Shown here one piece after another: positions 1 through 64,000 of a stretch of DNA of 64,000 bases (position 1 is its first letter; the number at the start of each line of letters is the position of its first letter). The notes below the pieces were generated by a model. The model was not told the DNA's origin. It saw nothing but the letters and a program-made list of their open reading frames with translations, and ran no database searches. This DNA is from Deltaproteobacteria bacterium. Lineage in GTDB: Bacteria > Desulfobacterota > RBG-13-43-22. Position numbers and translations under genes: made by a program. The stretch covers positions 3,846 through 67,845 of the forward strand of contig JACRBX010000047.1 in assembly GCA_016219225.1 (NCBI GenBank), read 5' to 3'.

Positions 1-12
1 CCGGGTCGAAAA

Positions 13-960
13 GTGGCCTACCCCTCCCCGGACGACTTTGTAGACCACTTTAAAAAGGTCAGTCAGGCCATCCGGCAGGTGCAGCCCAAGGCCCAAATCG
101 GGCTCCCTATCTCCGAGACCCCCTTATGGGGAACCTATCTCCTGAGTAAGGCAGCCGGATATTATGATTTTGTGACCGGTCACTATTATGCCGTCTCCCA
201 GGCCCACCGCCGAAAGTTTGAAGCCGTTGCCTTAACTGAAAACTTCAAGATCCTGGATAAAATAATCCGCATCAATGAACTGATCAAGGCCTATAATCCT
301 GGGAAAGAGGTCTACCAACTGGATACCGAATGGGGAATGCACAGTGGAGGGCCGAACAATGAAGCGGCCGACTTTGTAACCCGAAACGCCAACATCTTCG
401 GGCTCCTTCATCGGGCCGTACGCCTGATCTATTATGCCCGGGAGGGGATCCTCCGAGGTGCCGGCTCCTGGAATTTATTGTCCAATCTGGATGCCCCCGG
501 GTTTGCCGTCCTTTCTTCTCAAGCCCCGGGGGAAAAGACTCTTTTGTATTGGCTTTATTATTATTTTAATCGCCATTTAGGAGACTGGGTTCTCGATATG
601 AAGGGGACGGCTCCTTACTATATTCCAGTTTCAGGAGAGGACCCGCTGACCAAATCAGGTGAATTTCCAGGCCCTTTAACTCCGGTCCTAACCACCATGA
701 GTAAGGACGGAAAGGCCCTTTTTTTTGTTATCGCCAATGGATCATGGCATAAGGAGGTCCCTTGCCTGGTGACTATTTTAAATCATCATTCCAGTCAGGC
801 GGAGGCTGTTTTGCTTACCCATCATGATTCTAACGGAAGACCCTTTTTGGATAGAAAGGAAGATGCTGTTTCCCGATTGCCGGTTTCGATCCAGAAACAG
901 GAACTGCGATGCAATATTCCGCCTCATTCGGTGGTTTTTATTACCGTGCGGGGGAAATAA
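13..960 (+). CDS. hypothetical protein, probably 5'-truncated at the window edge
   Basis: ORF open from the first in-frame codon of the window; no start context visible; no motif I can assign confidently. Confidence 0.35.
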   Translation: MAYPSPDDFVDHFKKVSQAIRQVQPKAQIGLPISETPLWGTYLLSKAAGYYDFVTGHYYAVSQAHRRKFEAVALTENFKILDKIIRINELIKAYNPGKEVYQLDTEWGMHSGGPNNEAADFVTRNANIFGLLHRAVRLIYYAREGILRGAGSWNLLSNLDAPGFAVLSSQAPGEKTLLYWLYYYFNRHLGDWVLDMKGTAPYYIPVSGEDPLTKSGEFPGPLTPVLTTMSKDGKALFFVIANGSWHKEVPCLVTILNHHSSQAEAVLLTHHDSNGRPFLDRKEDAVSRLPVSIQKQELRCNIPPHSVVFITVRGK

Positions 961-1014
961 GTCTCTCTCCTCTTTGCCCTGCACCTAGGGAAGCAATACA
1001 AGAGAAGAATTAAC

Positions 1015-2388
1015 ATGGGTCGTTCAAAAGCCATCTGGATCATCCTGATAATCTGTCTTGTCAGCCGGTTGATTTTCTTCCTGGCCGTTAAACCCTGGGA
1101 TCAACGGGTTAGAGACGGGATCCTTCTTAAAGAGGATGCCTTAGAGTACCACCAATTGGCCATCACCATGGCCCAAGACCATCAGTTTGCCTATGAAAAG
1201 GATGGACCTACAGATACCTTCAGAACCCCTCTATATCCTTTGTTCGTCAGTCTGATTTATTTTTTTCAAGACCAACCCAGGCCATGGACGGTTCTCTTAG
1301 TCCAAATATTGATTGATACGGCCTCCTGTTTTTTACTCTTTTTATTAATCGTTAAATTTTTAAATAAACGGATAGCGTTTTATGCCTCTCTTTTTTATGC
1401 CGTAGATCCGTTCTTTATTTTGTACTCGGTCACCCTCCTAAGTGATATCCTTTTTGTATTTTTATGCATCCTGGGGGCCATCTTTTTGGCCGTGCCCTTG
1501 GCCAGAGAATTCAAGGAAAGGAGCAGCGTCTGGATCGCCCTATCCGCCCTGACCTTCGGCCTGGCCACTCTGGTCAGACCGGTCTCCCAATTTATTCCTT
1601 TTATCATTTTTTTCTTTCTGCTCTATATCTTGAGGGAAAAATTGAAGAAAGGAATAGGGTTGATGTTGTTATTTTTTCTTTTCTTTCTATTAACCCTTTC
1701 CCCTTGGATGATAAGAAATCTGGTCCGTTTCGATACACCTTCTTTGTCAACTGTAGGGAGTTATGATATCGTCATCCTATATATTCAACCCATGGAGATC
1801 GAGCGCAGGGGACAACCCTTCGAGGATGTTCGAAAGGCCCTCCTCAAGGAGGCGGACCAGCTTATGATCCAAGATGGTAAAGATCCTCAGAGGATGAATG
1901 AATTCCAAAAAGACCCATACTGGAGAAGACTGGCCTTCCGCTATATCGCCCAATATCCTTTCTCTTTTTTAAAGCATTTTTTATTCGGTATTTTACATAC
2001 CATGGGAAATCTGGCCACCGGTCCTTATGCCGAGTTGCTCCAGCTTTCAAATAAAACGGGGAATTTTCAAATCAAAGGCCATTCCGGCTTGATCGCTTTA
2101 ATAAAAGGATGGTTTAGTCAAAAATCCAGGGTAGAAATAGGAATCGGCCTGACCATTGCTTTGTATTTAATGGGTAGTTATTTTTTGTGGGCTTTAGGTC
2201 TGATTATTTTTTGGAAAAGTTGGCGTCATCAGCCTTTTTTGTGGTTCAGCCTTTTGATAGCCTTATATTTTATTTTCATTACCGGTTCAGCGGGATTGGC
2301 CAGGTATAAACTTCCTGCCGTTCCCTTTTATTTGGTTTTTGTCGGGTTGGGCCTCCATTATATCTTGTGCCGGGACAAAAGGGAATAG
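1015..2388 (+). CDS. polytopic membrane glycosyltransferase, GT-C fold (GT39/GT83, ArnT/PMT-like)
   Basis: ~12 predicted TM helices; N-terminal periplasmic-loop motif KEDALEYHQLA resembling the DEAxY acidic motif of the ArnT/PMT family; clustered with GT2 and aminosugar genes. Confidence 0.55.
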   Translation: MGRSKAIWIILIICLVSRLIFFLAVKPWDQRVRDGILLKEDALEYHQLAITMAQDHQFAYEKDGPTDTFRTPLYPLFVSLIYFFQDQPRPWTVLLVQILIDTASCFLLFLLIVKFLNKRIAFYASLFYAVDPFFILYSVTLLSDILFVFLCILGAIFLAVPLAREFKERSSVWIALSALTFGLATLVRPVSQFIPFIIFFFLLYILREKLKKGIGLMLLFFLFFLLTLSPWMIRNLVRFDTPSLSTVGSYDIVILYIQPMEIERRGQPFEDVRKALLKEADQLMIQDGKDPQRMNEFQKDPYWRRLAFRYIAQYPFSFLKHFLFGILHTMGNLATGPYAELLQLSNKTGNFQIKGHSGLIALIKGWFSQKSRVEIGIGLTIALYLMGSYFLWALGLIIFWKSWRHQPFLWFSLLIALYFIFITGSAGLARYKLPAVPFYLVFVGLGLHYILCRDKRE

Positions 2389-2392
2389 GGAC

Positions 2393-3742
2393 ATGAAATG
2401 GTTTAAAAAGACTCCGTTTTCATTATGGGCCATTATATTAGGATATGGCTTGCTTAATATTCCTTTTTTGTTCTCAGGATTTGGAGAACCGGATGGTTGG
2501 AGAAATGGATTGGCCGCCCTGGGTTGGGCACAAGATTTGGGTTATATACCCTCCAGATTTCCGGGCTTCCCGGTGGTCGAATTGGCTTACGGTGTAGCGG
2601 CCAAGCTTTTTCCATGGGAGTCGTTTTGGATTTATACCAATTTGGTGACTCTATTCATAACGATGATCGGGATTTATTTTTTCTTTCAGATAGCGCATTA
2701 CCACAAGATATCCCAACTTCTGACAACTGTTTTACTCCTCTTTTTTATACCGGTCGTCTTTATTAACGCTTCCTCATCTATGGATTACCTCTGGACCGCA
2801 ACCTTTATCTTGATTTCCTACTGGGCCTTATTACAAAATAAAGCGATTATAGGAGGTCTTTCCCTTGGTTTGGCCATCGGAGCCCGGTTAACCACAGGCA
2901 TTTTTTTGCCCGCATTTTTACTATTTCTGGTATGGAATGAGAAAGTTTTTACTAAAAAGACTGTCCTTCGGGGAACTCTGCTGTTCGTTTGCGCGACCCT
3001 GTTCATTTCCTTGGGCGCCTATTTCCCCTTGCTCTGGCGATATCATCTTAATTTTCTGGAAACCCTATACCCGCCTCGTGATTTTATCCGGAGCGGCTAT
3101 TATGTCATGCAATGGATTTTCGGATTGCCGGGGTGGATATTTTTTCTATTCTGGGTATTCAAGAAAAGAAAAGGGTTTATGCAATGGAATTGGGAGTTTT
3201 ACTTGTGGGGGTTCATCATTGCCGCTTATCTTGTTTTGTTTCTGGTTAAACCAGAAAAAGTGGAATACCTGATCCCCATGTTCCCTTTTGCGGTCCTCTG
3301 GATCGCTCGATGGCTCAATGGGAAACACTTGACTATCTTGACCTGCCTGGTTATTGGGAATAATTTAATATCCTTCCTGGTGTTCCAACCCGGTCCCCAA
3401 GGATTGAAAATGGAATGGGTCGACAAAGGGACCGCCTTTCAGAAGTACGCCGCCTACAAGCAGTATATCGGAGATAATCGTTTTCTTGTTCGATATCCTT
3501 ATTTGCCTAATTCAGTAGTGGTTGTGGGCTGGTATGAACCTGGCATTGAATATTTCTTAGAGCTTCCTGCCAATCAGACCAGAAAGAATGAGTTGTTAAA
3601 AAACAGGATCCAATTTTCTCATAATTCCGGTTGCGCCTGGCGAAAAAACACTTATTTAGTGGAGGGACCGAGTCGGGAAAAAGAGGGAGATCCTGCTTTA
3701 GTTAATGCCCAGGTTATTCGTCTCCCCTCAATGTCCAAATAA
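2393..3742 (+). CDS. polytopic membrane protein, putative GT-C glycosyltransferase
   Basis: Many hydrophobic segments; start moved to ATG 2393 (MKWFKK) just after the upstream stop at 2386-2388; operon context with ArnT-like and GT2 genes. Confidence 0.45.
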   Translation: MKWFKKTPFSLWAIILGYGLLNIPFLFSGFGEPDGWRNGLAALGWAQDLGYIPSRFPGFPVVELAYGVAAKLFPWESFWIYTNLVTLFITMIGIYFFFQIAHYHKISQLLTTVLLLFFIPVVFINASSSMDYLWTATFILISYWALLQNKAIIGGLSLGLAIGARLTTGIFLPAFLLFLVWNEKVFTKKTVLRGTLLFVCATLFISLGAYFPLLWRYHLNFLETLYPPRDFIRSGYYVMQWIFGLPGWIFFLFWVFKKRKGFMQWNWEFYLWGFIIAAYLVLFLVKPEKVEYLIPMFPFAVLWIARWLNGKHLTILTCLVIGNNLISFLVFQPGPQGLKMEWVDKGTAFQKYAAYKQYIGDNRFLVRYPYLPNSVVVVGWYEPGIEYFLELPANQTRKNELLKNRIQFSHNSGCAWRKNTYLVEGPSREKEGDPALVNAQVIRLPSMSK

Positions 3743-4536
3743 TGGAAGGAAGGCCCATGGTACTTGGTAAAAAAGTAGTCGTAGTTATGCCGGCTTATAA
3801 TGCCGCGCAGACCTTAGAGAAAACCTATAGTGAGATGCCTCATGAAGTAGTGGATGATGTGATTTTAGTCGATGATTTCAGTCATGATCGGACGACTGAA
3901 TTGGCCCGGTCTTTGGGGATCAAAGTTTTTCTCCATGAGAGTAACTATGGGTATGGAAGAAACCAAAAAACTTGCTATGCCGAGGCGTTGAAAGTGGATG
4001 CCGATATCATTGTTATGCTCCATCCGGATTATCAATATACACCCAGGCTGGTTCTACCTATGGCTGCTATGATTGCCGGAGGGGAATATGATGTGGTTTT
4101 AGCCTCCCGGATCATTGGTGGGGGCGCCTTAAGTGGGGGAATGCCCTATTATAAATATATTTTTAATCGCTTTCTTACCGCTTTCCAAAACCTATTGATG
4201 GGTTCAAAACTCTCTGAATTTCATACCGGCTATCGGGCTTTTTCACGGAAGGTTTTGGAAACACTTCCTCTATTGGAAAATTCAGATGATTTTGTTTTTG
4301 ATAACCAGATGTTGGCCCAAACCTTGATTTTCGGATTTAAGATCGGAGAACTCTCCTGTCCGACCAAATATTTCCCCGAAGCCTCATCGATTAATTTTTG
4401 GAGAAGTTCTCGATATGGGATCGGGGTAATCCTGACCAGCCTGACGTTTCGGCTGCAAAAATTGCGATTCGTGCACTCCCGGTTATTTAGCTCCAAAGGC
4501 CAACGTTTGGGGGAAGGTTATTATAAAAAATATTAA
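3742..4536 (+). CDS. glycosyltransferase family 2, polyprenyl-phosphate sugar synthase-like (DPM1/ArnC-like)
   Basis: VVVMPAYNAAQTL...VILVDDFSHDRT GT2 nucleotide-binding and DxD region; start overlaps upstream stop (TAATG). Confidence 0.7.
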   Translation: MEGRPMVLGKKVVVVMPAYNAAQTLEKTYSEMPHEVVDDVILVDDFSHDRTTELARSLGIKVFLHESNYGYGRNQKTCYAEALKVDADIIVMLHPDYQYTPRLVLPMAAMIAGGEYDVVLASRIIGGGALSGGMPYYKYIFNRFLTAFQNLLMGSKLSEFHTGYRAFSRKVLETLPLLENSDDFVFDNQMLAQTLIFGFKIGELSCPTKYFPEASSINFWRSSRYGIGVILTSLTFRLQKLRFVHSRLFSSKGQRLGEGYYKKY

Positions 4537-4716
4537 TTTTTATACTATTTTATCCTTGATAGAGTTTTTTTTATCCTTTATTCTTTCTGAAGATAATAAA
4601 AGAGATTAGGAAATAATCAATCTCAGTCAAAACACGCTAAAAACGATGGTAAGAGATAGGGAGATCAGGGGATAACCTCAAAATAATTGTAGCTAAGAAA
4701 AAACGAGAGGATAAAT

Positions 4717-5196
4717 ATGCCGATAGCATCAGATGTTAAATTGGGGAAAGGGGTCTGCTTCCATCATCCCGAATTAATCAATCTCTATGGGTGCAGTATC
4801 GGTGATGAGACCAAGATCGGTGCCTTTGTGGAGATCCAAAAAAATGCCCAAATAGGTGCCCGTTGCAAGATTTCCTCTCATGGTTTTATCTGTGAAGGGG
4901 TAACGATTGAGGATGAGGTCTTTATAGGGCATGGGGTGATCTTTATTAATGATCGGTATCCTCGGGCAACAAGGGATGGTTATTTACAGGATGATAGCGA
5001 TTGGGAGGTCGTCCCCACAAAGGTTAAACGCGGGGCTTCTATCGGTAGCGGGGCGTTGATCCTTTGTGGCGTAACTATTGGAGAGAAGGCCATGGTGGGT
5101 GCAGGAGCCGTGGTCACTCAGGATGTACCCGACTGGGCCATAGTTGCAGGGACGCCAGCCAGATTCATTAGGAATATCAATGAAAAAGAGCAATAG
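4717..5196 (+). CDS. sugar N-acetyltransferase, left-handed beta-helix (hexapeptide repeat) family
   Basis: Repeated [LIV]G-x4 hexapeptide pattern (IGAFVEI, IGARCKI, IGHGVIF, IGSGALI, VGAGAVV); WbpD/QdtC-like size. Confidence 0.7.
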   Translation: MPIASDVKLGKGVCFHHPELINLYGCSIGDETKIGAFVEIQKNAQIGARCKISSHGFICEGVTIEDEVFIGHGVIFINDRYPRATRDGYLQDDSDWEVVPTKVKRGASIGSGALILCGVTIGEKAMVGAGAVVTQDVPDWAIVAGTPARFIRNINEKEQ

Positions 5197-5199
5197 GAA

Positions 5200-5574
5200 T
5201 TGACTGTTTCTGGTCTGATATTGGTGATTTTCAGCGCTTTATTGACTGTGGCGGCTAATCTCCTAATGAGAGCGGGGATTTTGCGGGCCGGTGGATTTCA
5301 TCTTGGATTAAATACGATCCGTGAACCCATCCTGTCCCTCCTTCAGCAACCCATGTTTCTGATAGGAGTTATTTTATATGGAGCTGCTGCGGTTGTCTGG
5401 TTTCGCGTCCTTTCTTTTGAAAATCTCAGCAATAGTTATCCCTTACTGGTGAGTCTGACTTTTGCCTTGGTTACTTTGGGTGCGGCTTTATTTTTTCACG
5501 AACAAATCACTTTGCAGAAGATAGTGGGGTTGTTGGTAATCTTAGTGGGTATTATATTAGTGGCTTCAAATTGA
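5200..5574 (+). CDS. small 4-TM DMT/SMR-type protein, ArnE/ArnF-like undecaprenyl-phosphate-aminosugar flippase subunit
   Basis: 124 aa, four hydrophobic helices, TTG start; sits between the acetyltransferase and oxidoreductase genes. Confidence 0.5.
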   Translation: MTVSGLILVIFSALLTVAANLLMRAGILRAGGFHLGLNTIREPILSLLQQPMFLIGVILYGAAAVVWFRVLSFENLSNSYPLLVSLTFALVTLGAALFFHEQITLQKIVGLLVILVGIILVASN

Positions 5575-5584
5575 GGAAAATTAA

Positions 5585-6601
5585 ATGATCCAAGTAGGTG
5601 TGATTGGTTATGGGTATTGGGGGCCCAACTTGGTCCGTAATTTTTTGGAGGTCCCTGGGTGCCGGGTAGTAATGGTGAGTGATTTGCGCCCTGAACGGTT
5701 GGCCTTAGTACAACAACGTTATCCAGGGATAAGGATAACCGTTGATTATCATGATTTGATTTCCGACCCGGCTATAGATGCCATAGCTATCGCCACCCCT
5801 GTTCATACCCATTTTAGCTTAGCTCTTGAGGCCCTACGGTTAGGAAAGCATGTGTTGGTAGAGAAGCCCTTGGCCGATACCTCTGATCATTGTCTTCAGC
5901 TTATTGAAGAAGCGGCCGGGCGAAATAAGGTATTGATGGTGGACCACACCTTTGTTTATACCGGGGCCGTGCGAAAAATCAGAGAATTGGTTGAGGGCGA
6001 TAGTCTGGGTGACCTTTACTACTATGATTCGGTGAGAATAAATCTCGGGTTATTTCATAATGACGTCAATGTGATCTGGGACTTGGCGGTACATGATCTT
6101 TCCATTATGGATTTTGTCATGTCGTCACGACCAATTGCTGTATCCGCAACGGGTATCCGCCACATTCAGGAACAACCTGAAAATATTGCCTATCTTACTT
6201 TATTTTTTAATAACTTTTTGATCGCCCATTTACATGTTAATTGGCTTGCTCCTGTTAAAATACGTCGGACGTTACTTGGGGGAAGCCAAAGAATGGTTGT
6301 CTACGATGACTTAGAGTTTAGTGAAAAGGTTAAGGTCTATGATAAGGGAGTCACGGTTAATAGCACTGTCGATAGCCTTTACCAGGTGCTGGTTGGTTAT
6401 CGTACCGGCGACATGTGGGCACCCCAATTATCTACGACTGAGGCCTTGTTAATGGAATCTCAACACTTTATCTCCTGCATTGAGAAAGGCGAGCACCCGG
6501 TTACGGACGGACAAGCTGGTTTGCGGGTGGTGCGTATCATCGAAGCAGCTACCCAGTCCATGGCTCAGCGTGGGCGGCCGATGGATTTGAGCAAGGACTA
6601 A
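5585..6601 (+). CDS. Gfo/Idh/MocA family NAD(P)-dependent sugar oxidoreductase (WbpB-like)
   Basis: N-terminal Rossmann MIQVGVIGYGYWGPNLV; EKPLA motif typical of the family. Confidence 0.75.
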   Translation: MIQVGVIGYGYWGPNLVRNFLEVPGCRVVMVSDLRPERLALVQQRYPGIRITVDYHDLISDPAIDAIAIATPVHTHFSLALEALRLGKHVLVEKPLADTSDHCLQLIEEAAGRNKVLMVDHTFVYTGAVRKIRELVEGDSLGDLYYYDSVRINLGLFHNDVNVIWDLAVHDLSIMDFVMSSRPIAVSATGIRHIQEQPENIAYLTLFFNNFLIAHLHVNWLAPVKIRRTLLGGSQRMVVYDDLEFSEKVKVYDKGVTVNSTVDSLYQVLVGYRTGDMWAPQLSTTEALLMESQHFISCIEKGEHPVTDGQAGLRVVRIIEAATQSMAQRGRPMDLSKD

Positions 6602-6603
6602 CG

Positions 6604-7698
6604 ATGATCCCATTCGTCGATTTGAAAGCCCAGTATTTAAGTCTTAAGGAAGAGATTGACACCGCTGTGGCTAAAATTTTTGAAAGTTGCCAGTTTATCT
6701 TGGGAGATGAAGTTTCGGCCTTTGAAAAGGAATTCGCCGCTTATACCGGAACACGGTTCGGAATCGCCGTAAATTCAGGGACCAGTGCTTTGCATTTGGC
6801 TTTATTGGCAGCCGGAATAGGCTTGGGTGATGAAGTGATCACCGTCCCGTTCACCTTTGTGGCCACCGTAGCGGCTATTGAATATGTAGGAGCCCGCCCG
6901 GTCTTTGTTGACATCGAGCCCGGATCCTATACCATGAATGCAAAACAAATTGAGGAAAAAATCACTGAACACACCAAGGCCATTCTTCCCGTCCATTTGT
7001 ATGGCCAACCCGCCGATATGGATCCAATTCAAGAAATTGCCCGAAGGAATGGTCTGGTCATCGTCGAAGACGCCGCTCAAGCCCATGGAGCCGAGTACAA
7101 GGGGCAAAGAGTCGGAGGGATCGGTCACTTGGGATGTTTCAGCTTTTATCCGGGGAAAAACCTGGGGGCCTATGGTGAGGGTGGAATGGTGGTCACCAAC
7201 AATCCTGAATATGATCGTTTGATTCGTATGCTGCGTGATTGGGGGCAGGACCGGAAATACTCCCATGTATTAAAAGGGTTTAATTTTCGTATGGAAGGGC
7301 TGCAAGGGGCTATTCTGCGAGTCAAATTACGGCATCTCGAAGCTTGGACGGAGTCTCGGAGGACTCATGCGGACGAGTATCGTAACAGGCTAATAGGATG
7401 TGATTTGCAGCTACCGGAGGAGATGCCCTATGCCCATCACGTCTATCATGTTTTTACCGTTCGTTTTTCCCGAAGAAATGTTCTTCAGGAAAAATTAACC
7501 GCCGAAGGGATACAAACAGGGATCCATTATCCTTTGCCGGTGCATTTACAAATGGCTTATTCTAATTTGGGTTATCAGAGAGGTGATTTCCCATTTTCAG
7601 AAAGTGCAGCAGAAGAAGTTCTTTCTCTGCCTTTGTATCCCGAAATGAATGAAACTCAAATAGAAAGAGTCTGCAAGGTCATAAAGCAAAATGGATAA
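6604..7698 (+). CDS. DegT/DnrJ/EryC1/StrS family PLP-dependent sugar aminotransferase
   Basis: Conserved SFYPGKNLGAYGEGG and DAAQAHG motifs of the DegT family. Confidence 0.8.
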   Translation: MIPFVDLKAQYLSLKEEIDTAVAKIFESCQFILGDEVSAFEKEFAAYTGTRFGIAVNSGTSALHLALLAAGIGLGDEVITVPFTFVATVAAIEYVGARPVFVDIEPGSYTMNAKQIEEKITEHTKAILPVHLYGQPADMDPIQEIARRNGLVIVEDAAQAHGAEYKGQRVGGIGHLGCFSFYPGKNLGAYGEGGMVVTNNPEYDRLIRMLRDWGQDRKYSHVLKGFNFRMEGLQGAILRVKLRHLEAWTESRRTHADEYRNRLIGCDLQLPEEMPYAHHVYHVFTVRFSRRNVLQEKLTAEGIQTGIHYPLPVHLQMAYSNLGYQRGDFPFSESAAEEVLSLPLYPEMNETQIERVCKVIKQNG

Positions 7699-7952
7699 AC
7701 CTCCTATGGAATATTATAACGCGAAAATGCTGTTCGTCGTTTACCTTTCGGGGAAATAAATTCTTAAGATTCAAGATGCTCAATGAAGCAGATTTGCGAG
7801 TTTAAAAAGGATTCCTTTGAAAAAATGAAAGTTTATAATAAAGGGTTAACCCTTATCGATAACCCTGAGAATCGTTTTTAGATGATGACCGGCTACAGGC
7901 AGAAGGGATATGTGGGCTCCTCCTTCGGATATCAACGAAGCCTTATGGAAAA

Positions 7953-9569
7953 TTGATGTCGGATAATACCTTTCTGAGGCCTCACCTCGCAAACCCAAAG
8001 CTCATTTTAATATTATTAATCTTATTGGCATGGTCTTGCCGACTCATCCTTGTCTTCCATGGCGGTCAATTGTTTTGGCCGGATGAGATGCGATACTTCC
8101 GGACATGGAAATTACTTTACTATATTTCCAACGGAAATATAGGGGAGGCTGTGGACGCTCTTATCCCAGATTCTTATGTGAATGGAGGATTTATTTTCCT
8201 ATCCACCATTCCTGCTTTTTTTCAATATGGAATAATTCTTTTAAAAAATCTCCCTCTTACTTTAGCATCGGTTGGGGATACGAGTTGGGTGCCTGCCCTA
8301 TTTCTGTCGACTGCCTCCGTAGCCAGTATTGGATTAATCTATGCTGTTTCTCGAAAGAAAGGTGCCGGTGAAACAGAGAGTCTGCTGGCAGCATTCTTGA
8401 TGGCCATCTCGGTGAGTATGTTGTATTATTCTCGTCATCTGTTTTCTTACGACCTTGCCATGGCTTTAGGCCTACTGGCTTTGTGGCTAGGATTGAATCA
8501 GCACTGGAATATTCGACAATCGGTCCTGTGCGGTCTTTTGGCCTTTTCAACTTTTTGGGTTTATAATGGATATTGGTTATTTGCCTTGACATCTCTGGTT
8601 TTTCACACATTATCCGGTAAGCCGCCGAAACGGGACATGATTAAACGAGGGGTAGTCAGCGGATTTGGATTCATCTTACCCATAGCCCTGCTAACCCTTT
8701 GGACTTTTTACCGAGGCACAACTCCGTTTATCACTAAATTGGTCAGGAGTAGCCAAGTCATAACACAAGGTGATTTTTCTGAAGGTTGGTCTTTACCCTG
8801 GGTCTATCTTTGGCAGGCTGAACACGGTCTGCTATTTCTATGGGGAATAGGCATTGGAATAGTCCTTTGGCTGTCTTTTAGGGACCGGCACCCGGCCCGT
8901 GAGCGGGGTTTGGTCTGGGTAGGAGCCGTAGCCGGAATTTATTTGTTTCTTTTCTTTTTTTCTTCTGTCCTTGAAAAAATGGTCGTCTATGGGCGTCTGG
9001 CCCGACAAATGGTGCCTTTTTTATGCCTATCAGCTTCTTGCGGCCTTACCTATTTTGTGGAAAGATATTGGCCTAAAGGTAAAAATTGGATGCTAATCAT
9101 CTTTATCCTTATTTTGATCCAAACAGCGATTAACTTTGCCCAACCTTTCAACCAGCGTTTCCCGGTTGACATTCAGCGTCGGGTAAAGGATCATTATGGA
9201 GAAGTAGCTCTGGATTTATCGATTAAGTGCCCCCCGGCCTTATGTGAAAAGGAGAAAAAGATGTTTTTGATTAAACGTCAGTTAGAAGCCATCTACGGAG
9301 AAAAGGCCCGAAACCTAATTATGAAGGAATCATCGGCAGAGGATGGAAAGGGGGAAAGGTGTCCCTCGCCATATGTTTTAGTAAATGCTCAATATCTCTA
9401 CCCAGTCTGGGGATCCAAGACCATATCGACCGGTGAGACTTTGTTAAGCTTTAACCATCCGTTGCAGTATCTTCCCTATCAGTATGAAGGGTATACCCCC
9501 AAAGAACGCTCAATTCTCAGATCTACGGATATTTCCATGCGTCTGATAGATACCAGAACCACCCGATAA
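7953..9569 (+). CDS. polytopic membrane protein, putative GT-C glycosyltransferase
   Basis: Multiple TM helices; early loop motif FWPDEMRYF (acidic DE..Y motif as in GT-C transferases). Confidence 0.4.
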   Translation: MMSDNTFLRPHLANPKLILILLILLAWSCRLILVFHGGQLFWPDEMRYFRTWKLLYYISNGNIGEAVDALIPDSYVNGGFIFLSTIPAFFQYGIILLKNLPLTLASVGDTSWVPALFLSTASVASIGLIYAVSRKKGAGETESLLAAFLMAISVSMLYYSRHLFSYDLAMALGLLALWLGLNQHWNIRQSVLCGLLAFSTFWVYNGYWLFALTSLVFHTLSGKPPKRDMIKRGVVSGFGFILPIALLTLWTFYRGTTPFITKLVRSSQVITQGDFSEGWSLPWVYLWQAEHGLLFLWGIGIGIVLWLSFRDRHPARERGLVWVGAVAGIYLFLFFFSSVLEKMVVYGRLARQMVPFLCLSASCGLTYFVERYWPKGKNWMLIIFILILIQTAINFAQPFNQRFPVDIQRRVKDHYGEVALDLSIKCPPALCEKEKKMFLIKRQLEAIYGEKARNLIMKESSAEDGKGERCPSPYVLVNAQYLYPVWGSKTISTGETLLSFNHPLQYLPYQYEGYTPKERSILRSTDISMRLIDTRTTR

Positions 9570-9673
9570 AGAATGAATAAGATAGGGATAGGAAACTCAA
9601 GTTTGGCAAATTTTTTATGTTACCAGTGCTTCTGCTCTTCCAGGCAGGTTGCGGATATAAAGGAAAATGACTA

Positions 9674-10447
9674 TTGACTGATCCGATTGGAAAAATAAAA
9701 AAATTTTGGGATGATCGGGCACTAAATGACGATTTGTCGGAAGATCTACTTACTCATCGTGACAAAAATCAGAGAATGTTGGAGATTGAGACCCTATCGT
9801 CCCACCTTCCATACAACCAACATATCCTGGATATCGGTTGTGGAAATGGCTTTTCAACGGCCTTATTCTCCAAACAGGCCCAAAAAATTGTTGGTCTTGA
9901 CTATTCCGGGGCTATGATTGAGCGGGCCAAAAACAATTTTGGACATCTTCCTAATATTGAATTCAAGGTTCAAGATGTGCTCAATTTGGATTTCCCGGAG
10001 TGTCATTTCGATGTTGTTATTTCTCAGCGATGTCTGATTAATCTTGGAACCTGGGAAAATCAACAAAAGGCCTTGCTGAACATTAAAAAGGTTTTAAAGC
10101 CCGGCGGTTTTTTCCTCCTTCAGGAAGGGACACGGCAAGGGCGGGAAAAATTAAATCAAACGAGGGAAATTTTCGGCTTGGACCGCATGCCGGAGGTGTC
10201 TTTTAATCTTGATTTTGATGAAGACAAACTCTGGCCTTTCATCCGGCAGCATTTTGATATTGTCGAAATTCGCCGGTTTGGGCTTTATGATTTGATTTCA
10301 CGGGTGGTGCATCCTCTTTTGGTCAGTCCCGCCAAACCCGAATACGATGCCGAAATAAATAAGATTGCCCGGCGCCTTTCCCGGTTAAGGGGAATGGAAG
10401 AGTTGAGTCGAGAGTTCAGCGCCTTTTTGCGTCGCTTGGACGAGTGA
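9674..10447 (+). CDS. class I SAM-dependent methyltransferase
   Basis: Motif I ILDIGCGNGFST; TTG start as given by the ORF track. Confidence 0.65.
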   Translation: MTDPIGKIKKFWDDRALNDDLSEDLLTHRDKNQRMLEIETLSSHLPYNQHILDIGCGNGFSTALFSKQAQKIVGLDYSGAMIERAKNNFGHLPNIEFKVQDVLNLDFPECHFDVVISQRCLINLGTWENQQKALLNIKKVLKPGGFFLLQEGTRQGREKLNQTREIFGLDRMPEVSFNLDFDEDKLWPFIRQHFDIVEIRRFGLYDLISRVVHPLLVSPAKPEYDAEINKIARRLSRLRGMEELSREFSAFLRRLDE

Positions 10448-11472
10448 CGGGAAAAAGGCACAAAAATACAAAAAGATTGAGTGGCGGGAAGGAATTAGAA
10501 TTGAGATTAGAAAAAAGCAGGGTATTGATTACCGGGGGAGCCGGATTAGTCGGGTCCCATATCGTTGACCATTTAGAAGGAATGGGGCTGGCGGAAATTG
10601 TTATTCTTGACAACTTTGGTCGCGGCCGACGTGAGAATCTATCTTTGGCCATGGCCCGTAGCCCTCTAAACATCATCGAAGGCGATATAAGAGACCGAAA
10701 ATTGTTGGCTGAGGCGATGAAAGGGATTGACGTTGTTTTTCATCAAGCAGCCATCCGTATTACCCAATGTGCCGAAGAACCGCGCTTGGCTCTTGAGGTA
10801 ATGGCCGATGGAACTTTCAATGTTTTGGACGCGGCGGTCCGGGCGGGCGTAAAAAAAGTTGTGGCCGCCTCTTCTGCCTCGGTTTACGGTCTGGCTGACA
10901 CCTTCCCCACCCCTGAGTCCCATCATCCTTATTATAACCGTACTCTTTATGGTGCAACTAAGGTGTTTAATGAGGGTTTGCTGCGGTCTTTTAATGACAT
11001 GTATGGTCTCGACTATCTCGGTTTGAGATACTTTAATATTTATGGACCTCGCATGGATATTTATGGCGCTTATACGGAGGTCTTGATTCGATGGATGGAA
11101 CGGATTGTTAAGGGAGAACCGCCTCTTATTTTCGGGGATGGCACCCAGACCATGGATTTTATTTATATAGAGGACGTGGCCAGGGCCAACATCTTAGCGG
11201 CCGAGGCTGAAGTTACCGATGAAATTCTAAATATAGCCAGTGGGAAAGAGACGAGCCTCAATGAATTGGCCCAGGCCTTATTAAAAACCATGGGATCGGA
11301 TTTGTCTGTCCAGCATGGTCCTGAACGAAAAGTAAATCCCGTTTCAAGACGCCTGGCTGATGTGAGTAGAGCCCGGAAACTGATAGGCTTCGAAGCCCAA
11401 ACCTCTTTGGAGCAGGGATTGGGTCTTTTGGTTGATTGGTGGCGGACGCAAAAGAAGGATGTTGATCGATGA
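10444..11472 (+). CDS. NAD-dependent epimerase/dehydratase family protein (nucleotide-sugar)
   Basis: VLITGGAGLVGSHIVDHL Rossmann motif; YxxxK region (YGATK); GTG start overlapping the upstream TGA, start uncertain. Confidence 0.7.
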   Translation: MTGKRHKNTKRLSGGKELELRLEKSRVLITGGAGLVGSHIVDHLEGMGLAEIVILDNFGRGRRENLSLAMARSPLNIIEGDIRDRKLLAEAMKGIDVVFHQAAIRITQCAEEPRLALEVMADGTFNVLDAAVRAGVKKVVAASSASVYGLADTFPTPESHHPYYNRTLYGATKVFNEGLLRSFNDMYGLDYLGLRYFNIYGPRMDIYGAYTEVLIRWMERIVKGEPPLIFGDGTQTMDFIYIEDVARANILAAEAEVTDEILNIASGKETSLNELAQALLKTMGSDLSVQHGPERKVNPVSRRLADVSRARKLIGFEAQTSLEQGLGLLVDWWRTQKKDVDR

Positions 11473-12653
11473 TTCCGATTATCAAACCCATCATGGACCA
11501 AACGGAGGTCGAGGCCGTAGAACGTGTAATTTTGAGCGGGTGGGTTACCCAGGGACCGGAAGTGGCTGCTTTTGAACAAGCCTTCGCTTCACAAGTAAAG
11601 GCGGAACATGCCTGTGCCGTTTCAAGTTGTACTGCCGCCCTGCATCTGGCCTTGCTGGCTGTGGGGGTTAAACCGGGAGATGAAATCATCACGGTAACCC
11701 ATTCTTTTATTGCCACGGCCAATAGCATCCGTTATTGCGGAGCAATACCGATTTTTGTAGATATACAGCCGGGAACCTATAATATGGATCCCTCTCTTAT
11801 TGAAGAGGCCATTTCAAGCCGAACCCGGGCCATTTTATGTGTGCATCAGATGGGTATGCCTTGCGATCTCAATAAAATCATCAATGTGGCCCGGAGGCAT
11901 TCTCTGCTGGTAATTGAGGATGCAGCCTGTGCCATAGGGAGTGAAATTCTCCGGAAGGGGAAATGGGAAAGGATCGGTAAACCCCATGGCGATATAGCCT
12001 CTTTTTCCTTCCATCCCCGCAAAATTATCACTACCGGAGATGGAGGAATGATTACCACGGCCAACCCGGAATGGGATAAGAAAGTGCGTCTTCTTCGACA
12101 ACATGGAATGAGCGTTCCCGATACGGTGCGACACGGTGCCCAGCAGGTAATTTTTGAGTCTTATCCGATATTGGGATACAATTATCGTCTGACCGATATT
12201 CAAGCAGCGATCGGAAAAGAACAACTCCAAAGACTGTCGAAAATTATAGGGCGACGGCGACAATTAGCCTCTAACTATTTGAGGTTGATGGCCGATTGGC
12301 CTGGTTTTGGATTGCCGGTGGAGCCTTCCTGGGCCAGAAGTAATTGGCAAAGTTTCTGCGTCCGCCTTCCAGATAACTGCGACCAGCGAGAAACCATGCA
12401 ATCTTTGTTGAAGGCCGGGGTTGCCACACGACGGGGGATTATGTGCGCTCATCGGGAGAAAGCCTATGACCGGGGAGATTGGTCCTGTGGCCCCTCCTCG
12501 GAGAAATGTGATTGCCCCCCCAAGACCTGTTTCCGTCTTAAACAAAGTGAACAGGCGCAAGACCGAACCATCATTTTACCTCTTTACCATCAAATGACTG
12601 ATGATGAACAGGAAAAGGTCGTCAAAAGCCTTAAAATGGCCTGCGGGGTTTAA
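11469..12653 (+). CDS. DegT/DnrJ/EryC1/StrS family aminotransferase
   Basis: Family motifs (DAACAIGS, SFHPRKIITTGDGG); ATGA overlap with upstream gene. Confidence 0.75.
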   Translation: MIPIIKPIMDQTEVEAVERVILSGWVTQGPEVAAFEQAFASQVKAEHACAVSSCTAALHLALLAVGVKPGDEIITVTHSFIATANSIRYCGAIPIFVDIQPGTYNMDPSLIEEAISSRTRAILCVHQMGMPCDLNKIINVARRHSLLVIEDAACAIGSEILRKGKWERIGKPHGDIASFSFHPRKIITTGDGGMITTANPEWDKKVRLLRQHGMSVPDTVRHGAQQVIFESYPILGYNYRLTDIQAAIGKEQLQRLSKIIGRRRQLASNYLRLMADWPGFGLPVEPSWARSNWQSFCVRLPDNCDQRETMQSLLKAGVATRRGIMCAHREKAYDRGDWSCGPSSEKCDCPPKTCFRLKQSEQAQDRTIILPLYHQMTDDEQEKVVKSLKMACGV

Positions 12654-12819
12654 GAAAAAACACTCTTCGTCGTTGTGTGATTCGTCGTTCGGCGAAACCG
12701 ATTTTATACTTCAAGGTGCCTCTGGGGGCATGAGGGTGCGAGAAAAAAATAAAGATCGGAGTTCGAAGAAAACCATTTTTATATTGCCTTCTTACCGTTT
12801 CAGGGCATAAGGGTTAATA

Positions 12820-13806
12820 ATGGAAAAAACTTTTCTTTCTCTGGTAACTCCGGCGTTTAACGAAGCAGAGAATTTGCCAGTTTTATATGATCGGTTATCG
12901 AAAATCCTCAAAGCTTTAAACTTGGAATGGGAATGGCTAATAATTGATGATCATTCTGCAGATGATACCTTTGGGGTGATAACCTATTTGGCTAAACAGG
13001 ATACACGGGTTCACGGAATTCGCTTGTCCAGAAATTTCGGTTCTCATATGGCTATAACCTGCGGACTCCAACGGGCCAAAGGGACTGGTGTGATTATTAT
13101 GGCGGCCGATTTACAAGACCCTCCTGAAACACTGCCGGCCCTTTTGGAAAAATGGCGTAATGGTGCCCAGGTTGTTTGGGCCGTTCGACGGTTACGGGAA
13201 GGGGAGAAAAGTTCTAAAGTCGGCTTTTCTCGTCTATATTATTTCTTGATGCGGCGGATTACGGGAATAAAAGATATCCCGGCTACCGGAGCCGATTTTT
13301 TTTTAGTTGATCGTACTGTCGTTAATGCCTTCCGGGAATTCAGCGAGCGAAATGTTAGTATCATGGCTCTGATAACCTGGATGGGTTTTCGGCAGGATTA
13401 CATTTATTACGATAAACAAGCCCGAAAATTCGGTCGTTCGGGATGGGATCTCAGGAAAAAACTAAAATTGGTTGTAGATTCAATGACCTCGTTCACCTAT
13501 TTACCCGTCCGTCTCATGTCATACCTCGGCTTTTTCGTTGCTTTAATGGGACTGGTTTATGCCGCAGTGGTCATCATTAACGCTTTGAGAGGAAACCCGG
13601 TACAGGGCTGGTCTTCTCTCATGTTGGTCGTACTGGTAATCGGCGGTTTTCAAATGATTATGATGGGAATCTTAGGGGAATACCTCTGGCGGTCTTTGGA
13701 TGAATCCAGGCGACGCCCCCCCTATCTGATTGAGGCTGTTACAGATTTTCGATCCAATTCCAGTGATACCGATAATAAAACCGATCGAGAAATCGGAAAC
13801 ATTTGA
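12820..13806 (+). CDS. GT2 polyprenyl-phosphate glycosyltransferase with C-terminal TM helices (GtrB/ArnC-like)
   Basis: LSLVTPAFNEAENL...LIIDDHSADDT GT2 motifs plus two C-terminal hydrophobic helices. Confidence 0.75.
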   Translation: MEKTFLSLVTPAFNEAENLPVLYDRLSKILKALNLEWEWLIIDDHSADDTFGVITYLAKQDTRVHGIRLSRNFGSHMAITCGLQRAKGTGVIIMAADLQDPPETLPALLEKWRNGAQVVWAVRRLREGEKSSKVGFSRLYYFLMRRITGIKDIPATGADFFLVDRTVVNAFREFSERNVSIMALITWMGFRQDYIYYDKQARKFGRSGWDLRKKLKLVVDSMTSFTYLPVRLMSYLGFFVALMGLVYAAVVIINALRGNPVQGWSSLMLVVLVIGGFQMIMMGILGEYLWRSLDESRRRPPYLIEAVTDFRSNSSDTDNKTDREIGNI

Positions 13807-13868
13807 GATGGTGTTCCATTTCGAACCCTGAGAGGACAGTCAGGGGAAAAATTTTTTGAGGTTAAAAG

Positions 13869-14981
13869 ATGGCAACTGAAATTTCTAAAGAAGCCCGTAT
13901 TTATGTGGCCGGGCATGGCGGGCTGGTGGGTTCGGCCGTCCTCCGCCGATTAAGGCAGGAAGGCTTTTCCAATATTTTGACCGCCACCAGGGAACAATTG
14001 GATCTGCGGGATCAGGCGGCGGTCAATTACTGGTTCCGGGCCAACCGGCCGGAATTTGTTTTTCTGGTGGCCGGAACGGTCGGGGGGATCCTGGCCAATG
14101 CCACCCGGCCGGCGGAATTCATCTATGACAACATGATGATCCATGCTACCGTGGTCCATGCGGCCTATATTTTTAAGGTCAATAAACTCCTTTATCTGGG
14201 CAGCTCCTGTATCTACCCCCGGGAATGCCCCCAGCCCATTAAGGAGGAATATCTCCTGACTGATGTGCTTGAACCGACCAATGAAGCCTATGCCATTGCC
14301 AAGATCGCCGGGATTAAACTCTGTCAGGCTTACCACCGCCAGTACGGCTGCAATTTTATTTCCGGTATGCCGACCAATCTATACGGCCCTCATGACAATT
14401 TCGATTTACAGAGTTCCCATGTGCTCCCGGCCCTGATTCGGAAATTTCATCTGGCCAAATTAGCCGCTCAGGGGAAATGGGAAGAAATTGAAGCCGACGA
14501 AAAGATATTCGGTCCCCTGCCGGAAGACTTGCGCCTTTCCCTGGGACTTTCCAATCGGATCCGGCCACTGGCCGGCGGCACACCGCAATCGGTGATTATC
14601 TGGGGTTCCGGGGCCCCCAGACGGGAGTTCCTTTATGTGGATGACCTGGCCGATGCCTGCCTATTTATTATGCGCCACTATGAACCTTATCTCGAACCTG
14701 GGCCTATAGTCCAAAGGAATGTAATCGACCATCTCAACATCGGAACCGGCGTGGACCAGACCATTCGGGAACTGGCCGAAGCCGTGCAAAAGATCGTCTA
14801 TCCGGAGGCCAACCTGATCTTTGATCACACCAAACCGGATGGGACCCCCCAGAAGCTATTGGATATCTGTAAATTGAAAGATTTGCAGTGGCGTCCCAGG
14901 ATCGGTTTGGAAGAAGGGATTGCCCAAACCTATGACTGGTATGTCAAAGAAACCGAAAGATTAAGAGGGCAGGGGGGATAA
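13869..14981 (+). CDS. fcl: GDP-L-fucose synthase (GDP-4-keto-6-deoxy-D-mannose 3,5-epimerase/4-reductase)
   Basis: Strong similarity to E. coli Fcl throughout ([61 protein letters not shown]); contains an internal ~40-aa insertion. Confidence 0.85.
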
Positions 14982-15000
14982 GCTCTAACCGAAGCTATTT

Positions 15001-15195
15001 GAAATTTCGTATCAGTTTAGCTTTTGGAAAACGGCGATAACCCCTCTGTCATTCCGGTGAAAACCGGAATCCAGGTGTTATGTTGAGACGAAAAGAACCT
15101 GGATTCCGGTTTTCACCGGAATGACGTTTGAGAAAGTCAGGATTTTCATGTAAAAGTTTCAAGTTTTTCAAAAGGCTAAATTGTTACGAAATTTC
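15001..15195. repeat. MITE-like palindromic element, copy 1 (terminal inverted repeats plus a 27-bp perfect inner inverted repeat)
   Basis: The ends gaaatttcgtatcagtttagc and gctaaattgttacgaaatttc are inverted; the core cattccggtgaaaaccggaatccaggt is mirrored around a 22-nt spacer; second copy near 19.0-19.2 kb. Confidence 0.7.
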
Positions 15196-15217
15196 TCTGT
15201 TTTTCGTTTTTAGGAGT

Positions 15218-15260
15218 AACCAGCATCCAGCATCCAGTAACGAGTAACCAGTAACCCGCA
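15218..15260. repeat. 7-nt-period tandem repeat array (CCAGCAT / CCAGTAA units)
   Basis: ccagcatccagcatccagtaacgagtaaccagtaacc read directly. Confidence 0.7.
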
Positions 15261-17213
15261 TCAAATATCCGTTCTCATTTTCTGGAGAACAATAACCAGG
15301 ACCACCAATCCCAGACCGATGGCATCATAAAGCCACGAAGAATAAACCAGCATCAAGCCGCCGGCGGCCAGGAAAATACGTTCCATCCCATTGGCCCTTT
15401 TTAAAAACCAGGCATCCACGCCACCGGCCAGGGCGGCAATGCCGATCATGGAAGTGAAGGAGGTCCAGAGGATCTTGGGCCAGGGGCCGGACAAAAGCAG
15501 GCCGACCCCATCGGGATGCAAGGTGAACATGAATGGGACGATGAAGGCCGGCAGGGTGTATTTCCAGGCCATCATGGTGGTTTTAAAAGGGTTCCCACCG
15601 GTCAGGGCCGCCGCGGCAAAGGGGGAGAGGGCCGTGGGCGGAGAAACTTCGGATAAAACGGCATAGTAGAAAATAAACATGTGGGCCGCATAATCCGGAA
15701 CCTTGAGCATGATCAGGGCCGGGGCGGCAATAACCGCGCCGATGATATAAGAGGCTGTTACCGGGACCGCCAGACCGATAACCCACATCAATATCCCCGT
15801 AAATACACAAGTCAGGAATAAATTACCTCCGGCATAGCTGATGACGATAGAACTGAATTTCAGCCCCAATCCGGTCAGGGTCACCACCCCGACAATGATG
15901 CCGGCGCTGGCGCAGGTGGCGGCCACCCCTAATACGCCGATAGAACCGGATCGCAGGGCGGCAATTAATTTTTTGGGTTTTAAGGCCGTTTCGGATCTGA
16001 AAAAGCTCACCCCAAAGGCGATCAGGGTGGCATAAAAGACCCCCATAATGGGCGTAAAACCCACGACCATCAGGACCACGATGGCAATCAAAGAGGTAAA
16101 ATGAAACCAATAGCGCCAGGTTAATTGCTTTAGGCTATAGGTCTCATCGATGGAGACTCGTTGGGCGCCGAATTTTTTGGCGTCAAACTCGACCATCAGA
16201 AAGATGGATAAGTAATAGAGGAGGGTGGGCATTACCGCCATACGCAGGACATCGAGGTAGGAGATTTTTAAAATCTCGGCAATCAGAAAGGCGGCCGCTC
16301 CCAGGACCGGCGGCGAAATGATGGCCCCTATCCCCCCGGCCGAAAGCAATCCACCGGCCGATTCCTTGTCATATCCGGCTTTGGCCAGCATGGGATAGGC
16401 CACAGATCCCAAGGTAACGGTCGTAGCCACCCCGCTGCCCGAAGGCCCACCTAAAAGAAAGGAGGCTAAAGTCACGGTCCGGCCGGCACCGGTAGGTTTC
16501 CGGCCCATAGCGGCAAAGGAAAAATCGATAAAGAATTTACCGGCCCCGGAATATTCCAGAAAGGCTCCATAAATGGTAAATAGAATTATAAAGGTGGCGG
16601 AGACATCGATCGGGACGCCAAAGATCCCTTCCAGGGTCATATACATGTGGCCGACGATGCGTTCCACATCATAGCCGCGATGGGTCCAGGGGGACGGCAA
16701 TTGAGGGCCCATATAGGCATAGATCAAAAAAAGAATACTGATAAAGGGCATAATCCAGCCGGTGGCCCGTCGGACGACCTCCAGGACCAGCAAGATAAAA
16801 ATGATCCCAAAGGCCTTATCCCAGAAAGTGGGTGTCACCGCCCGGTAGATGAATTCTTCAAAGTCAACTAACATATAGACGATGGTGGCTACTCCCAGGA
16901 AGGCCAGACCGATGTCATACCAGGCGATGCGATTTTTTAGTCTTTTTAAGGGGGGAAAGACCAGGAAGCCTAAAAAGAAGACAAAAGCTACATGTACTCC
17001 CCGAAGGATCTGGGTGGTCACCGTCCCCACCGCGGCATAGAGGTGATATAGGGACATGGCTACGGCCATAATAGTGATAAAGGTTTCGAAAGGTCCCGAA
17101 AGCCTTCGGGTGACCCCTTCTTCTTCTTCAATATATTTTTCTGCTTCCTTTATCCGCTCTTCATTGATCAAAGGTTCCGAAGATTCCTGGTCCCCTCTTG
17201 GTTCTGAATCCAT
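15261..17213 (-). CDS. TRAP transporter fused permease subunit (TAXI-type DctQ/DctM fusion)
   Basis: 650 aa, ~16 TM helices; operon with a DUF1850 protein and a TAXI binding protein. Confidence 0.8.
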   Translation of the reverse strand: MDSEPRGDQESSEPLINEERIKEAEKYIEEEEGVTRRLSGPFETFITIMAVAMSLYHLYAAVGTVTTQILRGVHVAFVFFLGFLVFPPLKRLKNRIAWYDIGLAFLGVATIVYMLVDFEEFIYRAVTPTFWDKAFGIIFILLVLEVVRRATGWIMPFISILFLIYAYMGPQLPSPWTHRGYDVERIVGHMYMTLEGIFGVPIDVSATFIILFTIYGAFLEYSGAGKFFIDFSFAAMGRKPTGAGRTVTLASFLLGGPSGSGVATTVTLGSVAYPMLAKAGYDKESAGGLLSAGGIGAIISPPVLGAAAFLIAEILKISYLDVLRMAVMPTLLYYLSIFLMVEFDAKKFGAQRVSIDETYSLKQLTWRYWFHFTSLIAIVVLMVVGFTPIMGVFYATLIAFGVSFFRSETALKPKKLIAALRSGSIGVLGVAATCASAGIIVGVVTLTGLGLKFSSIVISYAGGNLFLTCVFTGILMWVIGLAVPVTASYIIGAVIAAPALIMLKVPDYAAHMFIFYYAVLSEVSPPTALSPFAAAALTGGNPFKTTMMAWKYTLPAFIVPFMFTLHPDGVGLLLSGPWPKILWTSFTSMIGIAALAGGVDAWFLKRANGMERIFLAAGGLMLVYSSWLYDAIGLGLVVLVIVLQKMRTDI

Positions 17214-17264
17214 AGATCATCCTTTTTCCCCTGATACTCTCCGGGAAGTTCATAGTATAGGAAT

Positions 17265-17723
17265 TTAATGGGTTCGTATTTCTATCAGAGTGCCTTCCGG
17301 CAATAAGGTGGATAGGGATATTTTTTCTGTTCCCCATTCTAACCGGACTTCCCCGATAGGAGATATCAGCATCGGGATCTTGCCGATTTTTCTGGAGAGC
17401 CTGACCCAGTCAGAGGTAGATTCTTCAAGGCCATAATATTCCAGGACCGCCGGGCTGCCGGTTTTTATCCTGTCCAGCCAGATTGAACCTTCTGAATCGA
17501 TTAAAAAAGCTTCCCAAACCCAGGTGTCGTAAATCGAATTGCGATGAATCAGGAAGAACTGATCCCCCGGGATAATCGGTCTTTCCCAATAGACCCGGCC
17601 GGCATCCCTTAATACCACTTGAAGCAAAGTGGTCGTGTGAGCTGGTAAAGGCAACAGGACCCACAACAGGATCAGGAGAATGGCCGGCAGGCGTTTTTTT
17701 CTTTTTCGATCCCTGGGTTCCAT
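17265..17723 (-). CDS. DUF1850 domain protein (TAXI-TRAP associated)
   Basis: 152 aa, N-terminal TM helix; position between the TAXI binding protein and the fused permease is typical. Confidence 0.6.
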   Translation of the reverse strand: MEPRDRKRKKRLPAILLILLWVLLPLPAHTTTLLQVVLRDAGRVYWERPIIPGDQFFLIHRNSIYDTWVWEAFLIDSEGSIWLDRIKTGSPAVLEYYGLEESTSDWVRLSRKIGKIPMLISPIGEVRLEWGTEKISLSTLLPEGTLIEIRTH

Positions 17724-17868
17724 TAGGCGCTTAGTACCGATACCTCGACAAAGTTTTGTTGATCAAGGGGCGAACTTCCTCATTTTGCTTCGTCGGTGCC
17801 CACGTCAGGTGGGTATGATGGTTTAACACGCCAATATGAATAATAAATATCGAATTATGAATTTTTTT

Positions 17869-17932
17869 CCTTCCTTCGATATTCATTATTCGATATTTGA
17901 TATTTTCATGTTTCGTAGTGCCCCATAGTGGC
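17869..17932. repeat. Repeat related to the hdrL leader repeat (acgaaacatgaaaat ... atcgaat motif), inverted orientation
   Basis: The reverse complement matches 41325-41385 (cacgaaacatgaaaatNNgaatatcgaat..atgaatatcgaagga). Confidence 0.55.
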
Positions 17933-17944
17933 AAGAGGGGTTTG

Positions 17945-18937
17945 TTAGATTTTTGCCCCTTTTTCCTTATAATACTTGACCGCTCCCGGATGGTAAGGAA
18001 TAGGGGTGCCATGCACCGCCCCTTCCAGGGTCAGGTGGTTGGCCTCTTTATGAACGGCCACCAGTTCCGGTTTATGGGCAAACAAGGTTTTTAAGATATT
18101 ATAAGCCAGGGCGGCATCCAGTTTTTCATGGCAGATCAAGATATTGGCGACGGCGGCCACATGGGTGTCCGAAGCAATTCCAGGGTAGGTGTTTTTGGGG
18201 ATGTTTCCTTTGAAATAGACCGGTCCGTATTTGGCCACCATTTTGGCTACACCATCCTCGTGGCCGATCAGTTTAATTTTGATCCCCGGCGTAGCGGCGA
18301 TATCCAGGATGGAAGCGGTCGGCAGCCCTCCGTCCCAGAAATAGGCATCGATCTTATTATCTTTCAAGGCCCCGGCCGATTCGCTGGCCCCCAGCCGATC
18401 CCGGGTAATATCCTTGTCGGGATTAATACCATAAGCCTCCAAAACCCGTAAGGCCTTAACTTCCGTCCCTGATCCCGGGGCACCGGTCGATATTTTTTTC
18501 CCTTTCAGGTCGGAGACTTTATTGATGCCTTTTCCATCCAAGGCCACGACATGCATAAAGTTGGAATAGAGTACGGCCAGATTGCGGATGGGGAGTTTAT
18601 CCTTGAATTTCCCGGTCCCCATATAGGCATCATAAGCCACATCACCCATGACAAAACCCAGATCGGCCTTTTGGGCGGCCACCAATTTGCAGTTGTCCAC
18701 CGAGGCGGCGGTGACTTCGGCCGTTACCTCCACCCCAGGCAAATATTTGGTCAGGACTGCGGCCATCCCTCCCCCATAGGGGTAATAGACCCCCCCGGTC
18801 CCCCCGGTAACGACGGATAGCCGGACTTTGGTTTGGGCTAAAACCTGGTCCGGGGAATAAATCAGGATTCCCAATCCGACAGCACTGGAAATTTTTAGAA
18901 AATCCCTGCGATTCAAATAATGACTTTTCCTCTCCAT
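17945..18937 (-). CDS. TAXI family TRAP transporter solute-binding subunit (Tat signal)
   Basis: N-terminal RRDFLK twin-arginine motif; TAXI/Imp-like periplasmic binding protein pattern. Confidence 0.8.
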   Translation of the reverse strand: MERKSHYLNRRDFLKISSAVGLGILIYSPDQVLAQTKVRLSVVTGGTGGVYYPYGGGMAAVLTKYLPGVEVTAEVTAASVDNCKLVAAQKADLGFVMGDVAYDAYMGTGKFKDKLPIRNLAVLYSNFMHVVALDGKGINKVSDLKGKKISTGAPGSGTEVKALRVLEAYGINPDKDITRDRLGASESAGALKDNKIDAYFWDGGLPTASILDIAATPGIKIKLIGHEDGVAKMVAKYGPVYFKGNIPKNTYPGIASDTHVAAVANILICHEKLDAALAYNILKTLFAHKPELVAVHKEANHLTLEGAVHGTPIPYHPGAVKYYKEKGAKI

Positions 18938-19018
18938 AAGTAGCCTCCTAAAATAGTTATGCGTTGATCGGGATTATTCCCTTATTTCAAACCATCTAAC
19001 CGGCCAAACTTTAAAAAA

Positions 19019-19240
19019 TTGTTATCAGTTTAGCCTTTTGAAAAATTAGAAGCTTTTACTTGAAAATTCTGACCTGCTTGCCCCGTCATTCCGGATTCCG
19101 TCCCGGAGGGACTACACCCCGGAGGGTGAAAACGGGAATCCAGATGTCATGCTGAGCCGAAAAGAACCTGGATTCCCGTTTTCACGGGAATGACGAAGAG
19201 GTTATCGGCGTTTTTTAAAAAGTAAAACTGATACGATCAA
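19019..19240. repeat. MITE-like palindromic element, copy 2 (inverted relative to copy 1, with a ~30-nt insertion in the core)
   Basis: The arms ttgttatcagtttagccttttgaaaa and gttatcggcgttttttaaaaagtaaaactgatacgatc match the copy-1 arms in reverse orientation; core gtcattcc...ggaatgacg. Confidence 0.7.
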
Positions 19241-20856
19241 TGCACCTTTTTATCATATTTATCCCAGAAGGGATCACGCAAACCCTTTTTATAGAGTTTT
19301 CCTGATCCGGTCCGGGGTAAATGATCGAGAAAGGTTATCGACTTCGGGGCCTTATAATGGGCCAGGTTTGTTTTACAAAACCGGATAATTTCCTCCTCGG
19401 AGGCTTGTTGTCCTTCTTTCAATACCACGGCGGCGTGCACGGCTTCCCCCCATTTTGCATCCGGGACACCGAAGACCGCGGCCTCAAGGGTCTTGGGAAA
19501 CTGGTATAAGATATTTTCCACTTCAGTGGAATAGACATTTTCTCCTCCGGTCAAGATCATATCCTTTTTCCGGTCGACGATATTCACATACCCCTCTCCA
19601 TCGATGACCGCCAGGTCCCCGGTATGAAGCCAGCCGTTTTGGATGGCCTTTTCGGTTTCTTCCGGCAGCTTCCAATAACCCTTGGTGATCGTGTCCCCCC
19701 GGACAATAATTTCACCCACCTCCTGATCATCCGGCCGGACCTCTTCCCCGTTCTCCCGGACTACCTTCAGAGAAACGCCGATAAAGGCCCTGCCGGTCTT
19801 GGCCTTGTAGACGAATTGTTCTTCAGGGGGCAATTGTTTCAGATGTCCCTTCAATAGGGAAAGGGTCAGATAGGGGCTGGTTTCCGTCATGCCGTAGGTC
19901 TGAATGTAATCGCAGCCGAACCCCTGCATAATTTTCCGAACCACCTCCGGGGCGATGGGTGCCCCGCCGCTTAACAACACCCGAAGATCCGGGAAGATAT
20001 AGCCCGAAAAATCCGGATGATGGATCAGCAGATTCAACATGGTGGGGATCATGTTGGAAATCGTCACCTTTTCCCGGACCATGGACTCCAGAACCGCTTT
20101 GGGTTCAAATTCCCTAACCAGAACATGGGTGCCGCCCACCCAGGTAATGGCCCAGGTGGCCCAGGCATCGGCCAGATGGAAAAGGGGAGCCACATGGATC
20201 CAGACGTCGGAATCCGTCAACTGCAGTTCGGCAATAGTCCCCAGGGCATGGAGGTAGCCATTTTTGTGGCTCAGCATGACCCCCTTGGGTCTCCCGGTCG
20301 TTCCGCTGGTGTAATAAATCTGGGCCGTAGCCTCATCACCGGGTCCCCAATCCTGGAGCGGGTCTGAAGAGGATGTCCTTAACGCCTCTTCGTAATCTAA
20401 CCCTCGAGACCGGGTCTGGTCATTTGGATCCACCCAGAGGGTGGTTTTAAGCGAAGGGGTTAAAGACCCAAGGCCTTCGATCTTAGGGAAAAAATCAGAA
20501 TGGGCGATTAATAATCGGGATTCCGAATCCTTGAGAATAAATTCTATTTCCCGGGTGGATAAACGATAATTGAGGGGGACGAGAATGGCTCCGATCAGGG
20601 CGGTGGCAAAATAGGCCTCCAGAAAAACATGACAGTTGTAATGCAAAATGGCCACCGCCCGGCCCGGTCCCAATCCCTGGGCTTTCAGAAAATGGGCCAG
20701 CCGACCGATCCGTTCAAAAAACTGTTCATAGCTCCAAGTTGCCTGATGGCAGCGAATAGCCTCTTTTTGAGGATAGGCCCGGGCCGCTTTAAATAAAAGT
20801 TCGGCTAAGTGAATGGAAACCCCTCCTTTCTCAATTCCGCTTATGGTACTTTCCAA
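19237..20856 (-). CDS. AMP-dependent acyl-CoA synthetase/ligase
   Basis: YTSGTTGRPKGV AMP-binding motif; C-terminal GKLYKKGLRD. Confidence 0.85.
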   Translation of the reverse strand: MESTISGIEKGGVSIHLAELLFKAARAYPQKEAIRCHQATWSYEQFFERIGRLAHFLKAQGLGPGRAVAILHYNCHVFLEAYFATALIGAILVPLNYRLSTREIEFILKDSESRLLIAHSDFFPKIEGLGSLTPSLKTTLWVDPNDQTRSRGLDYEEALRTSSSDPLQDWGPGDEATAQIYYTSGTTGRPKGVMLSHKNGYLHALGTIAELQLTDSDVWIHVAPLFHLADAWATWAITWVGGTHVLVREFEPKAVLESMVREKVTISNMIPTMLNLLIHHPDFSGYIFPDLRVLLSGGAPIAPEVVRKIMQGFGCDYIQTYGMTETSPYLTLSLLKGHLKQLPPEEQFVYKAKTGRAFIGVSLKVVRENGEEVRPDDQEVGEIIVRGDTITKGYWKLPEETEKAIQNGWLHTGDLAVIDGEGYVNIVDRKKDMILTGGENVYSTEVENILYQFPKTLEAAVFGVPDAKWGEAVHAAVVLKEGQQASEEEIIRFCKTNLAHYKAPKSITFLDHLPRTGSGKLYKKGLRDPFWDKYDKKVH

Positions 20857-20901
20857 GCTTTAATAGAGAGTCGGAAAAAATTCAACCAAAATTTTTGTTT
20901 T

Positions 20902-21669
20902 TCAAATAAACTTTTTAGATAGAGGGGCCGGTTTAATCCCTGATTTTTTTAATTCCTTGTTGAGGATCCTGGCCACCTTCCAGGCCCCGGGTGTGTCGCC
21001 ATGAATGCAGAGGGTATCCGCTTTCAGTGTAATTTCCTTTCCTTCCAGACTGGTTATGGTCCCGAAGGAAATGAGTTTAACGATCCTTTCTTTGACCCGG
21101 TCTGGGTCATGGATCACCGCCCCGGCCATGATCCTGGGTGCCAGTCGGCCGTCTTTTAAATAGGCCCGGTCCGGAAATACCTCCTGGGCTACCTTTAGCC
21201 CGGAGGCGGCGGCTAATTGGGCACCCTTCGACCCGGCTAAGAGCACCAGAATTATTTCCGGATCAAAGGCCTTAACGGCTTCGATCACTTCTCGGGCCGT
21301 TTTTTCATCCTGGGCGGCCAGATTATATAAGGCCCCGTGGGGTTTTACATGCTGGAGGGAAAGGCCGCAGGCCTTGGCCAGGGCTTTCAAGGCCCCTATC
21401 TGATAAAGGAGATAATTTTTGATTTCTCCGGGGAAGGTCTGCAAGTTTCGTCGGCCGAATCCCAATAAATCCGGGTATCCGGGATGGGCTCCCACGGCCA
21501 CACCGTGCTTTTTGGCCATTTCCAAGGTTTGGGCCATGACCATGGGGTCTCCGGCGTGATAACCGCAGGAGATGTTGGCCGATGTAATATAGGGGATAAT
21601 CTTTTCGTCTTCGCCGATTTTATAAGAACCGAAACTTTCCCCCATATCGCAGTTGATATCGATCTGCAT
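20902..21669 (-). CDS. pxpA: 5-oxoprolinase subunit A (LamB/YcsF family)
   Basis: MQIDINCDMGESFG N-terminus characteristic of the LamB/YcsF family. Confidence 0.8.
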   Translation of the reverse strand: MQIDINCDMGESFGSYKIGEDEKIIPYITSANISCGYHAGDPMVMAQTLEMAKKHGVAVGAHPGYPDLLGFGRRNLQTFPGEIKNYLLYQIGALKALAKACGLSLQHVKPHGALYNLAAQDEKTAREVIEAVKAFDPEIILVLLAGSKGAQLAAASGLKVAQEVFPDRAYLKDGRLAPRIMAGAVIHDPDRVKERIVKLISFGTITSLEGKEITLKADTLCIHGDTPGAWKVARILNKELKKSGIKPAPLSKKFI

Positions 21670-21725
21670 ATATTCCTACCTTTCCCTAACGGAATCGAGT
21701 CTGACCTTTTCCCGGATCCCTTTAT

Positions 21726-22511
21726 TCACGTTACGGCCAGGGTTTCATTCTTGATATCGGTGATGAACATGTGTCCTGGGGCATGGGTGATACAAACCTC
21801 CGACTTGGCCGATAAGGCCGCCAGGGCGGAAGTGACCCCGCAGGCCCAGAAGACCGGCGTCTCCCCTTTTTGGATGGTCACCGGGTCCCCGAAATCCGGT
21901 TTTCCAAGATCTTTTATCCCCAACTTTTTTTCATTCCCTATATGAACAGGCGCACCGTGCACCAAGGCATAACGGGCGGTGACCTGTACGGCCCGGGGGA
22001 CCAGCTCCTCCTGGATGGGCCTCATGGAGACCACCAAGGGAGCGGAAAAAGGCCCGGCCGGATCGCATTTCCGGTTGGTGATATACATGGAGACGTTTTT
22101 GTTTTCGTCGATGTTTCGGATGGGAATGCCCGCCCCAATCAGGGCCTCTTCAAAAGAAAAGCTGCAACCCATTAAGAAGGAAACCAGGCCGGGATTAAAA
22201 AAAGAAGAAATTTCCCGAACCTCCTCTTTCAGCTTCCCCCTTTCCCAAATCCGGTACAAGGGAAGATCGGTCATTAGGTCCGCTCCCGGAGCGGTCCTTC
22301 GGGGTTCAATCTGACCCGGTTCGATGACCTCCAGGACAGGACAGGGCTTGGAGTTTCTTTGGCAGAAAAGGAGGAAGTCAAAGGCATAGTTCCGATCCAG
22401 GATGACCAAATTGGCCTGGGCATAGCCCGGAGCCAAACCGCTGGTAGGTTTGGCCCAAAGGCCCTTCCGGATTTTTTGTCTGATCTGACATGGGAAATCG
22501 ATCTTTTTCAT
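21726..22511 (-). CDS. DUF1445 (YcsI-like) putative hydro-lyase
   Basis: Size and location between pxpA and pxpC, as in the Bacillus ycsF-ycsI-kipIA arrangement; weak motif-level recognition. Confidence 0.5.
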   Translation of the reverse strand: MKKIDFPCQIRQKIRKGLWAKPTSGLAPGYAQANLVILDRNYAFDFLLFCQRNSKPCPVLEVIEPGQIEPRRTAPGADLMTDLPLYRIWERGKLKEEVREISSFFNPGLVSFLMGCSFSFEEALIGAGIPIRNIDENKNVSMYITNRKCDPAGPFSAPLVVSMRPIQEELVPRAVQVTARYALVHGAPVHIGNEKKLGIKDLGKPDFGDPVTIQKGETPVFWACGVTSALAALSAKSEVCITHAPGHMFITDIKNETLAVT

Positions 22512-22563
22512 GACAACTCCTTTTATTAGATTCTAACGCTCTATATCTGAGGATTTATCCTCT

Positions 22564-23505
22564 TTAAAACCATAGAGCAATCTGCTTTTCTTTTTTGATG
22601 TAAAGCTCCTGGGCTTCCTCTATTCCGATGGCCTTAAATTGAACCCGATAACCAGGGAAGGCTTGGGCGATGAGGGGCAGATCAACGGTAGCCACGGTGG
22701 CAATCTTGACATACCCCCCGATGGTCTGACGGTCGGCCATGAGGATGATCGGTTGGCCGCTTCCGGGAATCTGGATGGAACCGAAGGCCATGGCGTCGGA
22801 GAGGATGTCCGGCCCGGTTTTGTGCCTTATGGGGGGGCCGGCCAAAAGACAGCCCATCCGGTCGCTCCGTTGGGTGACGCTATAATCAGCCGTTAAGAAG
22901 GTGGCCAGCCCTTCTGCGGTAATCGCATCGTCCTGGGGGCCCAGGACCACCCGCAGGATGGGTTCACGACTATAGATGGGAATAAATTCCGCCGGCAAGG
23001 ATGAAAAAATTCCCGGACGGATCGGTGGGCCTGATTCCAGGACATCTCCTTTGCGTAAAGCCCGTCCAGCCAATCCTCCGAACCCGCCGCGCAGATAAGT
23101 GGACCGGCTTCCCATGACCAAGGGAACCTCAAACCCTCCGGCCACGGCTAAGTACCAACGGGCGCCTTTTCGCCCAAAGACCAAAGAAAGGACATCCCCC
23201 TTGGCCGCCTGATGAGCGGTCCAGGTAGGTATGATTTTGTTGTTCAGGCGGGCTTCCTGCTCGGCACCGGTTACGGCAAACCAGGTGTCCCTTAAAAACA
23301 CGGCGGTGAATCCGCCCAAGGTGATCTCCAGAGAGGCGTCCTTTCCCGAATTGCCGGCCAAAAGGTTGCCGAGACGATAGGCGGTCTGATCCATGGCCCC
23401 GGATACGGGCACGCCCCGGTCCTGGAAACCATAACGGCCCTGATCCTGGACCGTAGTCAGCGGTCCGGGACGTATGATCCTAATGGTGTTCAAATTCTTC
23501 TTCAC
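22564..23505 (-). CDS. pxpC: 5-oxoprolinase subunit C (KipA / allophanate hydrolase subunit 2-like carboxyltransferase)
   Basis: IRPGPLTTVQDQGRYG N-terminal motif. Confidence 0.8.
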   Translation of the reverse strand: MKKNLNTIRIIRPGPLTTVQDQGRYGFQDRGVPVSGAMDQTAYRLGNLLAGNSGKDASLEITLGGFTAVFLRDTWFAVTGAEQEARLNNKIIPTWTAHQAAKGDVLSLVFGRKGARWYLAVAGGFEVPLVMGSRSTYLRGGFGGLAGRALRKGDVLESGPPIRPGIFSSLPAEFIPIYSREPILRVVLGPQDDAITAEGLATFLTADYSVTQRSDRMGCLLAGPPIRHKTGPDILSDAMAFGSIQIPGSGQPIILMADRQTIGGYVKIATVATVDLPLIAQAFPGYRVQFKAIGIEEAQELYIKKEKQIALWF

Positions 23506-24154
23506 TTATGGGGTTAAATTTCACCCGGTCCCCGGGCTTCAGATAAAAGACCTCTTCCCGGTCCAGGTCAAAAAGCTTGATCGGGGTCCGTCCGATCAAC
23601 TGCCAGCCCCCGGGACTGTCGATGGGATAGATCCCGGTCTGTTGGTCGGCAATACCAACCGTGCCGGCCGGGACTAATTCCCTGGGAACTTTTTTCCGAG
23701 GCGCAAACAACCGGGGGTCCAATCCCCCCAGGTAAGGAAAGCCCGGGGTAAACCCGATCATGTAAACCTGATAAACGGCCTTCGAATGGATTTCAATAAT
23801 CTCCTCTTCGGTTAAATGAAGGTAGTCAGCCACCACCTTAAGATCCGGCCCATAGGCGTTCCCATAACAAACCGGGATCTCGACCAGACGGCCCACGGTT
23901 TCGGCAGCGCCTCCCGATAATTCGCTAAAGGAGAAGACGATTTTTTGAAGGTCTTTAAAGGATAACACGGTTGGATCGTATTGGACCAGGAGGGAGCGAT
24001 AGGTGGGGATTAAATCGATGAGTCCTAATGGCGGCTCAGCCTTCAGCTTATTAAATAAAGCATAGACCTCACGGTTTATCAACGGATCGATGACGGATCC
24101 GAATTCGACGGCTACGGCTGAATCGCCGCAGGGAAGGATTTTGGGATGACCCAT
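23480..24154 (-). CDS. pxpB: 5-oxoprolinase subunit B (KipI / allophanate hydrolase subunit 1-like)
   Basis: ILPCGDSAVAVEFG motif; overlaps the pxpC start. Confidence 0.8.
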   Translation of the reverse strand: MGHPKILPCGDSAVAVEFGSVIDPLINREVYALFNKLKAEPPLGLIDLIPTYRSLLVQYDPTVLSFKDLQKIVFSFSELSGGAAETVGRLVEIPVCYGNAYGPDLKVVADYLHLTEEEIIEIHSKAVYQVYMIGFTPGFPYLGGLDPRLFAPRKKVPRELVPAGTVGIADQQTGIYPIDSPGGWQLIGRTPIKLFDLDREEVFYLKPGDRVKFNPISEEEFEHH

Positions 24155-24171
24155 GGAGAAAGCCTTTTAAT

Positions 24172-24882
24172 TTAGAGGCCCAGAAAGGCCTTTTGGACGG
24201 CATCGCTTTTCAGAAGTTCTTCTCCCGGGCCTTCCAGGATCGTTCGACCCGTTTGCAGGATATAGCCGTGATCACAAATTTCCAGGGCCTCGCGCACATT
24301 TTGTTCCACCAGTAGGATGGTCATGCCCTGACTTTTTAGTTGATCGATGACCCGAAAGACTTCATCCACCAGGATGGGGGCCAAGCCCAGGGAGGGTTCA
24401 TCCAGGAGCAATAGCTTGGGATCGGACATGAGACCCCGGCCGATGGCTAGCATCTGTTGTTCTCCCCCGGAAAGGGTGGCTGCGGCCTGAAGGCGTCTCT
24501 CTCCCAAGCGGGGGAAAAGGGTATAGACCCGACTTAAAAGCTCATCGATGCGCACCTTGTCCTTGAGGACATAGGCTCCCAGAAAAAGATTTTCCTCCAC
24601 CGAAAGGGGCCGGAATAATTTTCGATCCTCCGGTATGCAGACGATGCCTTTGCGGACGATTTCAGCGGTCTTTAACCCTATCAGGCCGATCCCGTTAAAC
24701 GTCATCTGACCTTGGGTCGGACGCAGAACCCCCATGACGGCCTTGAAAAGGGTGGTCTTCCCGGCCCCGTTCCCGCCGACCACAGAGACCAGCTCCCCCT
24801 GATCCACGCGGAGGGAGATGTCCTGGATGACCGGGAGCCCGGTGTAACGGACTTCGATGCGCTTTATGTCCAACATGCCCAA
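24172..24882 (-). CDS. branched-chain amino acid-type ABC transporter ATP-binding protein (LivF-like)
   Basis: Walker A GGNGAGKTT, signature LSGGEQQM, Walker B LLLLDEPS. Confidence 0.85.
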   Translation of the reverse strand: MGMLDIKRIEVRYTGLPVIQDISLRVDQGELVSVVGGNGAGKTTLFKAVMGVLRPTQGQMTFNGIGLIGLKTAEIVRKGIVCIPEDRKLFRPLSVEENLFLGAYVLKDKVRIDELLSRVYTLFPRLGERRLQAAATLSGGEQQMLAIGRGLMSDPKLLLLDEPSLGLAPILVDEVFRVIDQLKSQGMTILLVEQNVREALEICDHGYILQTGRTILEGPGEELLKSDAVQKAFLGL

Positions 24883-24883
24883 G

Positions 24884-25633
24884 TTATGCCTTATCCTTTT
24901 CCTGCCGATGTTTTAAAAAACTCTCTCCCAGATAGGCCCTGATCACTTCCTCATCCTGGATTACCTTCCGGGGTTCACCTTCTGCGATCTTTTTACCGCT
25001 TTCCAAGACCACCACTTTTTTGCTTAAGCGCATCACCAGTTCCATGACGTGCTCGGTCAAAAGGAGGGTGATCTTCATTTCCTGATTAATTCGTAAAAGA
25101 AGGGCGATCAGCTCCTCGATCTCCGAAGGGTTCAGACCGGCGGCCACCTCATCCAAAAGGATCATTTTCGGCCCTGTGGCCAAGGCCGTGGCCAGGGTGA
25201 CCCTTTTTTGGGCGGCCACCGGGATTTCGGTCATCCGGTTTTTCTCCTGAGCCCTCAGGCCCATAAAGTCCATCACTTCATGGGACCGCTCCTGGGCCTT
25301 TTTTCTGGAAGGGGTTTTTAAAAAAGCCCCGATCATGATATTTTCCAGGACATTGAGGTCACCGGAAGCGGCATAGACCTGAAAGGTCCGGGCCAAACCC
25401 ATTCGGGAGATCTCAAAATCTTTCAGGAAGGTGATGTCCCGGCCATGGAAAAAAACCCGTCCGGAGGTTACCGGGTAATACCCGGCGATACAGTTAAAAA
25501 GGGTGGTCTTACCGGCCCCATTGGGACCGATGAGTCCCACAATTTCCCCTTCTTCCACATCGAAAGAGATTTGCTGGTTGGCCACCAGCCCCCCAAAATA
25601 TTTGGAAACTTCCTGGACCTTGAGGAGGCTCAT
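24884..25633 (-). CDS. branched-chain amino acid-type ABC transporter ATP-binding protein (LivG-like)
   Basis: Walker A GPNGAGKTT; C-terminal extension typical of LivG. Confidence 0.85.
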   Translation of the reverse strand: MSLLKVQEVSKYFGGLVANQQISFDVEEGEIVGLIGPNGAGKTTLFNCIAGYYPVTSGRVFFHGRDITFLKDFEISRMGLARTFQVYAASGDLNVLENIMIGAFLKTPSRKKAQERSHEVMDFMGLRAQEKNRMTEIPVAAQKRVTLATALATGPKMILLDEVAAGLNPSEIEELIALLLRINQEMKITLLLTEHVMELVMRLSKKVVVLESGKKIAEGEPRKVIQDEEVIRAYLGESFLKHRQEKDKA

Positions 25634-26643
25634 GGGTATTTTCTCCTCTTAAGCCGGACCTTTTCCACGATCCCCCAGATTCCCCGGGGCTCAAAGGCGG
25701 CCACGGCCATGATGATGGCGCTGTAAATGATCAGGTCTATCCCGACCAGGCCGGCCGAGGCCCCCAACCATTCTTTGAGATAGCTCTTCAAAGGGATAAG
25801 GATGGCCGCACCGATGATCGGGCCCCAGAGGGAACCGGCCCCGCCGAGCATGGCCATTAAGGCGATCAAAACCGAGATGTCCAAACTCATGGTATCTTCC
25901 GGTTCGATGTTTTTGATGTAACAGGCATGAAAAGAGCCGACCGCGCTGACAAAGGCCGTGGCCACGGCATAGGTCTTGATTTTGGCCCAGTGGACGTCGA
26001 TGCCCAAGGAGCGGGCCACTTCTTCATTGTCTTTGATGGAGCGGAGCTGGAACCCCAGCCTGGACTTGCGAAACCAGTTCATATAAAAAAGGCCGATAAA
26101 AAAGAACCCCAGGATCAGGTAATAGTAATAGACGTCCTCCTTGAAGATGAGACGGAAAAAATCGGGTGGTGCATATTTGATGGGCGATATTTCCAGGCCC
26201 CGGGCGGCCCCGACAAAATTCCAGACCTCAAAAATATCCTTGAGCACCAGGGAAGTGGCGATGGTGGCGATGGCAAAATAATGCCCCTTTAGACGGAACA
26301 GCGGGTAGCCGAGGATAAAGGACCAGCCCACGGCCAGGGCCATACCCAGCGGCATGGAAAACCAAAAGGGGATATCCCAGCGGATCAAAAGCACGGCCGT
26401 GGTATAGGCCCCGATGCCGACGTACTGGGCCTTGCCCAGATCGACCTGACCCCCATAGCCGCCGATGGTGTTCCAGCCCATGCCGTAGACACTGAACATC
26501 AAAAACTGGATCAGGGTGGCCAGGGCAAAATTGGAGTGGGAAAACAGAGGGAAGCTGATCAGGAAAAGGCCTACCAGAGCGGCTATGGTCCGATCAAACC
26601 GGGTGAAATCCGAAAAATCCAGGGCGTTTTTTATTGCTTCCAT
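25630..26643 (-). CDS. ABC transporter permease (LivM-like)
   Basis: Polytopic; LivM-family length; overlapping stop/start with neighbours. Confidence 0.75.
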   Translation of the reverse strand: MEAIKNALDFSDFTRFDRTIAALVGLFLISFPLFSHSNFALATLIQFLMFSVYGMGWNTIGGYGGQVDLGKAQYVGIGAYTTAVLLIRWDIPFWFSMPLGMALAVGWSFILGYPLFRLKGHYFAIATIATSLVLKDIFEVWNFVGAARGLEISPIKYAPPDFFRLIFKEDVYYYYLILGFFFIGLFYMNWFRKSRLGFQLRSIKDNEEVARSLGIDVHWAKIKTYAVATAFVSAVGSFHACYIKNIEPEDTMSLDISVLIALMAMLGGAGSLWGPIIGAAILIPLKSYLKEWLGASAGLVGIDLIIYSAIIMAVAAFEPRGIWGIVEKVRLKRRKYP

Positions 26644-27545
26644 CCGAACAGACCTCGGGGCCGCAAGACCATGATTAGGAAGTAGACCAAATAAACCAGG
26701 GTATATTTAAAAGAGGTCATGGGGACCTGCTCCATCCACTTAATATGAAACGTATAGGTAAAAAAATCCCAGATCCCCGGGAATTCGGTAATGATGCCCA
26801 CCACCAGACCGGCCAAAAAGGCCCCGGGAACGCTCCCGAAGCCCCCTAATGCCACGATGGTAAAGGCGATCATGGTAAATAAAAGGCCCGCAAAGGGATT
26901 GACCGACCAGAAGTTGACCAGCAAGGCCCCGGCGATGGTGGCCGTGGCTCCGCCCAAACCCCAGGCCAGGGCATTCATCCTTTCGGTCCGGATGCCCATA
27001 TAGCGGGCCCCTTCGGCGTTCAAGGCCGTAGCCGTCAGGGCCCTGCCTATTTTGGAGCGGTTCATGAGCAGCCAGATGGCTAAAAAGGCGGCTACGGATA
27101 AAAAAGCCGCAGCCAACTTGGTGGCCGGAAGGACCACGCCCATGCCGATTTCAAAACTCTTGCCCACCAGGATCCCTTTATTGACGGCCCGGTCTTCGGA
27201 GCCCATGAGCAGCAAGGCCAGGTTTCTCAAAAAAAGCATGAGCCCGAAGGTGCCCAGGAGCTGAGCCACCATGGGCCCCCGCAACAGATATTTGGCCAGG
27301 CCGTAATAACAGAGGAGCCCTAAAAGAAAGCCGAACAAAGCGGCGGCCGGGATGCTGAATAAAGGGTCCAGACCCGTGACCTGGGCAATCAATAGACCGG
27401 CATACATGCCGATCATCAGATATTCGCCGTGGGCGAAATTGACCATATCCATCACACCGAAGATAATGGTCAGTCCCAAGGCCACGATGGCTAATACCAT
27501 CCCCAATAACAAACCGGATACGATGGCGCTCAGTAAGATTTCCAT
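26631..27545 (-). CDS. ABC transporter permease (LivH-like)
   Basis: Polytopic, ~300 aa, first permease of a Liv-type operon. Confidence 0.75.
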   Translation of the reverse strand: MEILLSAIVSGLLLGMVLAIVALGLTIIFGVMDMVNFAHGEYLMIGMYAGLLIAQVTGLDPLFSIPAAALFGFLLGLLCYYGLAKYLLRGPMVAQLLGTFGLMLFLRNLALLLMGSEDRAVNKGILVGKSFEIGMGVVLPATKLAAAFLSVAAFLAIWLLMNRSKIGRALTATALNAEGARYMGIRTERMNALAWGLGGATATIAGALLVNFWSVNPFAGLLFTMIAFTIVALGGFGSVPGAFLAGLVVGIITEFPGIWDFFTYTFHIKWMEQVPMTSFKYTLVYLVYFLIMVLRPRGLFGWKQ

Positions 27546-27705
27546 TAACCGTGTTCTCTTAAGAAAAGGCCCAAGGCGCAGGGTTCAAGGTTCAAGGAAA
27601 ACCGAGGGCCGGGGCGGGTTTAAAACCCACCCCTACAAAGGTTGAGGACTATTCATAGGTTTTCGAACCGAACTCCGAACTCTTAACTCCGAACTTTCTA
27701 TCGGG

Positions 27706-29010
27706 TTAAAAACCCTTAAAAGGAAAAATCAGGTTCGCGCTGGCCACGTCAAAAGGATAGGCGATTTCCAGGGTGATATTTCCATCCTTGTCTTTCTGAT
27801 ACTGGCCGATCATACCGGACCCCAAGGCATTCTGACCCAGATCCGGCCCACTGGTATTGAATTTGATCCCGGCCCAGGGGACAATGAGTTGATTGCCGGG
27901 GATATGGATCGTGTTGGCCCCCTTCTGAATATCGGCCGGTTTGGTCGATCCGGCCTTTTCCAGAACCTCCACCCAGGTCTGAACACCGGTAAAGGCCCTG
28001 GCCGAGGCCCCGCTTAAATCATGGCCGGTTTTTTTCTTATAAAATTCATTAACCTGTCCGGCCACCTTTTTGACCGTGGCCACTTTGGGTAAAAAAACCG
28101 TCCGGGTCAGGACCCCGACAATGTCATCGCCAAGGGTGTTTTTGAATTCCGGAGCCTCAAATCCGGCATCCTGTCCCCAAACGATCTTGGGTTGAGCCTT
28201 TTGGGCCTTGAGGGTCTTCATCATTAAGATGGCGTCCGAGGCATAAGAGGCAAAGAGCATGGCGTCGGGTTTAACGGCCTTCAGCGAGCCCACTTCACTG
28301 GAAAGATCCACGGATTTGCCGGCATAGAGTATGGACTTTTTAACGGTAAAGCCGTATTCTTTGGAAAAAGTTTCGATCAATTTAGAAACACTTGACCCCC
28401 ACTCGGTTTTTTCACAAGCCGAGGCCAAATTGGCGATCTCCGCCTTGGGAACGGCCTTTACTCCCTTGGCTTTGCCTTCGGTCAGGCCTTTTAAAAATTC
28501 GAAGAGGTCTTTGGTAAAGGTCACATCATGGGGGGTGGTCCGCCAGAACCATTTGAACCCCCGATCGGTCAAATCCGGGGAGGTGGAGGAATCGTTGATC
28601 ATGGGGGTACCGTATTGTTCACAGACGGCGCTGACCGTTTTGGTTACAGCACTGTGATAGCAACCCATGATACCCACGACCTTATCATCCAAAATCAACT
28701 TCTTGGCCAAGTCGGCCCCCAAGGTCGGGTTGCCTTCATGATCTTTGAAGATCAATTCGATCTTGGCCCCATCCAGTCTTTTGATTCCTGAATTTTTGGC
28801 CATGGTCATGGCCATGTTGGGATAAACATTATTGGCTATTTCTTGGGCCAGCTCGGCCCCGGCCCGGAGCTCCCGCCCTTCGGCTGCGGCCCCGCCGGTC
28901 AGGGGATAGATAACCCCTATCTTGACCGTATTGGCGGCCAAGGCCGTTCCCATTCCCATAACCAAAGCAACTAAGACCAACATCCCCGAAATTCCCCATT
29001 GCTTTTTCAT
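27706..29010 (-). CDS. ABC transporter periplasmic substrate-binding protein (type I PBP, Liv-like)
   Basis: Signal peptide MKKQWGISGMLVLVALVMGMGTALA followed by the PBP1 fold pattern. Confidence 0.75.
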   Translation of the reverse strand: MKKQWGISGMLVLVALVMGMGTALAANTVKIGVIYPLTGGAAAEGRELRAGAELAQEIANNVYPNMAMTMAKNSGIKRLDGAKIELIFKDHEGNPTLGADLAKKLILDDKVVGIMGCYHSAVTKTVSAVCEQYGTPMINDSSTSPDLTDRGFKWFWRTTPHDVTFTKDLFEFLKGLTEGKAKGVKAVPKAEIANLASACEKTEWGSSVSKLIETFSKEYGFTVKKSILYAGKSVDLSSEVGSLKAVKPDAMLFASYASDAILMMKTLKAQKAQPKIVWGQDAGFEAPEFKNTLGDDIVGVLTRTVFLPKVATVKKVAGQVNEFYKKKTGHDLSGASARAFTGVQTWVEVLEKAGSTKPADIQKGANTIHIPGNQLIVPWAGIKFNTSGPDLGQNALGSGMIGQYQKDKDGNITLEIAYPFDVASANLIFPFKGF

Positions 29011-29459
29011 AAGTTCCTCCTCGTCTTTTTGGGTTTAGTACACTATTCAATGAATATTCTTGCCCTGCTTCACTCCCTTGTTTCTGATGAGTTTATTTTT
29101 CTGTTTTTTTTAACACTATTTTGGGGATTCTTCTATTAAATAAAATCAAACAGATCCCTGTCGGGAATGATGACATCCGCCGGTGTGTCGCCGCCTCTGG
29201 CCTCCGGGCCGTAGGATTGGGATTGGACCGTGTTCAAGCCCTTATGGAGCACTAAGTGGGGGGCTTTTCTATGCAAAAAATATCTTGTAAATATTATTAT
29301 GTCAATAAAATAAATATATTAAAAAAATATTTTGTAAATATTTTTATTAATTTATTATTTGACATTGGAAATGGGTGGCGATACACTTGACCAAACTAAT
29401 AATTTGTTATATAAAAACAACTTGTTATTAAATGAATACCCTTCAAGAGGCAACTTTCT

Positions 29460-30152
29460 ATGGCTAAAATTGAAAAAGCGCCCAAGATTCCCATGGGCAT
29501 TCAAGCCTACCATCTTATTCATAAGAAAATCATTACTCTCGATCTGGAGCCGGGGCAGCATCTGGACGAGAAACAATTGGTCCACCAATTAGGGATCGGA
29601 CGCACCCCTATCCGGGAGGCCTTACTGCGGTTAGCTTCAGAGTTTTTAGTCGAGACCCAGCCGAGCAAAGGGTTTATTGTCAGGCCCTTAACGGTTCAGA
29701 ACGTCAAAGCCATGTTTGAGGCTATGCATATCATGGAGATGGGAGTAGTTTCTTTAGCCATACGTCAAGATCCATCCAAGTATCTGCCCATGATGGAAGA
29801 ATCTCAGAAGCGTTTTGAGAAAGCTATTGAGACTAACGACGTCCTGGAGATGGTCTTGTCCAACCATAGTTTTCACATGCACTTCGCGCAATGCTCGGCC
29901 AATGAATACCTGATTCGGGCTTTAAAAGATGTCCGTAACGAGGTCAACCGATTGTCCTATCTCTCGTTCGGCAGCAGAATGGATATTACAGATGATATCC
30001 GTCAGCACTACAAATCCGTCGATCAGGATCATTTGCAAATGATGGATTGTTTGATAAAAAAGGACCAGGATTTGTTGCAAAAGACCGTTGAGGAACATAA
30101 CAAAGCCTTCCAGCGGCGCGTCATTTTTTACCTGACCAGTTCGAAACTCTGA
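29460..30152 (+). CDS. GntR family transcriptional regulator (FadR/FCD-type C-terminal domain)
   Basis: N-terminal winged HTH (GQHLDEKQLVHQLGIGRTPIREAL) and C-terminal all-helical FCD-like region. Confidence 0.8.
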   Translation: MAKIEKAPKIPMGIQAYHLIHKKIITLDLEPGQHLDEKQLVHQLGIGRTPIREALLRLASEFLVETQPSKGFIVRPLTVQNVKAMFEAMHIMEMGVVSLAIRQDPSKYLPMMEESQKRFEKAIETNDVLEMVLSNHSFHMHFAQCSANEYLIRALKDVRNEVNRLSYLSFGSRMDITDDIRQHYKSVDQDHLQMMDCLIKKDQDLLQKTVEEHNKAFQRRVIFYLTSSKL

Positions 30153-30379
30153 GTGAGCCGGATCAGGCCTGAACCCCTAGGAAGTCAAAGAGTTTCATCC
30201 CCTATCCAAATCCCCTATCCAAAATAATCAACGAAAAAATTGAGTCTTCCGAAGAGAATTTTAATTCAAACAAGTGGAAGTCCTTCCCTGCCGTTTTTGA
30301 TAACAGCCGAGGGATTGAAAATCCCTAGACATTGCCATACAAAACAAATACATTCGCCCAATTTAGAGGAGAATAGCCG

Positions 30380-30694
30380 ATGGCCCAAAATGAAGCCCCA
30401 GAAGATGAAATGCAGAACTTATTGGAAGTCAAGGATGAGATTTTGGAAGTCTTGAACCAGCTTCGAGAGACTTCCGAGCGGCTGCAAAAGGGTTTAGAAG
30501 TCCCTTATGATAAGGTCAATTCCCTGTTAGCCCGGGGGGAAGCCCTGGCCCAAAAAATTGGTTCCCTGCCGGGAATGGGGCAGGCCGGAGAGGACTTTTC
30601 AGTCCATATCAACAAAATAGGCCAGGCCATAAAAGACCTTCAGAACTTTGATGCCTTAAAAAAAGAAAATCTCATTACAGGCGTTAAATTTTAA
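30380..30694 (+). CDS. hypothetical small acidic coiled-coil protein
   Basis: Good Shine-Dalgarno (gaggag 8 nt upstream of the ATG); no recognisable domain. Confidence 0.4.
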   Translation: MAQNEAPEDEMQNLLEVKDEILEVLNQLRETSERLQKGLEVPYDKVNSLLARGEALAQKIGSLPGMGQAGEDFSVHINKIGQAIKDLQNFDALKKENLITGVKF

Positions 30695-30848
30695 TTTTGT
30701 TTCCATAAATTTTTTGGGTTGCATTTATTGAAAAGATATGATACCTAATCAAGGTAAGTGTGGTCATCCCCTTATAAATCAGAGTAGCGCATGGGCAGCC
30801 GAGTACTCTAAGGCCGCGTACACCAGTATAGAAAAGAAAGGGTGGGGA

Positions 30849-32705
30849 ATGAGTGGAATTGATTGGTTGAAGGTATGTTGGCTGTTTATAATATGTCTGA
30901 TTGCTGTTCCTTCAAATTCGTATGCGTTGGCGCCTCCCAACCCCACAGCTTTCAAATCCCCTCCCGTTCCTGAATTAATACCCACACCAACAGCCAAAAA
31001 TCCCAACCTTTCATCGTCACCTTCAGAAACTTTTGAATTGATCCCTCCGGTCCTGGTGGATGAAGAGGCTCTTGATGTTGTGGCCAATGATCTTCCTCCA
31101 ATCATCAAACCTTCTCATGAAGAAATCAAAGAAAAGGTTATTTTAGAATTAAAAGAACTCGAAAAGGGAAGAGAACCCAAAATAAAGGCCTCTTTCGATT
31201 TTCCTATTGTGATTAATGACCAGGTGGAATACTTTATCGACTATTTCCAGACCAGACTCCGTAACCGTTTTTCCCTTTGGATGGCCCGGTCCAGCCGTTA
31301 TATACCGATGATGAAAAAGATTTTAAACGAACACGCCTTGCCGGAGGATTTAGTCTATCTGGCCATGATCGAAAGCGGCTTCAGCACCAAGGCCTATTCC
31401 AGGGCCCATGCCGTAGGGCCTTGGCAATTCATCCGGGAGACCGGAGAGCGATACGGCCTTCGAGTCAATTCCTGGGTGGATGAACGGAAAGACCCCATTA
31501 AATCCACTAGGGCAGCAGCCAAGCATCTGTCCGATCTTTTTAATCGCTTTGGTTCCTGGTATCTGGCGGCCGCCGGCTATAATGCCGGTGAAGGAAAGAT
31601 TTCCAGGGCCCTGGCCCTTTATAACGCCCAGAATTTCTGGGAAATCACGGCCGACCATTGTCATTATATAAAAGAAGAAACCAAACAATATGTTCCCAAG
31701 ATGATTGCGGCCGCCCTGATTGCCAAAGAACCCGAAAAGTACGGATTTGATAATATTCCCTACTTCCCGCCTCTTTCCTTTGAAGAAGCCACCGTTCCGG
31801 GAAATGTGGAATTAAAAGATGTCGCCACCGCCTGCGGGGTGGACCTGGAGACCATTGTCGATTTGAACCCGGAATTAAAGCGATGGATTACGCCACCGGG
31901 AGTTTCCAGCTATGCCCTTCGTATTCCCAATGGAACCAAAGAAAAACTCCTGGAAAATTATGCCCAGTTAGTAAAACCAAAACCGGTGGTTACCTATGCT
32001 GAACACCGGGTCAGGAAAGGGGAGCGCCTGGCTTCCATTGCCAGGAGATACGGGGTCAAAGCCAGCCTGATCGCCCGGGTTAACCGGATTAAGGGCAAAG
32101 GCCAGCTTAATGCCGGCCTGGTGTTATTAATTCCCCAAAAAGGGGGGTCTTCCGGATCTGCACCTGATGTTGATTTAATCGACCGTGAAAACCAGTTCGA
32201 TAAAACCGCATCCCTTCGGGCATCCCGAACCTCCAGGGGGAAAAAGGTTTCTTTCGTTGCCCATAATGAAAATGAAAAAGAGGACCAGATTCGTCGCATC
32301 CAATACAAGGTTAAAAAGGGAGATTCCCTTTCTTCTATTGCCGAAAAATTTGATGTTAAGATTGCTATGATTAAAAAATGGAATCCTAAAGGAGGCAAAA
32401 AAGTCCAGGCAGGAAGCACCTTGACCTTGTTTGTTCCCAAGGGTAATTCCGATCGAGAAGGAAAGAAAGAAAACGGGAAACCCGGCAAGTTAAATCAGAA
32501 AAAATTCAAAGCCGAAGGGAAGAGTGGCATTAAACTTGTGACTTATACGGTTAAAAAAGGAGACAACCTGTCGGAAATCGCCGAAAAATTTAATACGACC
32601 CCTGATCAAATCCGGGCCTGGAACAGGCTTTCCTCGAAAGGTCTGATTAAACCCGGAGATAAACTGAGTCTCAAATCCCTTAAACTCCCGGCCGAAAATA
32701 TTTAA
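30849..32705 (+). CDS. membrane-bound lytic murein transglycosylase D-like protein with three LysM domains
   Basis: Signal peptide; SLT catalytic motif LAMIESGFS...GPWQF; three YxVKKGDxLSxIAxKF LysM repeats; start set at the internal ATG 30849 preceding the signal peptide. Confidence 0.8.
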   Translation: MSGIDWLKVCWLFIICLIAVPSNSYALAPPNPTAFKSPPVPELIPTPTAKNPNLSSSPSETFELIPPVLVDEEALDVVANDLPPIIKPSHEEIKEKVILELKELEKGREPKIKASFDFPIVINDQVEYFIDYFQTRLRNRFSLWMARSSRYIPMMKKILNEHALPEDLVYLAMIESGFSTKAYSRAHAVGPWQFIRETGERYGLRVNSWVDERKDPIKSTRAAAKHLSDLFNRFGSWYLAAAGYNAGEGKISRALALYNAQNFWEITADHCHYIKEETKQYVPKMIAAALIAKEPEKYGFDNIPYFPPLSFEEATVPGNVELKDVATACGVDLETIVDLNPELKRWITPPGVSSYALRIPNGTKEKLLENYAQLVKPKPVVTYAEHRVRKGERLASIARRYGVKASLIARVNRIKGKGQLNAGLVLLIPQKGGSSGSAPDVDLIDRENQFDKTASLRASRTSRGKKVSFVAHNENEKEDQIRRIQYKVKKGDSLSSIAEKFDVKIAMIKKWNPKGGKKVQAGSTLTLFVPKGNSDREGKKENGKPGKLNQKKFKAEGKSGIKLVTYTVKKGDNLSEIAEKFNTTPDQIRAWNRLSSKGLIKPGDKLSLKSLKLPAENI

Positions 32706-32744
32706 TCCCCCTTCCCAAGCCCCTTTCATTCTTTCATTCTAAAT

Positions 32745-32764
32745 CCCCAGGCCTTTGCCTGGGG
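32745..32764. terminator. GC hairpin between convergent genes (possible bidirectional terminator)
   Basis: ccccaggc-cttt-gcctgggg perfect 8-bp stem; lacks a strong U-tract on the + strand. Confidence 0.35.
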
Positions 32765-32840
32765 GGGAACGAATCAGGAAAATATATTAAAAAAGGGCTA
32801 TAGACCAGGAGCTGTAGGTTAAACGATTTCAAGTTTTTCT

Positions 32841-32874
32841 TCGCCCATAGCCCATAGCCTATTGCCCATAGCCC
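32841..32874. repeat. 7-nt-period tandem array (GCCCATA units) overlapping the 3' end of the hydrolase gene
   Basis: gcccatagcccatagcctattgcccatagccc. Confidence 0.65.
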
Positions 32875-33683
32875 TTTTGAGGTATTCTCCACTTGAAACT
32901 TGCATCTTGCATCCTGAAATTTAACAGGACGAAATCCCGAACAGCCTGATTGACCTCTTTGTGTTTTTCCAACATCACCAGGTGTCCTGCTCCGGGAATC
33001 AGGATGAGCCGGGAGGAAGCTATCTTTTTTTGAAGAAAGTGAGAAGAGGCCGGTGGAGTCATGACATCTTGATCTCCGACCAGGATCAGCGTTGGGATTT
33101 TGATAGTTGAGACTTCTTCCTGTCGATCGAAATGATCACAGGCCTGAAAATCTCCCTGAATAACGGGGATCGGGGTTTGCTCCATTAACTGGATGGATTG
33201 CCTGATAAGCTGGGGGGGAGTCCCCTGGGCAAAGCTCCCTTGAATGATCTTGGCCAGGGTTTCGTCCGGCTGTTTCTTTAATCCGGATACTATCTTGGGA
33301 GAAACTCCCAAAGTGGCCCCGGTGGCAATCAAAATCAAACCTTGGATTTTCTCCTGAAATCGCAGGCCAATCTCCAGAGCGATAGCCCCGCCCATAGAAT
33401 GACCGCCGAGGAAAAAGGTGTCGAAGAAAGGCCCCGTCAGGGTTTCGTGAACCCATTGGGCGTAAGAGGAAATGGAGGTCCTCCCCGGACCCGTAGTATT
33501 TCCATGACCGGGGAGTTCCAGGGTCAGTATGTTTAAAAAACGATCCAAGCCCCTCAGTTGCGGCAGAAAAGACTGGGAACTTCCGCCGGCCCCGTGAATC
33601 AGGACCAGGGTGGGTCTCTTAGGGAGCAAGCCGGAGTCGCCTGTCCGGAAACCTACATCAGCCGGCAGACCGTAACGTTGCAT
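32859..33683 (-). CDS. alpha/beta fold hydrolase
   Basis: HGAGGS oxyanion region and GHSMGG nucleophile elbow. Confidence 0.75.
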   Translation of the reverse strand: MQRYGLPADVGFRTGDSGLLPKRPTLVLIHGAGGSSQSFLPQLRGLDRFLNILTLELPGHGNTTGPGRTSISSYAQWVHETLTGPFFDTFFLGGHSMGGAIALEIGLRFQEKIQGLILIATGATLGVSPKIVSGLKKQPDETLAKIIQGSFAQGTPPQLIRQSIQLMEQTPIPVIQGDFQACDHFDRQEEVSTIKIPTLILVGDQDVMTPPASSHFLQKKIASSRLILIPGAGHLVMLEKHKEVNQAVRDFVLLNFRMQDASFKWRIPQKGYGQ

Positions 33684-33790
33684 GGTATGGAAATTTTGAG
33701 GAAGTTTTTTCAGACAGGATTTACAGGATGGACCGGATAACTTGTTGACCTTAAATCCTGTTTGTCCTGTCTGAAAAAAAGTTTGTCTTT

Positions 33791-34774
33791 TTACATGATC
33801 TTTTTAAATTCTTCTTCGAGAACCGGAACCACCTCAAAAAGATCGCCGACGATCCCATAATCGGCCTTCTGGAAAATCGGGGCGTCCGCGTCTTTGTTGA
33901 CGGCCACGATAACCTTGGATGATCCCATACCGGCCAGATGCTGAATCGCCCCAGAAATACCGCAGGCGATATAAAGATTGGGATTGACGACCTTGCCCGT
34001 TTGTCCCACTTGATCGGTGTGGGGACGCCAGCCGGCATCTACGGCTGAACGGGAGGCGCCGACACTGGCCCCGATGATCGCAGCCAGTTTTTCCAGAATG
34101 ATGAAGTTCTCGGAACCCTTCATGCCGCGGCCGCCGGAAACGATACAAGTGGCCTCGGTAAGATCTACTTTGCCGCTTTGATCGGCAAGCTCTTCCACCA
34201 GGGTGGTCCGCAGATCTTCCGGCTTAAGAGAGACCGGAACCGGAACAGTCTCAGCGGTGCGGTTGGTATCGGGCTCAAGAATGGCAAAGACATTCGGGCG
34301 GGCTGTTACCATCTGGGGCCTGGCGGTCTCACAAACCACCTCGGCATAGATTTTACCGGCGTACATGGGCCGTTTGGCGACCAATAATCCGTCTTCCAAA
34401 CGGAGGCCGACGCAGTCCATGGCCAAACCGGTTGAAAGTCTGGCCGCTAACTTGGCCGCCAACTCCTTGCCTTGTTGACTGGCCCCCCCTAAAACGATAT
34501 CCGGTTCGTTGGCCTTGATGAGTTCGGCCAGGACCGCCGTATAGGCTTCCGGGGTATAGGCCGCCAGTTCAGGGGCATCGGCAATATAAATAGTCTCCGC
34601 TCCATAGGCGGCTAATTTTTTGGCTTCCTCGCCGATTTGATGGCCTATAACGATTGCCGCCAGGGGCTGTCCCGATTGATCGGCCAAACGCCTTCCTTCA
34701 CTAACCAATTCAAACGATATCTTGCGCAGGGTTCCCCCTCTTTGTTCCGCAATAATCCATATTCCTTTTGCCAT
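33791..34774 (-). CDS. etfA: electron transfer flavoprotein subunit alpha
   Basis: C-terminal FAD-binding motif region (PNLYIACGISGAIQHLAGM); paired with etfB. Confidence 0.85.
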   Translation of the reverse strand: MAKGIWIIAEQRGGTLRKISFELVSEGRRLADQSGQPLAAIVIGHQIGEEAKKLAAYGAETIYIADAPELAAYTPEAYTAVLAELIKANEPDIVLGGASQQGKELAAKLAARLSTGLAMDCVGLRLEDGLLVAKRPMYAGKIYAEVVCETARPQMVTARPNVFAILEPDTNRTAETVPVPVSLKPEDLRTTLVEELADQSGKVDLTEATCIVSGGRGMKGSENFIILEKLAAIIGASVGASRSAVDAGWRPHTDQVGQTGKVVNPNLYIACGISGAIQHLAGMGSSKVIVAVNKDADAPIFQKADYGIVGDLFEVVPVLEEEFKKIM

Positions 34775-34790
34775 AACCTCTTCTCCTTCA

Positions 34791-35585
34791 CTAAATAATT
34801 TTGGCTTCTTCTCGTAATAACTTGACCAGTAACAATCCTTTCTCTTGAATCGTTTCTCCTTCGACGATTTTACCGGGTTGGCGTTCGGGAGGCGGGGTTA
34901 AGGATCTGATCTTTAACTTGGAGCCCGCTTCCCCGACCTGGTCCGGAGAAAGGCCTAAGTCACCGAGCTTCTTGGCCGTCAGGGGTTTTTTCTTGGCCTT
35001 CATGATCCCTGGCAAAGAAGCATAACGAGGTTCGTTCAAGCCTTTTTGGGTAGTAATAAGAGCCGGCAAGGAGGTTTCAAGGACCCAGGTGGCCCCTTCC
35101 ACCGGACGATGAACCTTAACTTTGGTCTTGTCCTCTGAAATTTCCACCTTGGTAATAACCGACAATAAAGGGATCTGTAACTGTTCCGACAAGGCGGCGC
35201 CCACTTGGGCATTGTCGTCATCCACAGCGCGCTGGCCGCAGAAAATAAGATCAAAGGGCACTCCCTTTACCGCCGCGGCCAGGACCCGGGCCATGGCCAG
35301 GGCATCCCCTCCATCGGCTGCCGGATCATCGACGTGAATAGCCTCATCGGCCCCCATGGCCAGGGCCGTACGCAAGGATTCTACGACCCGTTGAGGCCCG
35401 ACGCCGATCACAGTCACCTTACCCCCTGTTTTTTCCTTAATACGCAGGGCTTCTTCCACTCCAAATTCATCATAAGGGTTCATCACCCATTTAATGTCAG
35501 CGGTTTGAATCCCTTTTCCCCCGGAATCGATTTTAATTTGCGTTTCGGTATCCGGAACTTGTTTGATACAGGTTAATATATTCAC
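34791..35585 (-). CDS. etfB: electron transfer flavoprotein subunit beta
   Basis: MNILTCIKQVPDTE N-terminus typical of EtfB/FixA. Confidence 0.85.
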   Translation of the reverse strand: MNILTCIKQVPDTETQIKIDSGGKGIQTADIKWVMNPYDEFGVEEALRIKEKTGGKVTVIGVGPQRVVESLRTALAMGADEAIHVDDPAADGGDALAMARVLAAAVKGVPFDLIFCGQRAVDDDNAQVGAALSEQLQIPLLSVITKVEISEDKTKVKVHRPVEGATWVLETSLPALITTQKGLNEPRYASLPGIMKAKKKPLTAKKLGDLGLSPDQVGEAGSKLKIRSLTPPPERQPGKIVEGETIQEKGLLLVKLLREEAKII

Positions 35586-35652
35586 CTTTTCCTCCTTTTC
35601 CGCCCATCCCCGTTCGATCGGAAGGGCCGGTATTTTTTTGATTGTACAATAA

Positions 35653-36234
35653 TCAGGCCGTTAATCCTTTTAAGAAAAAGTCACTGATCTGTTTGGCCGC
35701 CGTGGGGATCGAATATTTTTTTTGAGGCGCCAGGACCCAAAGTCTGGACAATTCATCCAGAGCGCCAAAAAAGGCCCGTTTGGCGATCCCGGGATTAATG
35801 TCCTGGCGGAAGACTTTTTGGGATTGTCCTTCAATAATGATCTCCGAAATTAAATCCAAATATTGGGCGAATTTGCGATTGTCATATTCTTTCATAAATT
35901 TACTGCTTTGCCGGGTCTCCACCTGAATAACCTCAGCTAACGCTCTATCCTTTTTAACCATTCCCATATGGATCCTGGCAAATTTTTCAATTTTTTTCCG
36001 GGGATCCGTTTCCTTGGCGATCTGAGAGCGCATTTCATCGATAATCCTGGTCATGGCCTCTTCAAAAAGGCTGATCAAGATATCATCTTTATTGTGAAAA
36101 TAGAGATAAATGGTCCCGTCCGCCACATTGGCGGTTTCGGCAATCTCGGAAACTTTGGATTGATAGAAGCCTTTCCGGGCAAATACACTGACGGCTGCTC
36201 GTAATATTTTTTCTCGTTTATTGAGATCGCGCAT
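35653..36234 (-). CDS. TetR/AcrR family transcriptional regulator
   Basis: N-terminal HTH (KREKILRAAVSVFARKGFYQSKVSEIAETANVADGTIYLYF). Confidence 0.85.
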   Translation of the reverse strand: MRDLNKREKILRAAVSVFARKGFYQSKVSEIAETANVADGTIYLYFHNKDDILISLFEEAMTRIIDEMRSQIAKETDPRKKIEKFARIHMGMVKKDRALAEVIQVETRQSSKFMKEYDNRKFAQYLDLISEIIIEGQSQKVFRQDINPGIAKRAFFGALDELSRLWVLAPQKKYSIPTAAKQISDFFLKGLTA

Positions 36235-36244
36235 AGGACTTCTG

Positions 36245-36264
36245 TGAATGATGTCTCATTCACT
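36245..36264. promoter_or_regulatory. Perfect palindrome GTGAATGA-tgtc-TCATTCAC just upstream of the TetR start; candidate TetR operator
   Basis: Read directly; lies 11 nt upstream of the tetR start codon, in the divergent region shared with the ABC transporter operon. Confidence 0.4.
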
Positions 36265-36592
36265 ATATAACCAAGGTATTTTGGAGTGTCAAGTTTTTAT
36301 TTTTGATGTGATAGCAAAGAGATGAATTAAGGTTGACAAAAGATGCGTTGTCTATCAATATCAGCACCAGGGATTAAAAATCCGGTTCGATGGATCTCCG
36401 TTAATTAAATCTCTTGACAGGATAACCAGGTAATAATATAGCTATTTAAAAGTCATTATCCCTTGGAGGTCTTCGAAAACCAGACAGAAGGGAGGGGGGG
36501 AAGAACTTCATAACAACAGGAAACGGAAAGCATTTCTTAACAAACTTAAATGAAGCCTTTAATCTTTTTTGAGGAGAAAGGGGAGAAACGTT

Positions 36593-37798
36593 ATGAAAAA
36601 ATTATATTGGATCTTTCTGGGTGCCATCCTGTTAACCTTTAGCCTGGCCGGCCTCCTGATGGCGGCTGAACCCATCAAAATCGGATTCATTGCCTCCATC
36701 ACCGGTCCAGCCTCCTTCCTCGGTGAACCGGAAAAAAACACTGCCCTGTTGATTCAGGATTGGATCAATAAAGAAGGGGGAATCAAAGGGACTCCGGTGG
36801 AAATTATCATCGAAGATTCCAAAAGCGAAGAGAGCCAGGCGGTTCTGGCGACTAAAAAGCTGATCGAAAGGGAAAAAGTGGTCGCAGTGGTCGGATCTTC
36901 CACCACCGGCGAATCCATGGCCATGGCCCCCATTTGCGAAAAGGCTCAGATCCCGATGATTTCCATGGCTGCAGCTTTGCAAATCGTCACACCGGCCGAT
37001 GAATATAAGCGGATCGTTGAAAGCCCCAAGGCGGCTTTTGAGGTTCCCAAAACCCAACGTCCCTGGATTTTTAAGACGCCTCAAACCGACACCCAGGCCG
37101 TCGAAGCGATTTACAATTACCTGAAGAAAAAAGGGATCAGTAAAGTCGGGATCATCAGTGTCAGTGCAGCCTTTGGTGATTCAGGACGGAAGGAACTTAA
37201 ACGGTTGGCTCCCAAATTCGGTATTACCCTTACCGCCGATGAAGTCTACGGACCTAAGGATTCAGACATGACTGCCCAGTTGACGCGGGTTAAAGCCAGC
37301 GGGGCCCAGGGGGTCATCAACTGGTCTGTCGGCCCGGTCCAGGTGGTGGTGACCAAAAACTGGAAGGCCCTGGCCATGGGGATTCCCTTGTATCAAAGCC
37401 ATGGTTTTGGGAGCAAGAAAAATATCGAATTGGCCGGCGGTGCGGCCGAAGGGGTCATCTCTCCTTTGGGGCGACTGGTGGTCTGGGATAAACTGCCCAA
37501 AAATCATCCGCAATATACGGTTCTTTCCAAGTATGCCCAGGAATTTGAAAAAAAGTATAAGGCCGAGGTTTCCACCTTCGGAGGCCATGGTTATGATGCC
37601 TTAATGATGCTGATTGAAACGATTAAAAATGTGGGGACCGATAAAACCAAGATCCGGGATTATATTGAAAACCATATTAAAAAGTGGCCTGGGACCGGCG
37701 GGGTCTTTAACATGTCTCCTACGGACCATACCGGGTTGGATCATACCGCTTTTGAAATGATTCAAGTGGTCAAAGGCGATTGGGAATTTGCCAAATAA
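36593..37798 (+). CDS. ABC transporter substrate-binding protein (type I PBP, Liv-like)
   Basis: Signal peptide; start chosen at ATG 36593, the in-frame Met that begins the signal peptide (MKKLYWIFLG); PBP1 pattern. Confidence 0.75.
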   Translation: MKKLYWIFLGAILLTFSLAGLLMAAEPIKIGFIASITGPASFLGEPEKNTALLIQDWINKEGGIKGTPVEIIIEDSKSEESQAVLATKKLIEREKVVAVVGSSTTGESMAMAPICEKAQIPMISMAAALQIVTPADEYKRIVESPKAAFEVPKTQRPWIFKTPQTDTQAVEAIYNYLKKKGISKVGIISVSAAFGDSGRKELKRLAPKFGITLTADEVYGPKDSDMTAQLTRVKASGAQGVINWSVGPVQVVVTKNWKALAMGIPLYQSHGFGSKKNIELAGGAAEGVISPLGRLVVWDKLPKNHPQYTVLSKYAQEFEKKYKAEVSTFGGHGYDALMMLIETIKNVGTDKTKIRDYIENHIKKWPGTGGVFNMSPTDHTGLDHTAFEMIQVVKGDWEFAK

Positions 37799-37811
37799 GT
37801 GAATAAGCATA

Positions 37812-37890
37812 GGGTTCGGAGTTCGGAGTTGGGAGTTTGTAGACGGACTATACTATAAACCTTATACTCCGAACTCTAAACTCCGAACTT
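37812..37890. repeat. Inverted pair of 7-nt-period arrays (GTTCGGA)n ... (TCCGAAC)n, potential long hairpin
   Basis: gggttcggagttcggagttgggagttt ... actccgaactctaaactccgaactt. Confidence 0.7.
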
Positions 37891-37929
37891 GCCCCCCTTT
37901 TGTTAATTGTTTCAGAGTGAAGGCGCAAA

Positions 37930-38823
37930 ATGGACCTCCAGAGTCAGATTATTCAATATTTAGTGACTGGATTGACCGTTGGCAGCATCTATGCCATGGT
38001 CGGGTTGGGGTTTACCATCATCTATAACGCCACCGGCATCATCAATCTGGCCCAGGGAGAATTTGTCATGTTCGGGGGTCTGGTTATGGTTTTTTTGACC
38101 GTTACCCTGAAGATTCCCATGTTTTTTTCCTTTCTCATCACTCTGGTCCTGATTACCCTGGTGGGGGTTTTTTATGAGCGGTTTTTTATCAACCCTTTGA
38201 AAAATGCCCCGTTAATGACCCTGCTGATTATCACCGTGGCCGTGTCGATTTTTTTCCGGGGAATTGCCATGTTTATCTGGGGGAAAGACCCTTACAGCCT
38301 TCCCCCCTTTTCTTCCGGTCAGCCCCTGATTGTGGCCGGCGCAGCTATTTTGCCTCAGATCTTCTGGGTCCTGGGCCTTTCATTGCTGGCCGTTATTGGG
38401 ATGAATCTTTTTTTTAATCGAACCATTACCGGCAAGGCCATGAGTGCCTGCTCAGGAAATCGTCTGGCTGCCAGTTTAGTAGGGATCAATGTCTCCAAGA
38501 TGGTCCTGCTTTCTTTTGCCCTGAGCGCTACTTTGGGAGCGGTAGCCGGAGCCAGCATCACCCCCATTGCCCTCATGGAATACGATCGGGGGCCTCTTCT
38601 GGCCCTAAAAGGGTTTTGCGCGGCCGTGCTGGGCGGTCTGGGTATGGGAACAGGGGCTGTAGTTGCCGGGTTTATCATCGGGGTGATAGAATCCTTTTCG
38701 GCGGGGTTTATCTCATCCGGTTTCAAGGATGCCATTGCCTTAATTATCCTGATCCTGGTCCTCTTTATCAAACCCAGTGGCATATTCGGCAGTGCGGAAG
38801 TCGGGAAGATTAAAAAAATTTAG
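37930..38823 (+). CDS. ABC transporter permease (LivH-like)
   Basis: Polytopic; family length. Confidence 0.75.
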   Translation: MDLQSQIIQYLVTGLTVGSIYAMVGLGFTIIYNATGIINLAQGEFVMFGGLVMVFLTVTLKIPMFFSFLITLVLITLVGVFYERFFINPLKNAPLMTLLIITVAVSIFFRGIAMFIWGKDPYSLPPFSSGQPLIVAGAAILPQIFWVLGLSLLAVIGMNLFFNRTITGKAMSACSGNRLAASLVGINVSKMVLLSFALSATLGAVAGASITPIALMEYDRGPLLALKGFCAAVLGGLGMGTGAVVAGFIIGVIESFSAGFISSGFKDAIALIILILVLFIKPSGIFGSAEVGKIKKI

Positions 38824-38837
38824 GGGCTGGCACAGGG

Positions 38838-39788
38838 ATGGGCAAACAAAACTACCTTAAACTCCTCGGACTCACCTTTCTGGTTATCCTGATCCCTTTA
38901 TTTATCAGAGGGGATTATTACCTGAGTGTTCTGGTTTTTATGGGTATCAATAGTTTGGTGGTTATGGGTCTTAGCCTCCTGATGGGCTATGCCGGCCAGA
39001 TATCCTTAGGGCATGCCGCTTTTTATGGTATCGGAGCCTACTGCACCGGGGTTCTGGCAGCCAAATACGGATTATCCATCTACCTGGCCTTCTTGTCAGG
39101 GATCTTTCTTTCGATTGTAGTGGCCATTATCATCGGCATACCGGCCCTGCGGTTGAAGGGCCATTATCTGGCCGTGGCCACCTTAGGGATAGGAGAAATT
39201 GTCTTTATATTTTTTAATGAACTGATGGAATTGACCGGAGGGCCATCAGGGCTTTCCAATATTCCAGGGGTCCACATCGGTGGTTTTCAATTCAACTCCA
39301 GTTTCCGCTTCTATTATCTGGTCTGGGGGATTGTCCTTTTAGCCCTGTGGTTCTCTCTTAACCTGCTCCATTCCCGAGTGGGGCGGGCCCTGCGTTCCAT
39401 GCATGGTAGTGAAGTTGCGGCCAATGCCATGGGGGTCAACCTTTCTCTGTATAAAATCCAGGTTTTTGTTCTGAGTGCTATTTATGCCTCCATCGCCGGC
39501 AGCCTCTATGCCCATTTTGTTAATTTTATCGCACCTAATAATTTCGGGCTCATGACTTCCATCCTGTTCCTTATGATGGGGGTTATCGGGGGCATCCAAA
39601 ATATCTGGGGTTCTATCCTGGGAGCGGCCCTCTTAACCTTTTTGCCGGAATATCTCAGGGTCTTCGAACAATACGACATCCTGGTCTATGGGGCCATTCT
39701 TCTGGCCATCTTGTTATTCATGCCGGAAGGGTTCTTGGAAGGCACTCCTGTTTTAATCCGAAAACTGTTCAGGCGGGGGAAAAACTGA
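38838..39788 (+). CDS. ABC transporter permease (LivM-like)
   Basis: Polytopic; family length. Confidence 0.75.
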   Translation: MGKQNYLKLLGLTFLVILIPLFIRGDYYLSVLVFMGINSLVVMGLSLLMGYAGQISLGHAAFYGIGAYCTGVLAAKYGLSIYLAFLSGIFLSIVVAIIIGIPALRLKGHYLAVATLGIGEIVFIFFNELMELTGGPSGLSNIPGVHIGGFQFNSSFRFYYLVWGIVLLALWFSLNLLHSRVGRALRSMHGSEVAANAMGVNLSLYKIQVFVLSAIYASIAGSLYAHFVNFIAPNNFGLMTSILFLMMGVIGGIQNIWGSILGAALLTFLPEYLRVFEQYDILVYGAILLAILLFMPEGFLEGTPVLIRKLFRRGKN

Positions 39789-39790
39789 TC

Positions 39791-40567
39791 TTGGCAGAAC
39801 CTCTTTTACGGATTGAAGGCTTAAAAAAGGCCTTTGGTGGCTTGATGGCCATTGTCGATTTGTCTTTTGAGGTCCGTCCCGGGCAGATCAAATCGATCAT
39901 CGGTCCCAATGGGGCCGGGAAAACCACCCTTTTCAACCTGATTACCGGAGTGTATCCGGTCTCCGAAGGGCGCATCTTTTTCCAGGGCGGAGATATTACC
40001 GGCCAGAAGCCCTATCTGATTGCCGGGTTGGGGATCTCCCGGACGTTTCAGACCGTTGAACTGTTTGGAAACATGACCGTTCTGGAAAATATCATGGTGG
40101 GTTGTCACTGTCGGTTTAACAGCGGCTTGCTGGCTTCCGGCCTTCGTCTACCCCGCATGAAAAAGCAGGAGACCGAGATCCTTCAAAATTCCCTCAACTT
40201 ATTGGAGATGGCCGGGCTTTCTGCCAAAGCCCACCTCCCCTCGACCAGCCTTCCCTTAGGGGAACAAAAAACCCTGGAAGTCCTTCGCGCCCTGGCCACC
40301 GAACCGACCCTGATCCTGCTGGATGAACCGGCTGCCGGACTCAATGAATCGGAAACCCAGAGGATGTCGGAACTGATTTATGCTATCCGGGACAGCGGGA
40401 AAACTATTCTGCTGGTTGAACATGATATGAGTCTGGTGATGAAGGTTTCCGACGAAATCGTGGCGATTAATTACGGCCAGAAGATTGCCGAAGGACCGCC
40501 GGAATTTATTCAGAACGATTCCAAAGTGATTGAGGCTTACTTGGGCGGAGAGATGGAATATGCTTGA
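39791..40567 (+). CDS. ABC transporter ATP-binding protein (LivG-like)
   Basis: GPNGAGKTT Walker A. Confidence 0.85.
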   Translation: MAEPLLRIEGLKKAFGGLMAIVDLSFEVRPGQIKSIIGPNGAGKTTLFNLITGVYPVSEGRIFFQGGDITGQKPYLIAGLGISRTFQTVELFGNMTVLENIMVGCHCRFNSGLLASGLRLPRMKKQETEILQNSLNLLEMAGLSAKAHLPSTSLPLGEQKTLEVLRALATEPTLILLDEPAAGLNESETQRMSELIYAIRDSGKTILLVEHDMSLVMKVSDEIVAINYGQKIAEGPPEFIQNDSKVIEAYLGGEMEYA

Positions 40568-41273
40568 TCTGAAGGGGGTTAATGCGTTCTATGGAACGAT
40601 TCAAGCCTTAAAAAACGTCTCCATCAAAGTGGGGGACGGAGATATTGTTACCATCATCGGAGCCAATGGGGCCGGGAAAACCACATTACTGAAAGCCATA
40701 TCGGGGGTGATTCAAAACAGGAGCGGAACGATACGCTATCAGGATATTAATATCATCCACCATTCCCCGGTAAAAATTGTTGCCCTGGGGATTTCCCAGG
40801 TCCCGGAAGGCCGTCAGTTGTTTGCCCACTTGACCGTATTGGACAATTTGCATCTGGGGGCCTATCTGTATCATAATCGGAAATTCAAGAACGAGATCGA
40901 AGAAAAACTGGATTGGGTGTTTAATTTATTCCCCGTTCTGAAGAAGCGGGCCAAGCAATTGGCTGGAACCATGAGCGGAGGGGAACAACAGATGGTGGCT
41001 ATTGCCCGGGCCTTGATGTCCCGTCCAAAACTCCTCCTTCTGGATGAACCCTCCATGGGCCTGGCCCCTCTGGTGGTACACGAAATTTTTAAAGTCATCC
41101 GGCGACTGAATGAGCAAGGAACGACTATCCTGCTGGTGGAGCAAAATGCCCGGGCTGCTTTACAGATCGCCGGATACGGTTATGTCCTGGAAACCGGCAC
41201 CGTAGCCCTGGAAGGCCCGGCCCAGGAACTTCTGGCTGATGAAAAAGTCCGTCATGCGTATCTGGGGAAATAG
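40560..41273 (+). CDS. ABC transporter ATP-binding protein (LivF-like)
   Basis: GANGAGKTT Walker A, MSGGEQQM signature; start chosen at the ATGCTTGA overlap (MLDLKG). Confidence 0.85.
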   Translation: MLDLKGVNAFYGTIQALKNVSIKVGDGDIVTIIGANGAGKTTLLKAISGVIQNRSGTIRYQDINIIHHSPVKIVALGISQVPEGRQLFAHLTVLDNLHLGAYLYHNRKFKNEIEEKLDWVFNLFPVLKKRAKQLAGTMSGGEQQMVAIARALMSRPKLLLLDEPSMGLAPLVVHEIFKVIRRLNEQGTTILLVEQNARAALQIAGYGYVLETGTVALEGPAQELLADEKVRHAYLGK

Positions 41274-41305
41274 ACTCCCCTGAGAAACATCACGGTGTAA
41301 GCCCT

Positions 41306-41544
41306 CATGCCCGCACGAACACCACGAAACATGAAAATGCGAATATCGAATATCGAATATCGAATCATGAATATCGAAGGAGAGTTTCCTTTTAATTCCG
41401 AAATCCGAAATCTAAAATCCGAAATCGGAATATATTTTCGTACTAAGCCCCCATGCCTGTTTTGTAGGCCACGAACAATGAAAATGGGTTTCGCCGAACG
41501 CCGAACGCTTAACGCCGAACGTTTTTTTCGTACTAACTCCCATG
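41306..41544. repeat. Tandemly duplicated ~100-150-nt leader unit with three different embedded 7-mer arrays (ATCGAAT, TCCGAAA, GCCGAAC); the hdrL ATG lies inside the unit's terminal motif
   Basis: Each unit runs catgccYg ... cacgaaNcaNtgaaaatgNg ... 7-mer array ... tttcgtactaaScccatg; the second unit ends with the hdrL start codon. Confidence 0.6.
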
Positions 41545-44500
41545 AATCAAACCGTAGACCATAAAATTGGAGCCGTATTAATTGCCGGGGCCGGTATATC
41601 CGGCATGCAATCGGCCCTGGATCTGGCCAATGCGGGCTTTAAGGTCTATCTGGTAGAGAAGAACATCAGCATTGGCGGGGTTATGGCCCAGTTGGACAAG
41701 ACCTTTCCGACCAACGACTGTTCCACTTGTATGATTTCCCCTAAATTGATCGAAGTAGCCGGTAACCCCAATATCGAAATTATAACCCGGACCCGGATAA
41801 AAGGGATCGAGGGAGAACCGGGGAATTTTACCGTTGCTTTATATCGGGAACCCCGATTGATCAAGGAAGAGGCCTGCACCGGATGCGGAGAATGTATTAA
41901 GGCCTGTCCCGTCGAAGTCCCGGCCGATTTTAATCTTGGGCTCAACCGCCGGAAGGCCATTTACCGACATTTTCCACAAGCCGTACCTTCGGCCTTTGCC
42001 ATCGACCGGCGGGGTACCTCTCCCTGCAAGGCCGCCTGCCCGGCTCACATCAGCGTCCAGGGCTATGTGGCCCTGATTGCCCAGGGAAAGTTTGCCGAAG
42101 CCCTGAATCTCATTCGGCAGGAAAACCCCCTGCCTTTTGTCTGCGGTTATGTTTGTACCCATCCCTGCGAAGAAGCCTGTTTGCGACAAGAGGTGGATGC
42201 CTCGGTAGCCATCCGGGACCTCAAGCGCTTTGTGGCCGATTATGAGAGAAATCAAGAACCGGTAAGGCTTCCCCTGGTGGAAGGGAAAAAGCCCCGGAAG
42301 ATAGCCGTTGTTGGCTCCGGGCCGGCCGGGCTGACCTGCGCCTATTATCTAACTTTACAGGGATATTCCGTAGAGGTTTTTGAGGCCTTGCCCGTGGCCG
42401 GGGGCATGTTGACCGTCGGGATTCCCACCTACCGCTTGCCCAAAGAGGTGGTGGCAAGGGAAATTAAGGCCATTGAAGGCCTGGGGGTCCGAATTCATTT
42501 GAATGCACCAATTGGGCCTGATCATACTCTGGCAGATCTCAAAGAGAAGGGATTTGAGGCCGTTTTTATCGGTGTCGGGGCCCATCAAGGGATTCGTTTA
42601 GGGCTTGAAGGGGAAGACCTGGAAGGTGTGGTGGCCGGAGTGGATTTCCTCAGGCGGACAGCCCTGGGTCAACAGAAATCGTTGGGGAAAAAGATAGCCG
42701 TCATAGGCGGCGGCAATGTGGCCATCGATTCCGTACGGACCGCCCTGAGGATGGGGGCCGAAGAGGCCATGGTCCTTTACCGGCGGACCCGGGAGGAAAT
42801 GCCGGCCTACGAAGAAGAAATTGAAGAGGCCCTTGAGGAAGGGGTGTCCATCCATTACCTGACCGCCCCGATGAAATTTATTGGAGATGAAGGGGGCAAG
42901 CTTAAAGCCATTGAATGTCTTAAAATGGAGTTGGGTGATCCGGATGCCTCGGGCCGACGGAGACCGGTACCCATCGAAGGTTCCCTTTTTACGATTCCCG
43001 TAGACGGGGTGATTACGGCCGTCAGCCAACAACCAGAGATGGAAAAGCTGAAGCTTCCAGCAGGCGTTAAGGTTTCTCCCTTTGGGACCCTGGAGGTCGA
43101 TCCGGTTACCTTTCAGACCGACCTTCCCTGGGTTTTTGCCGGTGGAGATGCGGTTTCCGGGCCAAAGACGGTTATCGAGGCCATAGCCGCAGGCAAGGAA
43201 GCGGCTCTTTCCATTGATCGTTTTTTACAAGGGAAGGATCTGGCCGCGGACCGGGAGAAAATTTTCGAACCGGCCCGGCCGGATATTCAGGGTATAGCCA
43301 AATCCCCTCGTTGTAAACCCCGGCGAACCGATCCCAACAGACGCCGGACCCGATTTGAAGAAGTGGTCCAGGTCATGACCGAAGAGGAAGCCCGGACGGA
43401 AGCGGCCCGCTGTCTGGCCTGCGGAATCTGTTCCGAGTGCTATCAATGCCTCGAGGCCTGCAAGCCCGGGGCTATCGATCATGCCATGAAAGGAGAGGAT
43501 ATTTCTCTTCAGGTGGGGGCGGTTATTTTATCTCCCGGGTTTGAAATCTTTGATGCCCGTCTTAAAGGAGAATACGGTTACGGCCGATATCCCAATGTCT
43601 TGACCAGTTTGGAATTCGAACGCCTCCTTTCGGCCTCCGGTCCCTTTATGGGTCATATCCAGCGGCCTTCAGACGCTCAGGAACCCCGGAGGGTGGCCTG
43701 GATCCAGTGTGTCGGCTCCAGGGATGCCTCCATCAACCAGGATTACTGTTCCTATGTCTGCTGTATGGTTGCTACCAAGCAGGCCGTTATTGCCAAAGAA
43801 CATTTGCCTTCTCTGGAACCGACGATTTTTTTTATCGACCTGAGGGCCCAAGGCAAAGGCTTTGACCGTTATTATGAACGGGCCAGGCATGAGCATGGGG
43901 TCCGCTATGTGCGCAGTATGATTTCCCGGGTGGTGGAGCATCCCAAGACCCACGATTTAATCATCTCCTATATTGATGAGAACAATGCTTTCCAGAATGA
44001 GGAATTCGACCTGGTAATCCTTTCGGTAGGCCTCAAGCCCCATTCCGAATCCCGGCAGCTCGCCCGGATATTAGATATCCGGACCGATCGCTTTGGTTTC
44101 AGCCAGGCGCCGCCTTTTAATGCGCTGGGAACTTCTCAACCGGGAATTTTTGCCAGCGGTGTCTTTCAAAACCCCAAGGATATTCCGGAGACGGTAACCC
44201 AGGCCAGCGGTGCAGCCGGGGAAGCGGCCGCCTTGCTCTCGGGGGCCCGGGGCACGAAGATCAGGGAATTGGTCTTTCCGGAAGAACGGACGGTGGCCGG
44301 GGAAGAACCGAAGATCGGGGTGCTGATCTGCCATTGCGGCATCAATATCGCCGGGGTGGTGGATGTGGATCAGGTGACGGAATATGCCAAAACCCTGCCC
44401 CAGGTTGTTTATGCCGATCACTTCCTTTTTACCTGTTCGACGGACAGCCAGGAACGGATGCAGCAAATCATAAAAGAACAGGGCTTGAACCGGGTTATCG

Positions 44501-45963
44501 TGGCCTCCTGTTCCCCCCGGACCCACGAAGGTTTATTTCAAGATACGCTGCGCAAGGCCGGACTGAATAAATACCTCTTTGAGATGGCCAATATCCGTGA
44601 CCAATGCTCCTGGGTCCATCAGAGCGAACCGGGGCTGGCCACGGAAAAGGCCAAGGATCTGGTGCGCATGGCCGTGGCCCGGGCCGGGCGTTTGGAATCC
44701 CTTTATGACCGTCCGCTCGATGTAATCCAAAAGGGCCTGGTCCTAGGCGGGGGTGTGGCCGGGATGACGGCGGCCCTCAACCTGGCCGAACAGGGATTCG
44801 AGACCTGCCTGATCGAACAATCCGATCGGTTGGGTGGCCAGGCTTTGAGACTGCATCAGACCCTGGAAGAAAGGGGTGTGCAGGATTATGTGGGCCGGTT
44901 GATTAAACAGGTAACCGAACATGCCGGGATTCAGGTCTATACCGAAAGCCAGGTCCTGGACATGAAAGGGTCTATCGGCCAATTTACGAGTACTATTGCA
45001 AAAAACGGGGAAAAGGTCTCGATTGACCACGGCGTGGCTATTGTGGCAACCGGGGCCTCGGAGTATCTGCCGAAAGAGTATCTGTTTGGGAAGCATCCCG
45101 GTGTGGTCACCCAACTGGAATTCCAGGACTGGCTTTTTCAGCAACCGGAAAAAATCCAGGGGGCTAAGCAGGTCGTCATGATCCAATGTGTGGGTTCCCG
45201 GGAAGAAGAGCATCCCTACTGCAGTCGGGTTTGTTGTTCCACGGCGGTGGCCAATGCCTTAAGGATCAAGGAAATCAGCCCGAAAACCGAGGTTATTATC
45301 CTGTACCGGGATATGCGGACGTACGGCCGGAAAGAGCTCTATTATAAACAGGCCAGGGAGGCCGGCGTCCGGTTTATCCGCTTTGATTTTGAAGTCAAAC
45401 CCGAAGTCGTGGAAGAAGGAGGCGGCTTGAAGGTCACGGTTATGGACCAAAGCCTTAAAGCCTACCTCATCCTTAGGCCGGATTATCTGGCCCTTTCAGC
45501 GGCCATACGCCCGGCCCCGGAAATTAAAAATCTGGCCACAACGCTGAAACTCCCGCTGGATGCCGATGGTTTTTTCCTGGAGGCTCATATTAAACTGAGA
45601 CCCTTGGACTTTGCCAATGCCGGGATGTTTCTCTGCGGTCTGGGGCACGGCCCTAAATCCCTGGAAGAAAGCATTGTCCAGGCTAAAGGGGCCGCAGCCC
45701 GGTCAGCCACGATCCTGGGCCAGAAACAGATTCAGGTCGGCGGTAAGACGGCTGTGGTGGATGAAGAGTTATGCATCGCTTGTCTGACCTGTGTCCGGGT
45801 GTGTCCTTTTGGGGTTCCCATGATCAATGAACGCCATTTTGCTGAAATGAACCCGGCCGCCTGCCAGGGATGCGGGAACTGCGCCACGGCCTGTCCCCAG
45901 GGGGCCATTCAGGTAGGCCATTCCAAGGACGAACAGTTTATAGCTTTATTGGAGGCGTGTTGA
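41542..45963 (+). CDS. HdrL-type giant flavoprotein: HdrA N-terminus + 2x[4Fe-4S] ferredoxin + GltD/NfnB-like NAD(P)H domain + second HdrA-like module
   Basis: GAGISGMQSALDLA (HdrA FAD site); CxxCxxCxxxCP ferredoxin motifs; KIAVVGSGPAGLTCAYYL...GGMLTVGIPTYRLP (GltD-like); two CVGSRD..CSxVCC Cys clusters; second Rossmann VLGGGVAGMTAAL. Confidence 0.75.
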   Translation: MNQTVDHKIGAVLIAGAGISGMQSALDLANAGFKVYLVEKNISIGGVMAQLDKTFPTNDCSTCMISPKLIEVAGNPNIEIITRTRIKGIEGEPGNFTVALYREPRLIKEEACTGCGECIKACPVEVPADFNLGLNRRKAIYRHFPQAVPSAFAIDRRGTSPCKAACPAHISVQGYVALIAQGKFAEALNLIRQENPLPFVCGYVCTHPCEEACLRQEVDASVAIRDLKRFVADYERNQEPVRLPLVEGKKPRKIAVVGSGPAGLTCAYYLTLQGYSVEVFEALPVAGGMLTVGIPTYRLPKEVVAREIKAIEGLGVRIHLNAPIGPDHTLADLKEKGFEAVFIGVGAHQGIRLGLEGEDLEGVVAGVDFLRRTALGQQKSLGKKIAVIGGGNVAIDSVRTALRMGAEEAMVLYRRTREEMPAYEEEIEEALEEGVSIHYLTAPMKFIGDEGGKLKAIECLKMELGDPDASGRRRPVPIEGSLFTIPVDGVITAVSQQPEMEKLKLPAGVKVSPFGTLEVDPVTFQTDLPWVFAGGDAVSGPKTVIEAIAAGKEAALSIDRFLQGKDLAADREKIFEPARPDIQGIAKSPRCKPRRTDPNRRRTRFEEVVQVMTEEEARTEAARCLACGICSECYQCLEACKPGAIDHAMKGEDISLQVGAVILSPGFEIFDARLKGEYGYGRYPNVLTSLEFERLLSASGPFMGHIQRPSDAQEPRRVAWIQCVGSRDASINQDYCSYVCCMVATKQAVIAKEHLPSLEPTIFFIDLRAQGKGFDRYYERARHEHGVRYVRSMISRVVEHPKTHDLIISYIDENNAFQNEEFDLVILSVGLKPHSESRQLARILDIRTDRFGFSQAPPFNALGTSQPGIFASGVFQNPKDIPETVTQASGAAGEAAALLSGARGTKIRELVFPEERTVAGEEPKIGVLICHCGINIAGVVDVDQVTEYAKTLPQVVYADHFLFTCSTDSQERMQQIIKEQGLNRVIVASCSPRTHEGLFQDTLRKAGLNKYLFEMANIRDQCSWVHQSEPGLATEKAKDLVRMAVARAGRLESLYDRPLDVIQKGLVLGGGVAGMTAALNLAEQGFETCLIEQSDRLGGQALRLHQTLEERGVQDYVGRLIKQVTEHAGIQVYTESQVLDMKGSIGQFTSTIAKNGEKVSIDHGVAIVATGASEYLPKEYLFGKHPGVVTQLEFQDWLFQQPEKIQGAKQVVMIQCVGSREEEHPYCSRVCCSTAVANALRIKEISPKTEVIILYRDMRTYGRKELYYKQAREAGVRFIRFDFEVKPEVVEEGGGLKVTVMDQSLKAYLILRPDYLALSAAIRPAPEIKNLATTLKLPLDADGFFLEAHIKLRPLDFANAGMFLCGLGHGPKSLEESIVQAKGAAARSATILGQKQIQVGGKTAVVDEELCIACLTCVRVCPFGVPMINERHFAEMNPAACQGCGNCATACPQGAIQVGHSKDEQFIALLEAC

Positions 45964-45967
45964 AAGA

Positions 45968-46146
45968 AAGGTGTAAGGTACAAGGTATAAGGTGTAAGGT
46001 AAAACCGTTCGGCGAACATTAAATGTTCAGTGTGCGTCAATCAACCCATTTAAACCTGACATCTTGAACCTGGGCTAACTATTGGGGGAAGGTGTAAGAC
46101 ACACGGTTGGTTTTACCTTGAACCTTGAACCATGTACCTTGCACCG
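45968..46146. repeat. Inverted pair of AAGGTNN 7-mer arrays around a ~100-nt spacer (which contains the palindrome gaacattaaatgttc)
   Basis: aaggtgtaaggtacaaggtataaggtgtaaggtaaaacc ... ggttttaccttgaaccttgaaccatgtaccttgcacc. Confidence 0.7.
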
Positions 46147-46156
46147 TTAATTTATT

Positions 46157-46573
46157 ATGTTTGAATCATTCGAACCTAAAATCATTGCCATGGTCTGTAC
46201 CTATTGTACCTATACGGCGGCTGATATGGCCGGGTCCATGAGATTGCAATATCCCTGGAATGTGCGGATTGTCAAATATCTTTGTACCGGCAAGATCGAT
46301 ATTCAGCACATCTTGAAAGTCTTTGAAAAAGGGGCTGATGCCATCCTGGTCGGCGGCTGAGAAATCGGCGACTGCCATTTCCTGGAAGGAAATCTAAGAG
46401 CCAAAGAACGAGTGGAATATGCTAAAGAACTGTTGAAAGAAATCGGTCTGGAACCCGGGCGACTCGAGATGTTCCACATCGGGGCCTCCGATGCTCCGGC
46501 CTGGGCCAAAGCCGTGACGGAGATGACCAACAGGGCCAGGGATCTGGGGGCGAACCCACTTAAAAGATATTAG
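46157..46573 (+). CDS. mvhD: MvhD-like [2Fe-2S] hydrogenase delta-subunit homolog, selenocysteine-containing (in-frame UGA at 46358-46360)
   Basis: The ORF stops at TGA in GADAILVGG-TGA-EIGDCHF, exactly where MvhD has the conserved Cys of G-C-x-x-GDCHY; translation continues in frame for 70 more codons with the conserved MvhD C-terminus (GNLRAKERVEYAKELLKEIGLEPGRLE) to TAG 46571-46573; hairpin atttcc-tggaa-ggaaat at 46377-46393. Confidence 0.7.
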
Positions 46574-46627
46574 ACAGGATTAACAGGATCCTATTAGATA
46601 ATATTTTTCATAGGTAAAGGATTTTGA

Positions 46628-47311
46628 ATGATCATTGCCAGTCGTAAACCTTTTGAAGAAATCAAAAAGAGTTTAACGCCTTATCAAAATATTCTGGTTG
46701 TGGGTTGCGGGACCTGTGTGGCCGTTTGTCTGGCCGGGGGGAAAAAAGAGGTCGGTCTCTTAGCCAGCCAGCTCAAGATGAGTTTTGGAATAGACCAGAA
46801 AAAGGTGCATATAACGGAAGAAACCCTGGAACGTCAATGTGATCGGGAATTCCTGGAGATGATTCGGGACAAAGTCAAAGACACCGATTGTCTACTTTCT
46901 TTGGCCTGCGGTGCCGGAGTCCAGTTTTTGGCCGAAACCTACTCTGAAAAGGCGGTTTTCCCAGGGGTAAATACAACCTTTATCGGCGTGGCCGAGGCGG
47001 CAGGATTATGGACCGAGCGCTGTCGGGCCTGCGGTGACTGCCTGCTGGCCGTGACCGGCGGGATCTGTCCCCGAACCACCTGCACCAAGGGGCTTAATAA
47101 CGGTCCCTGCGGAGGCATGATCGAGGGAAAATGTGAAGTGGACCCTGAGCGGTCATGTGCCTGGGTTTCCATCTATGATCGGCTGGCCAGGGAAGGACGG
47201 CTCACCCAGATCGAATCCATGCGCCCTCCCGCTGACTTTCGCCGCCGGACCAAACCCGGAAAGGTCCATCATCCGGCTTATCTGAGGAGGTATCATGCCG
47301 GGTCCAAATAA
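46628..47311 (+). CDS. metV: methylene-THF reductase-associated zinc-ribbon/FeS protein (MetV-like)
   Basis: Cys-rich (CGTCVAVC, CRACGDC, CPRTTCTKGLNNGPCGG); directly upstream of and overlapping metF. Confidence 0.65.
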   Translation: MIIASRKPFEEIKKSLTPYQNILVVGCGTCVAVCLAGGKKEVGLLASQLKMSFGIDQKKVHITEETLERQCDREFLEMIRDKVKDTDCLLSLACGAGVQFLAETYSEKAVFPGVNTTFIGVAEAAGLWTERCRACGDCLLAVTGGICPRTTCTKGLNNGPCGGMIEGKCEVDPERSCAWVSIYDRLAREGRLTQIESMRPPADFRRRTKPGKVHHPAYLRRYHAGSK

Positions 47312-48176
47312 GTTTGCCGAAGGATTACGATCCGGGACTTTTATGGTGACCTGCGAGTTGGATCCGCCGAAGGGAACCGATCCAACAAAAGCAAAAAAGA
47401 TAATGGATCTCCTTAAAGACAAGGTACAGGCCGTAGTGGTTTCCGATAATCCGCAGGCCCGAATGCACATGGCCCCCATCGGATTTTGCCGTTATCTCCT
47501 GGATCAGGGCATCGAACCGGTCATGACCATCACCTGCCGGGACCGTAATCGCCTGGCCTTGCAATCCGATCTTTTGGCGGCCGTGGGGCTCGGCATTCAA
47601 AATATATTAGCCGTAACCGGTGATTATATCACCTGGGGCGACCACCCGGAAACCAAACCGGTTTATGATCTGGATTCCGTTCAGTTGATCCGGGCCATTT
47701 CCCTGCTGAATGAAAATAAGAACCTTTCCGGGAATGGGGTTGAAGGGCCATCCCCTTCATTCACCATCGGCGCCGCGGTGACGCTGGCCGGCAACCCGAT
47801 CCTGCCTCAGGTTTTGAAGTTTAGGAAAAAGGTGCAGGCCGGGGCCCATTTTTTTATGAGTCATCCGATTTTTGATCTGGCCGGTGTAGAGGAATTCTTT
47901 AAAGAGAAGAGACCTGACCGGAAAACCCCTTTACTGGCCTCGGTTTGTTTGTTAAATGAGACCCGGATGCGGGAATATGCCCCCGGCAAATACCCCGGTC
48001 TATATATTCCCGAGACTGTTATGAAAAAATTTCGGACCTTAAGTTCGGGAGAATTTCAGGCCGGGATGATGTCCCACACGGTCAGGCTGATTGAAGAGAT
48101 AAAAAAAGACGGCCGCTTCCAGGGGGTCCATTTGATGCTTAACGGCGATGAAGAGCGGATTGTGGAGCTCATTTAA
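47295..48176 (+). CDS. metF: methylenetetrahydrofolate reductase
   Basis: TCELDPPKG N-terminal motif and overall MetF pattern; GGAGG Shine-Dalgarno. Confidence 0.8.
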   Translation: MPGPNKFAEGLRSGTFMVTCELDPPKGTDPTKAKKIMDLLKDKVQAVVVSDNPQARMHMAPIGFCRYLLDQGIEPVMTITCRDRNRLALQSDLLAAVGLGIQNILAVTGDYITWGDHPETKPVYDLDSVQLIRAISLLNENKNLSGNGVEGPSPSFTIGAAVTLAGNPILPQVLKFRKKVQAGAHFFMSHPIFDLAGVEEFFKEKRPDRKTPLLASVCLLNETRMREYAPGKYPGLYIPETVMKKFRTLSSGEFQAGMMSHTVRLIEEIKKDGRFQGVHLMLNGDEERIVELI

Positions 48177-48210
48177 GTTCGGAGTTTTGAGTTCGGAGTT
48201 CGGAGTGAGG
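48177..48210. repeat. GTTCGGA 7-mer array just downstream of metF
   Basis: gttcggagttttgagttcggagttcggagtgagg. Confidence 0.65.
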
Positions 48211-48241
48211 ACTTTGAAATGCAGAAGGAAATAATTACAAG

Positions 48242-49288
48242 GTGAATCCCACTAATTCCAAAGTACTCATCCTCGGCGGCGGCATTGCCGGCCTAACGGC
48301 TGCCCTGGCCCTTGGCCGTTTGAATATACCAGTGGAACTGATCGAAAAATCAGAGGCCCTGGGAGGAATGGCCCGGAATTTTTGTTGTAAGGCCACAGAA
48401 GCCTGCCAGCAATGCGGTGCCTGTCTTATAAATGATGCCCTGGCGGCCTTGACTAAAGAACCCTTTATTGAGATTCATTTGCAAACCGAGTTAACCGCAT
48501 TAAAGATGGAAGCCAAGGAATTTCTCTATACTTATAGCCGCCCTGGGGGGGGCGGCGAGGGAAGGGCCCAGGCCCTTCTCCTGGCAACCGGTTTTACCCC
48601 CTTCAGGGCTGAAGACAAACCCCAGTATCGGTATAAAACCTTGCCCAATGTCCTGACCGGGTTAGATCTGGAAAGACAACTTAAAGACACCGGGAACATC
48701 GTCAGACCATCCGATCGGACCATCCCCCAGTCCATAGCCTTTATTCAATGTGTCGGCAGCAGAGACCTTCATTCAGGACATCCCTATTGTTCTCAGGTTT
48801 GCTGCGGTTATGCCCTGCGCCTGGCCAACCTGATCAAGCATAAGAATCCGGAGATGGCCGTCACTGTTTTTTATATGGACATCCAGACCTTCGGCCAGAA
48901 TTTCCCCCTCTTTATGGAACAAAGCCGAAAGCAAATAACTTTTGTCCGTTCCATTCCCGGCGAAATACAAAAGGGGGAGAACGATCAGGCCGTCTTAACC
49001 TTCCAGAAGGAGACCGGGGCCGGCAGTCAAAAACAAGCCTTTGATCTGGCCGTGCTCTCCATCGGCATCAGACCCGGGCCGGACCATTTGTTTTTAGCGC
49101 AACGATTGGGAATTTCACTAACGCCCGATGGTTTCCTGAGTAAAGACGAAGGGTCTTCCTTCCGGCCGGAAGGGATTTTTTTTGCCGGCACTGTTCAAGG
49201 GCCTAAAGGCATCGAGCGAAGCATTTCCCAGGCCTATCAGGCCGCCGAAGAAGTGGCCGATTATTTGAAAACGAGGTCGAACCAGTGA
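48242..49288 (+). CDS. short HdrA-like FAD-dependent oxidoreductase (lacks the ferredoxin insert)
   Basis: LILGGGIAGLTAA Rossmann motif; FIQCVGSRDLHSGHPYCSQVCC cluster; HdrA C-terminal motif FFAGTVQGPKGIERSISQA. Confidence 0.7.
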   Translation: MNPTNSKVLILGGGIAGLTAALALGRLNIPVELIEKSEALGGMARNFCCKATEACQQCGACLINDALAALTKEPFIEIHLQTELTALKMEAKEFLYTYSRPGGGGEGRAQALLLATGFTPFRAEDKPQYRYKTLPNVLTGLDLERQLKDTGNIVRPSDRTIPQSIAFIQCVGSRDLHSGHPYCSQVCCGYALRLANLIKHKNPEMAVTVFYMDIQTFGQNFPLFMEQSRKQITFVRSIPGEIQKGENDQAVLTFQKETGAGSQKQAFDLAVLSIGIRPGPDHLFLAQRLGISLTPDGFLSKDEGSSFRPEGIFFAGTVQGPKGIERSISQAYQAAEEVADYLKTRSNQ

Positions 49289-50943
49289 TTCCCCTGGAAG
49301 AATTTAAAAAGATTCCCAGGGTGCTCATCCTGGGGAAGGGACTGACGGCCCAGGAAACGGCCGCACAACTGATTTCCTTAGGCTATGAGGTACTGTCGGT
49401 CGATCCCGATGACCAAAGGCCATTGCTGCGGATCGAAGGTTTTGCCGGGGACTTCCAGGTGCAATTTAAATCCGGACAAAAGCAATGGACTGAGGCTGTA
49501 GGCGCCATTGTTTTTGCTCCTGAGTTGGTTGCTGAACCCAAACCAGATGTCTATTCCTTGACCGCTTCCGATCAAATCATAGGTATTGATGGCCTGGTTG
49601 AACTTCTTTCCCCCTCACCTTCACCCCATGGAATGGAAGAATTGGTTCCAGCGGGCCAGTCTCCTTCGGCCTATCCGGCCTTCAGTTCTTCTTCTTATAT
49701 TGCCTTCCTGGTTGGGTTACAGGACGAAGGAAACGTGGCCGAAATGGCCAGGATCTTTTGGCTGGCCTTAAAGATTCGAAAGGAATATCAATCACAAGTT
49801 TATATCTTTTGCCGTCATATCAAGGTGGCCGAAGAGGGGATGGAGAGGCTCTACCAGACTTGCCGGGACGAAGGGGTGATTTTTTTCAAGTTTGATGGGG
49901 CAGGGCCGGAAATGGTCAGGATTGGAGAATCGATCGGCTTGGAATTTGAAGATGCCGTGTTAGGACAGCCTTTTGAATTAAAGCCCGATCTTCTGGTTAT
50001 TGAACCCCTCCAGGTGCTGCCCCGGGAAATCCGGGAATTGGCTGTTTCCGCTCAAATCGGGATGGATGGAATGGGTTTCCTTCAGCCGGCCAATGTTCAC
50101 CTGCTGCCCCAGGCCTCAAAGCGGGAGGGGATATTTATCGCCGGTCCGGGAAAAGGCCCCATGGTCCCTCAAGCCTGTTTGGAAGAAGCCCGGGCCGCGG
50201 CGTTGTCGATCCATCATTTTTTTGAAGGCCGGATTTCAGACCAGATGGACCGGGAGGTTACGGTTGATAAGGGGCTTTGCACCATCTGTCTAACCTGTCT
50301 CCGCTACTGTCCCCATCAGGCCATAGGCTTTACCCACCGGGTTTTTATCCACCCTCTGGCCTGCCGGCGTTGCGGCATCTGTGCCAGTGAATGCCCCATG
50401 GATGCTATACAAATCGCCGGTTTTTCCGATCAGGAGGTGGAGCTGAAATTAGCGGCCCTCCAGGAAAGATGGGAGCAAATGGAAACCGGTCTGGTCAGGA
50501 TGGTTATTTTCGGTTGTCAGCGGTCGGCCGGGAGGGCCTGGGAGGAAGCTCAAAGCTCAAAGCTCAAAGTTCAAAGCGACAACGAAGAGGTGCAAGGTAC
50601 AAGGTATAAGATACAAGGTGAAATCGAATTTATTGCACTGCCCTGTGCCGGAAAGCTGGACCCCGATTATATACTGAAAGCCTTGAGTATGGGGGCCGAT
50701 GGGGTGCTGGTTCTGGCCTGTCCGGAAGAAAATTGTAAATCCTTACACGGGAATACTTACGCCCGGGAGCGTATCCAGGAGGCCCGGCATTATGTGGAAG
50801 AGGCGGGCCTCAATCCGGAAAAGATCCGTTTTAACAATTTATCGAGCAACATGGTTTGGTATTTAAAGGAAATTATCGGGGAATTTATGGATGAACTAAG
50901 CGAATCCAAAATTCCGCAATCCGCAATCCGCAATCCGAAATAG
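49285..50943 (+). CDS. fusion protein: degenerate HdrA-like domain + 2x[4Fe-4S] ferredoxin + MvhD-like domain, with an internal repeat-encoded insertion and repeat-encoded C-terminal tail
   Basis: CTICLTCLRYCP / CRRCGICASECP motifs; MvhD motifs VIFGCQRSAG ... IALPCAGKLD ... GADGVLVLACPEENC; 7-mer arrays at 50546-50616 and 50896-50943 lie in frame. Confidence 0.65.
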   Translation: MIPLEEFKKIPRVLILGKGLTAQETAAQLISLGYEVLSVDPDDQRPLLRIEGFAGDFQVQFKSGQKQWTEAVGAIVFAPELVAEPKPDVYSLTASDQIIGIDGLVELLSPSPSPHGMEELVPAGQSPSAYPAFSSSSYIAFLVGLQDEGNVAEMARIFWLALKIRKEYQSQVYIFCRHIKVAEEGMERLYQTCRDEGVIFFKFDGAGPEMVRIGESIGLEFEDAVLGQPFELKPDLLVIEPLQVLPREIRELAVSAQIGMDGMGFLQPANVHLLPQASKREGIFIAGPGKGPMVPQACLEEARAAALSIHHFFEGRISDQMDREVTVDKGLCTICLTCLRYCPHQAIGFTHRVFIHPLACRRCGICASECPMDAIQIAGFSDQEVELKLAALQERWEQMETGLVRMVIFGCQRSAGRAWEEAQSSKLKVQSDNEEVQGTRYKIQGEIEFIALPCAGKLDPDYILKALSMGADGVLVLACPEENCKSLHGNTYARERIQEARHYVEEAGLNPEKIRFNNLSSNMVWYLKEIIGEFMDELSESKIPQSAIRNPK

Positions 50944-50947
50944 AACG

Positions 50948-51415
50948 ATGGATCGTATTGACCTGAAAAAATTAGACCCCGATTTTAAGCACCGGTTAGC
51001 CCGGGAATTGGGGGGGGAACACATCAAAAAATGTTTTTCCTGCGGGGTCTGCTCGGCCCGCTGCCCCGTAGAAAAAATCGAGCCGGAGTATAACCCGAGA
51101 AAGATCATCCGTATGATCTTGTTAGGCATGGAAGAGGCCTTGCTCAAAGAAGAATTCCTCTGGCACTGTTCGACCTGTTATACCTGTCAGGAATCCTGCC
51201 CCCAGAAGGTTAATTTTACGGAAGTCATCTTCGCCTTGCGCAACCTGGCCGTCCGCAAAGGCCTGGCCCCGCCCGGTATGGGAGCGGCCCGGAATTTACT
51301 CAGTCAGCAGGGTCGGATGTATGAGGTGGGGGATTTTGAAAATGAGAAACGTCAGGAACTGGGGCTGCCGAAGATAATGGGAAACCCGGAGGAATATAAG
51401 AAGCTCTTAGGATAA
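50948..51415 (+). CDS. hdrC: heterodisulfide reductase subunit C-like (2x[4Fe-4S])
   Basis: CFSCGVCSARCPV and CSTCYTCQESCPQKV motifs. Confidence 0.8.
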   Translation: MDRIDLKKLDPDFKHRLARELGGEHIKKCFSCGVCSARCPVEKIEPEYNPRKIIRMILLGMEEALLKEEFLWHCSTCYTCQESCPQKVNFTEVIFALRNLAVRKGLAPPGMGAARNLLSQQGRMYEVGDFENEKRQELGLPKIMGNPEEYKKLLG

Positions 51416-51510
51416 TAATCGAAGTGGTAACGGTTTATTAAAATATCACAGCCGGGGGCGGCTGTGCTACATAAGACTGTGCCCCAAAAGATGGTTGAAT
51501 AAAAACAGGG

Positions 51511-52407
51511 ATGTTTAAATCTGATATGAAATATGCATTCTTTTTAGGCTGTACGGTCCCGGTCCGGAATCTGAATTACGAGCTATCCGCCCGCCTGGTG
51601 GCCCGGAAATTGGGGATGGAGTTGGTCGATCTGGAAGCGTTCCAGTGTTGCGGCTTTCCTCTGAAATCGATCAATTTTTTTGAATCGTTGGTGATTGCTG
51701 CCGCCAATCTGGCCCTGGCCGAGCAGGCCGCTTTGCCGGTCTGCACCTTATGCAGTGCCTGCGGGGGCTCCTTAAGCGAAGCCGATCACCTGCTCAGACA
51801 CAACAGCCCGTTAAAAGAACAGGTTAATGACCGCCTGAAGGTATTGGGTCTGGAATACCAAGGGACCGGGGAAGTCAAACATTTCATCCGCATCCTCTAT
51901 GAGGATCTGGGGCTTGAAAAGATAAAAGAGAAGATCGTACGGCCTTTGACCGGTTTTAGCTTTGCCCCCCATTACGGGTGTCATTATTTCAAACCGGCCG
52001 AGACCGCCGGCGGGATTGACCCGGTGGAAACCCCCCAATCCTTAAGCCGGTTGATCGAGGCAACCGGGGCCGAGGCCCTGGCCTACGAAACCTTGCTTAA
52101 CTGCTGTGGCGGGAGTATTTTAGGGGCCAAGGAAGATCTGGCCAATACCCTGGCCGGGCAGAAGCTGGCGGAGGTGAACCGTTTAGGGGCCACTGGTTTG
52201 GTCTTGATCTGCCCCTTTTGTAATGTCATGTTTGAAGGCCAGCAGAAAAAAATAGAGAAGAAACTGGAACAAAAATTGAAAGTGCCGGTCCTTTACTATC
52301 CCCAGCTTTTAGGGTTGGCCCTGGGGGCCGGGCCGGATGAACTCGGATTTAAGTTGAATCGAATCAAAGACAAGGAATTCTTAAAATATTTTGACAAGGA
52401 GGTCTGA
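51511..52407 (+). CDS. hdrB: heterodisulfide reductase subunit B-like (CCG domains)
   Basis: KYAFFLGCTVP N-terminus; CCG motifs (FQCCGFP, LNCCGGS); true start may be the internal ATG at 51526. Confidence 0.8.
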   Translation: MFKSDMKYAFFLGCTVPVRNLNYELSARLVARKLGMELVDLEAFQCCGFPLKSINFFESLVIAAANLALAEQAALPVCTLCSACGGSLSEADHLLRHNSPLKEQVNDRLKVLGLEYQGTGEVKHFIRILYEDLGLEKIKEKIVRPLTGFSFAPHYGCHYFKPAETAGGIDPVETPQSLSRLIEATGAEALAYETLLNCCGGSILGAKEDLANTLAGQKLAEVNRLGATGLVLICPFCNVMFEGQQKKIEKKLEQKLKVPVLYYPQLLGLALGAGPDELGFKLNRIKDKEFLKYFDKEV

Positions 52408-52408
52408 C

Positions 52409-52840
52409 ATGGAGATCGAAGGCTATTTTTTTCCGGATGATTTATGGTATGATAAAAACCACTTCTGGGCCCGCATCGATGGAGACCAGGTCGTGATGGG
52501 GACAACGGATTTTGCGCAGAAACTGGCCGGTGATATCGGGTATGTGGAAATCCCCGAAGAGGGCCAGAAGGTTCAGCAGGGGAAACCCTTTGGTTCCATC
52601 GAATCCGGGAAATGGGTGGGGCGGATCTACGCTGTTTTTTCCGGAAAGGTGACGGTGGTCAATGAAGCCCTGGAAGATGAGCCGGAATTGATCAATTCAT
52701 CCCCCTATGATCAGGGCTGGATCTGTCAAATCGCTCCGGAAAATCTGGAGGCGGAAAAAGGGAATCTGATGCCGGCTTCGGAATTGAAACCCTTTATTGA
52801 AGCCGAGATGGCCAGGGTTAAGGATTTGATGAACAAATAA
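52409..52840 (+). CDS. glycine cleavage H-protein-like lipoyl-carrier protein
   Basis: GcvH pattern ...FGSIESGKWVGRIYAVFSGKVTVVNEAL with candidate lipoyl-Lys in ESGK; GGAGG Shine-Dalgarno 8 nt upstream; starts 1 nt after the hdrB stop. Confidence 0.65.
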   Translation: MEIEGYFFPDDLWYDKNHFWARIDGDQVVMGTTDFAQKLAGDIGYVEIPEEGQKVQQGKPFGSIESGKWVGRIYAVFSGKVTVVNEALEDEPELINSSPYDQGWICQIAPENLEAEKGNLMPASELKPFIEAEMARVKDLMNK

Positions 52841-52843
52841 AAT

Positions 52844-52926
52844 CAGGCGCAAGGCGCAGGGCACAAGGCGTAAGGTAAAAAAAGAAGAAGATTTTCCTTG
52901 AACCTTGCGCCTTGTGCCTTGCGCCC
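52844..52926. repeat. Inverted pair of AAGGCGN 7-mer arrays (hairpin-forming)
   Basis: caggcgcaaggcgcagggcacaaggcgtaaggtaaaaa ... ttttccttgaaccttgcgccttgtgccttgcgcc. Confidence 0.7.
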
Positions 52927-52945
52927 GCGATAAAGGAGTGCTGTC

Positions 52946-55528
52946 ATGGGATACATTGAAGAGTTAAAGGCCATCGTTGGTGAGGATAATGTCCATACCG
53001 GGAAAATTGATTGTTTCAGTGTCTCCAGGGATCTGTCGGTTCACGAGGGGTTTCCGGAAGCCATCGTTTTCGCCCGTACGACCGAAGAGGTGGTCGGTGT
53101 AGTGCGAATAGCCGGGGCACACAAAATTCCGGTGACGCCCCGGGGGGCCGGGACCAGTGTGACCGGCGCGTCCCTGGCCTCTAAGGGCGGTATCCTGCTG
53201 GACCTTTCCCGGATGAACAAGATCAAAGAGCTCAATAAAAATGACCGGTATGTGATTGTCGAACCGGGGATCGTCTGCAACGCCCTGAATGCCCAATTGG
53301 AACCCACCCACTTTTTCCCTCCCGATCCGGGCAGCGCACCAATCTGCACGGTCGGAGGGATGATCGCCTGTAACGCCAGCGGGGTGCGGGCCGTCAAGTA
53401 CGGGACCACCCGGGACTACGTCATGGGGTTGGAGGTGGTGCTGGCTGACGGCCGGGTTATTCATACCGGCTCCCTGGCGCCGAAGACCGCCGCCGGTTAT
53501 GACCTGACCCATCTGTTCGCCTCTTCCGAGGGGACCCTGGGCATCATCACCGCGGCCACTTTGAAAATCCTGGCCAAGCCGCCTTATATCGCCTTTGCCA
53601 AGGCCACCTTCCCCTCTGTGAAGGCGGCCGGTGATGCCGTGGAAAAGATGCTGACCTCGGGGATCCGCCCGTCTTCCTGCGAAATCCTGGACGACATGTC
53701 GATCGAGGTGGTCAAACAGGCCATGAATCTCGAGTTTGCTCCTGAAGTTAAATGTATTCTGTTCATTGAAATCGACGGCCACAAATTAGAGGTTCAGGAT
53801 TACATTACCCGGATCGACGTCATCTGCCAGGAGGCGGGAGGGCTGGGAAATGAATGGTCCGATGATCCGGCCAAGCGGCTGGTTATGTGGTCCGCCCGAC
53901 AGGGTTTGACGCCCTCCCTGTCGCGGATCAAGCCCGGCTACAGGCTCATGCCTATCGTGGAGGATTTCGGCGTGCCCATCAGCCAGATCCCGGCCACGAT
54001 CGCCGCCATCCAGGAGGTGGGCCGGAAAAATAATATCCCTGTGGCCACCTTCGGTCATATCGGCGACGGTAATCTGCATGCCGTTATCATTATCGATGTG
54101 CGGAAGCAAGAGGAGTGGGAGACCATGCGAAAGGTCGCCCAGGGTTTTGTGGACCTTACCCTGAAATTCAATGGCACTCTGACCGCTGAGCACGGTCTGG
54201 GAATGGCCAAATCGCCTTATATTAAGACCGAGCTGGGCAACAGCCTGGAGGTCATGGAAGGGATCAAGCAGACCCTGGATCCGGGAAATATCCTCAATCC
54301 GGGTAAAATGGGTTTTCAGGACAGTATCCTGGATATCTTCGACCAGTTCGCCTTCGCCCACCTGGTGGAGCACCCGGAAGACCGGCAGAGCTTCGGTGAA
54401 AAAATCGATAATGAGATCCTGGCCTGTATCCAGTGCGGATTCTGCCGGGGCGGCTGTCCAACTTACGGCCAGACCGGCCTCGAATCCATGAATGCCCGGG
54501 GCCGGGTACTGATGGCCTTTAGTCTGATGAGCGGCCGACTGCAACCCTCGGAAGAAATGGCCACCCGTCTTTTTCAATGCACGAACTGCTTGAACTGCAA
54601 GTTCACCTGTCCTTCCAGAGTGGAAGTGGCCGATATCGTCCAGGCGGCCCGTAAACGGTTGGTGGACAGCGGACTTCTTCCGCCGGTATTTCAGAGCAGC
54701 GGGAAGAGCATCGCCCAGTACGGCAACCCCTTCGGGGAGCCCAGGGAGAAAAGGACCGATGTCTTCCCGGCTGGCTTTATACCGGCCCAAAAAGGCGCCG
54801 AGGTCCTGCTCTTCGGCAGCTGTGTGGGGTCTTACCAGGATATCAACCTGATCCCCAATTTGATGACCATCCTGGATAAGGCCGGCATCTCCTATTCGGC
54901 CCTGGGACAGGAAGAAGACTGTTGCGGTTATTTGAGCTACCTGGTGGGGGCCGAGGAAGATTTCAGGAAATGTGTTCAGGCCAATACTCAAAAGTTTGCC
55001 GACCTGGGGGTCAAGGAGATCGTCACCAGTTGTCCTGGCTGTTTCCGGACCCTGTCCAAGCTTTATCCGGCTTACGGCGGGGCAGGGGATATCAAGGTCC
55101 ACCATGTGGTCACTTATCTGAAAGAACTGATGGGCCAGGGGAAGATCCCTTTGAAGGAGAGCAGCCCCATGGTCGTGGCTTATCATGATCCCTGCGATCT
55201 TGGGCGTCACATGCAGGTCTTTGAAGAGCCCCGGGATATCTTAAAACAAATCCCCGGCGTACAACTCAATGAATTTAAGATGAATCGCCTCTTAGCCAAG
55301 TGCTGCGGCAGCGGGGGTGGGGTTAAGGGTTTTGACAACCCCCTTAGTCAGGAGATTGCCTACCAGCGGGTCCTCCAGGCATTGGAAGTCGGTGCTGAGG
55401 TGATCGTTTCCGCCTGCCCCTCCTGCAAGAGCAATTTGACCCAGGGGGCGGCCCGTCTGCGGAAAGAGAAGAAGGGAAAAATCAAAGTTAAGGACATCAC
55501 CGAGGTCATTGCCAATGCCTTGGCCTAA
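52946..55528 (+). CDS. FAD-linked oxidase (GlcD-like) fused to a 4Fe-4S/CCG (GlpC/HdrD-like) domain; D-lactate/2-hydroxyacid dehydrogenase-like
   Basis: FAD-binding PCMH region (RGAGTSVTG); C-terminal CxxCxxC ferredoxin motifs and two CCG motifs (CCGYLS, KCCGSGG). Confidence 0.75.
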   Translation: MGYIEELKAIVGEDNVHTGKIDCFSVSRDLSVHEGFPEAIVFARTTEEVVGVVRIAGAHKIPVTPRGAGTSVTGASLASKGGILLDLSRMNKIKELNKNDRYVIVEPGIVCNALNAQLEPTHFFPPDPGSAPICTVGGMIACNASGVRAVKYGTTRDYVMGLEVVLADGRVIHTGSLAPKTAAGYDLTHLFASSEGTLGIITAATLKILAKPPYIAFAKATFPSVKAAGDAVEKMLTSGIRPSSCEILDDMSIEVVKQAMNLEFAPEVKCILFIEIDGHKLEVQDYITRIDVICQEAGGLGNEWSDDPAKRLVMWSARQGLTPSLSRIKPGYRLMPIVEDFGVPISQIPATIAAIQEVGRKNNIPVATFGHIGDGNLHAVIIIDVRKQEEWETMRKVAQGFVDLTLKFNGTLTAEHGLGMAKSPYIKTELGNSLEVMEGIKQTLDPGNILNPGKMGFQDSILDIFDQFAFAHLVEHPEDRQSFGEKIDNEILACIQCGFCRGGCPTYGQTGLESMNARGRVLMAFSLMSGRLQPSEEMATRLFQCTNCLNCKFTCPSRVEVADIVQAARKRLVDSGLLPPVFQSSGKSIAQYGNPFGEPREKRTDVFPAGFIPAQKGAEVLLFGSCVGSYQDINLIPNLMTILDKAGISYSALGQEEDCCGYLSYLVGAEEDFRKCVQANTQKFADLGVKEIVTSCPGCFRTLSKLYPAYGGAGDIKVHHVVTYLKELMGQGKIPLKESSPMVVAYHDPCDLGRHMQVFEEPRDILKQIPGVQLNEFKMNRLLAKCCGSGGGVKGFDNPLSQEIAYQRVLQALEVGAEVIVSACPSCKSNLTQGAARLRKEKKGKIKVKDITEVIANALA

Positions 55529-55603
55529 AAGCAATTCACTTCTGACAGGATTTACCGGATTAATAAAATCCTGTTAATCCTGTCTAACCCAAAAGGATCA
55601 ACT

Positions 55604-56821
55604 ATGAAAGAATTTCAATCATCCAAACTACTCAAAAAAATCATGGCCGATCATTTTCTGGATATGGATCGGGCCGCCAAAGAGGGAAATCCGAAGATCG
55701 CCTGGTGCACCAGTGTCGGTCCGGCCGAGCTCTTGCGGGGCATGGGTTTTTTGGTTTACTTTCCGGAAAACCACGGGGCCATGCTGGGGGCCACCCGGAT
55801 GGCCACGGATTTTATCCCGTCGACCAATGCCCTCGGCTATTCCCCGGATATTTGTTCGTATCTGACCTGCGATATTGGGTCTTATCTCAAGAAGACGACC
55901 CCCCTACAAAAGGCTTATGGGATACAATCCGTTCCCAAGCCCGATGTGCTGGTTTACAATACCAACCAATGCCGGGACGTGAAGGACTGGTTTTCCTGGT
56001 ATGCCCGGGAACTGAAGGTCCCTTTGATCGGGGTCCATTCTTTTCGAAACATCGGGACCATCACCCAATACGAAATTCAGGATATTGCCGAGCAGATTAA
56101 AGGCTTGATCCCGACCCTGGAAGCAGTCAGCGGCCGGAAATTCGATATGGACCGGTTTAAAGAAACGGTACGGTTATCCAGGGATTGTTCCCGACTCTGG
56201 CGGGCCACCCTGGAAACCGCTGCGGCCGTCCCATCGCCCTGGACCTTTTTTGATGCCACCATCCACATGGCACCGGCGGTTGTGGCCAGAGGCACCCAGG
56301 AGGCGGTGGATTATTATCAGACCTTAATACCCGAATTAAAACAAAGGATCGCAGATGGTGTCGCGGCCGTAGATGGAGAGAGACACCGCCTCTACTGGGA
56401 AGGTATGCCGATCTGGGGAAAACTTCGTCCTTTATCCGAACTGCTGGCCTCGTTGAAAACCTGCGTGGTGGCCTCGACCTATTGCAATAGCTGGATCTTC
56501 GATCAGCTCGACCCCGATGAGCCCTTTGAAAGCATGGGCCGGGCTTATACCGAGCTGTTTATTGTCAGGGACGAGGCTTATAAGGAACGGTATATTGAAA
56601 GCTGTCATCAACTTTTTAAATTCGATGGGATCCTCTTTCACGATGCCAAGACCTGTCCCAACAACTCCAATAATCGGTACGGCATGCCCGAGAGGCTGGC
56701 CAAAAAATTAGGCCTGTCCACCCTGACGATTAACGGAGATTTATGCGATTTGCGTTGTTATTCCGAAGAACAGGCCAAAACCCAGATTGAGGCCTTTATT
56801 GAACAGTTGGAAGAAAGATAA
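55604..56821 (+). CDS. 2-hydroxyacyl-CoA dehydratase family protein (HgdB/BcrB-like), single subunit
   Basis: ~400 aa, conserved Cys positions and family-like motifs; adjacent to an activase-type ATPase. Confidence 0.6.
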   Translation: MKEFQSSKLLKKIMADHFLDMDRAAKEGNPKIAWCTSVGPAELLRGMGFLVYFPENHGAMLGATRMATDFIPSTNALGYSPDICSYLTCDIGSYLKKTTPLQKAYGIQSVPKPDVLVYNTNQCRDVKDWFSWYARELKVPLIGVHSFRNIGTITQYEIQDIAEQIKGLIPTLEAVSGRKFDMDRFKETVRLSRDCSRLWRATLETAAAVPSPWTFFDATIHMAPAVVARGTQEAVDYYQTLIPELKQRIADGVAAVDGERHRLYWEGMPIWGKLRPLSELLASLKTCVVASTYCNSWIFDQLDPDEPFESMGRAYTELFIVRDEAYKERYIESCHQLFKFDGILFHDAKTCPNNSNNRYGMPERLAKKLGLSTLTINGDLCDLRCYSEEQAKTQIEAFIEQLEER

Positions 56822-56825
56822 AAGA

Positions 56826-56908
56826 AAGGTACAAGGCGTAAGGCTCAAGGTAAAAACGGGGAAATTAAAAGGTCTAACCCTTGTGCCTTGTGCCCTGCGC
56901 CTTGCGCC
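56826..56908. repeat. Inverted pair of AAGGNNN 7-mer arrays
   Basis: aaggtacaaggcgtaaggctcaaggtaaaaac ... cccttgtgccttgtgccctgcgccttgcgcc. Confidence 0.7.
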
Positions 56909-56922
56909 AAAAGAGTTTTTAT

Positions 56923-57702
56923 ATGATTTACGCCGGTGTCGATGTAGGCTCGTCTACCACTAAGGTGGTTCTCATGGGCCAGGAGAAAAACCTATTGGGC
57001 TGGTCGGTTCAACGGTCGGGAACCGATTTTGCCGCTGTTGCCGAAGCCTGCCTGAAACAGGCCCTGCGCCAGGCCGGGCTGGCCGTAAACCCAAAAGAGA
57101 TAAAAACCATATCCACCGGATATGGGCGGAAAAATGTCGGTTACACCGACGGAGACAAGACCGAAATCAGTTGTCATGCCCGGGGGTGTTATTATTATTT
57201 TCCGGAAGCCATAACCATAATCGATATCGGGGGCCAGGATAATAAGGTCATTCAATTAGATGAAAAAGGCCGGCGGATCAATTTCAAAATGAATCGAAAA
57301 TGTGCAGCCGGGACCGGTGCTTTTTTGGAAGAGATGGCCTTGCGGCTGAATATCCCTTTGGAAGATTTGAATGATCTGGCCCGGCAATCCCGGGAGGCGG
57401 TTGAGCTGGGGAGTTTTTGCACGGTTTTTACGGCTACCGAGGTTTTGGAAAAGATCCGCCATGGGAAAAAAGTGGCCGATATCGTCAAAGGTTTGTTTTT
57501 GTCGGTCATCAAACGGGTTTTGGAAATGGATCTTTTAAGTGAACACGTTGTGATAACCGGAGGGGTGGTGGCCTATAATCCTTATTTGAAGGTTATATTG
57601 GAAGAGCACCTTCATCGGCCGGTCTGGGTTCCCAGGTATCCACAGCTTACCGGGGCCATCGGGGCCGCTTTGTTTGCCCGGGAAACGTTTACAAACAAGT
57701 AG
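56923..57702 (+). CDS. acyl-CoA dehydratase activase-type ATPase (BadF/BadG/BcrA/BcrD / HgdC family)
   Basis: MIYAGVDVGSSTTKVV (ASKHA N-terminus); two Cys for the bridging [4Fe-4S] (KCAAGTG); start at ATG 56923 rather than the upstream TTG. Confidence 0.75.
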   Translation: MIYAGVDVGSSTTKVVLMGQEKNLLGWSVQRSGTDFAAVAEACLKQALRQAGLAVNPKEIKTISTGYGRKNVGYTDGDKTEISCHARGCYYYFPEAITIIDIGGQDNKVIQLDEKGRRINFKMNRKCAAGTGAFLEEMALRLNIPLEDLNDLARQSREAVELGSFCTVFTATEVLEKIRHGKKVADIVKGLFLSVIKRVLEMDLLSEHVVITGGVVAYNPYLKVILEEHLHRPVWVPRYPQLTGAIGAALFARETFTNK

Positions 57703-57891
57703 TGAACGCGGATAATTAAATAGTATAAAAATTTGTCTTTGGACGCAGATGAACTCGGATCGGCAAAAGGCCGATCGTGCAGATTGCCAAGATTTTGAAT
57801 ATAAAGAACGAATAGAATATTTATTATCTGCGGCTATCGGCGAAAATCGGCGTCCTAATTTATTTTCCCGAAACGAAAAGGAGGAGAGATC

Positions 57892-59475
57892 ATGACCAAA
57901 AGTAACTGGATGCCAATGGGAACGATACTCAAGATGAATGCCATCAACTTTCCGGACAAGCTGGGATGGCAGGATAAATCCAAGGAGTTTACCTTTAAAC
58001 AATGGAACGATCGCTCCTGCCGATTGGCCAACGGTCTTAGAAATCTGGGAGTGCAACCCAAAGACCGTTTCGGGGTCCTGGCTTATAACCGGGGGGAGTG
58101 GATGGATATCTATGCCGGGGCGGCCAAGGGCGGACAGATCGTCGTCCCCCTGATGTTCCGGTTGGCCGGACCGGACATAGAATTTATCGTCAATCATTCG
58201 GAATGTAAAGGGTTGATCGTCGAAGAGCCCTTTGTCGAACTGATCAACGGGATCAAAAACAAACTGGCCATTCCTGAAAATGCCTATGTTTTTTTGGGGG
58301 ATGGTCCTGTGCCGGGCGGGTATGTGGGCTATGAAGACTGGTTGTCCCAATCCTCCCCGGAAGAATCGGATTATCTGGTTGATGCCGCTGATCCCTGGAC
58401 CTTTATGTACACCTCCGGGACCACCGGCCGTCCCAAAGGGGTGGTCCGGTCCCACGAGAGCTATCTGGCCCAGTATTACCTGAACAATATCAACATGGGG
58501 ACCCGGACTACCGACAAGGTGATGCTGGTTATGCCCATGTGCCATGTCAATTCCATTTTCTATTCTTTCCCCTTTACCCTGTTAACGGCCCCGGTTTTTG
58601 TCTACAACATGGTTTCCTTCGACCCGGAGGATCTCCTGCGCACCATTGATCAATACAAGATCACCTTCACCTCTCTGGTGCCTACCCATTACATCATGAT
58701 CCTGTCCCTGCCCGAGGAGATTAAAAAAAGCCTTGATGTCTCATCTATCCGGCAGCTCCTGATTTCTTCGGCTCCGGCCCGGAAAGAACTCAAACTGGCT
58801 ATTATGGAATATTTTAAAAATGCCGAACTGTGGGAAGCCTACGGGTCCACCGAGGGCGGTCTGGTGACCCTGCTCCGACCGGAAGACCAATTCAAAAAAT
58901 TAGGTTCCATCGGCCGTGAAATTTTCGGAACCGACCGGATCCGGATTTTGGATGAAAATCGTCAGCCGGTGCCGGATGGCCAGGTGGGGGAGCTTTTTTA
59001 CCGGACCCCCATGCTTTTCACCGAATACTGGAAGGCACCGGAAAAGACCGAAGAAGCCTTTGACAACGGCTGGTCTTCTGCCGGGGACATGGTCCGTCGC
59101 GATGAAGACGGCTATTACGCCCTGGTGGATCGGAAGGCCAATATGATCATTACCGGAGGAGAGAATGTCTATCCTTCCGAAGTGGAAAATGTGGTGGGCA
59201 GCCACCCGGCGGTGAAGGATGTGGCCGTTATCGGCATACCGGACAAGAAATGGGGTGAGGCCATCAAGGCTATCGTGATCCTCCATGAAGGCTACAAGAG
59301 TTCACCGGATCTGGCCAAGGAGATCATGGATCACTGCAAAGGCAAGATCGCCGGTTTTAAAAAGCCCAAAACCCTGGATTTTATCAGTGATGCCGAAATG
59401 CCCCGCACCGGAACCGGCAAGATCCTGCACCGGATCTTGAGGGAAAAATACGGGAAATGGAGTGACCAGGGATAA
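57892..59475 (+). CDS. AMP-dependent acyl-CoA ligase
   Basis: MYTSGTTGRPKGV motif; C-terminal GKILHRILRE. Confidence 0.85.
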   Translation: MTKSNWMPMGTILKMNAINFPDKLGWQDKSKEFTFKQWNDRSCRLANGLRNLGVQPKDRFGVLAYNRGEWMDIYAGAAKGGQIVVPLMFRLAGPDIEFIVNHSECKGLIVEEPFVELINGIKNKLAIPENAYVFLGDGPVPGGYVGYEDWLSQSSPEESDYLVDAADPWTFMYTSGTTGRPKGVVRSHESYLAQYYLNNINMGTRTTDKVMLVMPMCHVNSIFYSFPFTLLTAPVFVYNMVSFDPEDLLRTIDQYKITFTSLVPTHYIMILSLPEEIKKSLDVSSIRQLLISSAPARKELKLAIMEYFKNAELWEAYGSTEGGLVTLLRPEDQFKKLGSIGREIFGTDRIRILDENRQPVPDGQVGELFYRTPMLFTEYWKAPEKTEEAFDNGWSSAGDMVRRDEDGYYALVDRKANMIITGGENVYPSEVENVVGSHPAVKDVAVIGIPDKKWGEAIKAIVILHEGYKSSPDLAKEIMDHCKGKIAGFKKPKTLDFISDAEMPRTGTGKILHRILREKYGKWSDQG

Positions 59476-59489
59476 GGCAAGCGGGCCGA

Positions 59490-59530
59490 GAGGAATAAGT
59501 AAGGGGAGGTTTGGATGCCCATTCAACCTC
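59490..59530 (+). terminator. Rho-independent terminator downstream of the acyl-CoA ligase
   Basis: ggggaggtt-(loop)-aacctcccc 9-bp GC-rich stem followed by cttgttttt. Confidence 0.7.
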
Positions 59531-59598
59531 CCCCTTGTTTTTAAGAATAAAATCATGGATAAGATTATTGGTAACCCTTTAGGTGAAGCAATAAAGTA

Positions 59599-60498
59599 AT
59601 GTTAAGCCCTGATCTTAAAGGCCTGGATGATCCGGAAGGAGAAACCGTTCCGGAGGGACTCCCAACGGTCATTGATGCCCATGTCCATGTCTTTCCCGAC
59701 AATATATTTTCGGCCATCTGGGCCTGGTTTGATCAAAATGCCTGGCCTATCCGCTACCGGTTGACCACCTCTGGGGTATTGGAAACCCTCCTGTCCCGCG
59801 GTGTGAGTCAGGTAATCGCCCTGCAATATGCCCACAAGCCCGGCATTTCCCTCATGTTGAATCGCTACCTGGTGAAAAAATGTCAGGAGTTCCCCGGCAG
59901 GGTTTCCGGCCTGGCCACGGTCTTTCCCGGGGAAAAGGATGCCGCCCAAATCCTCAAGGAAGCCTTCGATAACGGCTTAAAGGGGGTGAAGCTGCACGCC
60001 CATGTCCAGTGTTTTGACATGGACTCCGAAGCGATGGCGGTGATTTACGATCTATGTGCGTCAGAGGGGAAGCCCCTGGTCATGCATGTCGGCCGGGAGC
60101 CTAAAAGCACGGCCTACCGTTGCGATCCCCATCTAATATGCAGTGCCGAGAAGCTGGAGAGGGTCCTTAAGAATTTTTCCGGATTAAAAATCTGCGTGCC
60201 CCATTTGGGGTTTGATGAGTTCTCCGCTTATAAGAACCTGATTGAGAAATACGACCACCTCTGGCTGGACACGACCATGATCATGGCCGATTATTTCCCT
60301 TTAAAGGACCCGGTTGATCTGAGAGATTTCAGGGTGGATCGGATCATGTACGGATCCGATTTCCCCAACATCCCTTATGCCTGGGACCGGGAGCTCAAGC
60401 ATTTGAAGGCCTCGGGGCTGCCGCCGGATACTCTGGAATGGATCCTGAAAAAAAGCGCCGAAAATTTTTTCGGCTTTCTTCTTGACGATTCTTCTTAA
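59599..60498 (+). CDS. amidohydrolase-2 family metal-dependent hydrolase/decarboxylase (TIM barrel)
   Basis: VIDAHVHVFPD metal-binding motif at the N-terminus; ~300 aa. Confidence 0.7.
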   Translation: MLSPDLKGLDDPEGETVPEGLPTVIDAHVHVFPDNIFSAIWAWFDQNAWPIRYRLTTSGVLETLLSRGVSQVIALQYAHKPGISLMLNRYLVKKCQEFPGRVSGLATVFPGEKDAAQILKEAFDNGLKGVKLHAHVQCFDMDSEAMAVIYDLCASEGKPLVMHVGREPKSTAYRCDPHLICSAEKLERVLKNFSGLKICVPHLGFDEFSAYKNLIEKYDHLWLDTTMIMADYFPLKDPVDLRDFRVDRIMYGSDFPNIPYAWDRELKHLKASGLPPDTLEWILKKSAENFFGFLLDDSS

Positions 60499-60580
60499 TC
60501 CAACTTATATTACCTTATAAAAAACCTCTGCCTTGATCTTCAAGAGGAAAGGGTAATCAACTCTGACCAGAGGATGATTT

Positions 60581-60820
60581 ATGGGAAAGTATTCTTTTGA
60601 GATTTTTTCGGAAAGATGCACCGCCTGTCTTCGCTGCCGGTTGGCCTGTTCCGAGCTTTATACCAAGGCCTTTAATCCTTCCCGGTCCAGGATACGGGTT
60701 GACCTATCCGGAACGGGGTGCACCATTTCGTTCGCCGATGACTGTGAGGGATGCGGGGTTTGTGCGGATCACTGTTATTACGGAGCCATTGAAAAGATCC
60801 GGAAGGAGGTGGCCCCATGA
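60581..60820 (+). CDS. small 4Fe-4S ferredoxin-like protein
   Basis: CTACLRCRLAC and CEGCGVCADHC motifs; ATGA overlap with the downstream AOR. Confidence 0.65.
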   Translation: MGKYSFEIFSERCTACLRCRLACSELYTKAFNPSRSRIRVDLSGTGCTISFADDCEGCGVCADHCYYGAIEKIRKEVAP

Positions 60821-62706
60821 CCAGGGACCGAGGAGGCTTTGCCGGAAAGATCCTGCATGTAGACCTGACCCGGGAAATCATCCATCAGGAACCTTTGGAT
60901 TGGGGCCTGGCCGAGAAGTTCGTCGGCGGTCTGGGTTTAACCATCAAGCTGGCCTATGACAAAATCCAGCCTCGATCAGAGGCCCTTTCCCCCCAAAATC
61001 CCATCCTCCTGGGGGCCGGCCCCCTGGTGGGAACCAATCTTCCATCCGCCTCACGGGTCTACGGGGTCACAAAACTGCCGGCCAGCGGCACCATCGGCTG
61101 GTGTGGCGCGGGCGGGGTGACCTTCGGATACCAGCTCAAGAACGCCGGCTTTGACCACATCATCATAGAAGGCCGGGCGGATAGACCGGTATATCTGAGC
61201 ATCATCGATGAAAACATAGAAATCCGTGATGCCCGCCACCTTTGGGGAAAGGACGTGGAGGAGACCTGTGAAAGCCTCTGGAAAGAGATGCCCTGGCCCG
61301 CCGGGATCCTCAGCATCGGTCAGGCCGGGGAGGCCCTGATCCCCTTTTCCATGGCCTATGTCAACCGCCTGTCCACCTTGGGGCGGGGCGGTTTCGGCGC
61401 CGTCATGGGTTCCAAGAACCTTAAGGCCGTCGTGGTTCAAGGTACGGGCGAGGTAAGGGTGGCCCATAGGAAGGAGTACCAGGGACTTCTAAGGGATTTT
61501 TTAAAATCCATCCGTGAATATCCCTATCTTAAGGAATGGCAAGACCTGGGGTTGATCAAGGCCTTTCCCTTTATTCCCCCGGAAGTCTACCAGAAAATCA
61601 AAGAAAGACGGGTGGCCTGCGTATCCTGCCCAACCGGCTGTAAAGACATCATCAGGATCCAGGATGGGGAGCATCAGGGATTTCTGGCCCATTCCAGCTC
61701 GGCGATCAACCTTTTGACTCCCATGAATTATGGATTCAAGGATTACCGGGAGGCCATCAAGTGCACCGCCACACTGGATCGGTACGGCCTGGACATGTTC
61801 GAATTTTTCGGCCTTATGACCATGGCGCAGGCCCTTGGCGAACAAGGGGTCATCCCTCCTGAAAGCCTGCCGGTCCCGATCCGAACCGGCTCGTTGAATT
61901 CCATGGAAACCTGGGCCGCATTGATTGTTCGAAGGGAAGGCCTGGGTGAAATCCTGGCCGAAGGCTTCAAGGGCCTTCTAAATGCCTTTGGCCAGGATGC
62001 CAGGGCCTGTGCCCCGGCCCTGGTTAAGGGCATGCATCCCTACGCCGGACCGGGGGCTGCCTTGCCCTGGGACCTCTTCGGCACCATGGAGTTGGGTCAG
62101 GTATTGGACCCCCGGGGTCCTCACGTAGGGGCCGGCGGCTCACCGACCTATTTTGCCAAAAGACCCCTGGAGGTCTTTCCCAAGCACCTTACACGCATGG
62201 GGGTCCCTAAAGAAGCCATGGAAAGGATTCTCCCAAGCAAAGGATCGGGAGATTCGGTTAAGGAGATCAAGGTGGGACGGCTTCTTAAATATTCCCACGC
62301 CTGGTTCAGTATCCTGGGTGCCCTCGGCATCTGCGCCAGGGGCCAAATCAACCGTTTTTACAATGCCCCCTTGTGCGCCCGGTTTTATGAAGCGGTCACC
62401 GGCATCGAAACCGATCCGGAGGCCCTTCGGAGAAGAGTGGACCGTTCCTGGACCTTGCTTCGTATGGCCAATGTGCGGGAGGGATTTGGGAGAGATTATG
62501 ATGCCCTGCCCGAACAATGGTTCAAAACACCGGGCTTTAAGGATTATTGCTCCGAACAGCCCTTGACCATTGAAGAAGCAGGGGCCATGATCGAGGATTA
62601 CTATGATGAGCAGGGCTGGGATAGAACAACAGGGATTCCCACCCGGGCCAGGCTCGAAGAATTGGACATTAGGGAATGTTTCGCCTTAGCCCCCGCCGCT
62701 TCTTAG
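60817..62706 (+). CDS. aldehyde:ferredoxin oxidoreductase family protein (tungsten/molybdopterin AOR)
   Basis: N-terminal AOR_N pattern (GGFAGKILHVDLT...), ~630 aa, preceded by a ferredoxin gene. Confidence 0.75.
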   Translation: MTRDRGGFAGKILHVDLTREIIHQEPLDWGLAEKFVGGLGLTIKLAYDKIQPRSEALSPQNPILLGAGPLVGTNLPSASRVYGVTKLPASGTIGWCGAGGVTFGYQLKNAGFDHIIIEGRADRPVYLSIIDENIEIRDARHLWGKDVEETCESLWKEMPWPAGILSIGQAGEALIPFSMAYVNRLSTLGRGGFGAVMGSKNLKAVVVQGTGEVRVAHRKEYQGLLRDFLKSIREYPYLKEWQDLGLIKAFPFIPPEVYQKIKERRVACVSCPTGCKDIIRIQDGEHQGFLAHSSSAINLLTPMNYGFKDYREAIKCTATLDRYGLDMFEFFGLMTMAQALGEQGVIPPESLPVPIRTGSLNSMETWAALIVRREGLGEILAEGFKGLLNAFGQDARACAPALVKGMHPYAGPGAALPWDLFGTMELGQVLDPRGPHVGAGGSPTYFAKRPLEVFPKHLTRMGVPKEAMERILPSKGSGDSVKEIKVGRLLKYSHAWFSILGALGICARGQINRFYNAPLCARFYEAVTGIETDPEALRRRVDRSWTLLRMANVREGFGRDYDALPEQWFKTPGFKDYCSEQPLTIEEAGAMIEDYYDEQGWDRTTGIPTRARLEELDIRECFALAPAAS

Positions 62707-62816
62707 TCTTTTTTGTTGCCACTTGTCACAGACCTTATTGCGGTAAATAAACTGCAACTATCGCCTGCTCCCCAGTCAACCGGGTCCGAAAAACGGGGGA
62801 GGGGGCACTAAGCCCG

Positions 62817-64000
62817 TTACCGGTCGATCTCCAAATCCTGGGTGCGCACGTCGGGCCATTTCAATCTTCCCCCTTCGAAGAGCACCGTAAACACCTGACC
62901 CGGGTCGGCGCTTTCCTGAACGTTGGGAAGGTCCTGCCCGGCATAGCCGGGCGGAACGAAAAAGGTAAAATTCAGGGGAGCCATGTCTTTGTTTCGGACG
63001 GCCTCGACATATTTCTGGGCCGCTTCCGGATCCGGAACACCGCGAAGGGACCCGACGAACCTCCGGCCGTTCTGCCGAAAGTCGGCAAAGGCGCAGACGC
63101 TGCCATAAAGACTGGAAATCCCGATTTTGGCCGGGTACTTCCAGCCGTAGACGATTTGTTTGATATACCGGTCATAGGCCAGAGAATAACTCGGCCACTT
63201 TCCCTTCCCCCACAGTAGACCCGGGAAGAAAGGATCTTCCTGTTTTTTTGCGGACTGAGACATCATCTGGGCCACCACAGCCACCGAGCCGTATACCTGT
63301 TCCCTGGTAAAATGGTGACCCTCGGGATTCCAGCGGGGGTTGGAACATCTCAGGGAAGTGGCCATCAGGGCATAGAAGGCCCGGAAAGATTCCGATTCAT
63401 CGGCCCCCCCTTTGGTGCTCAAGGCCAGTCCCCCTAAAATCATGGTCGGTCCGTAGAGTCCCTTTTTCCCATATTCTTCGTAGGTCACGGTGCCGTCCCT
63501 GGTTTCGTCAAAGGCCTCGAGAAAACCGCTTTTTAAAGAAGACCCCTCTAATTGATCCACGGCCGTGAGGTAAGCGAAAAAAGTCTTCTGCAGGTCCCAG
63601 GGCATCTTATAGATGTCGGAGTAGAGGGCTTTGGTGAAAATCTCCTTAAAGGTATCCCCTTCCACCAATCCAATGCGTCCCCGAAAGGAGGCTAGGGGCA
63701 GACCGGATATCCCGTCCTGGCCGACCGCATAATAAGAACGCTTTCCGAGACCGCGCTTTTCGGCCCGGGCCAAACAGGCATCCCGGCTCAAAGGGGAATC
63801 GTATCCCCCCTGGGTGAGGATGGTCTTGCCGTCGAATACGGGCACCGGAACCGCCTGGGGAAAACGGCCGCCGGCCCCGTCTTCCAGCCCGGTCCCTTCG
63901 GCCTCTTTGAGTCCCACATTGCTGAACATATAGCGGGCGCAGCAAAGGTCCGTGGCTACCGGGTCCAGGCCGGCCATCACCAGGCCGTCCGGCACCTTGA
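62817..64000 (-). CDS. hypothetical protein, N-terminus beyond the window end (possibly DUF362-like: GLDPVATD motif)
   Basis: Long ORF running off the 3' window edge on the minus strand; no confident family assignment. Confidence 0.4.
   Translation of the reverse strand, partial: KVPDGLVMAGLDPVATDLCCARYMFSNVGLKEAEGTGLEDGAGGRFPQAVPVPVFDGKTILTQGGYDSPLSRDACLARAEKRGLGKRSYYAVGQDGISGLPLASFRGRIGLVEGDTFKEIFTKALYSDIYKMPWDLQKTFFAYLTAVDQLEGSSLKSGFLEAFDETRDGTVTYEEYGKKGLYGPTMILGGLALSTKGGADESESFRAFYALMATSLRCSNPRWNPEGHHFTREQVYGSVAVVAQMMSQSAKKQEDPFFPGLLWGKGKWPSYSLAYDRYIKQIVYGWKYPAKIGISSLYGSVCAFADFRQNGRRFVGSLRGVPDPEAAQKYVEAVRNKDMAPLNFTFFVPPGYAGQDLPNVQESADPGQVFTVLFEGGRLKWPDVRTQDLEIDR

Follow-up and report, generated by a model that had tools for sequence, protein, structure and literature searches.

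Gene organization of the Hdr-MetVF locus

The locus comprises genes for HdrL, MvhD, MetV, MetF, HdrA, HdrC, HdrB and a GcvH-like protein, all on the plus strand. Their positions agree with those given in the first-pass annotation of the window (the whole 64-kb stretch of DNA analysed). The first gene, hdrL (41542–45963), whose name is taken from the Desulfobacterium autotrophicum genome paper, encodes a protein of 1473 residues that joins HdrA-like FAD domains to a GltD-like NAD(P)H-binding module and to ferredoxin domains (Pfam Pyr_redox_2, Fer4_20, NAD_binding_8 and Fer4). It is followed by mvhD (46157–46573), which contains an in-frame TGA at 46358–46360 within the motif VGG-U-EIGDCHF. Because the TGA is kept in 11 related loci, with conserved sequence downstream, and is replaced by a Cys codon in Firmicutes homologues, the selenocysteine codon is, judged by conservation, genuine. 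The metV gene (46628–47311) encodes the methylene-tetrahydrofolate (THF) reductase small subunit of the zinc-ribbon/Fe-S type (PF12225, E = 2e-35), and metF (47295–48176) encodes the catalytic subunit (PF02219, E = 9e-21; MTHFR part of NF006396). The next two genes had initially been described as a short hdrA and a separate HdrA/ferredoxin/MvhD fusion. The former (48242–49288) encodes the N-terminal FAD-binding part of HdrA (Pfam) and reaches NCBIfam HdrA2 profile positions up to approximately 561. The latter (49285–50943) encodes the C-terminal part, covering profile positions 407–770, fused to a 2×[4Fe-4S] ferredoxin and an MvhD domain (PF02662 FlpD, Fer4). Based on this profile coverage, the two genes look like the halves of one split HdrA.

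The hdrC gene (50948–51415) is assigned by Fer4_8/Fer4_17 and TIGR03290 (E = 3e-31). The product of hdrB (51511–52407) contains two PF02754 stretches, corresponding to two intact CCG motifs, with a predicted noncubane [4Fe-4S] disulfide-reductase site. In the alignment with methanogen HdrB (9sfi/5odc; E = 9e-68), all ten CCG-motif cysteines are matched. Pfam and NCBIfam assign metF, metV, hdrA, hdrB, hdrC and mvhD to a single locus, as is known for the methylene-THF reductase MetFV-HdrABC-MvhD of Moorella thermoacetica (Mock et al. 2014, cited by PMC7325909 and PMC8515935). The window differs from the Moorella system in its split HdrA, in having a fused MvhD besides one with selenocysteine, and in the addition of the HdrL NAD(P)H module and of a gcvH-like gene coupled to hdrB. 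To our knowledge, no GcvH has been reported in the Moorella MetFV-Hdr cluster.

This last gene, gcvH* (52409–52840), encodes a 143-residue lipoyl carrier with the H-protein fold, belonging to a subfamily with the sequence E-S-G-K-W-V-G-R (PF01597, E = 3e-38). Only one base separates the hdrB stop codon (TGA, 52405–52407) from the ATG at 52409, and a GGAGG Shine-Dalgarno sequence (52398–52402) can be read within the 3′ end of hdrB, 6 nt ahead of the ATG. Both features had been noted in the first pass and are seen in the sequence. This arrangement shows that gcvH* is translationally coupled to hdrB within an energy-metabolism operon. The upstream TTG at 52391, proposed as the start by the open reading frame lister, is unlikely because the orthologues begin with MEIEGY at the ATG. 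A perfect 24-bp hairpin made up of heptad repeats, with the heptad pattern enriched, follows on the same strand (52853–52925; −54.8 kcal/mol, z = −7.6) and is probably a transcript 3′ end or stabiliser. Beyond it, the plus-strand gene at 52946–55528, which lay outside the first-pass finding, encodes an 860-residue protein in which a D-lactate/glycolate-dehydrogenase-like FAD domain is joined to an HdrD-like Fe-S and 2×CCG module (Pfam). In the PDB, this fusion matches D-lactate dehydrogenase (8jdc), glycolate oxidase and LctD best, and it is a second candidate partner of GcvH*. No GcvT/P homologues were found in the 64-kb window.

Fold and sequence signature of the GcvH* subfamily

The AlphaFold model of GcvH* (pLDDT 95.7) superimposes well on the H-proteins 1onl, 1htp and 3ab9, with TM scores of 0.84–0.87 and root-mean-square deviations of 1.0–1.3 Å. 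In alignments, Lys68 (codon 52610–52612) falls on the lipoyl lysine of H-proteins with solved structures, including 1onl; in the model it is located between strands 60–66 and 70–75, at the tip of a β-hairpin. The model thus shows a GcvH* that keeps the H-protein fold together with the lipoylatable lysine, and the protein is probably lipoylated on Lys68. GcvH* shares 40% identity with E. coli GcvH and contains a single cysteine, C106. It scores 130.8 bits against PF01597 (cut-off 22.2) and passes the NCBI GcvH models, narrowly for the equivalog TIGR00527 (121.4 versus 115.85) and with 135.6 versus 117 for NF002270.

Despite these family scores, the lipoyl hairpin differs from that of canonical GcvH (TIGR00527), reading ESGKWVGR in place of ESVKA(A/V)SD. 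We coined the name GcvH* for the subfamily carrying the invariant motif E-[ST]-G-K-W-[VL]-G-[RK]; all sequences compared come from metagenome-assembled genomes (MAGs) or metagenomes. In a neighbour-joining tree, the window protein and those of loci L001–L018 split from the GcvT/P-linked GcvHs. Across 41 diverse members, residues E65, G67, K68, W69 and G71 do not vary, and the lipoyl lysine is present in all 234 free-standing proteins with the motif x-W-[VLI]-G-[RK]. According to a published residue list, the aminomethyl-lipoyl arm of the E. coli H-protein is contacted by Glu12, Glu14, Ser67 and the residue after it; in the window protein these positions are occupied by Asn, Phe, Gly and Arg. 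The Glu of the HEW motif is found in none of 226 GcvH* proteins, versus 49 of 53 canonical ones. These sequence comparisons show that the cavity residues of the glycine cleavage system are lost across the subfamily. By its sequence signature, gcvH* encodes a member of a distinct, uncharacterised H-protein subfamily. Cavity mutants of the E. coli H-protein still shuttle in vitro with the P, T and L proteins present.

Another non-canonical H-protein paralogue, GcvH-L of the SirTM-LplA2 operon in Staphylococcus and Streptococcus, similarly comes with a dedicated ligase and functions outside glycine cleavage. However, it shares 23% identity with the window GcvH* in the structural alignment (5a35), and its operon is of the sirtuin/macrodomain type, without a CCG partner. 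In Acidithiobacillus and its relatives, a further GcvH-like relative, with the sequence ESGKWAGG, is linked to genes for thioredoxin and hemerythrin.

Genomic association of GcvH* with CCG proteins

The adjacency of hdrB and gcvH is kept in all 16 related Thermodesulfobacteriota MAG loci, and on this comparative evidence the arrangement is not due to chance. The wider gene order, whose conservation the first pass had proposed to check, is mostly kept in 15 of the 16 relatives as far as the contigs extend. The exception is a Desulfarculia locus (L015), which lacks MetVF and HdrL but retains HdrCB-GcvH*. The 860-residue fusion gene lies downstream of gcvH* in 15 of these 16 loci. Adjacency of gcvH with hdrCB recurs in Bacillota in other gene orders, namely GcvH*-HdrC-HdrB-HdrA-MvhD-HdrL (L017 and L018) and MetV-MetF-GcvH*-HdrC-HdrB (L085). 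Hence, HdrCB partners of GcvH*, with or without MetVF, span two phyla. Neither outcome that the first-pass annotation had named as refuting, a missing lipoyl lysine or a gcvH-hdr adjacency absent from all relatives, was observed. Because the lysine is invariant and the gcvH-hdrCB adjacency is conserved and recurs in Bacillota, the functional link between a lipoyl protein and Hdr is a well-supported hypothesis from sequence.

The gene neighbourhoods clearly distinguish GcvH* from canonical GcvH. In the genome loci, a CCG-domain protein (HdrB or HdrD-like) is encoded within two genes of GcvH* in 17 of 17 cases, and GcvT/P in none. The corresponding counts for canonical GcvH genes are 0 of 46 for a CCG protein within two genes and 24 of 46 for nearby GcvT/P. 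Among 90 metagenome loci defined by the GcvH* motif, a CCG protein directly adjoins GcvH* in 55 and lies within two genes in 63; where at least two open reading frames are available on each side, the latter proportion is 22 of 29. GcvP occurs at one of the 90 loci, and there gcvPA/PB have a separate, canonical gcvH beside them. A Pfam tally made independently ranks CCG first, with 57 of 140 immediate neighbours, and the top 25 neighbour families include neither sulfurtransferases (DsrE, TusA, rhodanese) nor glycine cleavage families. These counts show a strong, subfamily-specific genomic association with CCG proteins; in anaerobic bacteria, GcvH* is nearly always encoded beside heterodisulfide-reductase-type Fe-S proteins.

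The range of partners is broader than the MetF-Hdr module to which the first-pass annotation had tied a lipoyl-dependent variant. HdrCB-GcvH* occurs without MetVF at L015, L017 and L165, and HdrD-like and D-lactate-dehydrogenase-like/CCG neighbours are even commoner than HdrCB. For example, L083 contains GcvH*-HdrD-like-LplA beside a 2-oxoacid dehydrogenase operon, and L086–L089 contain GcvH*-(LarA)-FADox/CCG. At L086–L089 and at many metagenome loci, a gene of the same type as the 860-residue fusion of the window adjoins GcvH* without any Hdr. Fumarase is also among the partner genes. The adjacency of lipoyl-protein and Hdr genes is itself conserved, and no description of a functional link of this kind was found in the searched literature. 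The presence of gcvH beside metVF as such is already known, since clostridial Wood-Ljungdahl clusters carry canonical gcvH and lpdA. Regarding lipoate assembly, the 64-kb window lacks genes for lipoate ligase, lipoyl synthase and Lpd, but a homologue of lipoate-protein ligase (LplA/LplB-type) lies within three genes of GcvH* at 11 of the 90 family loci.

GcvH* as a candidate substrate of CCG enzymes

Among anaerobes that make neither coenzyme M nor coenzyme B, bacterial Hdr-like complexes and HdrD-type subunits are widespread, and the substrate of their CCG active sites is a long-standing question. For the Moorella-type methylene-THF reductase, the "second acceptor", the substrate of HdrBC, is still to be found (PMC7325909 and PMC8515935). 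GcvH* may be the missing thiol/disulfide partner of Hdr-type enzymes. From comparative evidence throughout, we see an even chance that it is a protein-bound dithiol/disulfide substrate of CCG modules, not an aminomethyl carrier in glycine cleavage. In favour of this reading count the separate clade with its signature, the replaced cavity residues, the CCG neighbourhoods across several partners and gene orders, the ligase genes at some loci, the natural fusion P0206 described below, the ten CCG cysteines kept in HdrB, the close coupling to hdrB with the hairpin beyond gcvH*, and the precedent of LbpA in sulfur oxidisers. In such a mechanism, the lipoyl group on Lys68 would be a swinging arm docking into the noncubane [4Fe-4S] active site of the CCG protein. 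In the window, HdrBC of a MetFV-HdrA-MvhD(-HdrL) complex would have GcvH* as its thiol/disulfide substrate, and GcvH* would probably serve the adjoining D-lactate-dehydrogenase-like/HdrD fusion as well. Via the HdrA flavin, the oxidation or reduction of substrates at about −200 mV (methyl-/methylene-THF and 2-hydroxyacids) would then be tied to NAD(P)H and ferredoxin. This chemistry would resemble that of CoM-S-S-CoB on methanogen HdrB and of DsrC on the HdrD-like DsrK, in which a dithiol/disulfide is cleaved or formed at noncubane [4Fe-4S] clusters. In contrast to these substrates, the GcvH* disulfide would be an intramolecular dithiolane on the lysine arm of a carrier protein.

The redox potential of the lipoyl dithiolane is expected to be far below that of CoM-S-S-CoB. 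With a potential of about −290 mV, the lipoyl/dihydrolipoyl couple lies too low to act as the classical high-potential acceptor of NADH-driven bifurcation. Since the lactate and methyl-THF couples lie at about −190 to −200 mV, lipoyl reduction by either would be uphill, which leaves the direction and energetics of the GcvH* reaction ambiguous. Its lipoylation and physical docking are inferences from comparative evidence, as are the direction in which electrons flow and a coupling to bifurcation, if any. Several observations were counted against a lipoyl substrate: the lack of ligase, synthase and Lpd genes in the window and the scarcity of ligase genes across the family, the TIGR00527 match, and the shuttling of the E. 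coli cavity mutants. The same applies to Clostridium ljungdahlii, in which lipoamide with dihydrolipoamide dehydrogenase did not couple to MetFV, the enzyme there being without HdrBC and the lipoamide free.

A natural fusion, P0206, combines three GCV_H domains with an FAD-oxidase domain, Fer4_8 and two CCG domains, so that GcvH-like domains are here fused to the gene type found directly downstream of gcvH* in the window. Its GcvH-like domains lack the lipoyl lysine, so association with CCG enzymes need not always involve lipoate. GcvH* could accordingly be a lipoate-independent structural or regulatory subunit that binds CCG enzymes through the H-protein fold, with the lysine kept for another reason. 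The tandem Lys-less GcvH-like proteins P0212, P0272 and P0347 and the absence of a ligase gene near most loci are consistent with this role. Nevertheless, we regard it as unlikely, given that the lysine is universal in free-standing GcvH*, inside the invariant E-x-G-K-W-x-G hairpin, and that lipoate-protein ligase homologues recur directly beside GcvH*.

Slightly less probable is a bona fide H-protein of glycine cleavage or glycine synthesis, placed beside metF because both use methylene-THF. In a stronger form, the dihydrolipoyl H-protein arising from glycine decarboxylation would be re-oxidised by HdrBC, with the electrons passing to methylene-THF. The NCBIfam equivalog and subfamily matches, the identity to E. 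coli GcvH with the common fold, and the canonical gcvH of acetogen Wood-Ljungdahl clusters support this possibility, as does L051, where a canonical-type GcvH lies beside two MetVF pairs and Hdr genes. However, GcvT/P is virtually absent from the GcvH* neighbourhoods, the cavity residues are replaced throughout the subfamily, and GcvH* accompanies HdrCB, HdrD-like or lactate-dehydrogenase-like genes at loci without MetVF.

The only characterised partnership of a lipoyl protein with Hdr is that of LbpA in sulfur oxidisers (Hyphomicrobium denitrificans, Thioalkalivibrio and Aquifex), where this lipoate-binding protein is an essential partner of the Hdr-like complexes (Cao et al. 2018, PMC6067878). 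Both LbpA and GcvH* are single-domain GcvH-like proteins in which the lipoyl lysine is conserved. Their genes lie beside those for CCG proteins of the HdrB/HdrC type and, at some loci, beside a lipoate-protein ligase gene of their own, and for both a swinging arm is proposed to offer the substrate to the Hdr active site. The first-pass annotation had likened the window protein to the sHdr systems, and the host phylum, Thermodesulfobacteriota, is rich in sulfur metabolism. If GcvH* acted as LbpA does, the arm would bring sulfane sulfur, not just electrons, to HdrB. This likeness does not extend to the details. LbpA is marked by two strictly conserved cysteines, near the N- and C-termini, and LbpAs are 26–35% identical to E. 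coli GcvH (PMC6067878). In contrast, GcvH* lacks the Cys pair, with no cysteine at all in 83 of 234 members, and shows the higher identity given above. Its hosts are anaerobes (Thermodesulfobacteriota and Bacillota), and its partners are the carbon-metabolism enzymes MetVF, D-lactate-dehydrogenase-like proteins and fumarase, along with HdrL, instead of shdrC1B1AHC2B2. No DsrE, TusA or rhodanese gene was seen among the window genes, of which every one from 36.5 to 64 kb is assigned to another family. LipS1/LipS2 were likewise not noted among the genes assigned near gcvH*. Judged by the published features of LbpA, GcvH* is thereby set apart from it, and a sulfane-sulfur role is very improbable.

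Least probable is a lipoyl-relay or antioxidant protein that the CCG protein merely keeps reduced, comparable to B. subtilis GcvH, which donates lipoyl to E2, or to S. aureus GcvH-L in oxidative stress: the ESGKWAGG relative and loci L083 and L122, with 2-oxoacid dehydrogenase E2 genes, a LipB-LipA fusion and a ligase, would fit, but most GcvH* loci, including the window, lack a nearby E2 target or lipoate-assembly gene, and the window gene is coupled to hdrB in an energy-metabolism operon.

If GcvH* is a substrate of CCG modules, a broader proposal follows, which we put forward tentatively and with less than even confidence. The thiol/disulfide substrate long sought for CCG enzymes outside methanogens would physiologically be GcvH*, both for bacterial HdrBC, including that of the Moorella-type MetFV-HdrABC-MvhD complex, and for 2-hydroxyacid dehydrogenases linked to HdrD. 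A lipoyl redox pool, cytoplasmic and bound to protein, would then take the role that CoM-S-S-CoB has in methanogens, and in anaerobes it would join the metabolism of lactate, fumarate and C1 compounds to flavin-based electron bifurcation or confurcation. In GcvH* there is now a concrete candidate: the motif of this dedicated lipoyl carrier is easy to recognise, and its genes lie beside Hdr/HdrD genes in at least two phyla. This motif and gene placement make the question of the Hdr/HdrD substrate directly testable. Databases name these proteins "glycine cleavage system protein GcvH", a systematic annotation problem that could wrongly imply a capacity for glycine cleavage or the reductive glycine pathway in MAG-based metabolic reconstructions.

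Gene organization of the Hdr-MetVF locus

The locus is encoded on the forward strand and comprises hdrL (41542–45963), mvhD (46157–46573), metV (46628–47311), metF (47295–48176), a gene for the N-terminal part of HdrA (48242–49288), a gene whose product joins the HdrA C-terminal part with ferredoxin and MvhD domains (49285–50943), hdrC (50948–51415), hdrB (51511–52407), and a GcvH-family gene (52409–52840), denoted here as gcvH*. The first-pass annotation had placed all of these genes accurately. Its assignment of selenocysteine to mvhD (TGA at 46358–46360) is borne out by 11 related loci, in which the TGA is retained with conserved downstream sequence, and by the Firmicutes homologs, which carry a Cys codon at this position. 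The ATG of gcvH* (52409) lies one base past the hdrB stop codon (end 52407), with a GGAGG sequence 6 nt upstream. The close spacing and Shine–Dalgarno motif noted at first pass are thus present in the sequence, and the resulting MEIEGY start is common to the gcvH* orthologs. While gcvH* is translationally coupled to hdrB, a perfect 24-bp hairpin (52853–52925, −54.8 kcal/mol, z = −7.6) intervenes before the next gene. Since this hairpin follows gcvH*, the gene probably ends the hdr transcription unit and does not begin the next one. A promoter and terminator scan of 41–56 kb gave counts no different from those of shuffled sequence. The hairpin is made up of 7-nt AAGGYRY repeats, which occur in intergenic runs at 45968–46000, 46100–46145, 52850–52925, and 56826–56844 (10 matches versus 0.1 expected) and look like a REP-like element family particular to this lineage. 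Heptad-like repeats also lie in frame within the HdrA-C/ferredoxin/MvhD gene (50560–50640, …VQGTRYKIQGE…). This region corresponds to a loop varying by about 14 residues among orthologs, and the repeat therefore seems to expand and contract inside a protein loop. At the other end of the locus, a possible gene for 85 aa (41307–41564), with no Pfam or NCBIfam match, shares 23 nt with the start of hdrL.

The HdrB of the window possesses all ten CCG-motif cysteines of the structurally characterized methanogen HdrB (E = 9e-68 to 9sfi/5odc). Downstream of the hairpin, an 860-aa product (52946–55528) combines a FAD domain resembling those of D-lactate and glycolate dehydrogenases with an HdrD-like module containing two CCG domains; among PDB entries, it most closely matches D-lactate dehydrogenase (8jdc), glycolate oxidase, and LctD. 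Farther downstream (55604–62706) are a single subunit resembling 2-hydroxyacyl-CoA dehydratase/benzoyl-CoA reductase, an ATP-dependent activase, an AMP-forming ligase, an amidohydrolase_2 protein, and an aldehyde:ferredoxin oxidoreductase, the first three of which are conserved 3′ of the FAD/CCG gene in many relatives. These genes may constitute a 2-hydroxyacid or aromatic-acid pathway supplying the FAD/CCG dehydrogenase. The ten largest of the 34 ORFs predicted in 1–36 kb encode cell-surface sugar, transporter, and acyl-CoA ligase functions or have no Pfam match, with no Wood–Ljungdahl gene among them.

Features of the GcvH* subfamily

The gcvH* product is predicted to adopt the H-protein fold (AlphaFold pLDDT of 95.7), superimposing on the Thermus thermophilus, pea, and Escherichia coli H-proteins with TM-scores of 0.84–0.87 and root-mean-square deviations of about 1 Å. 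It shares 40% identity with E. coli GcvH and narrowly exceeds the NCBI GcvH equivalog cut-off (121.4 versus 115.85). Lys68, whose absence would have undermined the lipoyl assignment made at first pass, is present and aligns with the lipoyl lysine of H-proteins. In contrast, its surroundings differ from those of canonical, glycine-cleavage GcvH: E-S-V-K-A-A-S-D-I-Y-A-P is replaced by E-S-G-K-W-V-G-R-I-Y-A, and the N-terminal H-E-W by H-F-W. In E. coli, Glu12, Glu14, Ser67, and the following residue line the H-protein cavity around the aminomethyl-lipoyl arm, and the matching positions are those changed in GcvH*.

When GcvH homologs of 80 genome loci are placed in a tree, the window protein groups with its Hdr-linked relatives in a clade of their own. 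Among the homologs collected, each of the 234 proteins bearing the x-W-[VLI]-G-[RK] signature retains the lysine, while the Glu of HEW is found in 0 of 226 signature-bearing proteins versus 49 of 53 canonical ones. Of the best 150 matches among 1.84 billion cluster representatives, 41 have the E[ST]GKW signature and a few more have close variants, such as ETAKW and ESAKW; GcvH* is therefore a large family. Glu65, Gly67, Lys68, Trp69, and Gly71 are invariant among 41 diverse members. A cluster look-up for cultured hosts returned MAGs only.

Gene neighborhoods of GcvH*

The hdrB–gcvH* adjacency is maintained in all 16 related loci, which derive from uncultured Thermodesulfobacteriota MAGs (67–96% identity). 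As far as the contigs reach, the surrounding gene order, including the 860-aa gene, is also largely preserved in 15 of them; the remaining locus, on a Desulfarculia chromosome (L015), encodes HdrA-HdrA′/MvhD-HdrC-HdrB-GcvH* without MetVF or HdrL. A Syntrophaceae contig (L084) carries MetV-HdrA-HdrA′/MvhD-HdrC-HdrB-GcvH*, and Bacillota MAGs carry GcvH*-HdrC-HdrB-HdrA-MvhD-HdrL-MvhD (L017, L018) or HdrL-MvhD-MetV-MetF-GcvH*-HdrC-HdrB-HdrA-MvhD-HdrL (L085). Elsewhere, GcvH* has an HdrD-like protein and a lipoate-protein ligase as neighbors, with a LipB-LipA fusion and a 2-oxoacid dehydrogenase operon immediately before them (L083), or precedes an optional LarA and a FAD-oxidase/Fe-S/CCG fusion without Hdr genes (L086–L089).

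In genome loci, a CCG protein (HdrB or HdrD-like) lies within two genes of GcvH* in 17/17 cases and GcvT/P in 0/17; for canonical GcvH, the corresponding values are 0/46 and 24/46. Rather than sampling only relatives of the window, we searched metagenome contigs using a degenerate DNA pattern built from the motif, which yielded a recognizable GcvH* gene in 90 of 120 loci. A CCG protein is directly adjacent in 55 of these 90 and within two genes in 63, and many loci without one stop at a contig edge; where at least two ORFs are present on each side, the proportion is 22 of 29. GcvP occurs in 1/90 loci (L110), which also contains a canonical gcvH (ESVKAATD) beside gcvPA/PB, which shows the two types occurring together in one genome. 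CCG is the top family in an independent Pfam tally of 140 immediate neighbors (57 members), followed by Fe-S domains, AMP-ligases, cytochromes c, RACo-like proteins, LplA, and FAD oxidases; the top 25 families include no sulfurtransferase or glycine cleavage system (GCS) family. The 64-kb window contains no lipoate-assembly, Lpd, E2, GcvT/P, or LarA gene; a lipoate-protein ligase homolog lies within three genes of GcvH* in 11/90 metagenome loci.

The commonest architecture is (LarA)-FAD-oxidase-HdrD-like-GcvH*-HdrD-like-(LplA), and others include GcvH*-HdrC-HdrB-HdrL-MvhD and GcvH*-fumarate hydratase-HdrA/MvhD-HdrC-HdrB. With hdrB upstream and the FAD/CCG gene downstream, the window gcvH* thus sits between both kinds of partner known elsewhere in the family. 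Drawing solely on conserved sequence and gene neighborhood in MAGs and metagenomes, our analysis indicates that GcvH* is a widespread, unrecognized subfamily of H-proteins devoted to the CCG-domain redox enzymes of anaerobes.

In four metagenome loci (L090, L187, L202, and L205), the α and β subunits of class I fumarate hydratase come after GcvH*, which may or may not be accompanied by LplA, and HdrA/MvhD-HdrC-HdrB come next, an order that recalls the logic of thiol:fumarate reductase. A corrinoid reductive activase of AcsV/RACo-like type (about 610–650 aa) adjoins GcvH* in five loci of the LarA-FAD-oxidase-HdrD-like-GcvH* type (L103, L145, L151, L190, and L209); among the recurrent 600–650-aa neighbors, only these five are AcsV/RACo-like, and the 635-aa protein of L084 is unrelated. 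A natural 1391-aa fusion (P0206) joins three GcvH-like domains to a FAD-oxidase, Fer4_8, and two CCG domains. The lipoyl lysine is missing from all three, which shows that lipoate is not required for the H-protein fold to associate with CCG enzymes. Tandem GcvH-like domains without this lysine also occur in P0212, P0272, and P0347.

Proposed role of the lipoyl arm

The lipoyl arm of GcvH* may serve as a dithiol/disulfide on which the noncubane clusters of HdrB or HdrD-like proteins act. Such a model is the simplest account of an H-protein whose lysine is invariant and whose aminomethyl cavity is lost, with CCG neighbors almost always present and GcvT/P nearly never. It would parallel the roles of CoM-S-S-CoB in methanogens, DsrC for DsrK, and LbpA, the lipoate-binding partner of sHdr in sulfur oxidizers. 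In the window operon, GcvH* would be what HdrBC acts on within a MetFV-HdrA-MvhD(-HdrL) complex. The standard potentials are about −290 mV for lipoyl, −320 mV for NADH, −200 mV for methylene-THF, −190 mV for lactate, and about −450 mV for ferredoxin, which makes the lipoyl couple a poor high-potential acceptor. More plausibly, GcvH* would be a mid-potential carrier filling or emptying the HdrA flavin, possibly with ferredoxin. The Hdr-MetVF part of the locus corresponds to the Moorella-type reductase, for which the second substrate is described as still unknown (PMC7325909, PMC8515935). The proposed GcvH* lipoyl-protein/Hdr partnership turns an old question into a testable one.

The main alternative is a bona fide glycine-cleavage H-protein, placed beside metF through shared methylene-THF. 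Clostridium and Acetobacterium carry canonical gcvH and lpdA beside metVF; there, lipoamide with DLDH gave no coupling to MetFV, and the adjacency was ascribed to the shared substrate, which supports this alternative. However, that MetFV lacks HdrBC, so the negative result is not directly relevant to the GcvH* model. Caveats to the lipoyl-arm model are that the window protein still scores as GcvH, that cavity mutants of the E. coli H-protein keep shuttling in vitro, that the window has no lipoate-assembly gene, and that the P0206 fusion lacks the lysine. In a Pseudomonadota MAG (L051, 8289–15629), a canonical-type GcvH (ESAKAVSD, with HLW for HEW) lies directly 5′ of a pair of MetV-MetF sets accompanied by HdrA, MvhD, and HdrC, which is an independent GcvH-MetVF-Hdr juxtaposition.

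LbpA resembles GcvH* most closely in its proposed working, but GcvH* does not share its defining features. The Cys pair of LbpA is missing from GcvH* (83 of 234 signature-bearing proteins are cysteine-free), identity to E. coli GcvH is 40% for the window protein versus 26–35% for LbpAs (PMC6067878), the sulfurtransferase genes neighboring LbpA are missing from the window genes and from the top 25 neighbor families of GcvH*, and no LipS gene appears in the window. This distinction uses the published features of LbpA; a PDB search found no LbpA structure. An incidental gcvH*–hdrB adjacency is rejected, as the adjacency is conserved and subfamily-specific. The first-pass annotation had suggested a lipoyl-dependent variant of a bifurcating Hdr-MetVF module, likening the protein to the sHdr partner. 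This interpretation is partly supported and has to be widened: GcvH* is neither an LbpA, judged by the published features, nor a MetF-specific add-on. The full-text literature searched, which excludes subscription journals, contained no mention of GcvH together with HdrB/HdrC or HdrD and no description of a GcvH-like Hdr partner outside sulfur oxidizers.

Searching plasmids with GcvH* and HdrB (tblastn) yielded only canonical GCS operons (H30) or no sHdr. An Acidithiobacillus plasmid protein, GcvH-like with Cys near both ends, was considered as an LbpA and rejected, since its family is linked to thioredoxin and hemerythrin, not to sHdr. Acidithiobacillus, Thermithiobacillus, Acidihalobacter, and relatives encode this 148-aa protein with the motif ESGKWAGG and Cys near both termini (L082, 787–1233; L211 and L212, 10001–10447). 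A hemerythrin gene always precedes it and a small thioredoxin lies nearby, with an HdrD-like gene also near on one plasmid. The ESGKWAGG proteins are another uncharacterized H-protein family.

Follow-up and report, generated by a model that had tools for sequence, protein, structure and literature searches.

Tandem modular repeats between livF and hdrL in an uncultured Desulfobacterota lineage: probable BOX/MITE-like mobile DNA inserting after TAA

Introduction

Several families of small repeats in bacterial genomes invite comparison with the locus described here. A REP is a single imperfect palindrome of 20 to 40 nt with a GTAG head, REPs being arranged in inverted pairs; they were first found at hisJ-hisQ and malE-malF (Higgins 1982; Newbury 1987). 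Cyanobacterial STRR are heptamer repeats. BOX elements of Streptococcus pneumoniae have the form boxA-(boxB)n-boxC, are co-transcribed with their neighbours and have been judged parasitic (Croucher et al. 2011, PMC3049150). Geobacter metallireducens, a related deltaproteobacterial-type genome, has the Gmet_H4 family, with 49 copies and the heptamer GGACCGG, and class 3 sites of the form MTYCTGA (PMC2700814). TAACTGA direct repeats are found in Beggiatoaceae, Cyanobacteria, and Bacteroidetes, and a role in RNA binding or translation has been proposed for them (PMC4679880).

Here we analyse two consecutive repeat units between a livF-type gene and hdrL in a 64,000-nt stretch of a Deltaproteobacteria bacterium assembly (hereafter the window). 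Each unit is non-coding, about 90 to 150 nt long, and encloses 3 to 6 tandem heptamers or other cargo between an L and an R module; arrays of such units have 1 to 3 members. The tandem pair is probably a small non-coding, non-autonomous BOX/MITE-like mobile repeat that inserts after TAA. Pneumococcal BOX is its closest architectural counterpart, and the Geobacter four-heptamer elements together with the STRR and TAACTGA repeats its closest compositional ones. BOX and the hdrL element are both small modular interspersed repeats, mostly intergenic and confined to one lineage, with pairing end modules (ATGAAAAT and ATTTTCGT here) around variable internal repeats. The two share no sequence homology, the likeness being purely architectural, and they differ in that BOX internal repeats are 45 nt long rather than 7 nt and in that hdrL units lie head-to-tail after TAA. 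Turnover between close strains is apparently much faster for the hdrL element than the slow transposition of BOX (PMC3049150).

Like the hdrL-type arrays, Gmet_H4 elements consist of four or five tandem heptamers and are multicopy, intergenic as well as intragenic; they use other heptamers, and no L/R frame has been described for them (PMC2700814). TAACTGA repeats resemble the window arrays in having 2 to 6 heptamers, mostly intergenic and often a few nucleotides before starts that lack a canonical ribosome-binding site (PMC4679880), whereas one heptamer dominates in each of those genomes and the window lineage has many, in arrays of four units with a deviant third and with an L/R-framed subfamily. 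IS200/IS605 PATEs share with the hdrL units 3' insertion at a short sequence, the lack of TIRs and TSDs, a sub-terminal left hairpin, a strand-specific organisation, and a right end that recreates the target, which would account for tandem arrays (PMC3597680), but the hdrL units have neither a constant right hairpin nor an obvious guide-to-cleavage complementarity, and membership in that class is putative. REP/BIME elements occupy the same niche as the window's heptamer hairpins, between the binding-protein and permease genes of three transporters, and both are mosaic; unlike them, the hdrL units are direct tandem repeats and largely unstructured. The element was not found described in the libraries and literature searched, and the literature search likewise found no description of heptamer repeats in Desulfo- taxa.

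Results

The livF-type gene, whose product matches Pfam ABC_tran, stops at 41273, and the ATG of hdrL, encoding a 1473-aa HdrA/NfnB-like fusion by Pfam, lies at 41542, leaving a spacer of 268 nt. A sequence-only reading of this DNA had proposed that two consecutive units with the same frame precede hdrL, and the coordinates, the TRF arrays, and the motif matches all bear this out (Table 1). Both head-to-tail units show catgCC followed by CACGAA(AC/CA)ATGAAAATG, at 41323-41339 and 41470-41486, and both carry TTTCGTACTAA, at 41436-41446 and 41526-41536, with an ATG 6 or 5 nt farther on. Within the window, TTTCGTACTAA has two exact matches, against 0.44 expected at no more than one mismatch, and ACGAA-NN-ATGAAAAT has three, all at sites which that reading had named. 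The consensus as it was typed, CACGAANCANTGAAAATG, has an extra base and for that reason finds no match; it should read CACGAAMMATGAAAATG.

The inverted copy proposed near the TRAP genes is also real, and larger than had been described: it is a two-unit array that runs from stop to ATG and occupies the entire spacer between a TAXI-type TRAP receptor gene and a 152-aa ORF, with its L motif at 17917-17902 on the minus strand. Pfam agreed with the gene names livF, hdrL, and TRAP (the last by NMT1_3 plus DctM), but not with the name DUF1850, given to the 152-aa ORF after the second-site array, which had no Pfam match even at E<=5.

Table 1. Features of the livF-hdrL spacer and of the second site, in window coordinates.
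Feature	Position	Strand	Content or basis
Two-unit array, second site	17721..17950	-	Between TRAP (TAXI) receptor gene stop (17945) and ATG 17723 of 152-aa ORF
Second site, unit A	L module 17950-17902; inverted heptamer arms 17901-17873 and 17854-17831	-	L module followed by the two arms
Second site, unit B	Diverged L module 17828-17778; variant R' module 17754-17721	-	R' is ACTTTGTCGAGGTATCGGTACTAAGCGCCTA-ATG; variant also in L028
Left part of presumed ancestral spacer	41274..41300	+	Homologous to 32-35-nt spacers of L126-L128, L130, and L131; ends in TAA (41298-41300), after which the element begins
Unit 1, 146 nt	41301..41446	+	L, two heptamer arrays as cargo, R
Unit 1 L module	41301 on, to 41338	+	GCCCTCATG, degenerate lost hairpin, CACGAAACATGAAAAT (41323-41338)
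CGAATAT x5.6 heptamer array, unit 1 cargo	41340..41378	+	TRF; period-7 scan
TCCGAAA x4.9 heptamer array, unit 1 cargo	41397..41430	+	TRF; period-7 scan; deviant third unit TCTAAAA
Unit 1 R module	41434-41446	+	ATTTTCGTACTAA
Unit 2, 90 nt	41447..41536	+	L is GCCCCCATG, hairpin, CACGAACAATGAAAAT (41470-41485); four heptamers; R
Unit 2 L hairpin	41455..41469	+	GCCTG-TTTTG-TAGGC, first base is G of cATG; -5.0 kcal/mol, equalled by 1% of shuffles
GCCGAAC x4 heptamer array, unit 2 cargo	41492..41521	+	TRF (as CGCCGAA x4.3); deviant third unit GCTTAAC; commonest cargo type of the family
Unit 2 R module	41524-41536	+	TTTTTCGTACTAA
Presumed ancestral hdrL start context, outside the inserted element	41537..41544	+	CTCCC and ATG, without Shine-Dalgarno; empty-site comparison

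Across the family, the L module consists, after a TAA, of RCCCTCATG, a GC-rich hairpin that starts from the G of this ATG, and (C)CC-ACGAA-NN-ATGAAAAT, and the R module reads (T)ATTTTCGTAYTAA. Units sit straight 3' of TAA or TAG in a T-rich context and themselves end in TAA; in 21 of 31 units a TAA directly precedes the L module, six nucleotides before its ATG. Cargo is mostly four NCCGAAC-type tandem heptamers of which the third is deviant, other types being a GC-rich hairpin or an inverted pair of heptamer arrays.

Folding shows the L hairpin to be genuine: its mean energy is -6.6 kcal/mol compared with -3.2 kcal/mol in shuffles, and 23 of the 31 units have values of -4 or below. Its stem occurs in several versions (GCCCC, GCCCGC(C), GCTCG, GCCT, GTCC, and ACCC) and the arms change together, as in GCCCC/GGGGC, GCCCGC(C)/(G)GCGGGC, GCTCG/CGAGC, and ACCC/GGGT; relative to the usual GCCCC/GGGGC, the GCCT/AGGC arms of window unit 2 also represent compensating changes, and in window unit 1 the hairpin is lost. 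RNAalifold run on a MAFFT alignment of L modules returned no pairs, the variable loops misaligning the arms, and per-sequence folds with shuffles were used instead. The L-module sequence ATGAAAAT is complementary to ATTTTCGT in the R module, and the resulting helix, often lengthened by G.U pairs, closes round the cargo in most single-unit folds. Unit 1 of L002, a contig from a strain with an identical LivH, contains an L-R hairpin without cargo.

Contigs spanning the livF-hdrL junction were collected through LivF homologues; exact-protein look-ups of HdrL, LivF, the TRAP proteins, and P0001 gave no match, and LivH alone was matched. In four lineages with LivF 87 to 91% identical the spacer measures just 32 to 35 nt. 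Spacers of this length, seen in L126, L127, L128, L130, and L131, are homologous to the window's flanks, 41274-41300 on the left and 41537-41544 on the right. These empty sites have the form ...GTAA (L130) or GTAG (L126) followed by CTCCC-ATG-AAT/AAG-CAA, the fuller sequence before CTCCC-ATG being ACCACTCCAAGAAGAAAAATCTCGCAGTAA in L130 and ...TCTCGCAGTAG in L126. The last spacer bases with the start codon, CTCCCATG, are identical in L126, L127, and L130, and L128 reads CTCTCATG. L129 (LivF 98%) carries exactly one unit at the insertion point, where ...CATCACCTATTAA is followed by GCCCTCATG...ATTTTCGCATTAA and then by ACTTCC-ATG. Two units are present in the window, where ...TAA precedes GCCCTCATG...TAYTAA and CTCCC follows, and in L002, which has the same layout at the same place, with CTTTGAG and CTTGAAA heptamers and an R module reading TATTAA in place of TACTAA.

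Because its flanks are homologous to the short spacer, 41301-41536 (236 nt) constitutes an insertion/deletion difference that matches the element's ends exactly. Filled and empty strains are sister clades in a livF tree and the 146-nt spacer of the outgroup L047 is unrelated, so parsimony gives no direction to this difference; we infer insertion rather than deletion since the same units lie at many unrelated loci. The ancestral livF-hdrL spacer was therefore presumably 32 to 35 nt long, in which case hdrL was probably co-transcribed with the liv-type transporter genes. All-against-all BLAST of the family loci yielded no orthologous pairs that would give further empty sites.

The hdrL ATG, the CTCCC before it, and the context without a Shine-Dalgarno (SD) are present in relatives that lack the element and hence appear ancestral. 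The idea that the leader carries its own start codon is thus not supported, and beyond the terminal R modules at other loci the sequence is unrelated. AAGGAGG-like SDs are the rule in the window; hdrL, the 17723 ORF, and the 50948 gene are without one, and hdrL orthologues (78 to 80%) likewise begin ATGAAYC with no SD.

To place the units in a wider setting, one genome per species was scanned with the exact pattern ACGAANNATGAAAATN{38,68}TTCGTAYTAA, for which about one chance match was expected. The scan returned 39 loci, and about 27 of these are true family units, spread over about a dozen Desulfobacterota (Thermodesulfobacteriota/'Deltaproteobacteria') MAGs, two of which have six true copies each. 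Eight matches in Bacilli fell in the coding sequence of a conserved GTPase gene, which from its translation we take to be typA/bipA, and were excluded, as were three further matches that arose by chance. Allowing one mismatch added more copies within loci already found. As copies were gathered with a pattern demanding the L and R motifs, conservation of these motifs is partly a matter of ascertainment. The element is restricted to one lineage of uncultured, sulfate-reducer-like Desulfobacterota. Head-to-tail arrays occur in other genomes too (L010, L017, L024, L028, L036, L043, and L044), two or three units being common. The scan of the collection puts the pattern far beyond chance, and the earlier suggestion of a mobile, dispersed cassette holds: further copies, far from being absent, occur across the genome and in strains related to it.

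Genes downstream of R ends encode shikimate kinase, lipoyl synthase, an RNase H-like protein, MotA/ExbB, acyl-CoA synthetase, GatC, a LuxR regulator, IspD, a TPR protein, and acyl-CoA dehydrogenase. They have no functional theme, and there is thus no regulon signal. Among about 17 elements between co-directional genes, 11 to 12 are sense and 4 to 5 antisense, and divergent and convergent placements also occur. For about 11 of 30 clusters, 3 to 20 nt separate the R end from a start codon, within an overall range of 3 to more than 200 nt from R to ATG. The possible sense bias and the proximity of R ends to starts could mean selection for an mRNA function.

In their coding DNA the window and strains L001-L006 are 96 to 98% identical, yet the alignments break precisely at the repeat-bearing spacers. 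At the hdrL site, orthologous units are 55 to 66% identical to one another, compared with 76 to 92% between these units and units at other loci. Window unit 2 is 92% identical to the L027 unit upstream of an acyl-CoA synthetase gene in a related MAG, unit 2 of L002 is 81% identical to the L010 unit, and the L129 unit is 76% identical to that of L021, with cargo differing by a one-heptamer indel. Both the number of units (one or two) and the whole unit interior vary among strains with genes about 96 to 98% identical; cargo heptamers are of CGAA types in the window, where all three framed arrays at the hdrL site have CGAA every 7 nt, compared with CTTTGAG, CTTGAAA, and AACCCGA in sister strains. 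A similar picture is seen without L/R frames in the livK-livH spacer, where three strain groups have three unrelated inverted heptamer hairpins in an identical layout. Assembly GCA_964627515.1 has an N-gap exactly at the livF-hdrL repeat spot, and contigs end at repeats. That the L/R motifs are kept at the hdrL site while the rest changes would also fit functional selection on the motif.

The window as a whole is rich in heptamer repeats, with 16 arrays of at least four period-7 units in 64 kb against none in 30 Markov simulations and no arrays of periods 6 or 8 to 12. Eleven of the 16 are wholly intergenic, though about 91% of the window is ORF. Arrays follow all three solute-binding-protein genes, namely the TRAP receptor gene at 17.9 kb, a Peripla_BP_6 gene at 27.6 kb, and that of livK-livH at 37.8 kb, and are also found in convergent gaps; one pair is embedded in frame in an MvhD/FlpD domain, an occasional habit of selfish repeats. 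Cargo types are also present without L/R frames (window 27668). The hdrL element is best placed in a genome-wide population of intergenic period-7 arrays. The window's heptamers are many, and CCCCAGT, TAACTGA, and GGACCGG are not among them. Metagenome contigs of distant relatives have varied heptamer arrays beside hdrA-like genes, and TAACTGA was seen solely at one such distant locus, L098.

We compared the units with the hallmarks of known classes. Two hallmarks of a classical MITE of the cut-and-paste, DDE transposase kind are missing: when RCCCTCATGCC at the left end is compared with TTARTACGAAAAT, the right end in reverse complement, TTAA is all that they have in common, and the search for a target-site duplication found TAA alone common to both sides. 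The inverted repeat that the units do contain, ACGAA..GAAAAT with ATTTTCGT, is internal and bears indels. The C or T found four bases before the left flank ends agrees with that of the R end in 9 of 31 units, which amounts to no correlation. As in IS200/IS605-type PATEs, the units lie 3' of a short specific sequence and lack TIRs and TSDs. PATEs have imperfect hairpins near both ends; here 23 of 31 units have one on the left, its arms co-varying, and on the right there is the long-range L/R helix or the cargo hairpins, with nothing constant. By eye, TCAT/CTCA before the hairpin, where a guide would lie, shows no complementarity to YTAA. A REP/BIME assignment was rejected, the units being direct tandem repeats and the hdrL spacer folding no better than shuffles, and so was an integron attC, as RYYYAAC...GTTRRRY cores are missing from the L/R modules and the units lie back-to-back beside housekeeping genes with no ORFs.

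Candidate functions within the units were examined as well. A leader peptide or small ORF running from the L-module ATG to the R-module TAA was discarded, since this length modulo 3 is 0, 1, or 2 in 8, 11, and 11 units and in-frame stops are many; an 85-aa ORF at 41307-41564 is not conserved in L002. No Rfam family reached its gathering score in the window, the best sub-threshold match at the locus being ARRPOF at 15.5 bits against a cut-off of 127 bits. The proposal of a structured leader is not borne out either: the 287-nt region gave z = -0.24 in sense and -0.59 in antisense against dinucleotide shuffles, and only the small L hairpin and the short L/R closing helix recur. The promoter scan found no sigma-70-like site in the hdrL spacer, and a lenient scan of 33 units found no candidate at a constant position and, in 19 of them, none even at 8/12, contrary to the promoter cassette that had been suggested. 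A sigma-54 promoter in the L-module sequence GGCAC-N-GCAT was rejected because the GG-to-GC spacing is one base short and the GC falls at the two least conserved positions; a sigma-32-like CTTGAAA...CCCCAT was dropped because its two parts lie too far apart and the window's units do not contain it. An anti-SD role of CCCTC was set aside as any SD pairs with CCCTC, so that the pairing carries no information.

Discussion

We consider the element most likely to be selfish DNA. That it serves as a dedicated regulatory or control element is unlikely, given that the downstream genes are unrelated, that 4 to 5 of about 17 elements are antisense, and that the cargo differs wholly between strains. The element would spread, or be overwritten, by transposition or gene conversion with an enzyme acting in trans. 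Each unit ends in the TAA after which units lie, and an integrated unit would thereby recreate the entry site, giving head-to-tail arrays of one to three units. With no TIR, no TSD, a short 5' target, a left hairpin, and a strand-specific design, a single-strand HUH/Y1 (IS200/IS605-like) or a site-specific mechanism would fit better than a cut-and-paste MITE.

Several functional readings were weighed against that of a mobile repeat. The main rival, though unlikely, is a 5'-leader or intercistronic RNA platform, whose single-stranded heptamer arrays within the L/R helix would bind a protein of the S1, Csp, or CsrA type that drives or tunes SD-independent translation. The SD-less starts of hdrL, the 17723 ORF, and the 50948 gene where an SD is the rule, the nearness of about 11 of 30 R ends to a start, the sense excess, G.U pairs in the L/R helix that work in sense RNA only, the regular CGAA of the three framed arrays, and the same role proposed for the Beggiatoaceae TAACTGA repeats (PMC4679880) all point that way. 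However, relatives without the element are also SD-less at hdrL, so the element is not needed for initiation; cargo heptamers share no motif between sister strains; antisense and convergent placements exist; and neither a functional theme among downstream genes nor excess folding energy in the spacer is seen. Antisense copies also weigh against a portable promoter, which we regard as most improbable. Here TAYTAA would serve as the -10 box, with a -35-like box 16 to 17 bp upstream supplied by the deviant third heptamer (CTTAAC/TTAACG), and transcription would start at the A of the ATG 5 to 7 nt on, so that hdrL and the next unit would have mRNAs with a short leader or none. TAYTAA-N5-7-ATG is indeed found at hdrL, at the unit junctions, and at the 17723 ORF, TAA stands six nucleotides before the L-module ATG in 21 of 31 units, the commonest cargo type contains TTAACG-N16-TAYTAA, and hdrL lacks an SD. 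Yet TAYTAA lacks the conserved final T of a -10 hexamer, a -35-like box is missing wherever the cargo is a GC hairpin, R and ATG lie anywhere from 3 to more than 200 nt apart, the promoter scans gave neither a sigma-70-like site in the spacer nor a constant position in 33 units (none at all in 19), and an ancestral spacer of 32 nt points to co-transcription of hdrL with liv.

The replacement of whole unit interiors between fixed motifs, at the same site in near-identical strains, would suit a dedicated site-specific recombinase that acts at the R-L junction and swaps cargo as programmed expression diversity. By hand count, the empty site ATCTCGCAGTAG-CTCCCATG and the R-L junction TTTTCGTACTAAGCCCCCATG are alike at 13 of 20 positions, L002 unit 1 has its cargo-less L-R hairpin, and an attC-like architecture is suggested by the bulged L/R arms and the variable structure at their tip. 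Core sequences of the attC type are absent, however, cargo types also occur without L/R frames (27668), and ordinary gene conversion between dispersed repeats accounts for the same data, which makes such a recombination system very unlikely. Broader, and in our estimate quite unlikely, is the possibility that the L/R units and the arrays of four heptamers with a deviant third are all products of one enzymatic system of this Desulfobacterota lineage. That system could be an HUH enzyme, a site-specific recombinase, or a templated repeat-synthesising activity. On this speculative account, for which we hold out little expectation, short cassettes would be exchanged after TAA in spacers, sometimes in frame in genes, rewriting leaders on the time scale of strains.

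For hdrL itself, the reading as a mobile repeat would make the effect probably incidental, the spacer becoming a longer, A/U-rich, weakly structured, SD-less leader of a gene whose initiation would already have been SD-independent before the element. Like REP and BOX elements, the small hairpins may have a modest influence on mRNA decay. The livF-hdrL spacer is thus better not annotated as a conserved regulatory leader. Viewed as an hdrL regulator the element is ordinary; it is of moderate note as fast-changing, modular selfish DNA built of heptamers, for which empty and filled sites can be cleanly compared.

More broadly, this lineage carries dense, fast-evolving heptamer-based intergenic elements, including one well-defined modular family in which filled sites are cleanly set off from empty ones, arrays grow in tandem, and cargo is exchanged. 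Short-read assemblies break at such repeats, which could serve as strain markers. What machinery produces bacterial heptamer repeats has been a question since STRR and TAACTGA repeats were first described, and this family is a tractable system in which to pursue it.

Turnover and internal pattern of the heptamer arrays

We compared the livK-livH spacer of the window with its counterparts in two sets of related strains (L001, L002 and L006; L003-L005), and an inverted pair of arrays of about four heptamers each was present in every strain. The heptamers themselves were unrelated across the three strain groups (GTTCGGA, AAGGTNN and AGGCNNG), while the flanking genes were ~97% identical. The layout of these arrays is constant and their sequence wholly replaced between strain groups. 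A second regularity concerned the position of the deviant unit, which in four-heptamer arrays was usually the third, or penultimate, whatever the heptamer sequence; counting framed arrays with a unique deviant, unit 3 was the one affected in 10 of 13. Common descent cannot account for such a pattern in heptamers of differing sequence.

Positions of arrays, repeat modules and associated features
Feature	Position	Detail
Inverted array pair	Window 37799-37929	livK-livH spacer
Arrays illustrating third-unit deviance	Window, e.g. 27668, 32843, 41397, 41492, 46115, 52845, 56879; loci L017-L044 of related genomes	
Two in-frame arrays	Window 50541-50619	AAGCTCA x4, 10-nt spacer, AGGTNCA x4; inside ORF 49285-50943
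Array over 3' end of ORF 49285-50943	Window 50907-50945	TCCGCAA repeats
Array over nominal TTG start of ORF 56881-57702	Window 56878-56909	
REP-like hairpin	Window 27600-27640	GGGGCGGGTTTAAAACCCRCCCC
85-aa ORF	Window 41307-41564	Spans both livF-hdrL units
CATGAGGGYTTAATATG abutting divergent gene	L041 ~4905-4925	LysR-like gene (judged from N-terminus)
CATGAGGGYTTAATATG abutting divergent gene	L007 ~2010-2030	
CATGAGGGYTTAATATG abutting divergent gene	L113	Just upstream of hdrA-like gene
N run	L001 11164-11263	GCA_964627515.1, contig CAZVHO010000119

Arrays within and at the edges of genes

Two arrays fall within the MvhD/FlpD domain of a coding sequence and keep its reading frame, adding ~24 residues, QSSKLKVQSDNEEVQGTRYKIQGE, after RMVIFGCQRSAG and before IEFIALPCAGK. 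Only downstream of this insert does the Pfam match of the ORF begin. The pair looks like an in-frame selfish insertion, a known case of which is the Rickettsia palindromic elements, likewise inserted in frame into coding sequence. The C-terminal tail of the same ORF (...IPQSAIRNPK, then stop) is a translation of heptamer repeats, and another array overlaps a nominal start codon. Because arrays overlap them, gene ends and starts are easily mis-called in this genome. The 85-aa ORF across the livF-hdrL units is a repeat artefact. Its reading frame differs from that of hdrL, and it is conserved in neither L002 nor L129, relatives with two units and one unit, respectively.

Other modules and assembly breaks

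The start of the L module, reversed and complemented (CATGAGGGYTTAATATG), gives GAGGN, six nucleotides and ATG for a divergently transcribed gene in L041, L113 and L007; the left end of the element can therefore abut an opposite-strand ribosome-binding site, and might perhaps also supply one. The GC-rich REP-like hairpin adjoins heptamer arrays in the window, and in L017 an L/R-framed unit carries it as cargo; it is a further module of the mosaic that includes heptamer arrays and L/R units. Metagenome contigs L096-L106, from more distant relatives, carried as many as 8 heptamer arrays per 7 kb, and two metagenome contigs (L097, L098) with hdrA-like genes (48% identity to the HdrL N-terminus) bore long TAACTGA/GATAACT arrays, the same heptamer described from Beggiatoaceae, Cyanobacteria and Bacteroidetes (PMC4679880). 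Heptamer-bearing repeats break assemblies, as an N run lay precisely at the livF-hdrL spacer of a public MAG (L001) and several short-read contigs terminated at repeat-bearing spacers.

Conservation of liv-hdrL adjacency

Genes for a liv-type ABC transporter remained next to hdrL down to ~77% livF DNA identity (L126-L131 and L047, all relatives), with a gap of merely 32-35 nt in four lineages. One of these relatives, L128, has a 293-aa gene and a NuoF-like gene instead of the long hdrL. The conserved adjacency and short spacing suggest that the transporter is co-transcribed with the HdrL/MetF gene cluster.

Follow-up and report, generated by a model that had tools for sequence, protein, structure and literature searches.

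The analysed stretch of 64,000 nucleotides (the window) contains a gene cluster in the order hdrL, mvhD, metV, metF, split hdrA, hdrC, hdrB and gcvH (Table 1). Within this cluster, the mvhD reading frame is interrupted by a TGA, which is followed by 70 in-frame codons up to the TAG and, directly downstream, by a short hairpin. The positions that an earlier note on this DNA had given for mvhD, the TGA, the TAG and the hairpin all hold on re-reading of the sequence. HdrL itself contains no in-frame TGA. The second HdrA-like unit is divided between two overlapping ORFs, a split that is conserved in relatives, and the latter of the two ORFs ends in a Cys-type FlpD/MvhD domain. Overall, the window DNA is ~94–95% identical to a Thermodesulfobacteriota MAG (L001).

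Table 1. Genes and predicted RNA elements around mvhD, numbered from the first nucleotide of the window.
Feature	Position	Strand	Remarks
hdrL, 1473 aa; NfnB/GltD-like NAD(P)H-binding half and HdrA-like half	41542–45963	+	Pfam and NCBIfam domains
mvhD (FlpD/MvhD family), 138 aa including predicted Sec68	46157–46573	+	Predicted to be one continuous gene, read through the UGA; ATG at 46157, TAG at 46571–46573
Probable Sec-encoding UGA, residue 68 of mvhD	46358–46360	+	Invariant Cys column in Cys-type homologues; recurs across species
Candidate SECIS, extended core (lower part provisional)	46372–46398	+	2-bp lower helix (C46372–G46398, U46373–A46397), 3x3 internal loop and upper hairpin
Candidate SECIS, upper stem-loop AUUUCC(U)-GGA-(A)GGAAAU	46377–46393	+	H-F-L-E-G-N codons; frozen in TGA forms
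metV (DUF5981, small subunit associated with methylene-THF reductase)	46628–47311	+	Pfam PF12225, 120.6 bits
metF (methylenetetrahydrofolate reductase)	47295–48176	+	Pfam PF02219, 74.8 bits; position conserved
Second HdrA-like unit, two overlapping ORFs	48242–50943 (48242–49288, 49285–50943)	+	Split conserved in relatives
hdrC-like	50948–51415	+	NCBIfam TIGR03290, 108 bits, under equivalog cut-off
hdrB-like	51511–52407	+	NCBIfam TIGR03288, 252 bits, under equivalog cut-off

The translation around the TGA reads GADAILVGG-*-EIGDCHFLEGN; with an amino acid in place of the stop, the peptide spanning residue 68 is GADAILVGG-X-EIGDCHFLEGNLR. The Pfam FlpD model (PF02662) covers this read-through product from end to end (1–123 of 123; 154 bits, cut-off 22.3), confirming the earlier note's claim that the MvhD reading frame runs past the TGA. 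Solved MvhD/VhuD chains match the product with E-values from 2e-41 (MvhD chain 7bkb_F) to 1e-31, and Cys-type homologues with 70–78% identity span 96–100% of its length. We compared the product with the cysteine pattern of the MvhD family, C-x2-C ... C ... C-x4-C, in which five cysteines provide for a [2Fe-2S] cluster plus one extra. Residues C14, C17, C43, U68 and C73 align with the conserved cysteines of the homologues and of the solved structures, and the mvhD product is thus predicted to bind a [2Fe-2S] cluster.

ORF calling cuts mvhD into pieces of 67 and 53 aa, as the earlier note had warned, and a public Logan assembly likewise lists it as two genes, of 67 and 61 aa, both of which match FlpD. 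A search of a collection of 5.8 billion proteins showed no full-length read-through protein of the close relatives, the best match there being 78% identical. Because gene callers split or drop Sec-mvhD genes, metabolic reconstructions could wrongly score the complex to which the protein belongs as incomplete. Assignment to VhuD proper, the hydrogenase-associated type, was rejected: the NCBIfam VhuD model (NF045873) gives the mvhD product 158 bits, under its curated cut-off of 215, and the Pfam and NCBIfam scans of window ORFs turned up no genes for hydrogenase subunits such as mvhA or mvhG.

When the read-through product is aligned with 18 full-length homologues, the column of the UGA is an invariant Cys within the motif G-C-E-x-G-D-C-H-F-L-E-G-N, in agreement with the earlier proposal that the TGA occupies the conserved Cys of the MvhD motif G-C-x-x-G-D-C-H. 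Scanning one genome per bacterial species yielded 80 mvhD loci, and the codon at this site is TGA in 40 of them and TGC or TGT in the other 40. All comparisons of the two forms below use 41 TGA sequences (the 40 scanned loci and the window) and 40 Cys sequences. Three MAGs carry two TGA-type mvhD paralogues each (L001/L014, L009/L015 and L011/L080). On an NJ tree of the proteins, several clades contain a mixture of TGA and Cys forms, and a GGA codon in the downstream hairpin always tracks the TGA. This pattern suggests that the Sec and Cys forms have switched several times and that the association of TGA with GGA is not a single inherited event, although their number can only be approximate with a tree built on just ~120 residues. 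With half of the orthologues apparently of the Sec type and half of the Cys type, interleaved, and with a 17-nt candidate SECIS frozen only together with the UGA, the family constitutes a natural experiment.

TGA is the normal stop codon of 16 of the 53 window ORFs, indicating that the genetic code is standard and that TGA has not been reassigned. The shape of the mvhD frame would not by itself single out this codon. There are 27 TGA codons in the window with at least 50 open codons on either side, so an interruption of this kind is not beyond chance. As the fold of the single sequence also lies within chance expectation (see below), the significance of the site comes from the comparative evidence. 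We screened the TGA-interrupted frames of the window and of the 80 loci for TGA/Cys pairs, and the mvhD site alone was clean, with ~90 Cys among ~95 aligned homologues. All other candidates from this screen were rejected as off-frame noise. A second Sec in HdrL, suggested by tblastn alignments that break near residue 630, was likewise rejected; the breaks reflect the difference in architecture between plain HdrA and the HdrL fusion, and no TGA is present.

That mvhD is a pseudogene, or that its TGA stems from an error in sequencing or assembly, leaving a 67-aa fragment or nothing at all as the real product, would be in keeping with the two fragments reported by gene callers and with the 27 comparable TGA sites in the window. 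However, the TGA recurs in 40 independent assemblies of different species and in the paralogue pairs within single MAGs. The part of the gene beyond it, moreover, bears the invariant CHFLEGN and one of the conserved Cys that the cluster requires, and is maintained by selection. Among the 41 TGA forms, pN/pS is 0.19 over the 60 codons that precede the UGA and 0.26 over the 39 that follow it, demonstrating purifying selection on the downstream sequence. We therefore consider a decayed or misread gene to be extremely unlikely.

A functional downstream sequence could in principle also be translated separately, giving a 67-aa N-terminal protein and a C-terminal one that is re-initiated downstream, for example at GTG 46412. 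A GTG-initiated ORF (46412–46573) is indeed present downstream of the TGA, and the 61-aa downstream piece in the public gene call has an FlpD match of its own. However, this GTG (codon +18 after the UGA) is start-capable in just 18 of the 41 TGA sequences, the rest having GTT, ATA, GTC and similar codons, and there is no conserved start-capable codon before +37. A split mvhD would consequently lose the invariant motif: re-initiation drops E-x-G-D-C-H-F-L-E-G-N, yet this segment is under purifying selection, and the Cys homologues are all single chains. Production of two polypeptides is, in our assessment, most improbable. The post-UGA residues are thus conserved and no orthologue with a separately initiated downstream ORF was seen, two of the points on which the earlier note had let its reading depend.

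The hairpin downstream of the UGA (ATTTCC-TGGAA-GGAAAT in DNA, with 16 nt separating the UGA from the stem) is built from the codons for H-F-L-E-G-N. Since these amino acids are invariant in both Sec and Cys forms, only their synonymous positions can report selection at the RNA level. The hairpin is the same in all 41 TGA sequences except for a GAA/GAG alternation and a single AAC, whereas the same codons vary in the Cys forms. The His codon is CAT in all 41 TGA forms (CAT 23 and CAC 17 in Cys forms), Phe is always TTC (TTC 25, TTT 15) and Leu is always CTG (CTG 29, TTG 10, CTC 1). Glu is encoded by GAA in 36 and GAG in 5 TGA forms, compared to GAG in 23 and GAA in 17 Cys forms, and Asn by AAT in 40 and AAC in 1, compared to AAC in 28 and AAT in 12. 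The separation is complete at the Gly codon (+10), which is GGA in 41/41 TGA forms and in 0/40 Cys forms, where GGC (31), GGG (6) and GGT (3) are found instead.

Expressed as codon entropy, H-F-L-E-G-N ranges from 0 to 0.5 bit in the TGA forms but lies at ~1 bit in the Cys forms; elsewhere in the TGA forms, degenerate codons vary freely (0.8–2 bits). Synonymous divergence tells the same story, with a pS of 0.07 for the six hairpin codons in TGA forms, 0.72 for their remaining codons downstream of the UGA and 0.78 for the corresponding six codons of Cys forms. The pattern TGA-N16-ATTTCCTGGARGGAAAY occurs once in each of the 41 TGA loci and in 0/40 Cys loci. The only frequent change in the stem, GAA to GAG in five sequences, converts the closing U-A pair to U-G and so keeps the pairing, and stem positions are paired in 99.7% of cells across the 41 TGA sequences. 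No compensatory covariation was detected in the hairpin among these sequences (RNAalifold was among the checks), since the stem does not vary; the case for the element is one of suppressed synonymous change. The SECIS-like hairpin recognised in the earlier note is therefore real in the sense that it is under strong synonymous-site constraint, and only in TGA-bearing orthologues.

The region was folded and compared with the bacterial SECIS (bSECIS) model, which has an apical loop of 3–9 nt on an upper stem of 4–16 bp, a G at the first or second position of the loop, mostly within N1-G-[G/U]-N-N2 where N1 pairs with N2, a loop located 16–37 nt from the UGA and an MFE of -7.5 kcal/mol or lower (PMC13188914). 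The window element has the loop U-GGA-A on a stem of 6–7 bp, its loop begins 22–23 nt past the UGA, and the extended 63-nt fold after the UGA has an MFE of -11.5 kcal/mol. It agrees with the model on every count, the energy being that of the 63-nt fold and not of the 17-mer, and its position is compatible with a bacterial SECIS, as had been suggested. The 17-nt hairpin alone reaches -4.3 kcal/mol, and the 63-nt fold has a z of -0.67 against shuffled sequences, so the stability of the hairpin is by itself unremarkable and not beyond chance.

Like the prototype in the E. coli fdh genes, the window stem-loop lies within the coding region just past the UGA, its apical loop contains a G, and its spacing falls within 16–37 nt. 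Its sequence does not resemble those of the E. coli elements, as is usual (PMC13188914), and it differs from the general model in that the codons of an invariant protein motif supply the entire upper stem-loop. Rfam gave no SECIS family match at the gathering score over the whole window, and a search of positions 46100–46700 with E-values up to 10 returned no SECIS family, only a chance match to Yfr20 (E = 2.1). Bacterial SECIS elements are heterogeneous in sequence (PMC13188914), so the lack of an Rfam match is no argument against function.

How far the element extends below the upper hairpin is less clear. The two pairs of the lower helix are kept in 41/41 and 40/41 TGA sequences, respectively, and the Arg codon at +13 is AGR in 40/41 TGA forms, compared to ~15% at the other Arg codons of these genes and 20% in Cys forms. 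However, RNAalifold favours another helix, which spans the UGA and is mutually exclusive with this one. As the two helices cannot coexist, the lower part of the candidate SECIS is provisional. A further outer helix (GGC/GCC, pairing 46367–46369 with 46400–46402) was rejected, its support being no better than codon usage predicts. As a compact SECIS variant, the element could help to locate sites of Sec insertion in these bacteria or to engineer them.

Selenoproteins of this type have been described before. MvhD/VhuD (PF02662) is among the catalogued prokaryotic selenoprotein families, Deltaproteobacteria included, and the earlier note's statement that Sec-containing MvhD is known from methanogens and some Deltaproteobacteria is borne out by VhuD and by two cultured relatives' genomes, those of Desulfobacterium autotrophicum and Desulfococcus multivorans. 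In D. autotrophicum HRM2 (2009), HdrL and HdrA genes are each followed by mvhD, four mvhD genes encode Sec, and selA, selB, selC and selD are present (PMC2702500). The window resembles this genome in having HdrL (an HdrA/glutamate-synthase-like fusion of the same domain make-up) followed by mvhD, a likeness of gene type and order; unlike the window, where metV and metF come next, the HdrL1-MvhD locus of HRM2 is followed by dsrABC (PMC2702500). In D. multivorans (2016), mvhD is split by a UGA with a predicted SECIS just downstream, and selA, selB and selD are found in the genome (PMC5109826). By its description this is the same arrangement as in the window, a deltaproteobacterial mvhD with a UGA and a SECIS directly after it, but the context is hdrA2-hdrBC-mvhD2, or hdrA1-mvhD1 with an oxidoreductase, rather than metVF (PMC5109826).

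Two further systems place Sec in the protein itself. VhuD of Methanococcus maripaludis (PDB 9sfi/9t1s) is a [2Fe-2S] adaptor that connects an electron-input module to HdrA (PMC13518236) and a full-length homologue of the mvhD product (E = 9e-38), with its second Sec (X65 in 9sfi_K) aligned to Sec68. This archaeal protein has an extra Sec at CxxU where the window has Cys17, so that the solved structure contains Sec at both X14 and X65, and its partner is an [NiFeSe] hydrogenase or Fdh, not MetVF. The archaeal SECIS, moreover, sits in the 3' UTR, outside the coding region (PMC13188914). BamF of the class II benzoyl-CoA reductase of Geobacter metallireducens is likewise a bacterial Sec-containing, MvhD-like [2Fe-2S] adaptor, docking on an HdrA-like bifurcating subunit (bioRxiv 10.64898/2026.04.10.717634). 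BamF is >100 residues longer, however, and its Sec19 is the 'additional' Cys near the cluster, equivalent to Cys17 of the window protein; the position of Sec therefore differs from Sec68.

Taken with the comparative data, these precedents lead us to conclude, with a probability of roughly 0.9, that codon 68 of a single mvhD gene is decoded as selenocysteine. We infer that decoding depends on SelB and tRNA(Sec) and leads to incorporation of selenium. As the ribosome reaches the UGA in its A site, the hairpin would start 16 nt further on and, together with the short lower helix, would act as a bacterial SECIS. SelB with GTP and Sec-tRNA(Sec) would bind the G-containing apical loop, and Sec would be inserted at the UGA in place of termination.

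The UGA might instead be read through without Sec, a near-cognate or suppressor tRNA inserting Cys, Trp or Gly and the hairpin slowing the ribosome or stimulating read-through. We found no selA, selB or selD among the 53 window ORFs (NCBIfam and Pfam) and no tRNA or tRNA-Sec by ARAGORN in the 64-kb window or the 40 TGA loci, which would suit such a mechanism, as would a hairpin of modest stability that shows no covariation. On the other hand, the UGA stands in place of a Cys, as is characteristic of Sec/Cys pairs; in its G-G apical loop and its spacing, the hairpin matches the SelB-type bSECIS consensus; and the aligned residue is Sec in solved VhuD. Cultured relatives with the same type of gene have sel genes (selA/B/C/D in D. 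autotrophicum and selA/B/D in D. multivorans), and TGA serves as an ordinary stop in the 16 window genes mentioned above. We regard read-through without Sec as very unlikely.

Decoding of the UGA as Sec makes the window gene a further, unannotated case of the already described Sec-mvhD, a selenoprotein family that has been known for years, and leaves the current understanding of selenoprotein biology unchanged. Its value is chiefly one of annotation: the mvhD of a Wood-Ljungdahl methylene-THF reductase cluster is probably a selenoprotein in this uncultured Thermodesulfobacteriota lineage and in ~40 related species.

Among the five conserved cysteines, Sec68 takes the place of the fourth. In an alignment with MvhD of M. 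marburgensis (9SW2) the numbering is offset by -1, so that its Cys16 corresponds to Cys17 and its Cys67 to Sec68 of the window protein. The structure paper describes Cys16 as the additional conserved Cys, outside the cluster ligands, and reports that His68 and Asp71 adjoin an unknown ligand on the HdrA Cys pair; Cys67 directly precedes this His68. Given that the Cys17 equivalent is described as the non-ligand extra Cys, we infer by elimination that Sec68 would be one of the four [2Fe-2S] ligands. The probable Sec-ligated [2Fe-2S] site makes the existing VhuD structures worth inspection.

A more specific proposal has, in our view, an even chance of being right. Within the C-x-x-G-D-C loop facing the HdrA Cys pair, Sec68 may coordinate the [2Fe-2S] cluster directly through its selenolate, rather than being a redox-active extra residue like Sec19 of BamF. 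In this role it may tune the cluster of an NADH-dependent MetVF-Hdr complex, with the ligand-position Sec and the H-F-L-E-G-N SECIS apparently having been gained or lost repeatedly in Thermodesulfobacteriota. If this were true, the cluster would be a natural Sec/Cys switch, possibly following selenium availability.

Gene order points to the probable partners of the protein. An HdrL or HdrA gene lies directly upstream of mvhD, and metV directly downstream, in almost all loci with enough flank. The order HdrL/HdrA-mvhD-metV-metF-hdrA is kept in nearly all Sec- and Cys-type loci that extend far enough. HdrL is thus the likely partner of MvhD. Based on homology and synteny, the product would be a small adaptor subunit that carries a [2Fe-2S] cluster and attaches to HdrA-type flavoproteins, and MvhD likely passes electrons to or from the HdrA-type flavin of a methylene-THF reductase of the Wood-Ljungdahl pathway. 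The module that it would serve, consisting of HdrL, HdrA-HdrBC and MetVF, is presumed to be an NADH-dependent, probably electron-bifurcating methylene-tetrahydrofolate reductase.

A comparable gene set is that of the MetFV-HdrABC-MvhD complex of Moorella thermoacetica, a methylene-THF reductase. The literature consulted on the Moorella enzyme contained no report of Sec in its MvhD. Likened by gene set, the window has the same metF, metV, mvhD, hdrA, hdrB and hdrC genes clustered at 41542–52407, but adds the upstream HdrL fusion and has its second hdrA split in two.

Selection on the mvhD message is seen beyond the visible SECIS hairpin. Counting codons from the UGA, the Arg codon at +13 (46397-46399) is AGR in 40 of the 41 TGA-type genes (40 TGA loci and the window gene), compared to approximately 15% at other Arg codons. 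At the preceding Leu codon, +12 (46394-46396), CTG is used in only two of the 41, while it predominates elsewhere. The preference for AGR and the avoidance of CTG therefore indicate that mRNA selection extends past the hairpin.

Sec-type and Cys-type proteins also differ two residues ahead of the Sec/Cys position. Across the 80 mvhD loci compared (L001-L080) and the window gene (residue 66, 46352-46354), Sec-type MvhD reads V-G-G-U, whereas nearly all Cys-type MvhD reads V-S-G-C, the exceptions being L057 and L061 with V-G-G-C. With this Gly/Ser difference the protein itself could be adapted to Sec. Alternatively, the difference could reflect an RNA-level constraint, which is conceivable because in the RNAalifold structure GGNGG base-pairs with CUGYC on the other side of the UGA.

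The free-standing MvhD is not the only such domain in the cluster. The second HdrA-like gene is split into two ORFs, an arrangement kept in related loci, and the downstream ORF ends in a C-terminal MvhD/FlpD domain with Cys (CPEENC) at the position of the Sec in free-standing MvhD. Upstream of mvhD, approximately one third of related loci carry a plain HdrA of normal length in place of the HdrL-type fusion, and the NADH-input module has therefore been repeatedly fused or lost.

Coordinates of features in the window and of heptamer-pattern sites in related loci
Feature	Position	Size	Remarks
HdrL-type fusion	41542-45963	1473 aa	NfnB/GltD-like NAD(P)H module at ~residues 156-660, then HdrA-like modules and ferredoxin domains
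Inverted repeat arms	45967-46006 and 46109-46148	40 nt each	83% complementary; spacer 102 nt
Other heptamer-pattern sites, window	52845-52927; 56826-56837; 50587-50619
Heptamer-pattern sites, related loci	L001 75-107; L002 5864-5889; L003 5875-5984; L081 194-205
Second HdrA-like gene (two ORFs)	48242-49288 and 49285-50943		Different frames, overlap GTGA; downstream of metF
GlcD-like FAD oxidase and HdrD/GlpC-like Fe-S (CCG) domain fusion	52946-55528	860 aa	Directly downstream of hdr cluster
ORF in other frame	60597-60959	120 aa	Ends in TGA; before and overlapping the next
Aldehyde:ferredoxin oxidoreductase-like ORF	60817-62706	629 aa

Tandem heptamers, (AAGGTRY)n, make up a long inverted repeat that occupies the hdrL-mvhD intergenic region at 45967-46148. 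Its RNA fold reaches -71.7 kcal/mol (z = -5.4), and the closest relatives have such a repeat at the same location. The window holds 14 occurrences of the heptamer pattern, where 0.6 would be expected; one further hairpin, downstream of gcvH, is included in this count. The mvhD start codon lies 8 nt past the end of the 3' arm, and no Shine-Dalgarno sequence was evident by eye before it. Candidate roles for the repeat are a REP-like element, a terminator, or translational control.

Farther downstream, the match of the aldehyde:ferredoxin oxidoreductase-like ORF to the NCBIfam AOR model is confined to the first ~230 residues; a frameshift, an unusual N-terminus, and an annotation artefact are candidate causes of this layout. 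The GlcD-like/HdrD-GlpC-like fusion is similar to LdhH/TfrB-type proteins and weakly matches the NCBIfam family 'diclust_near_Sec'.
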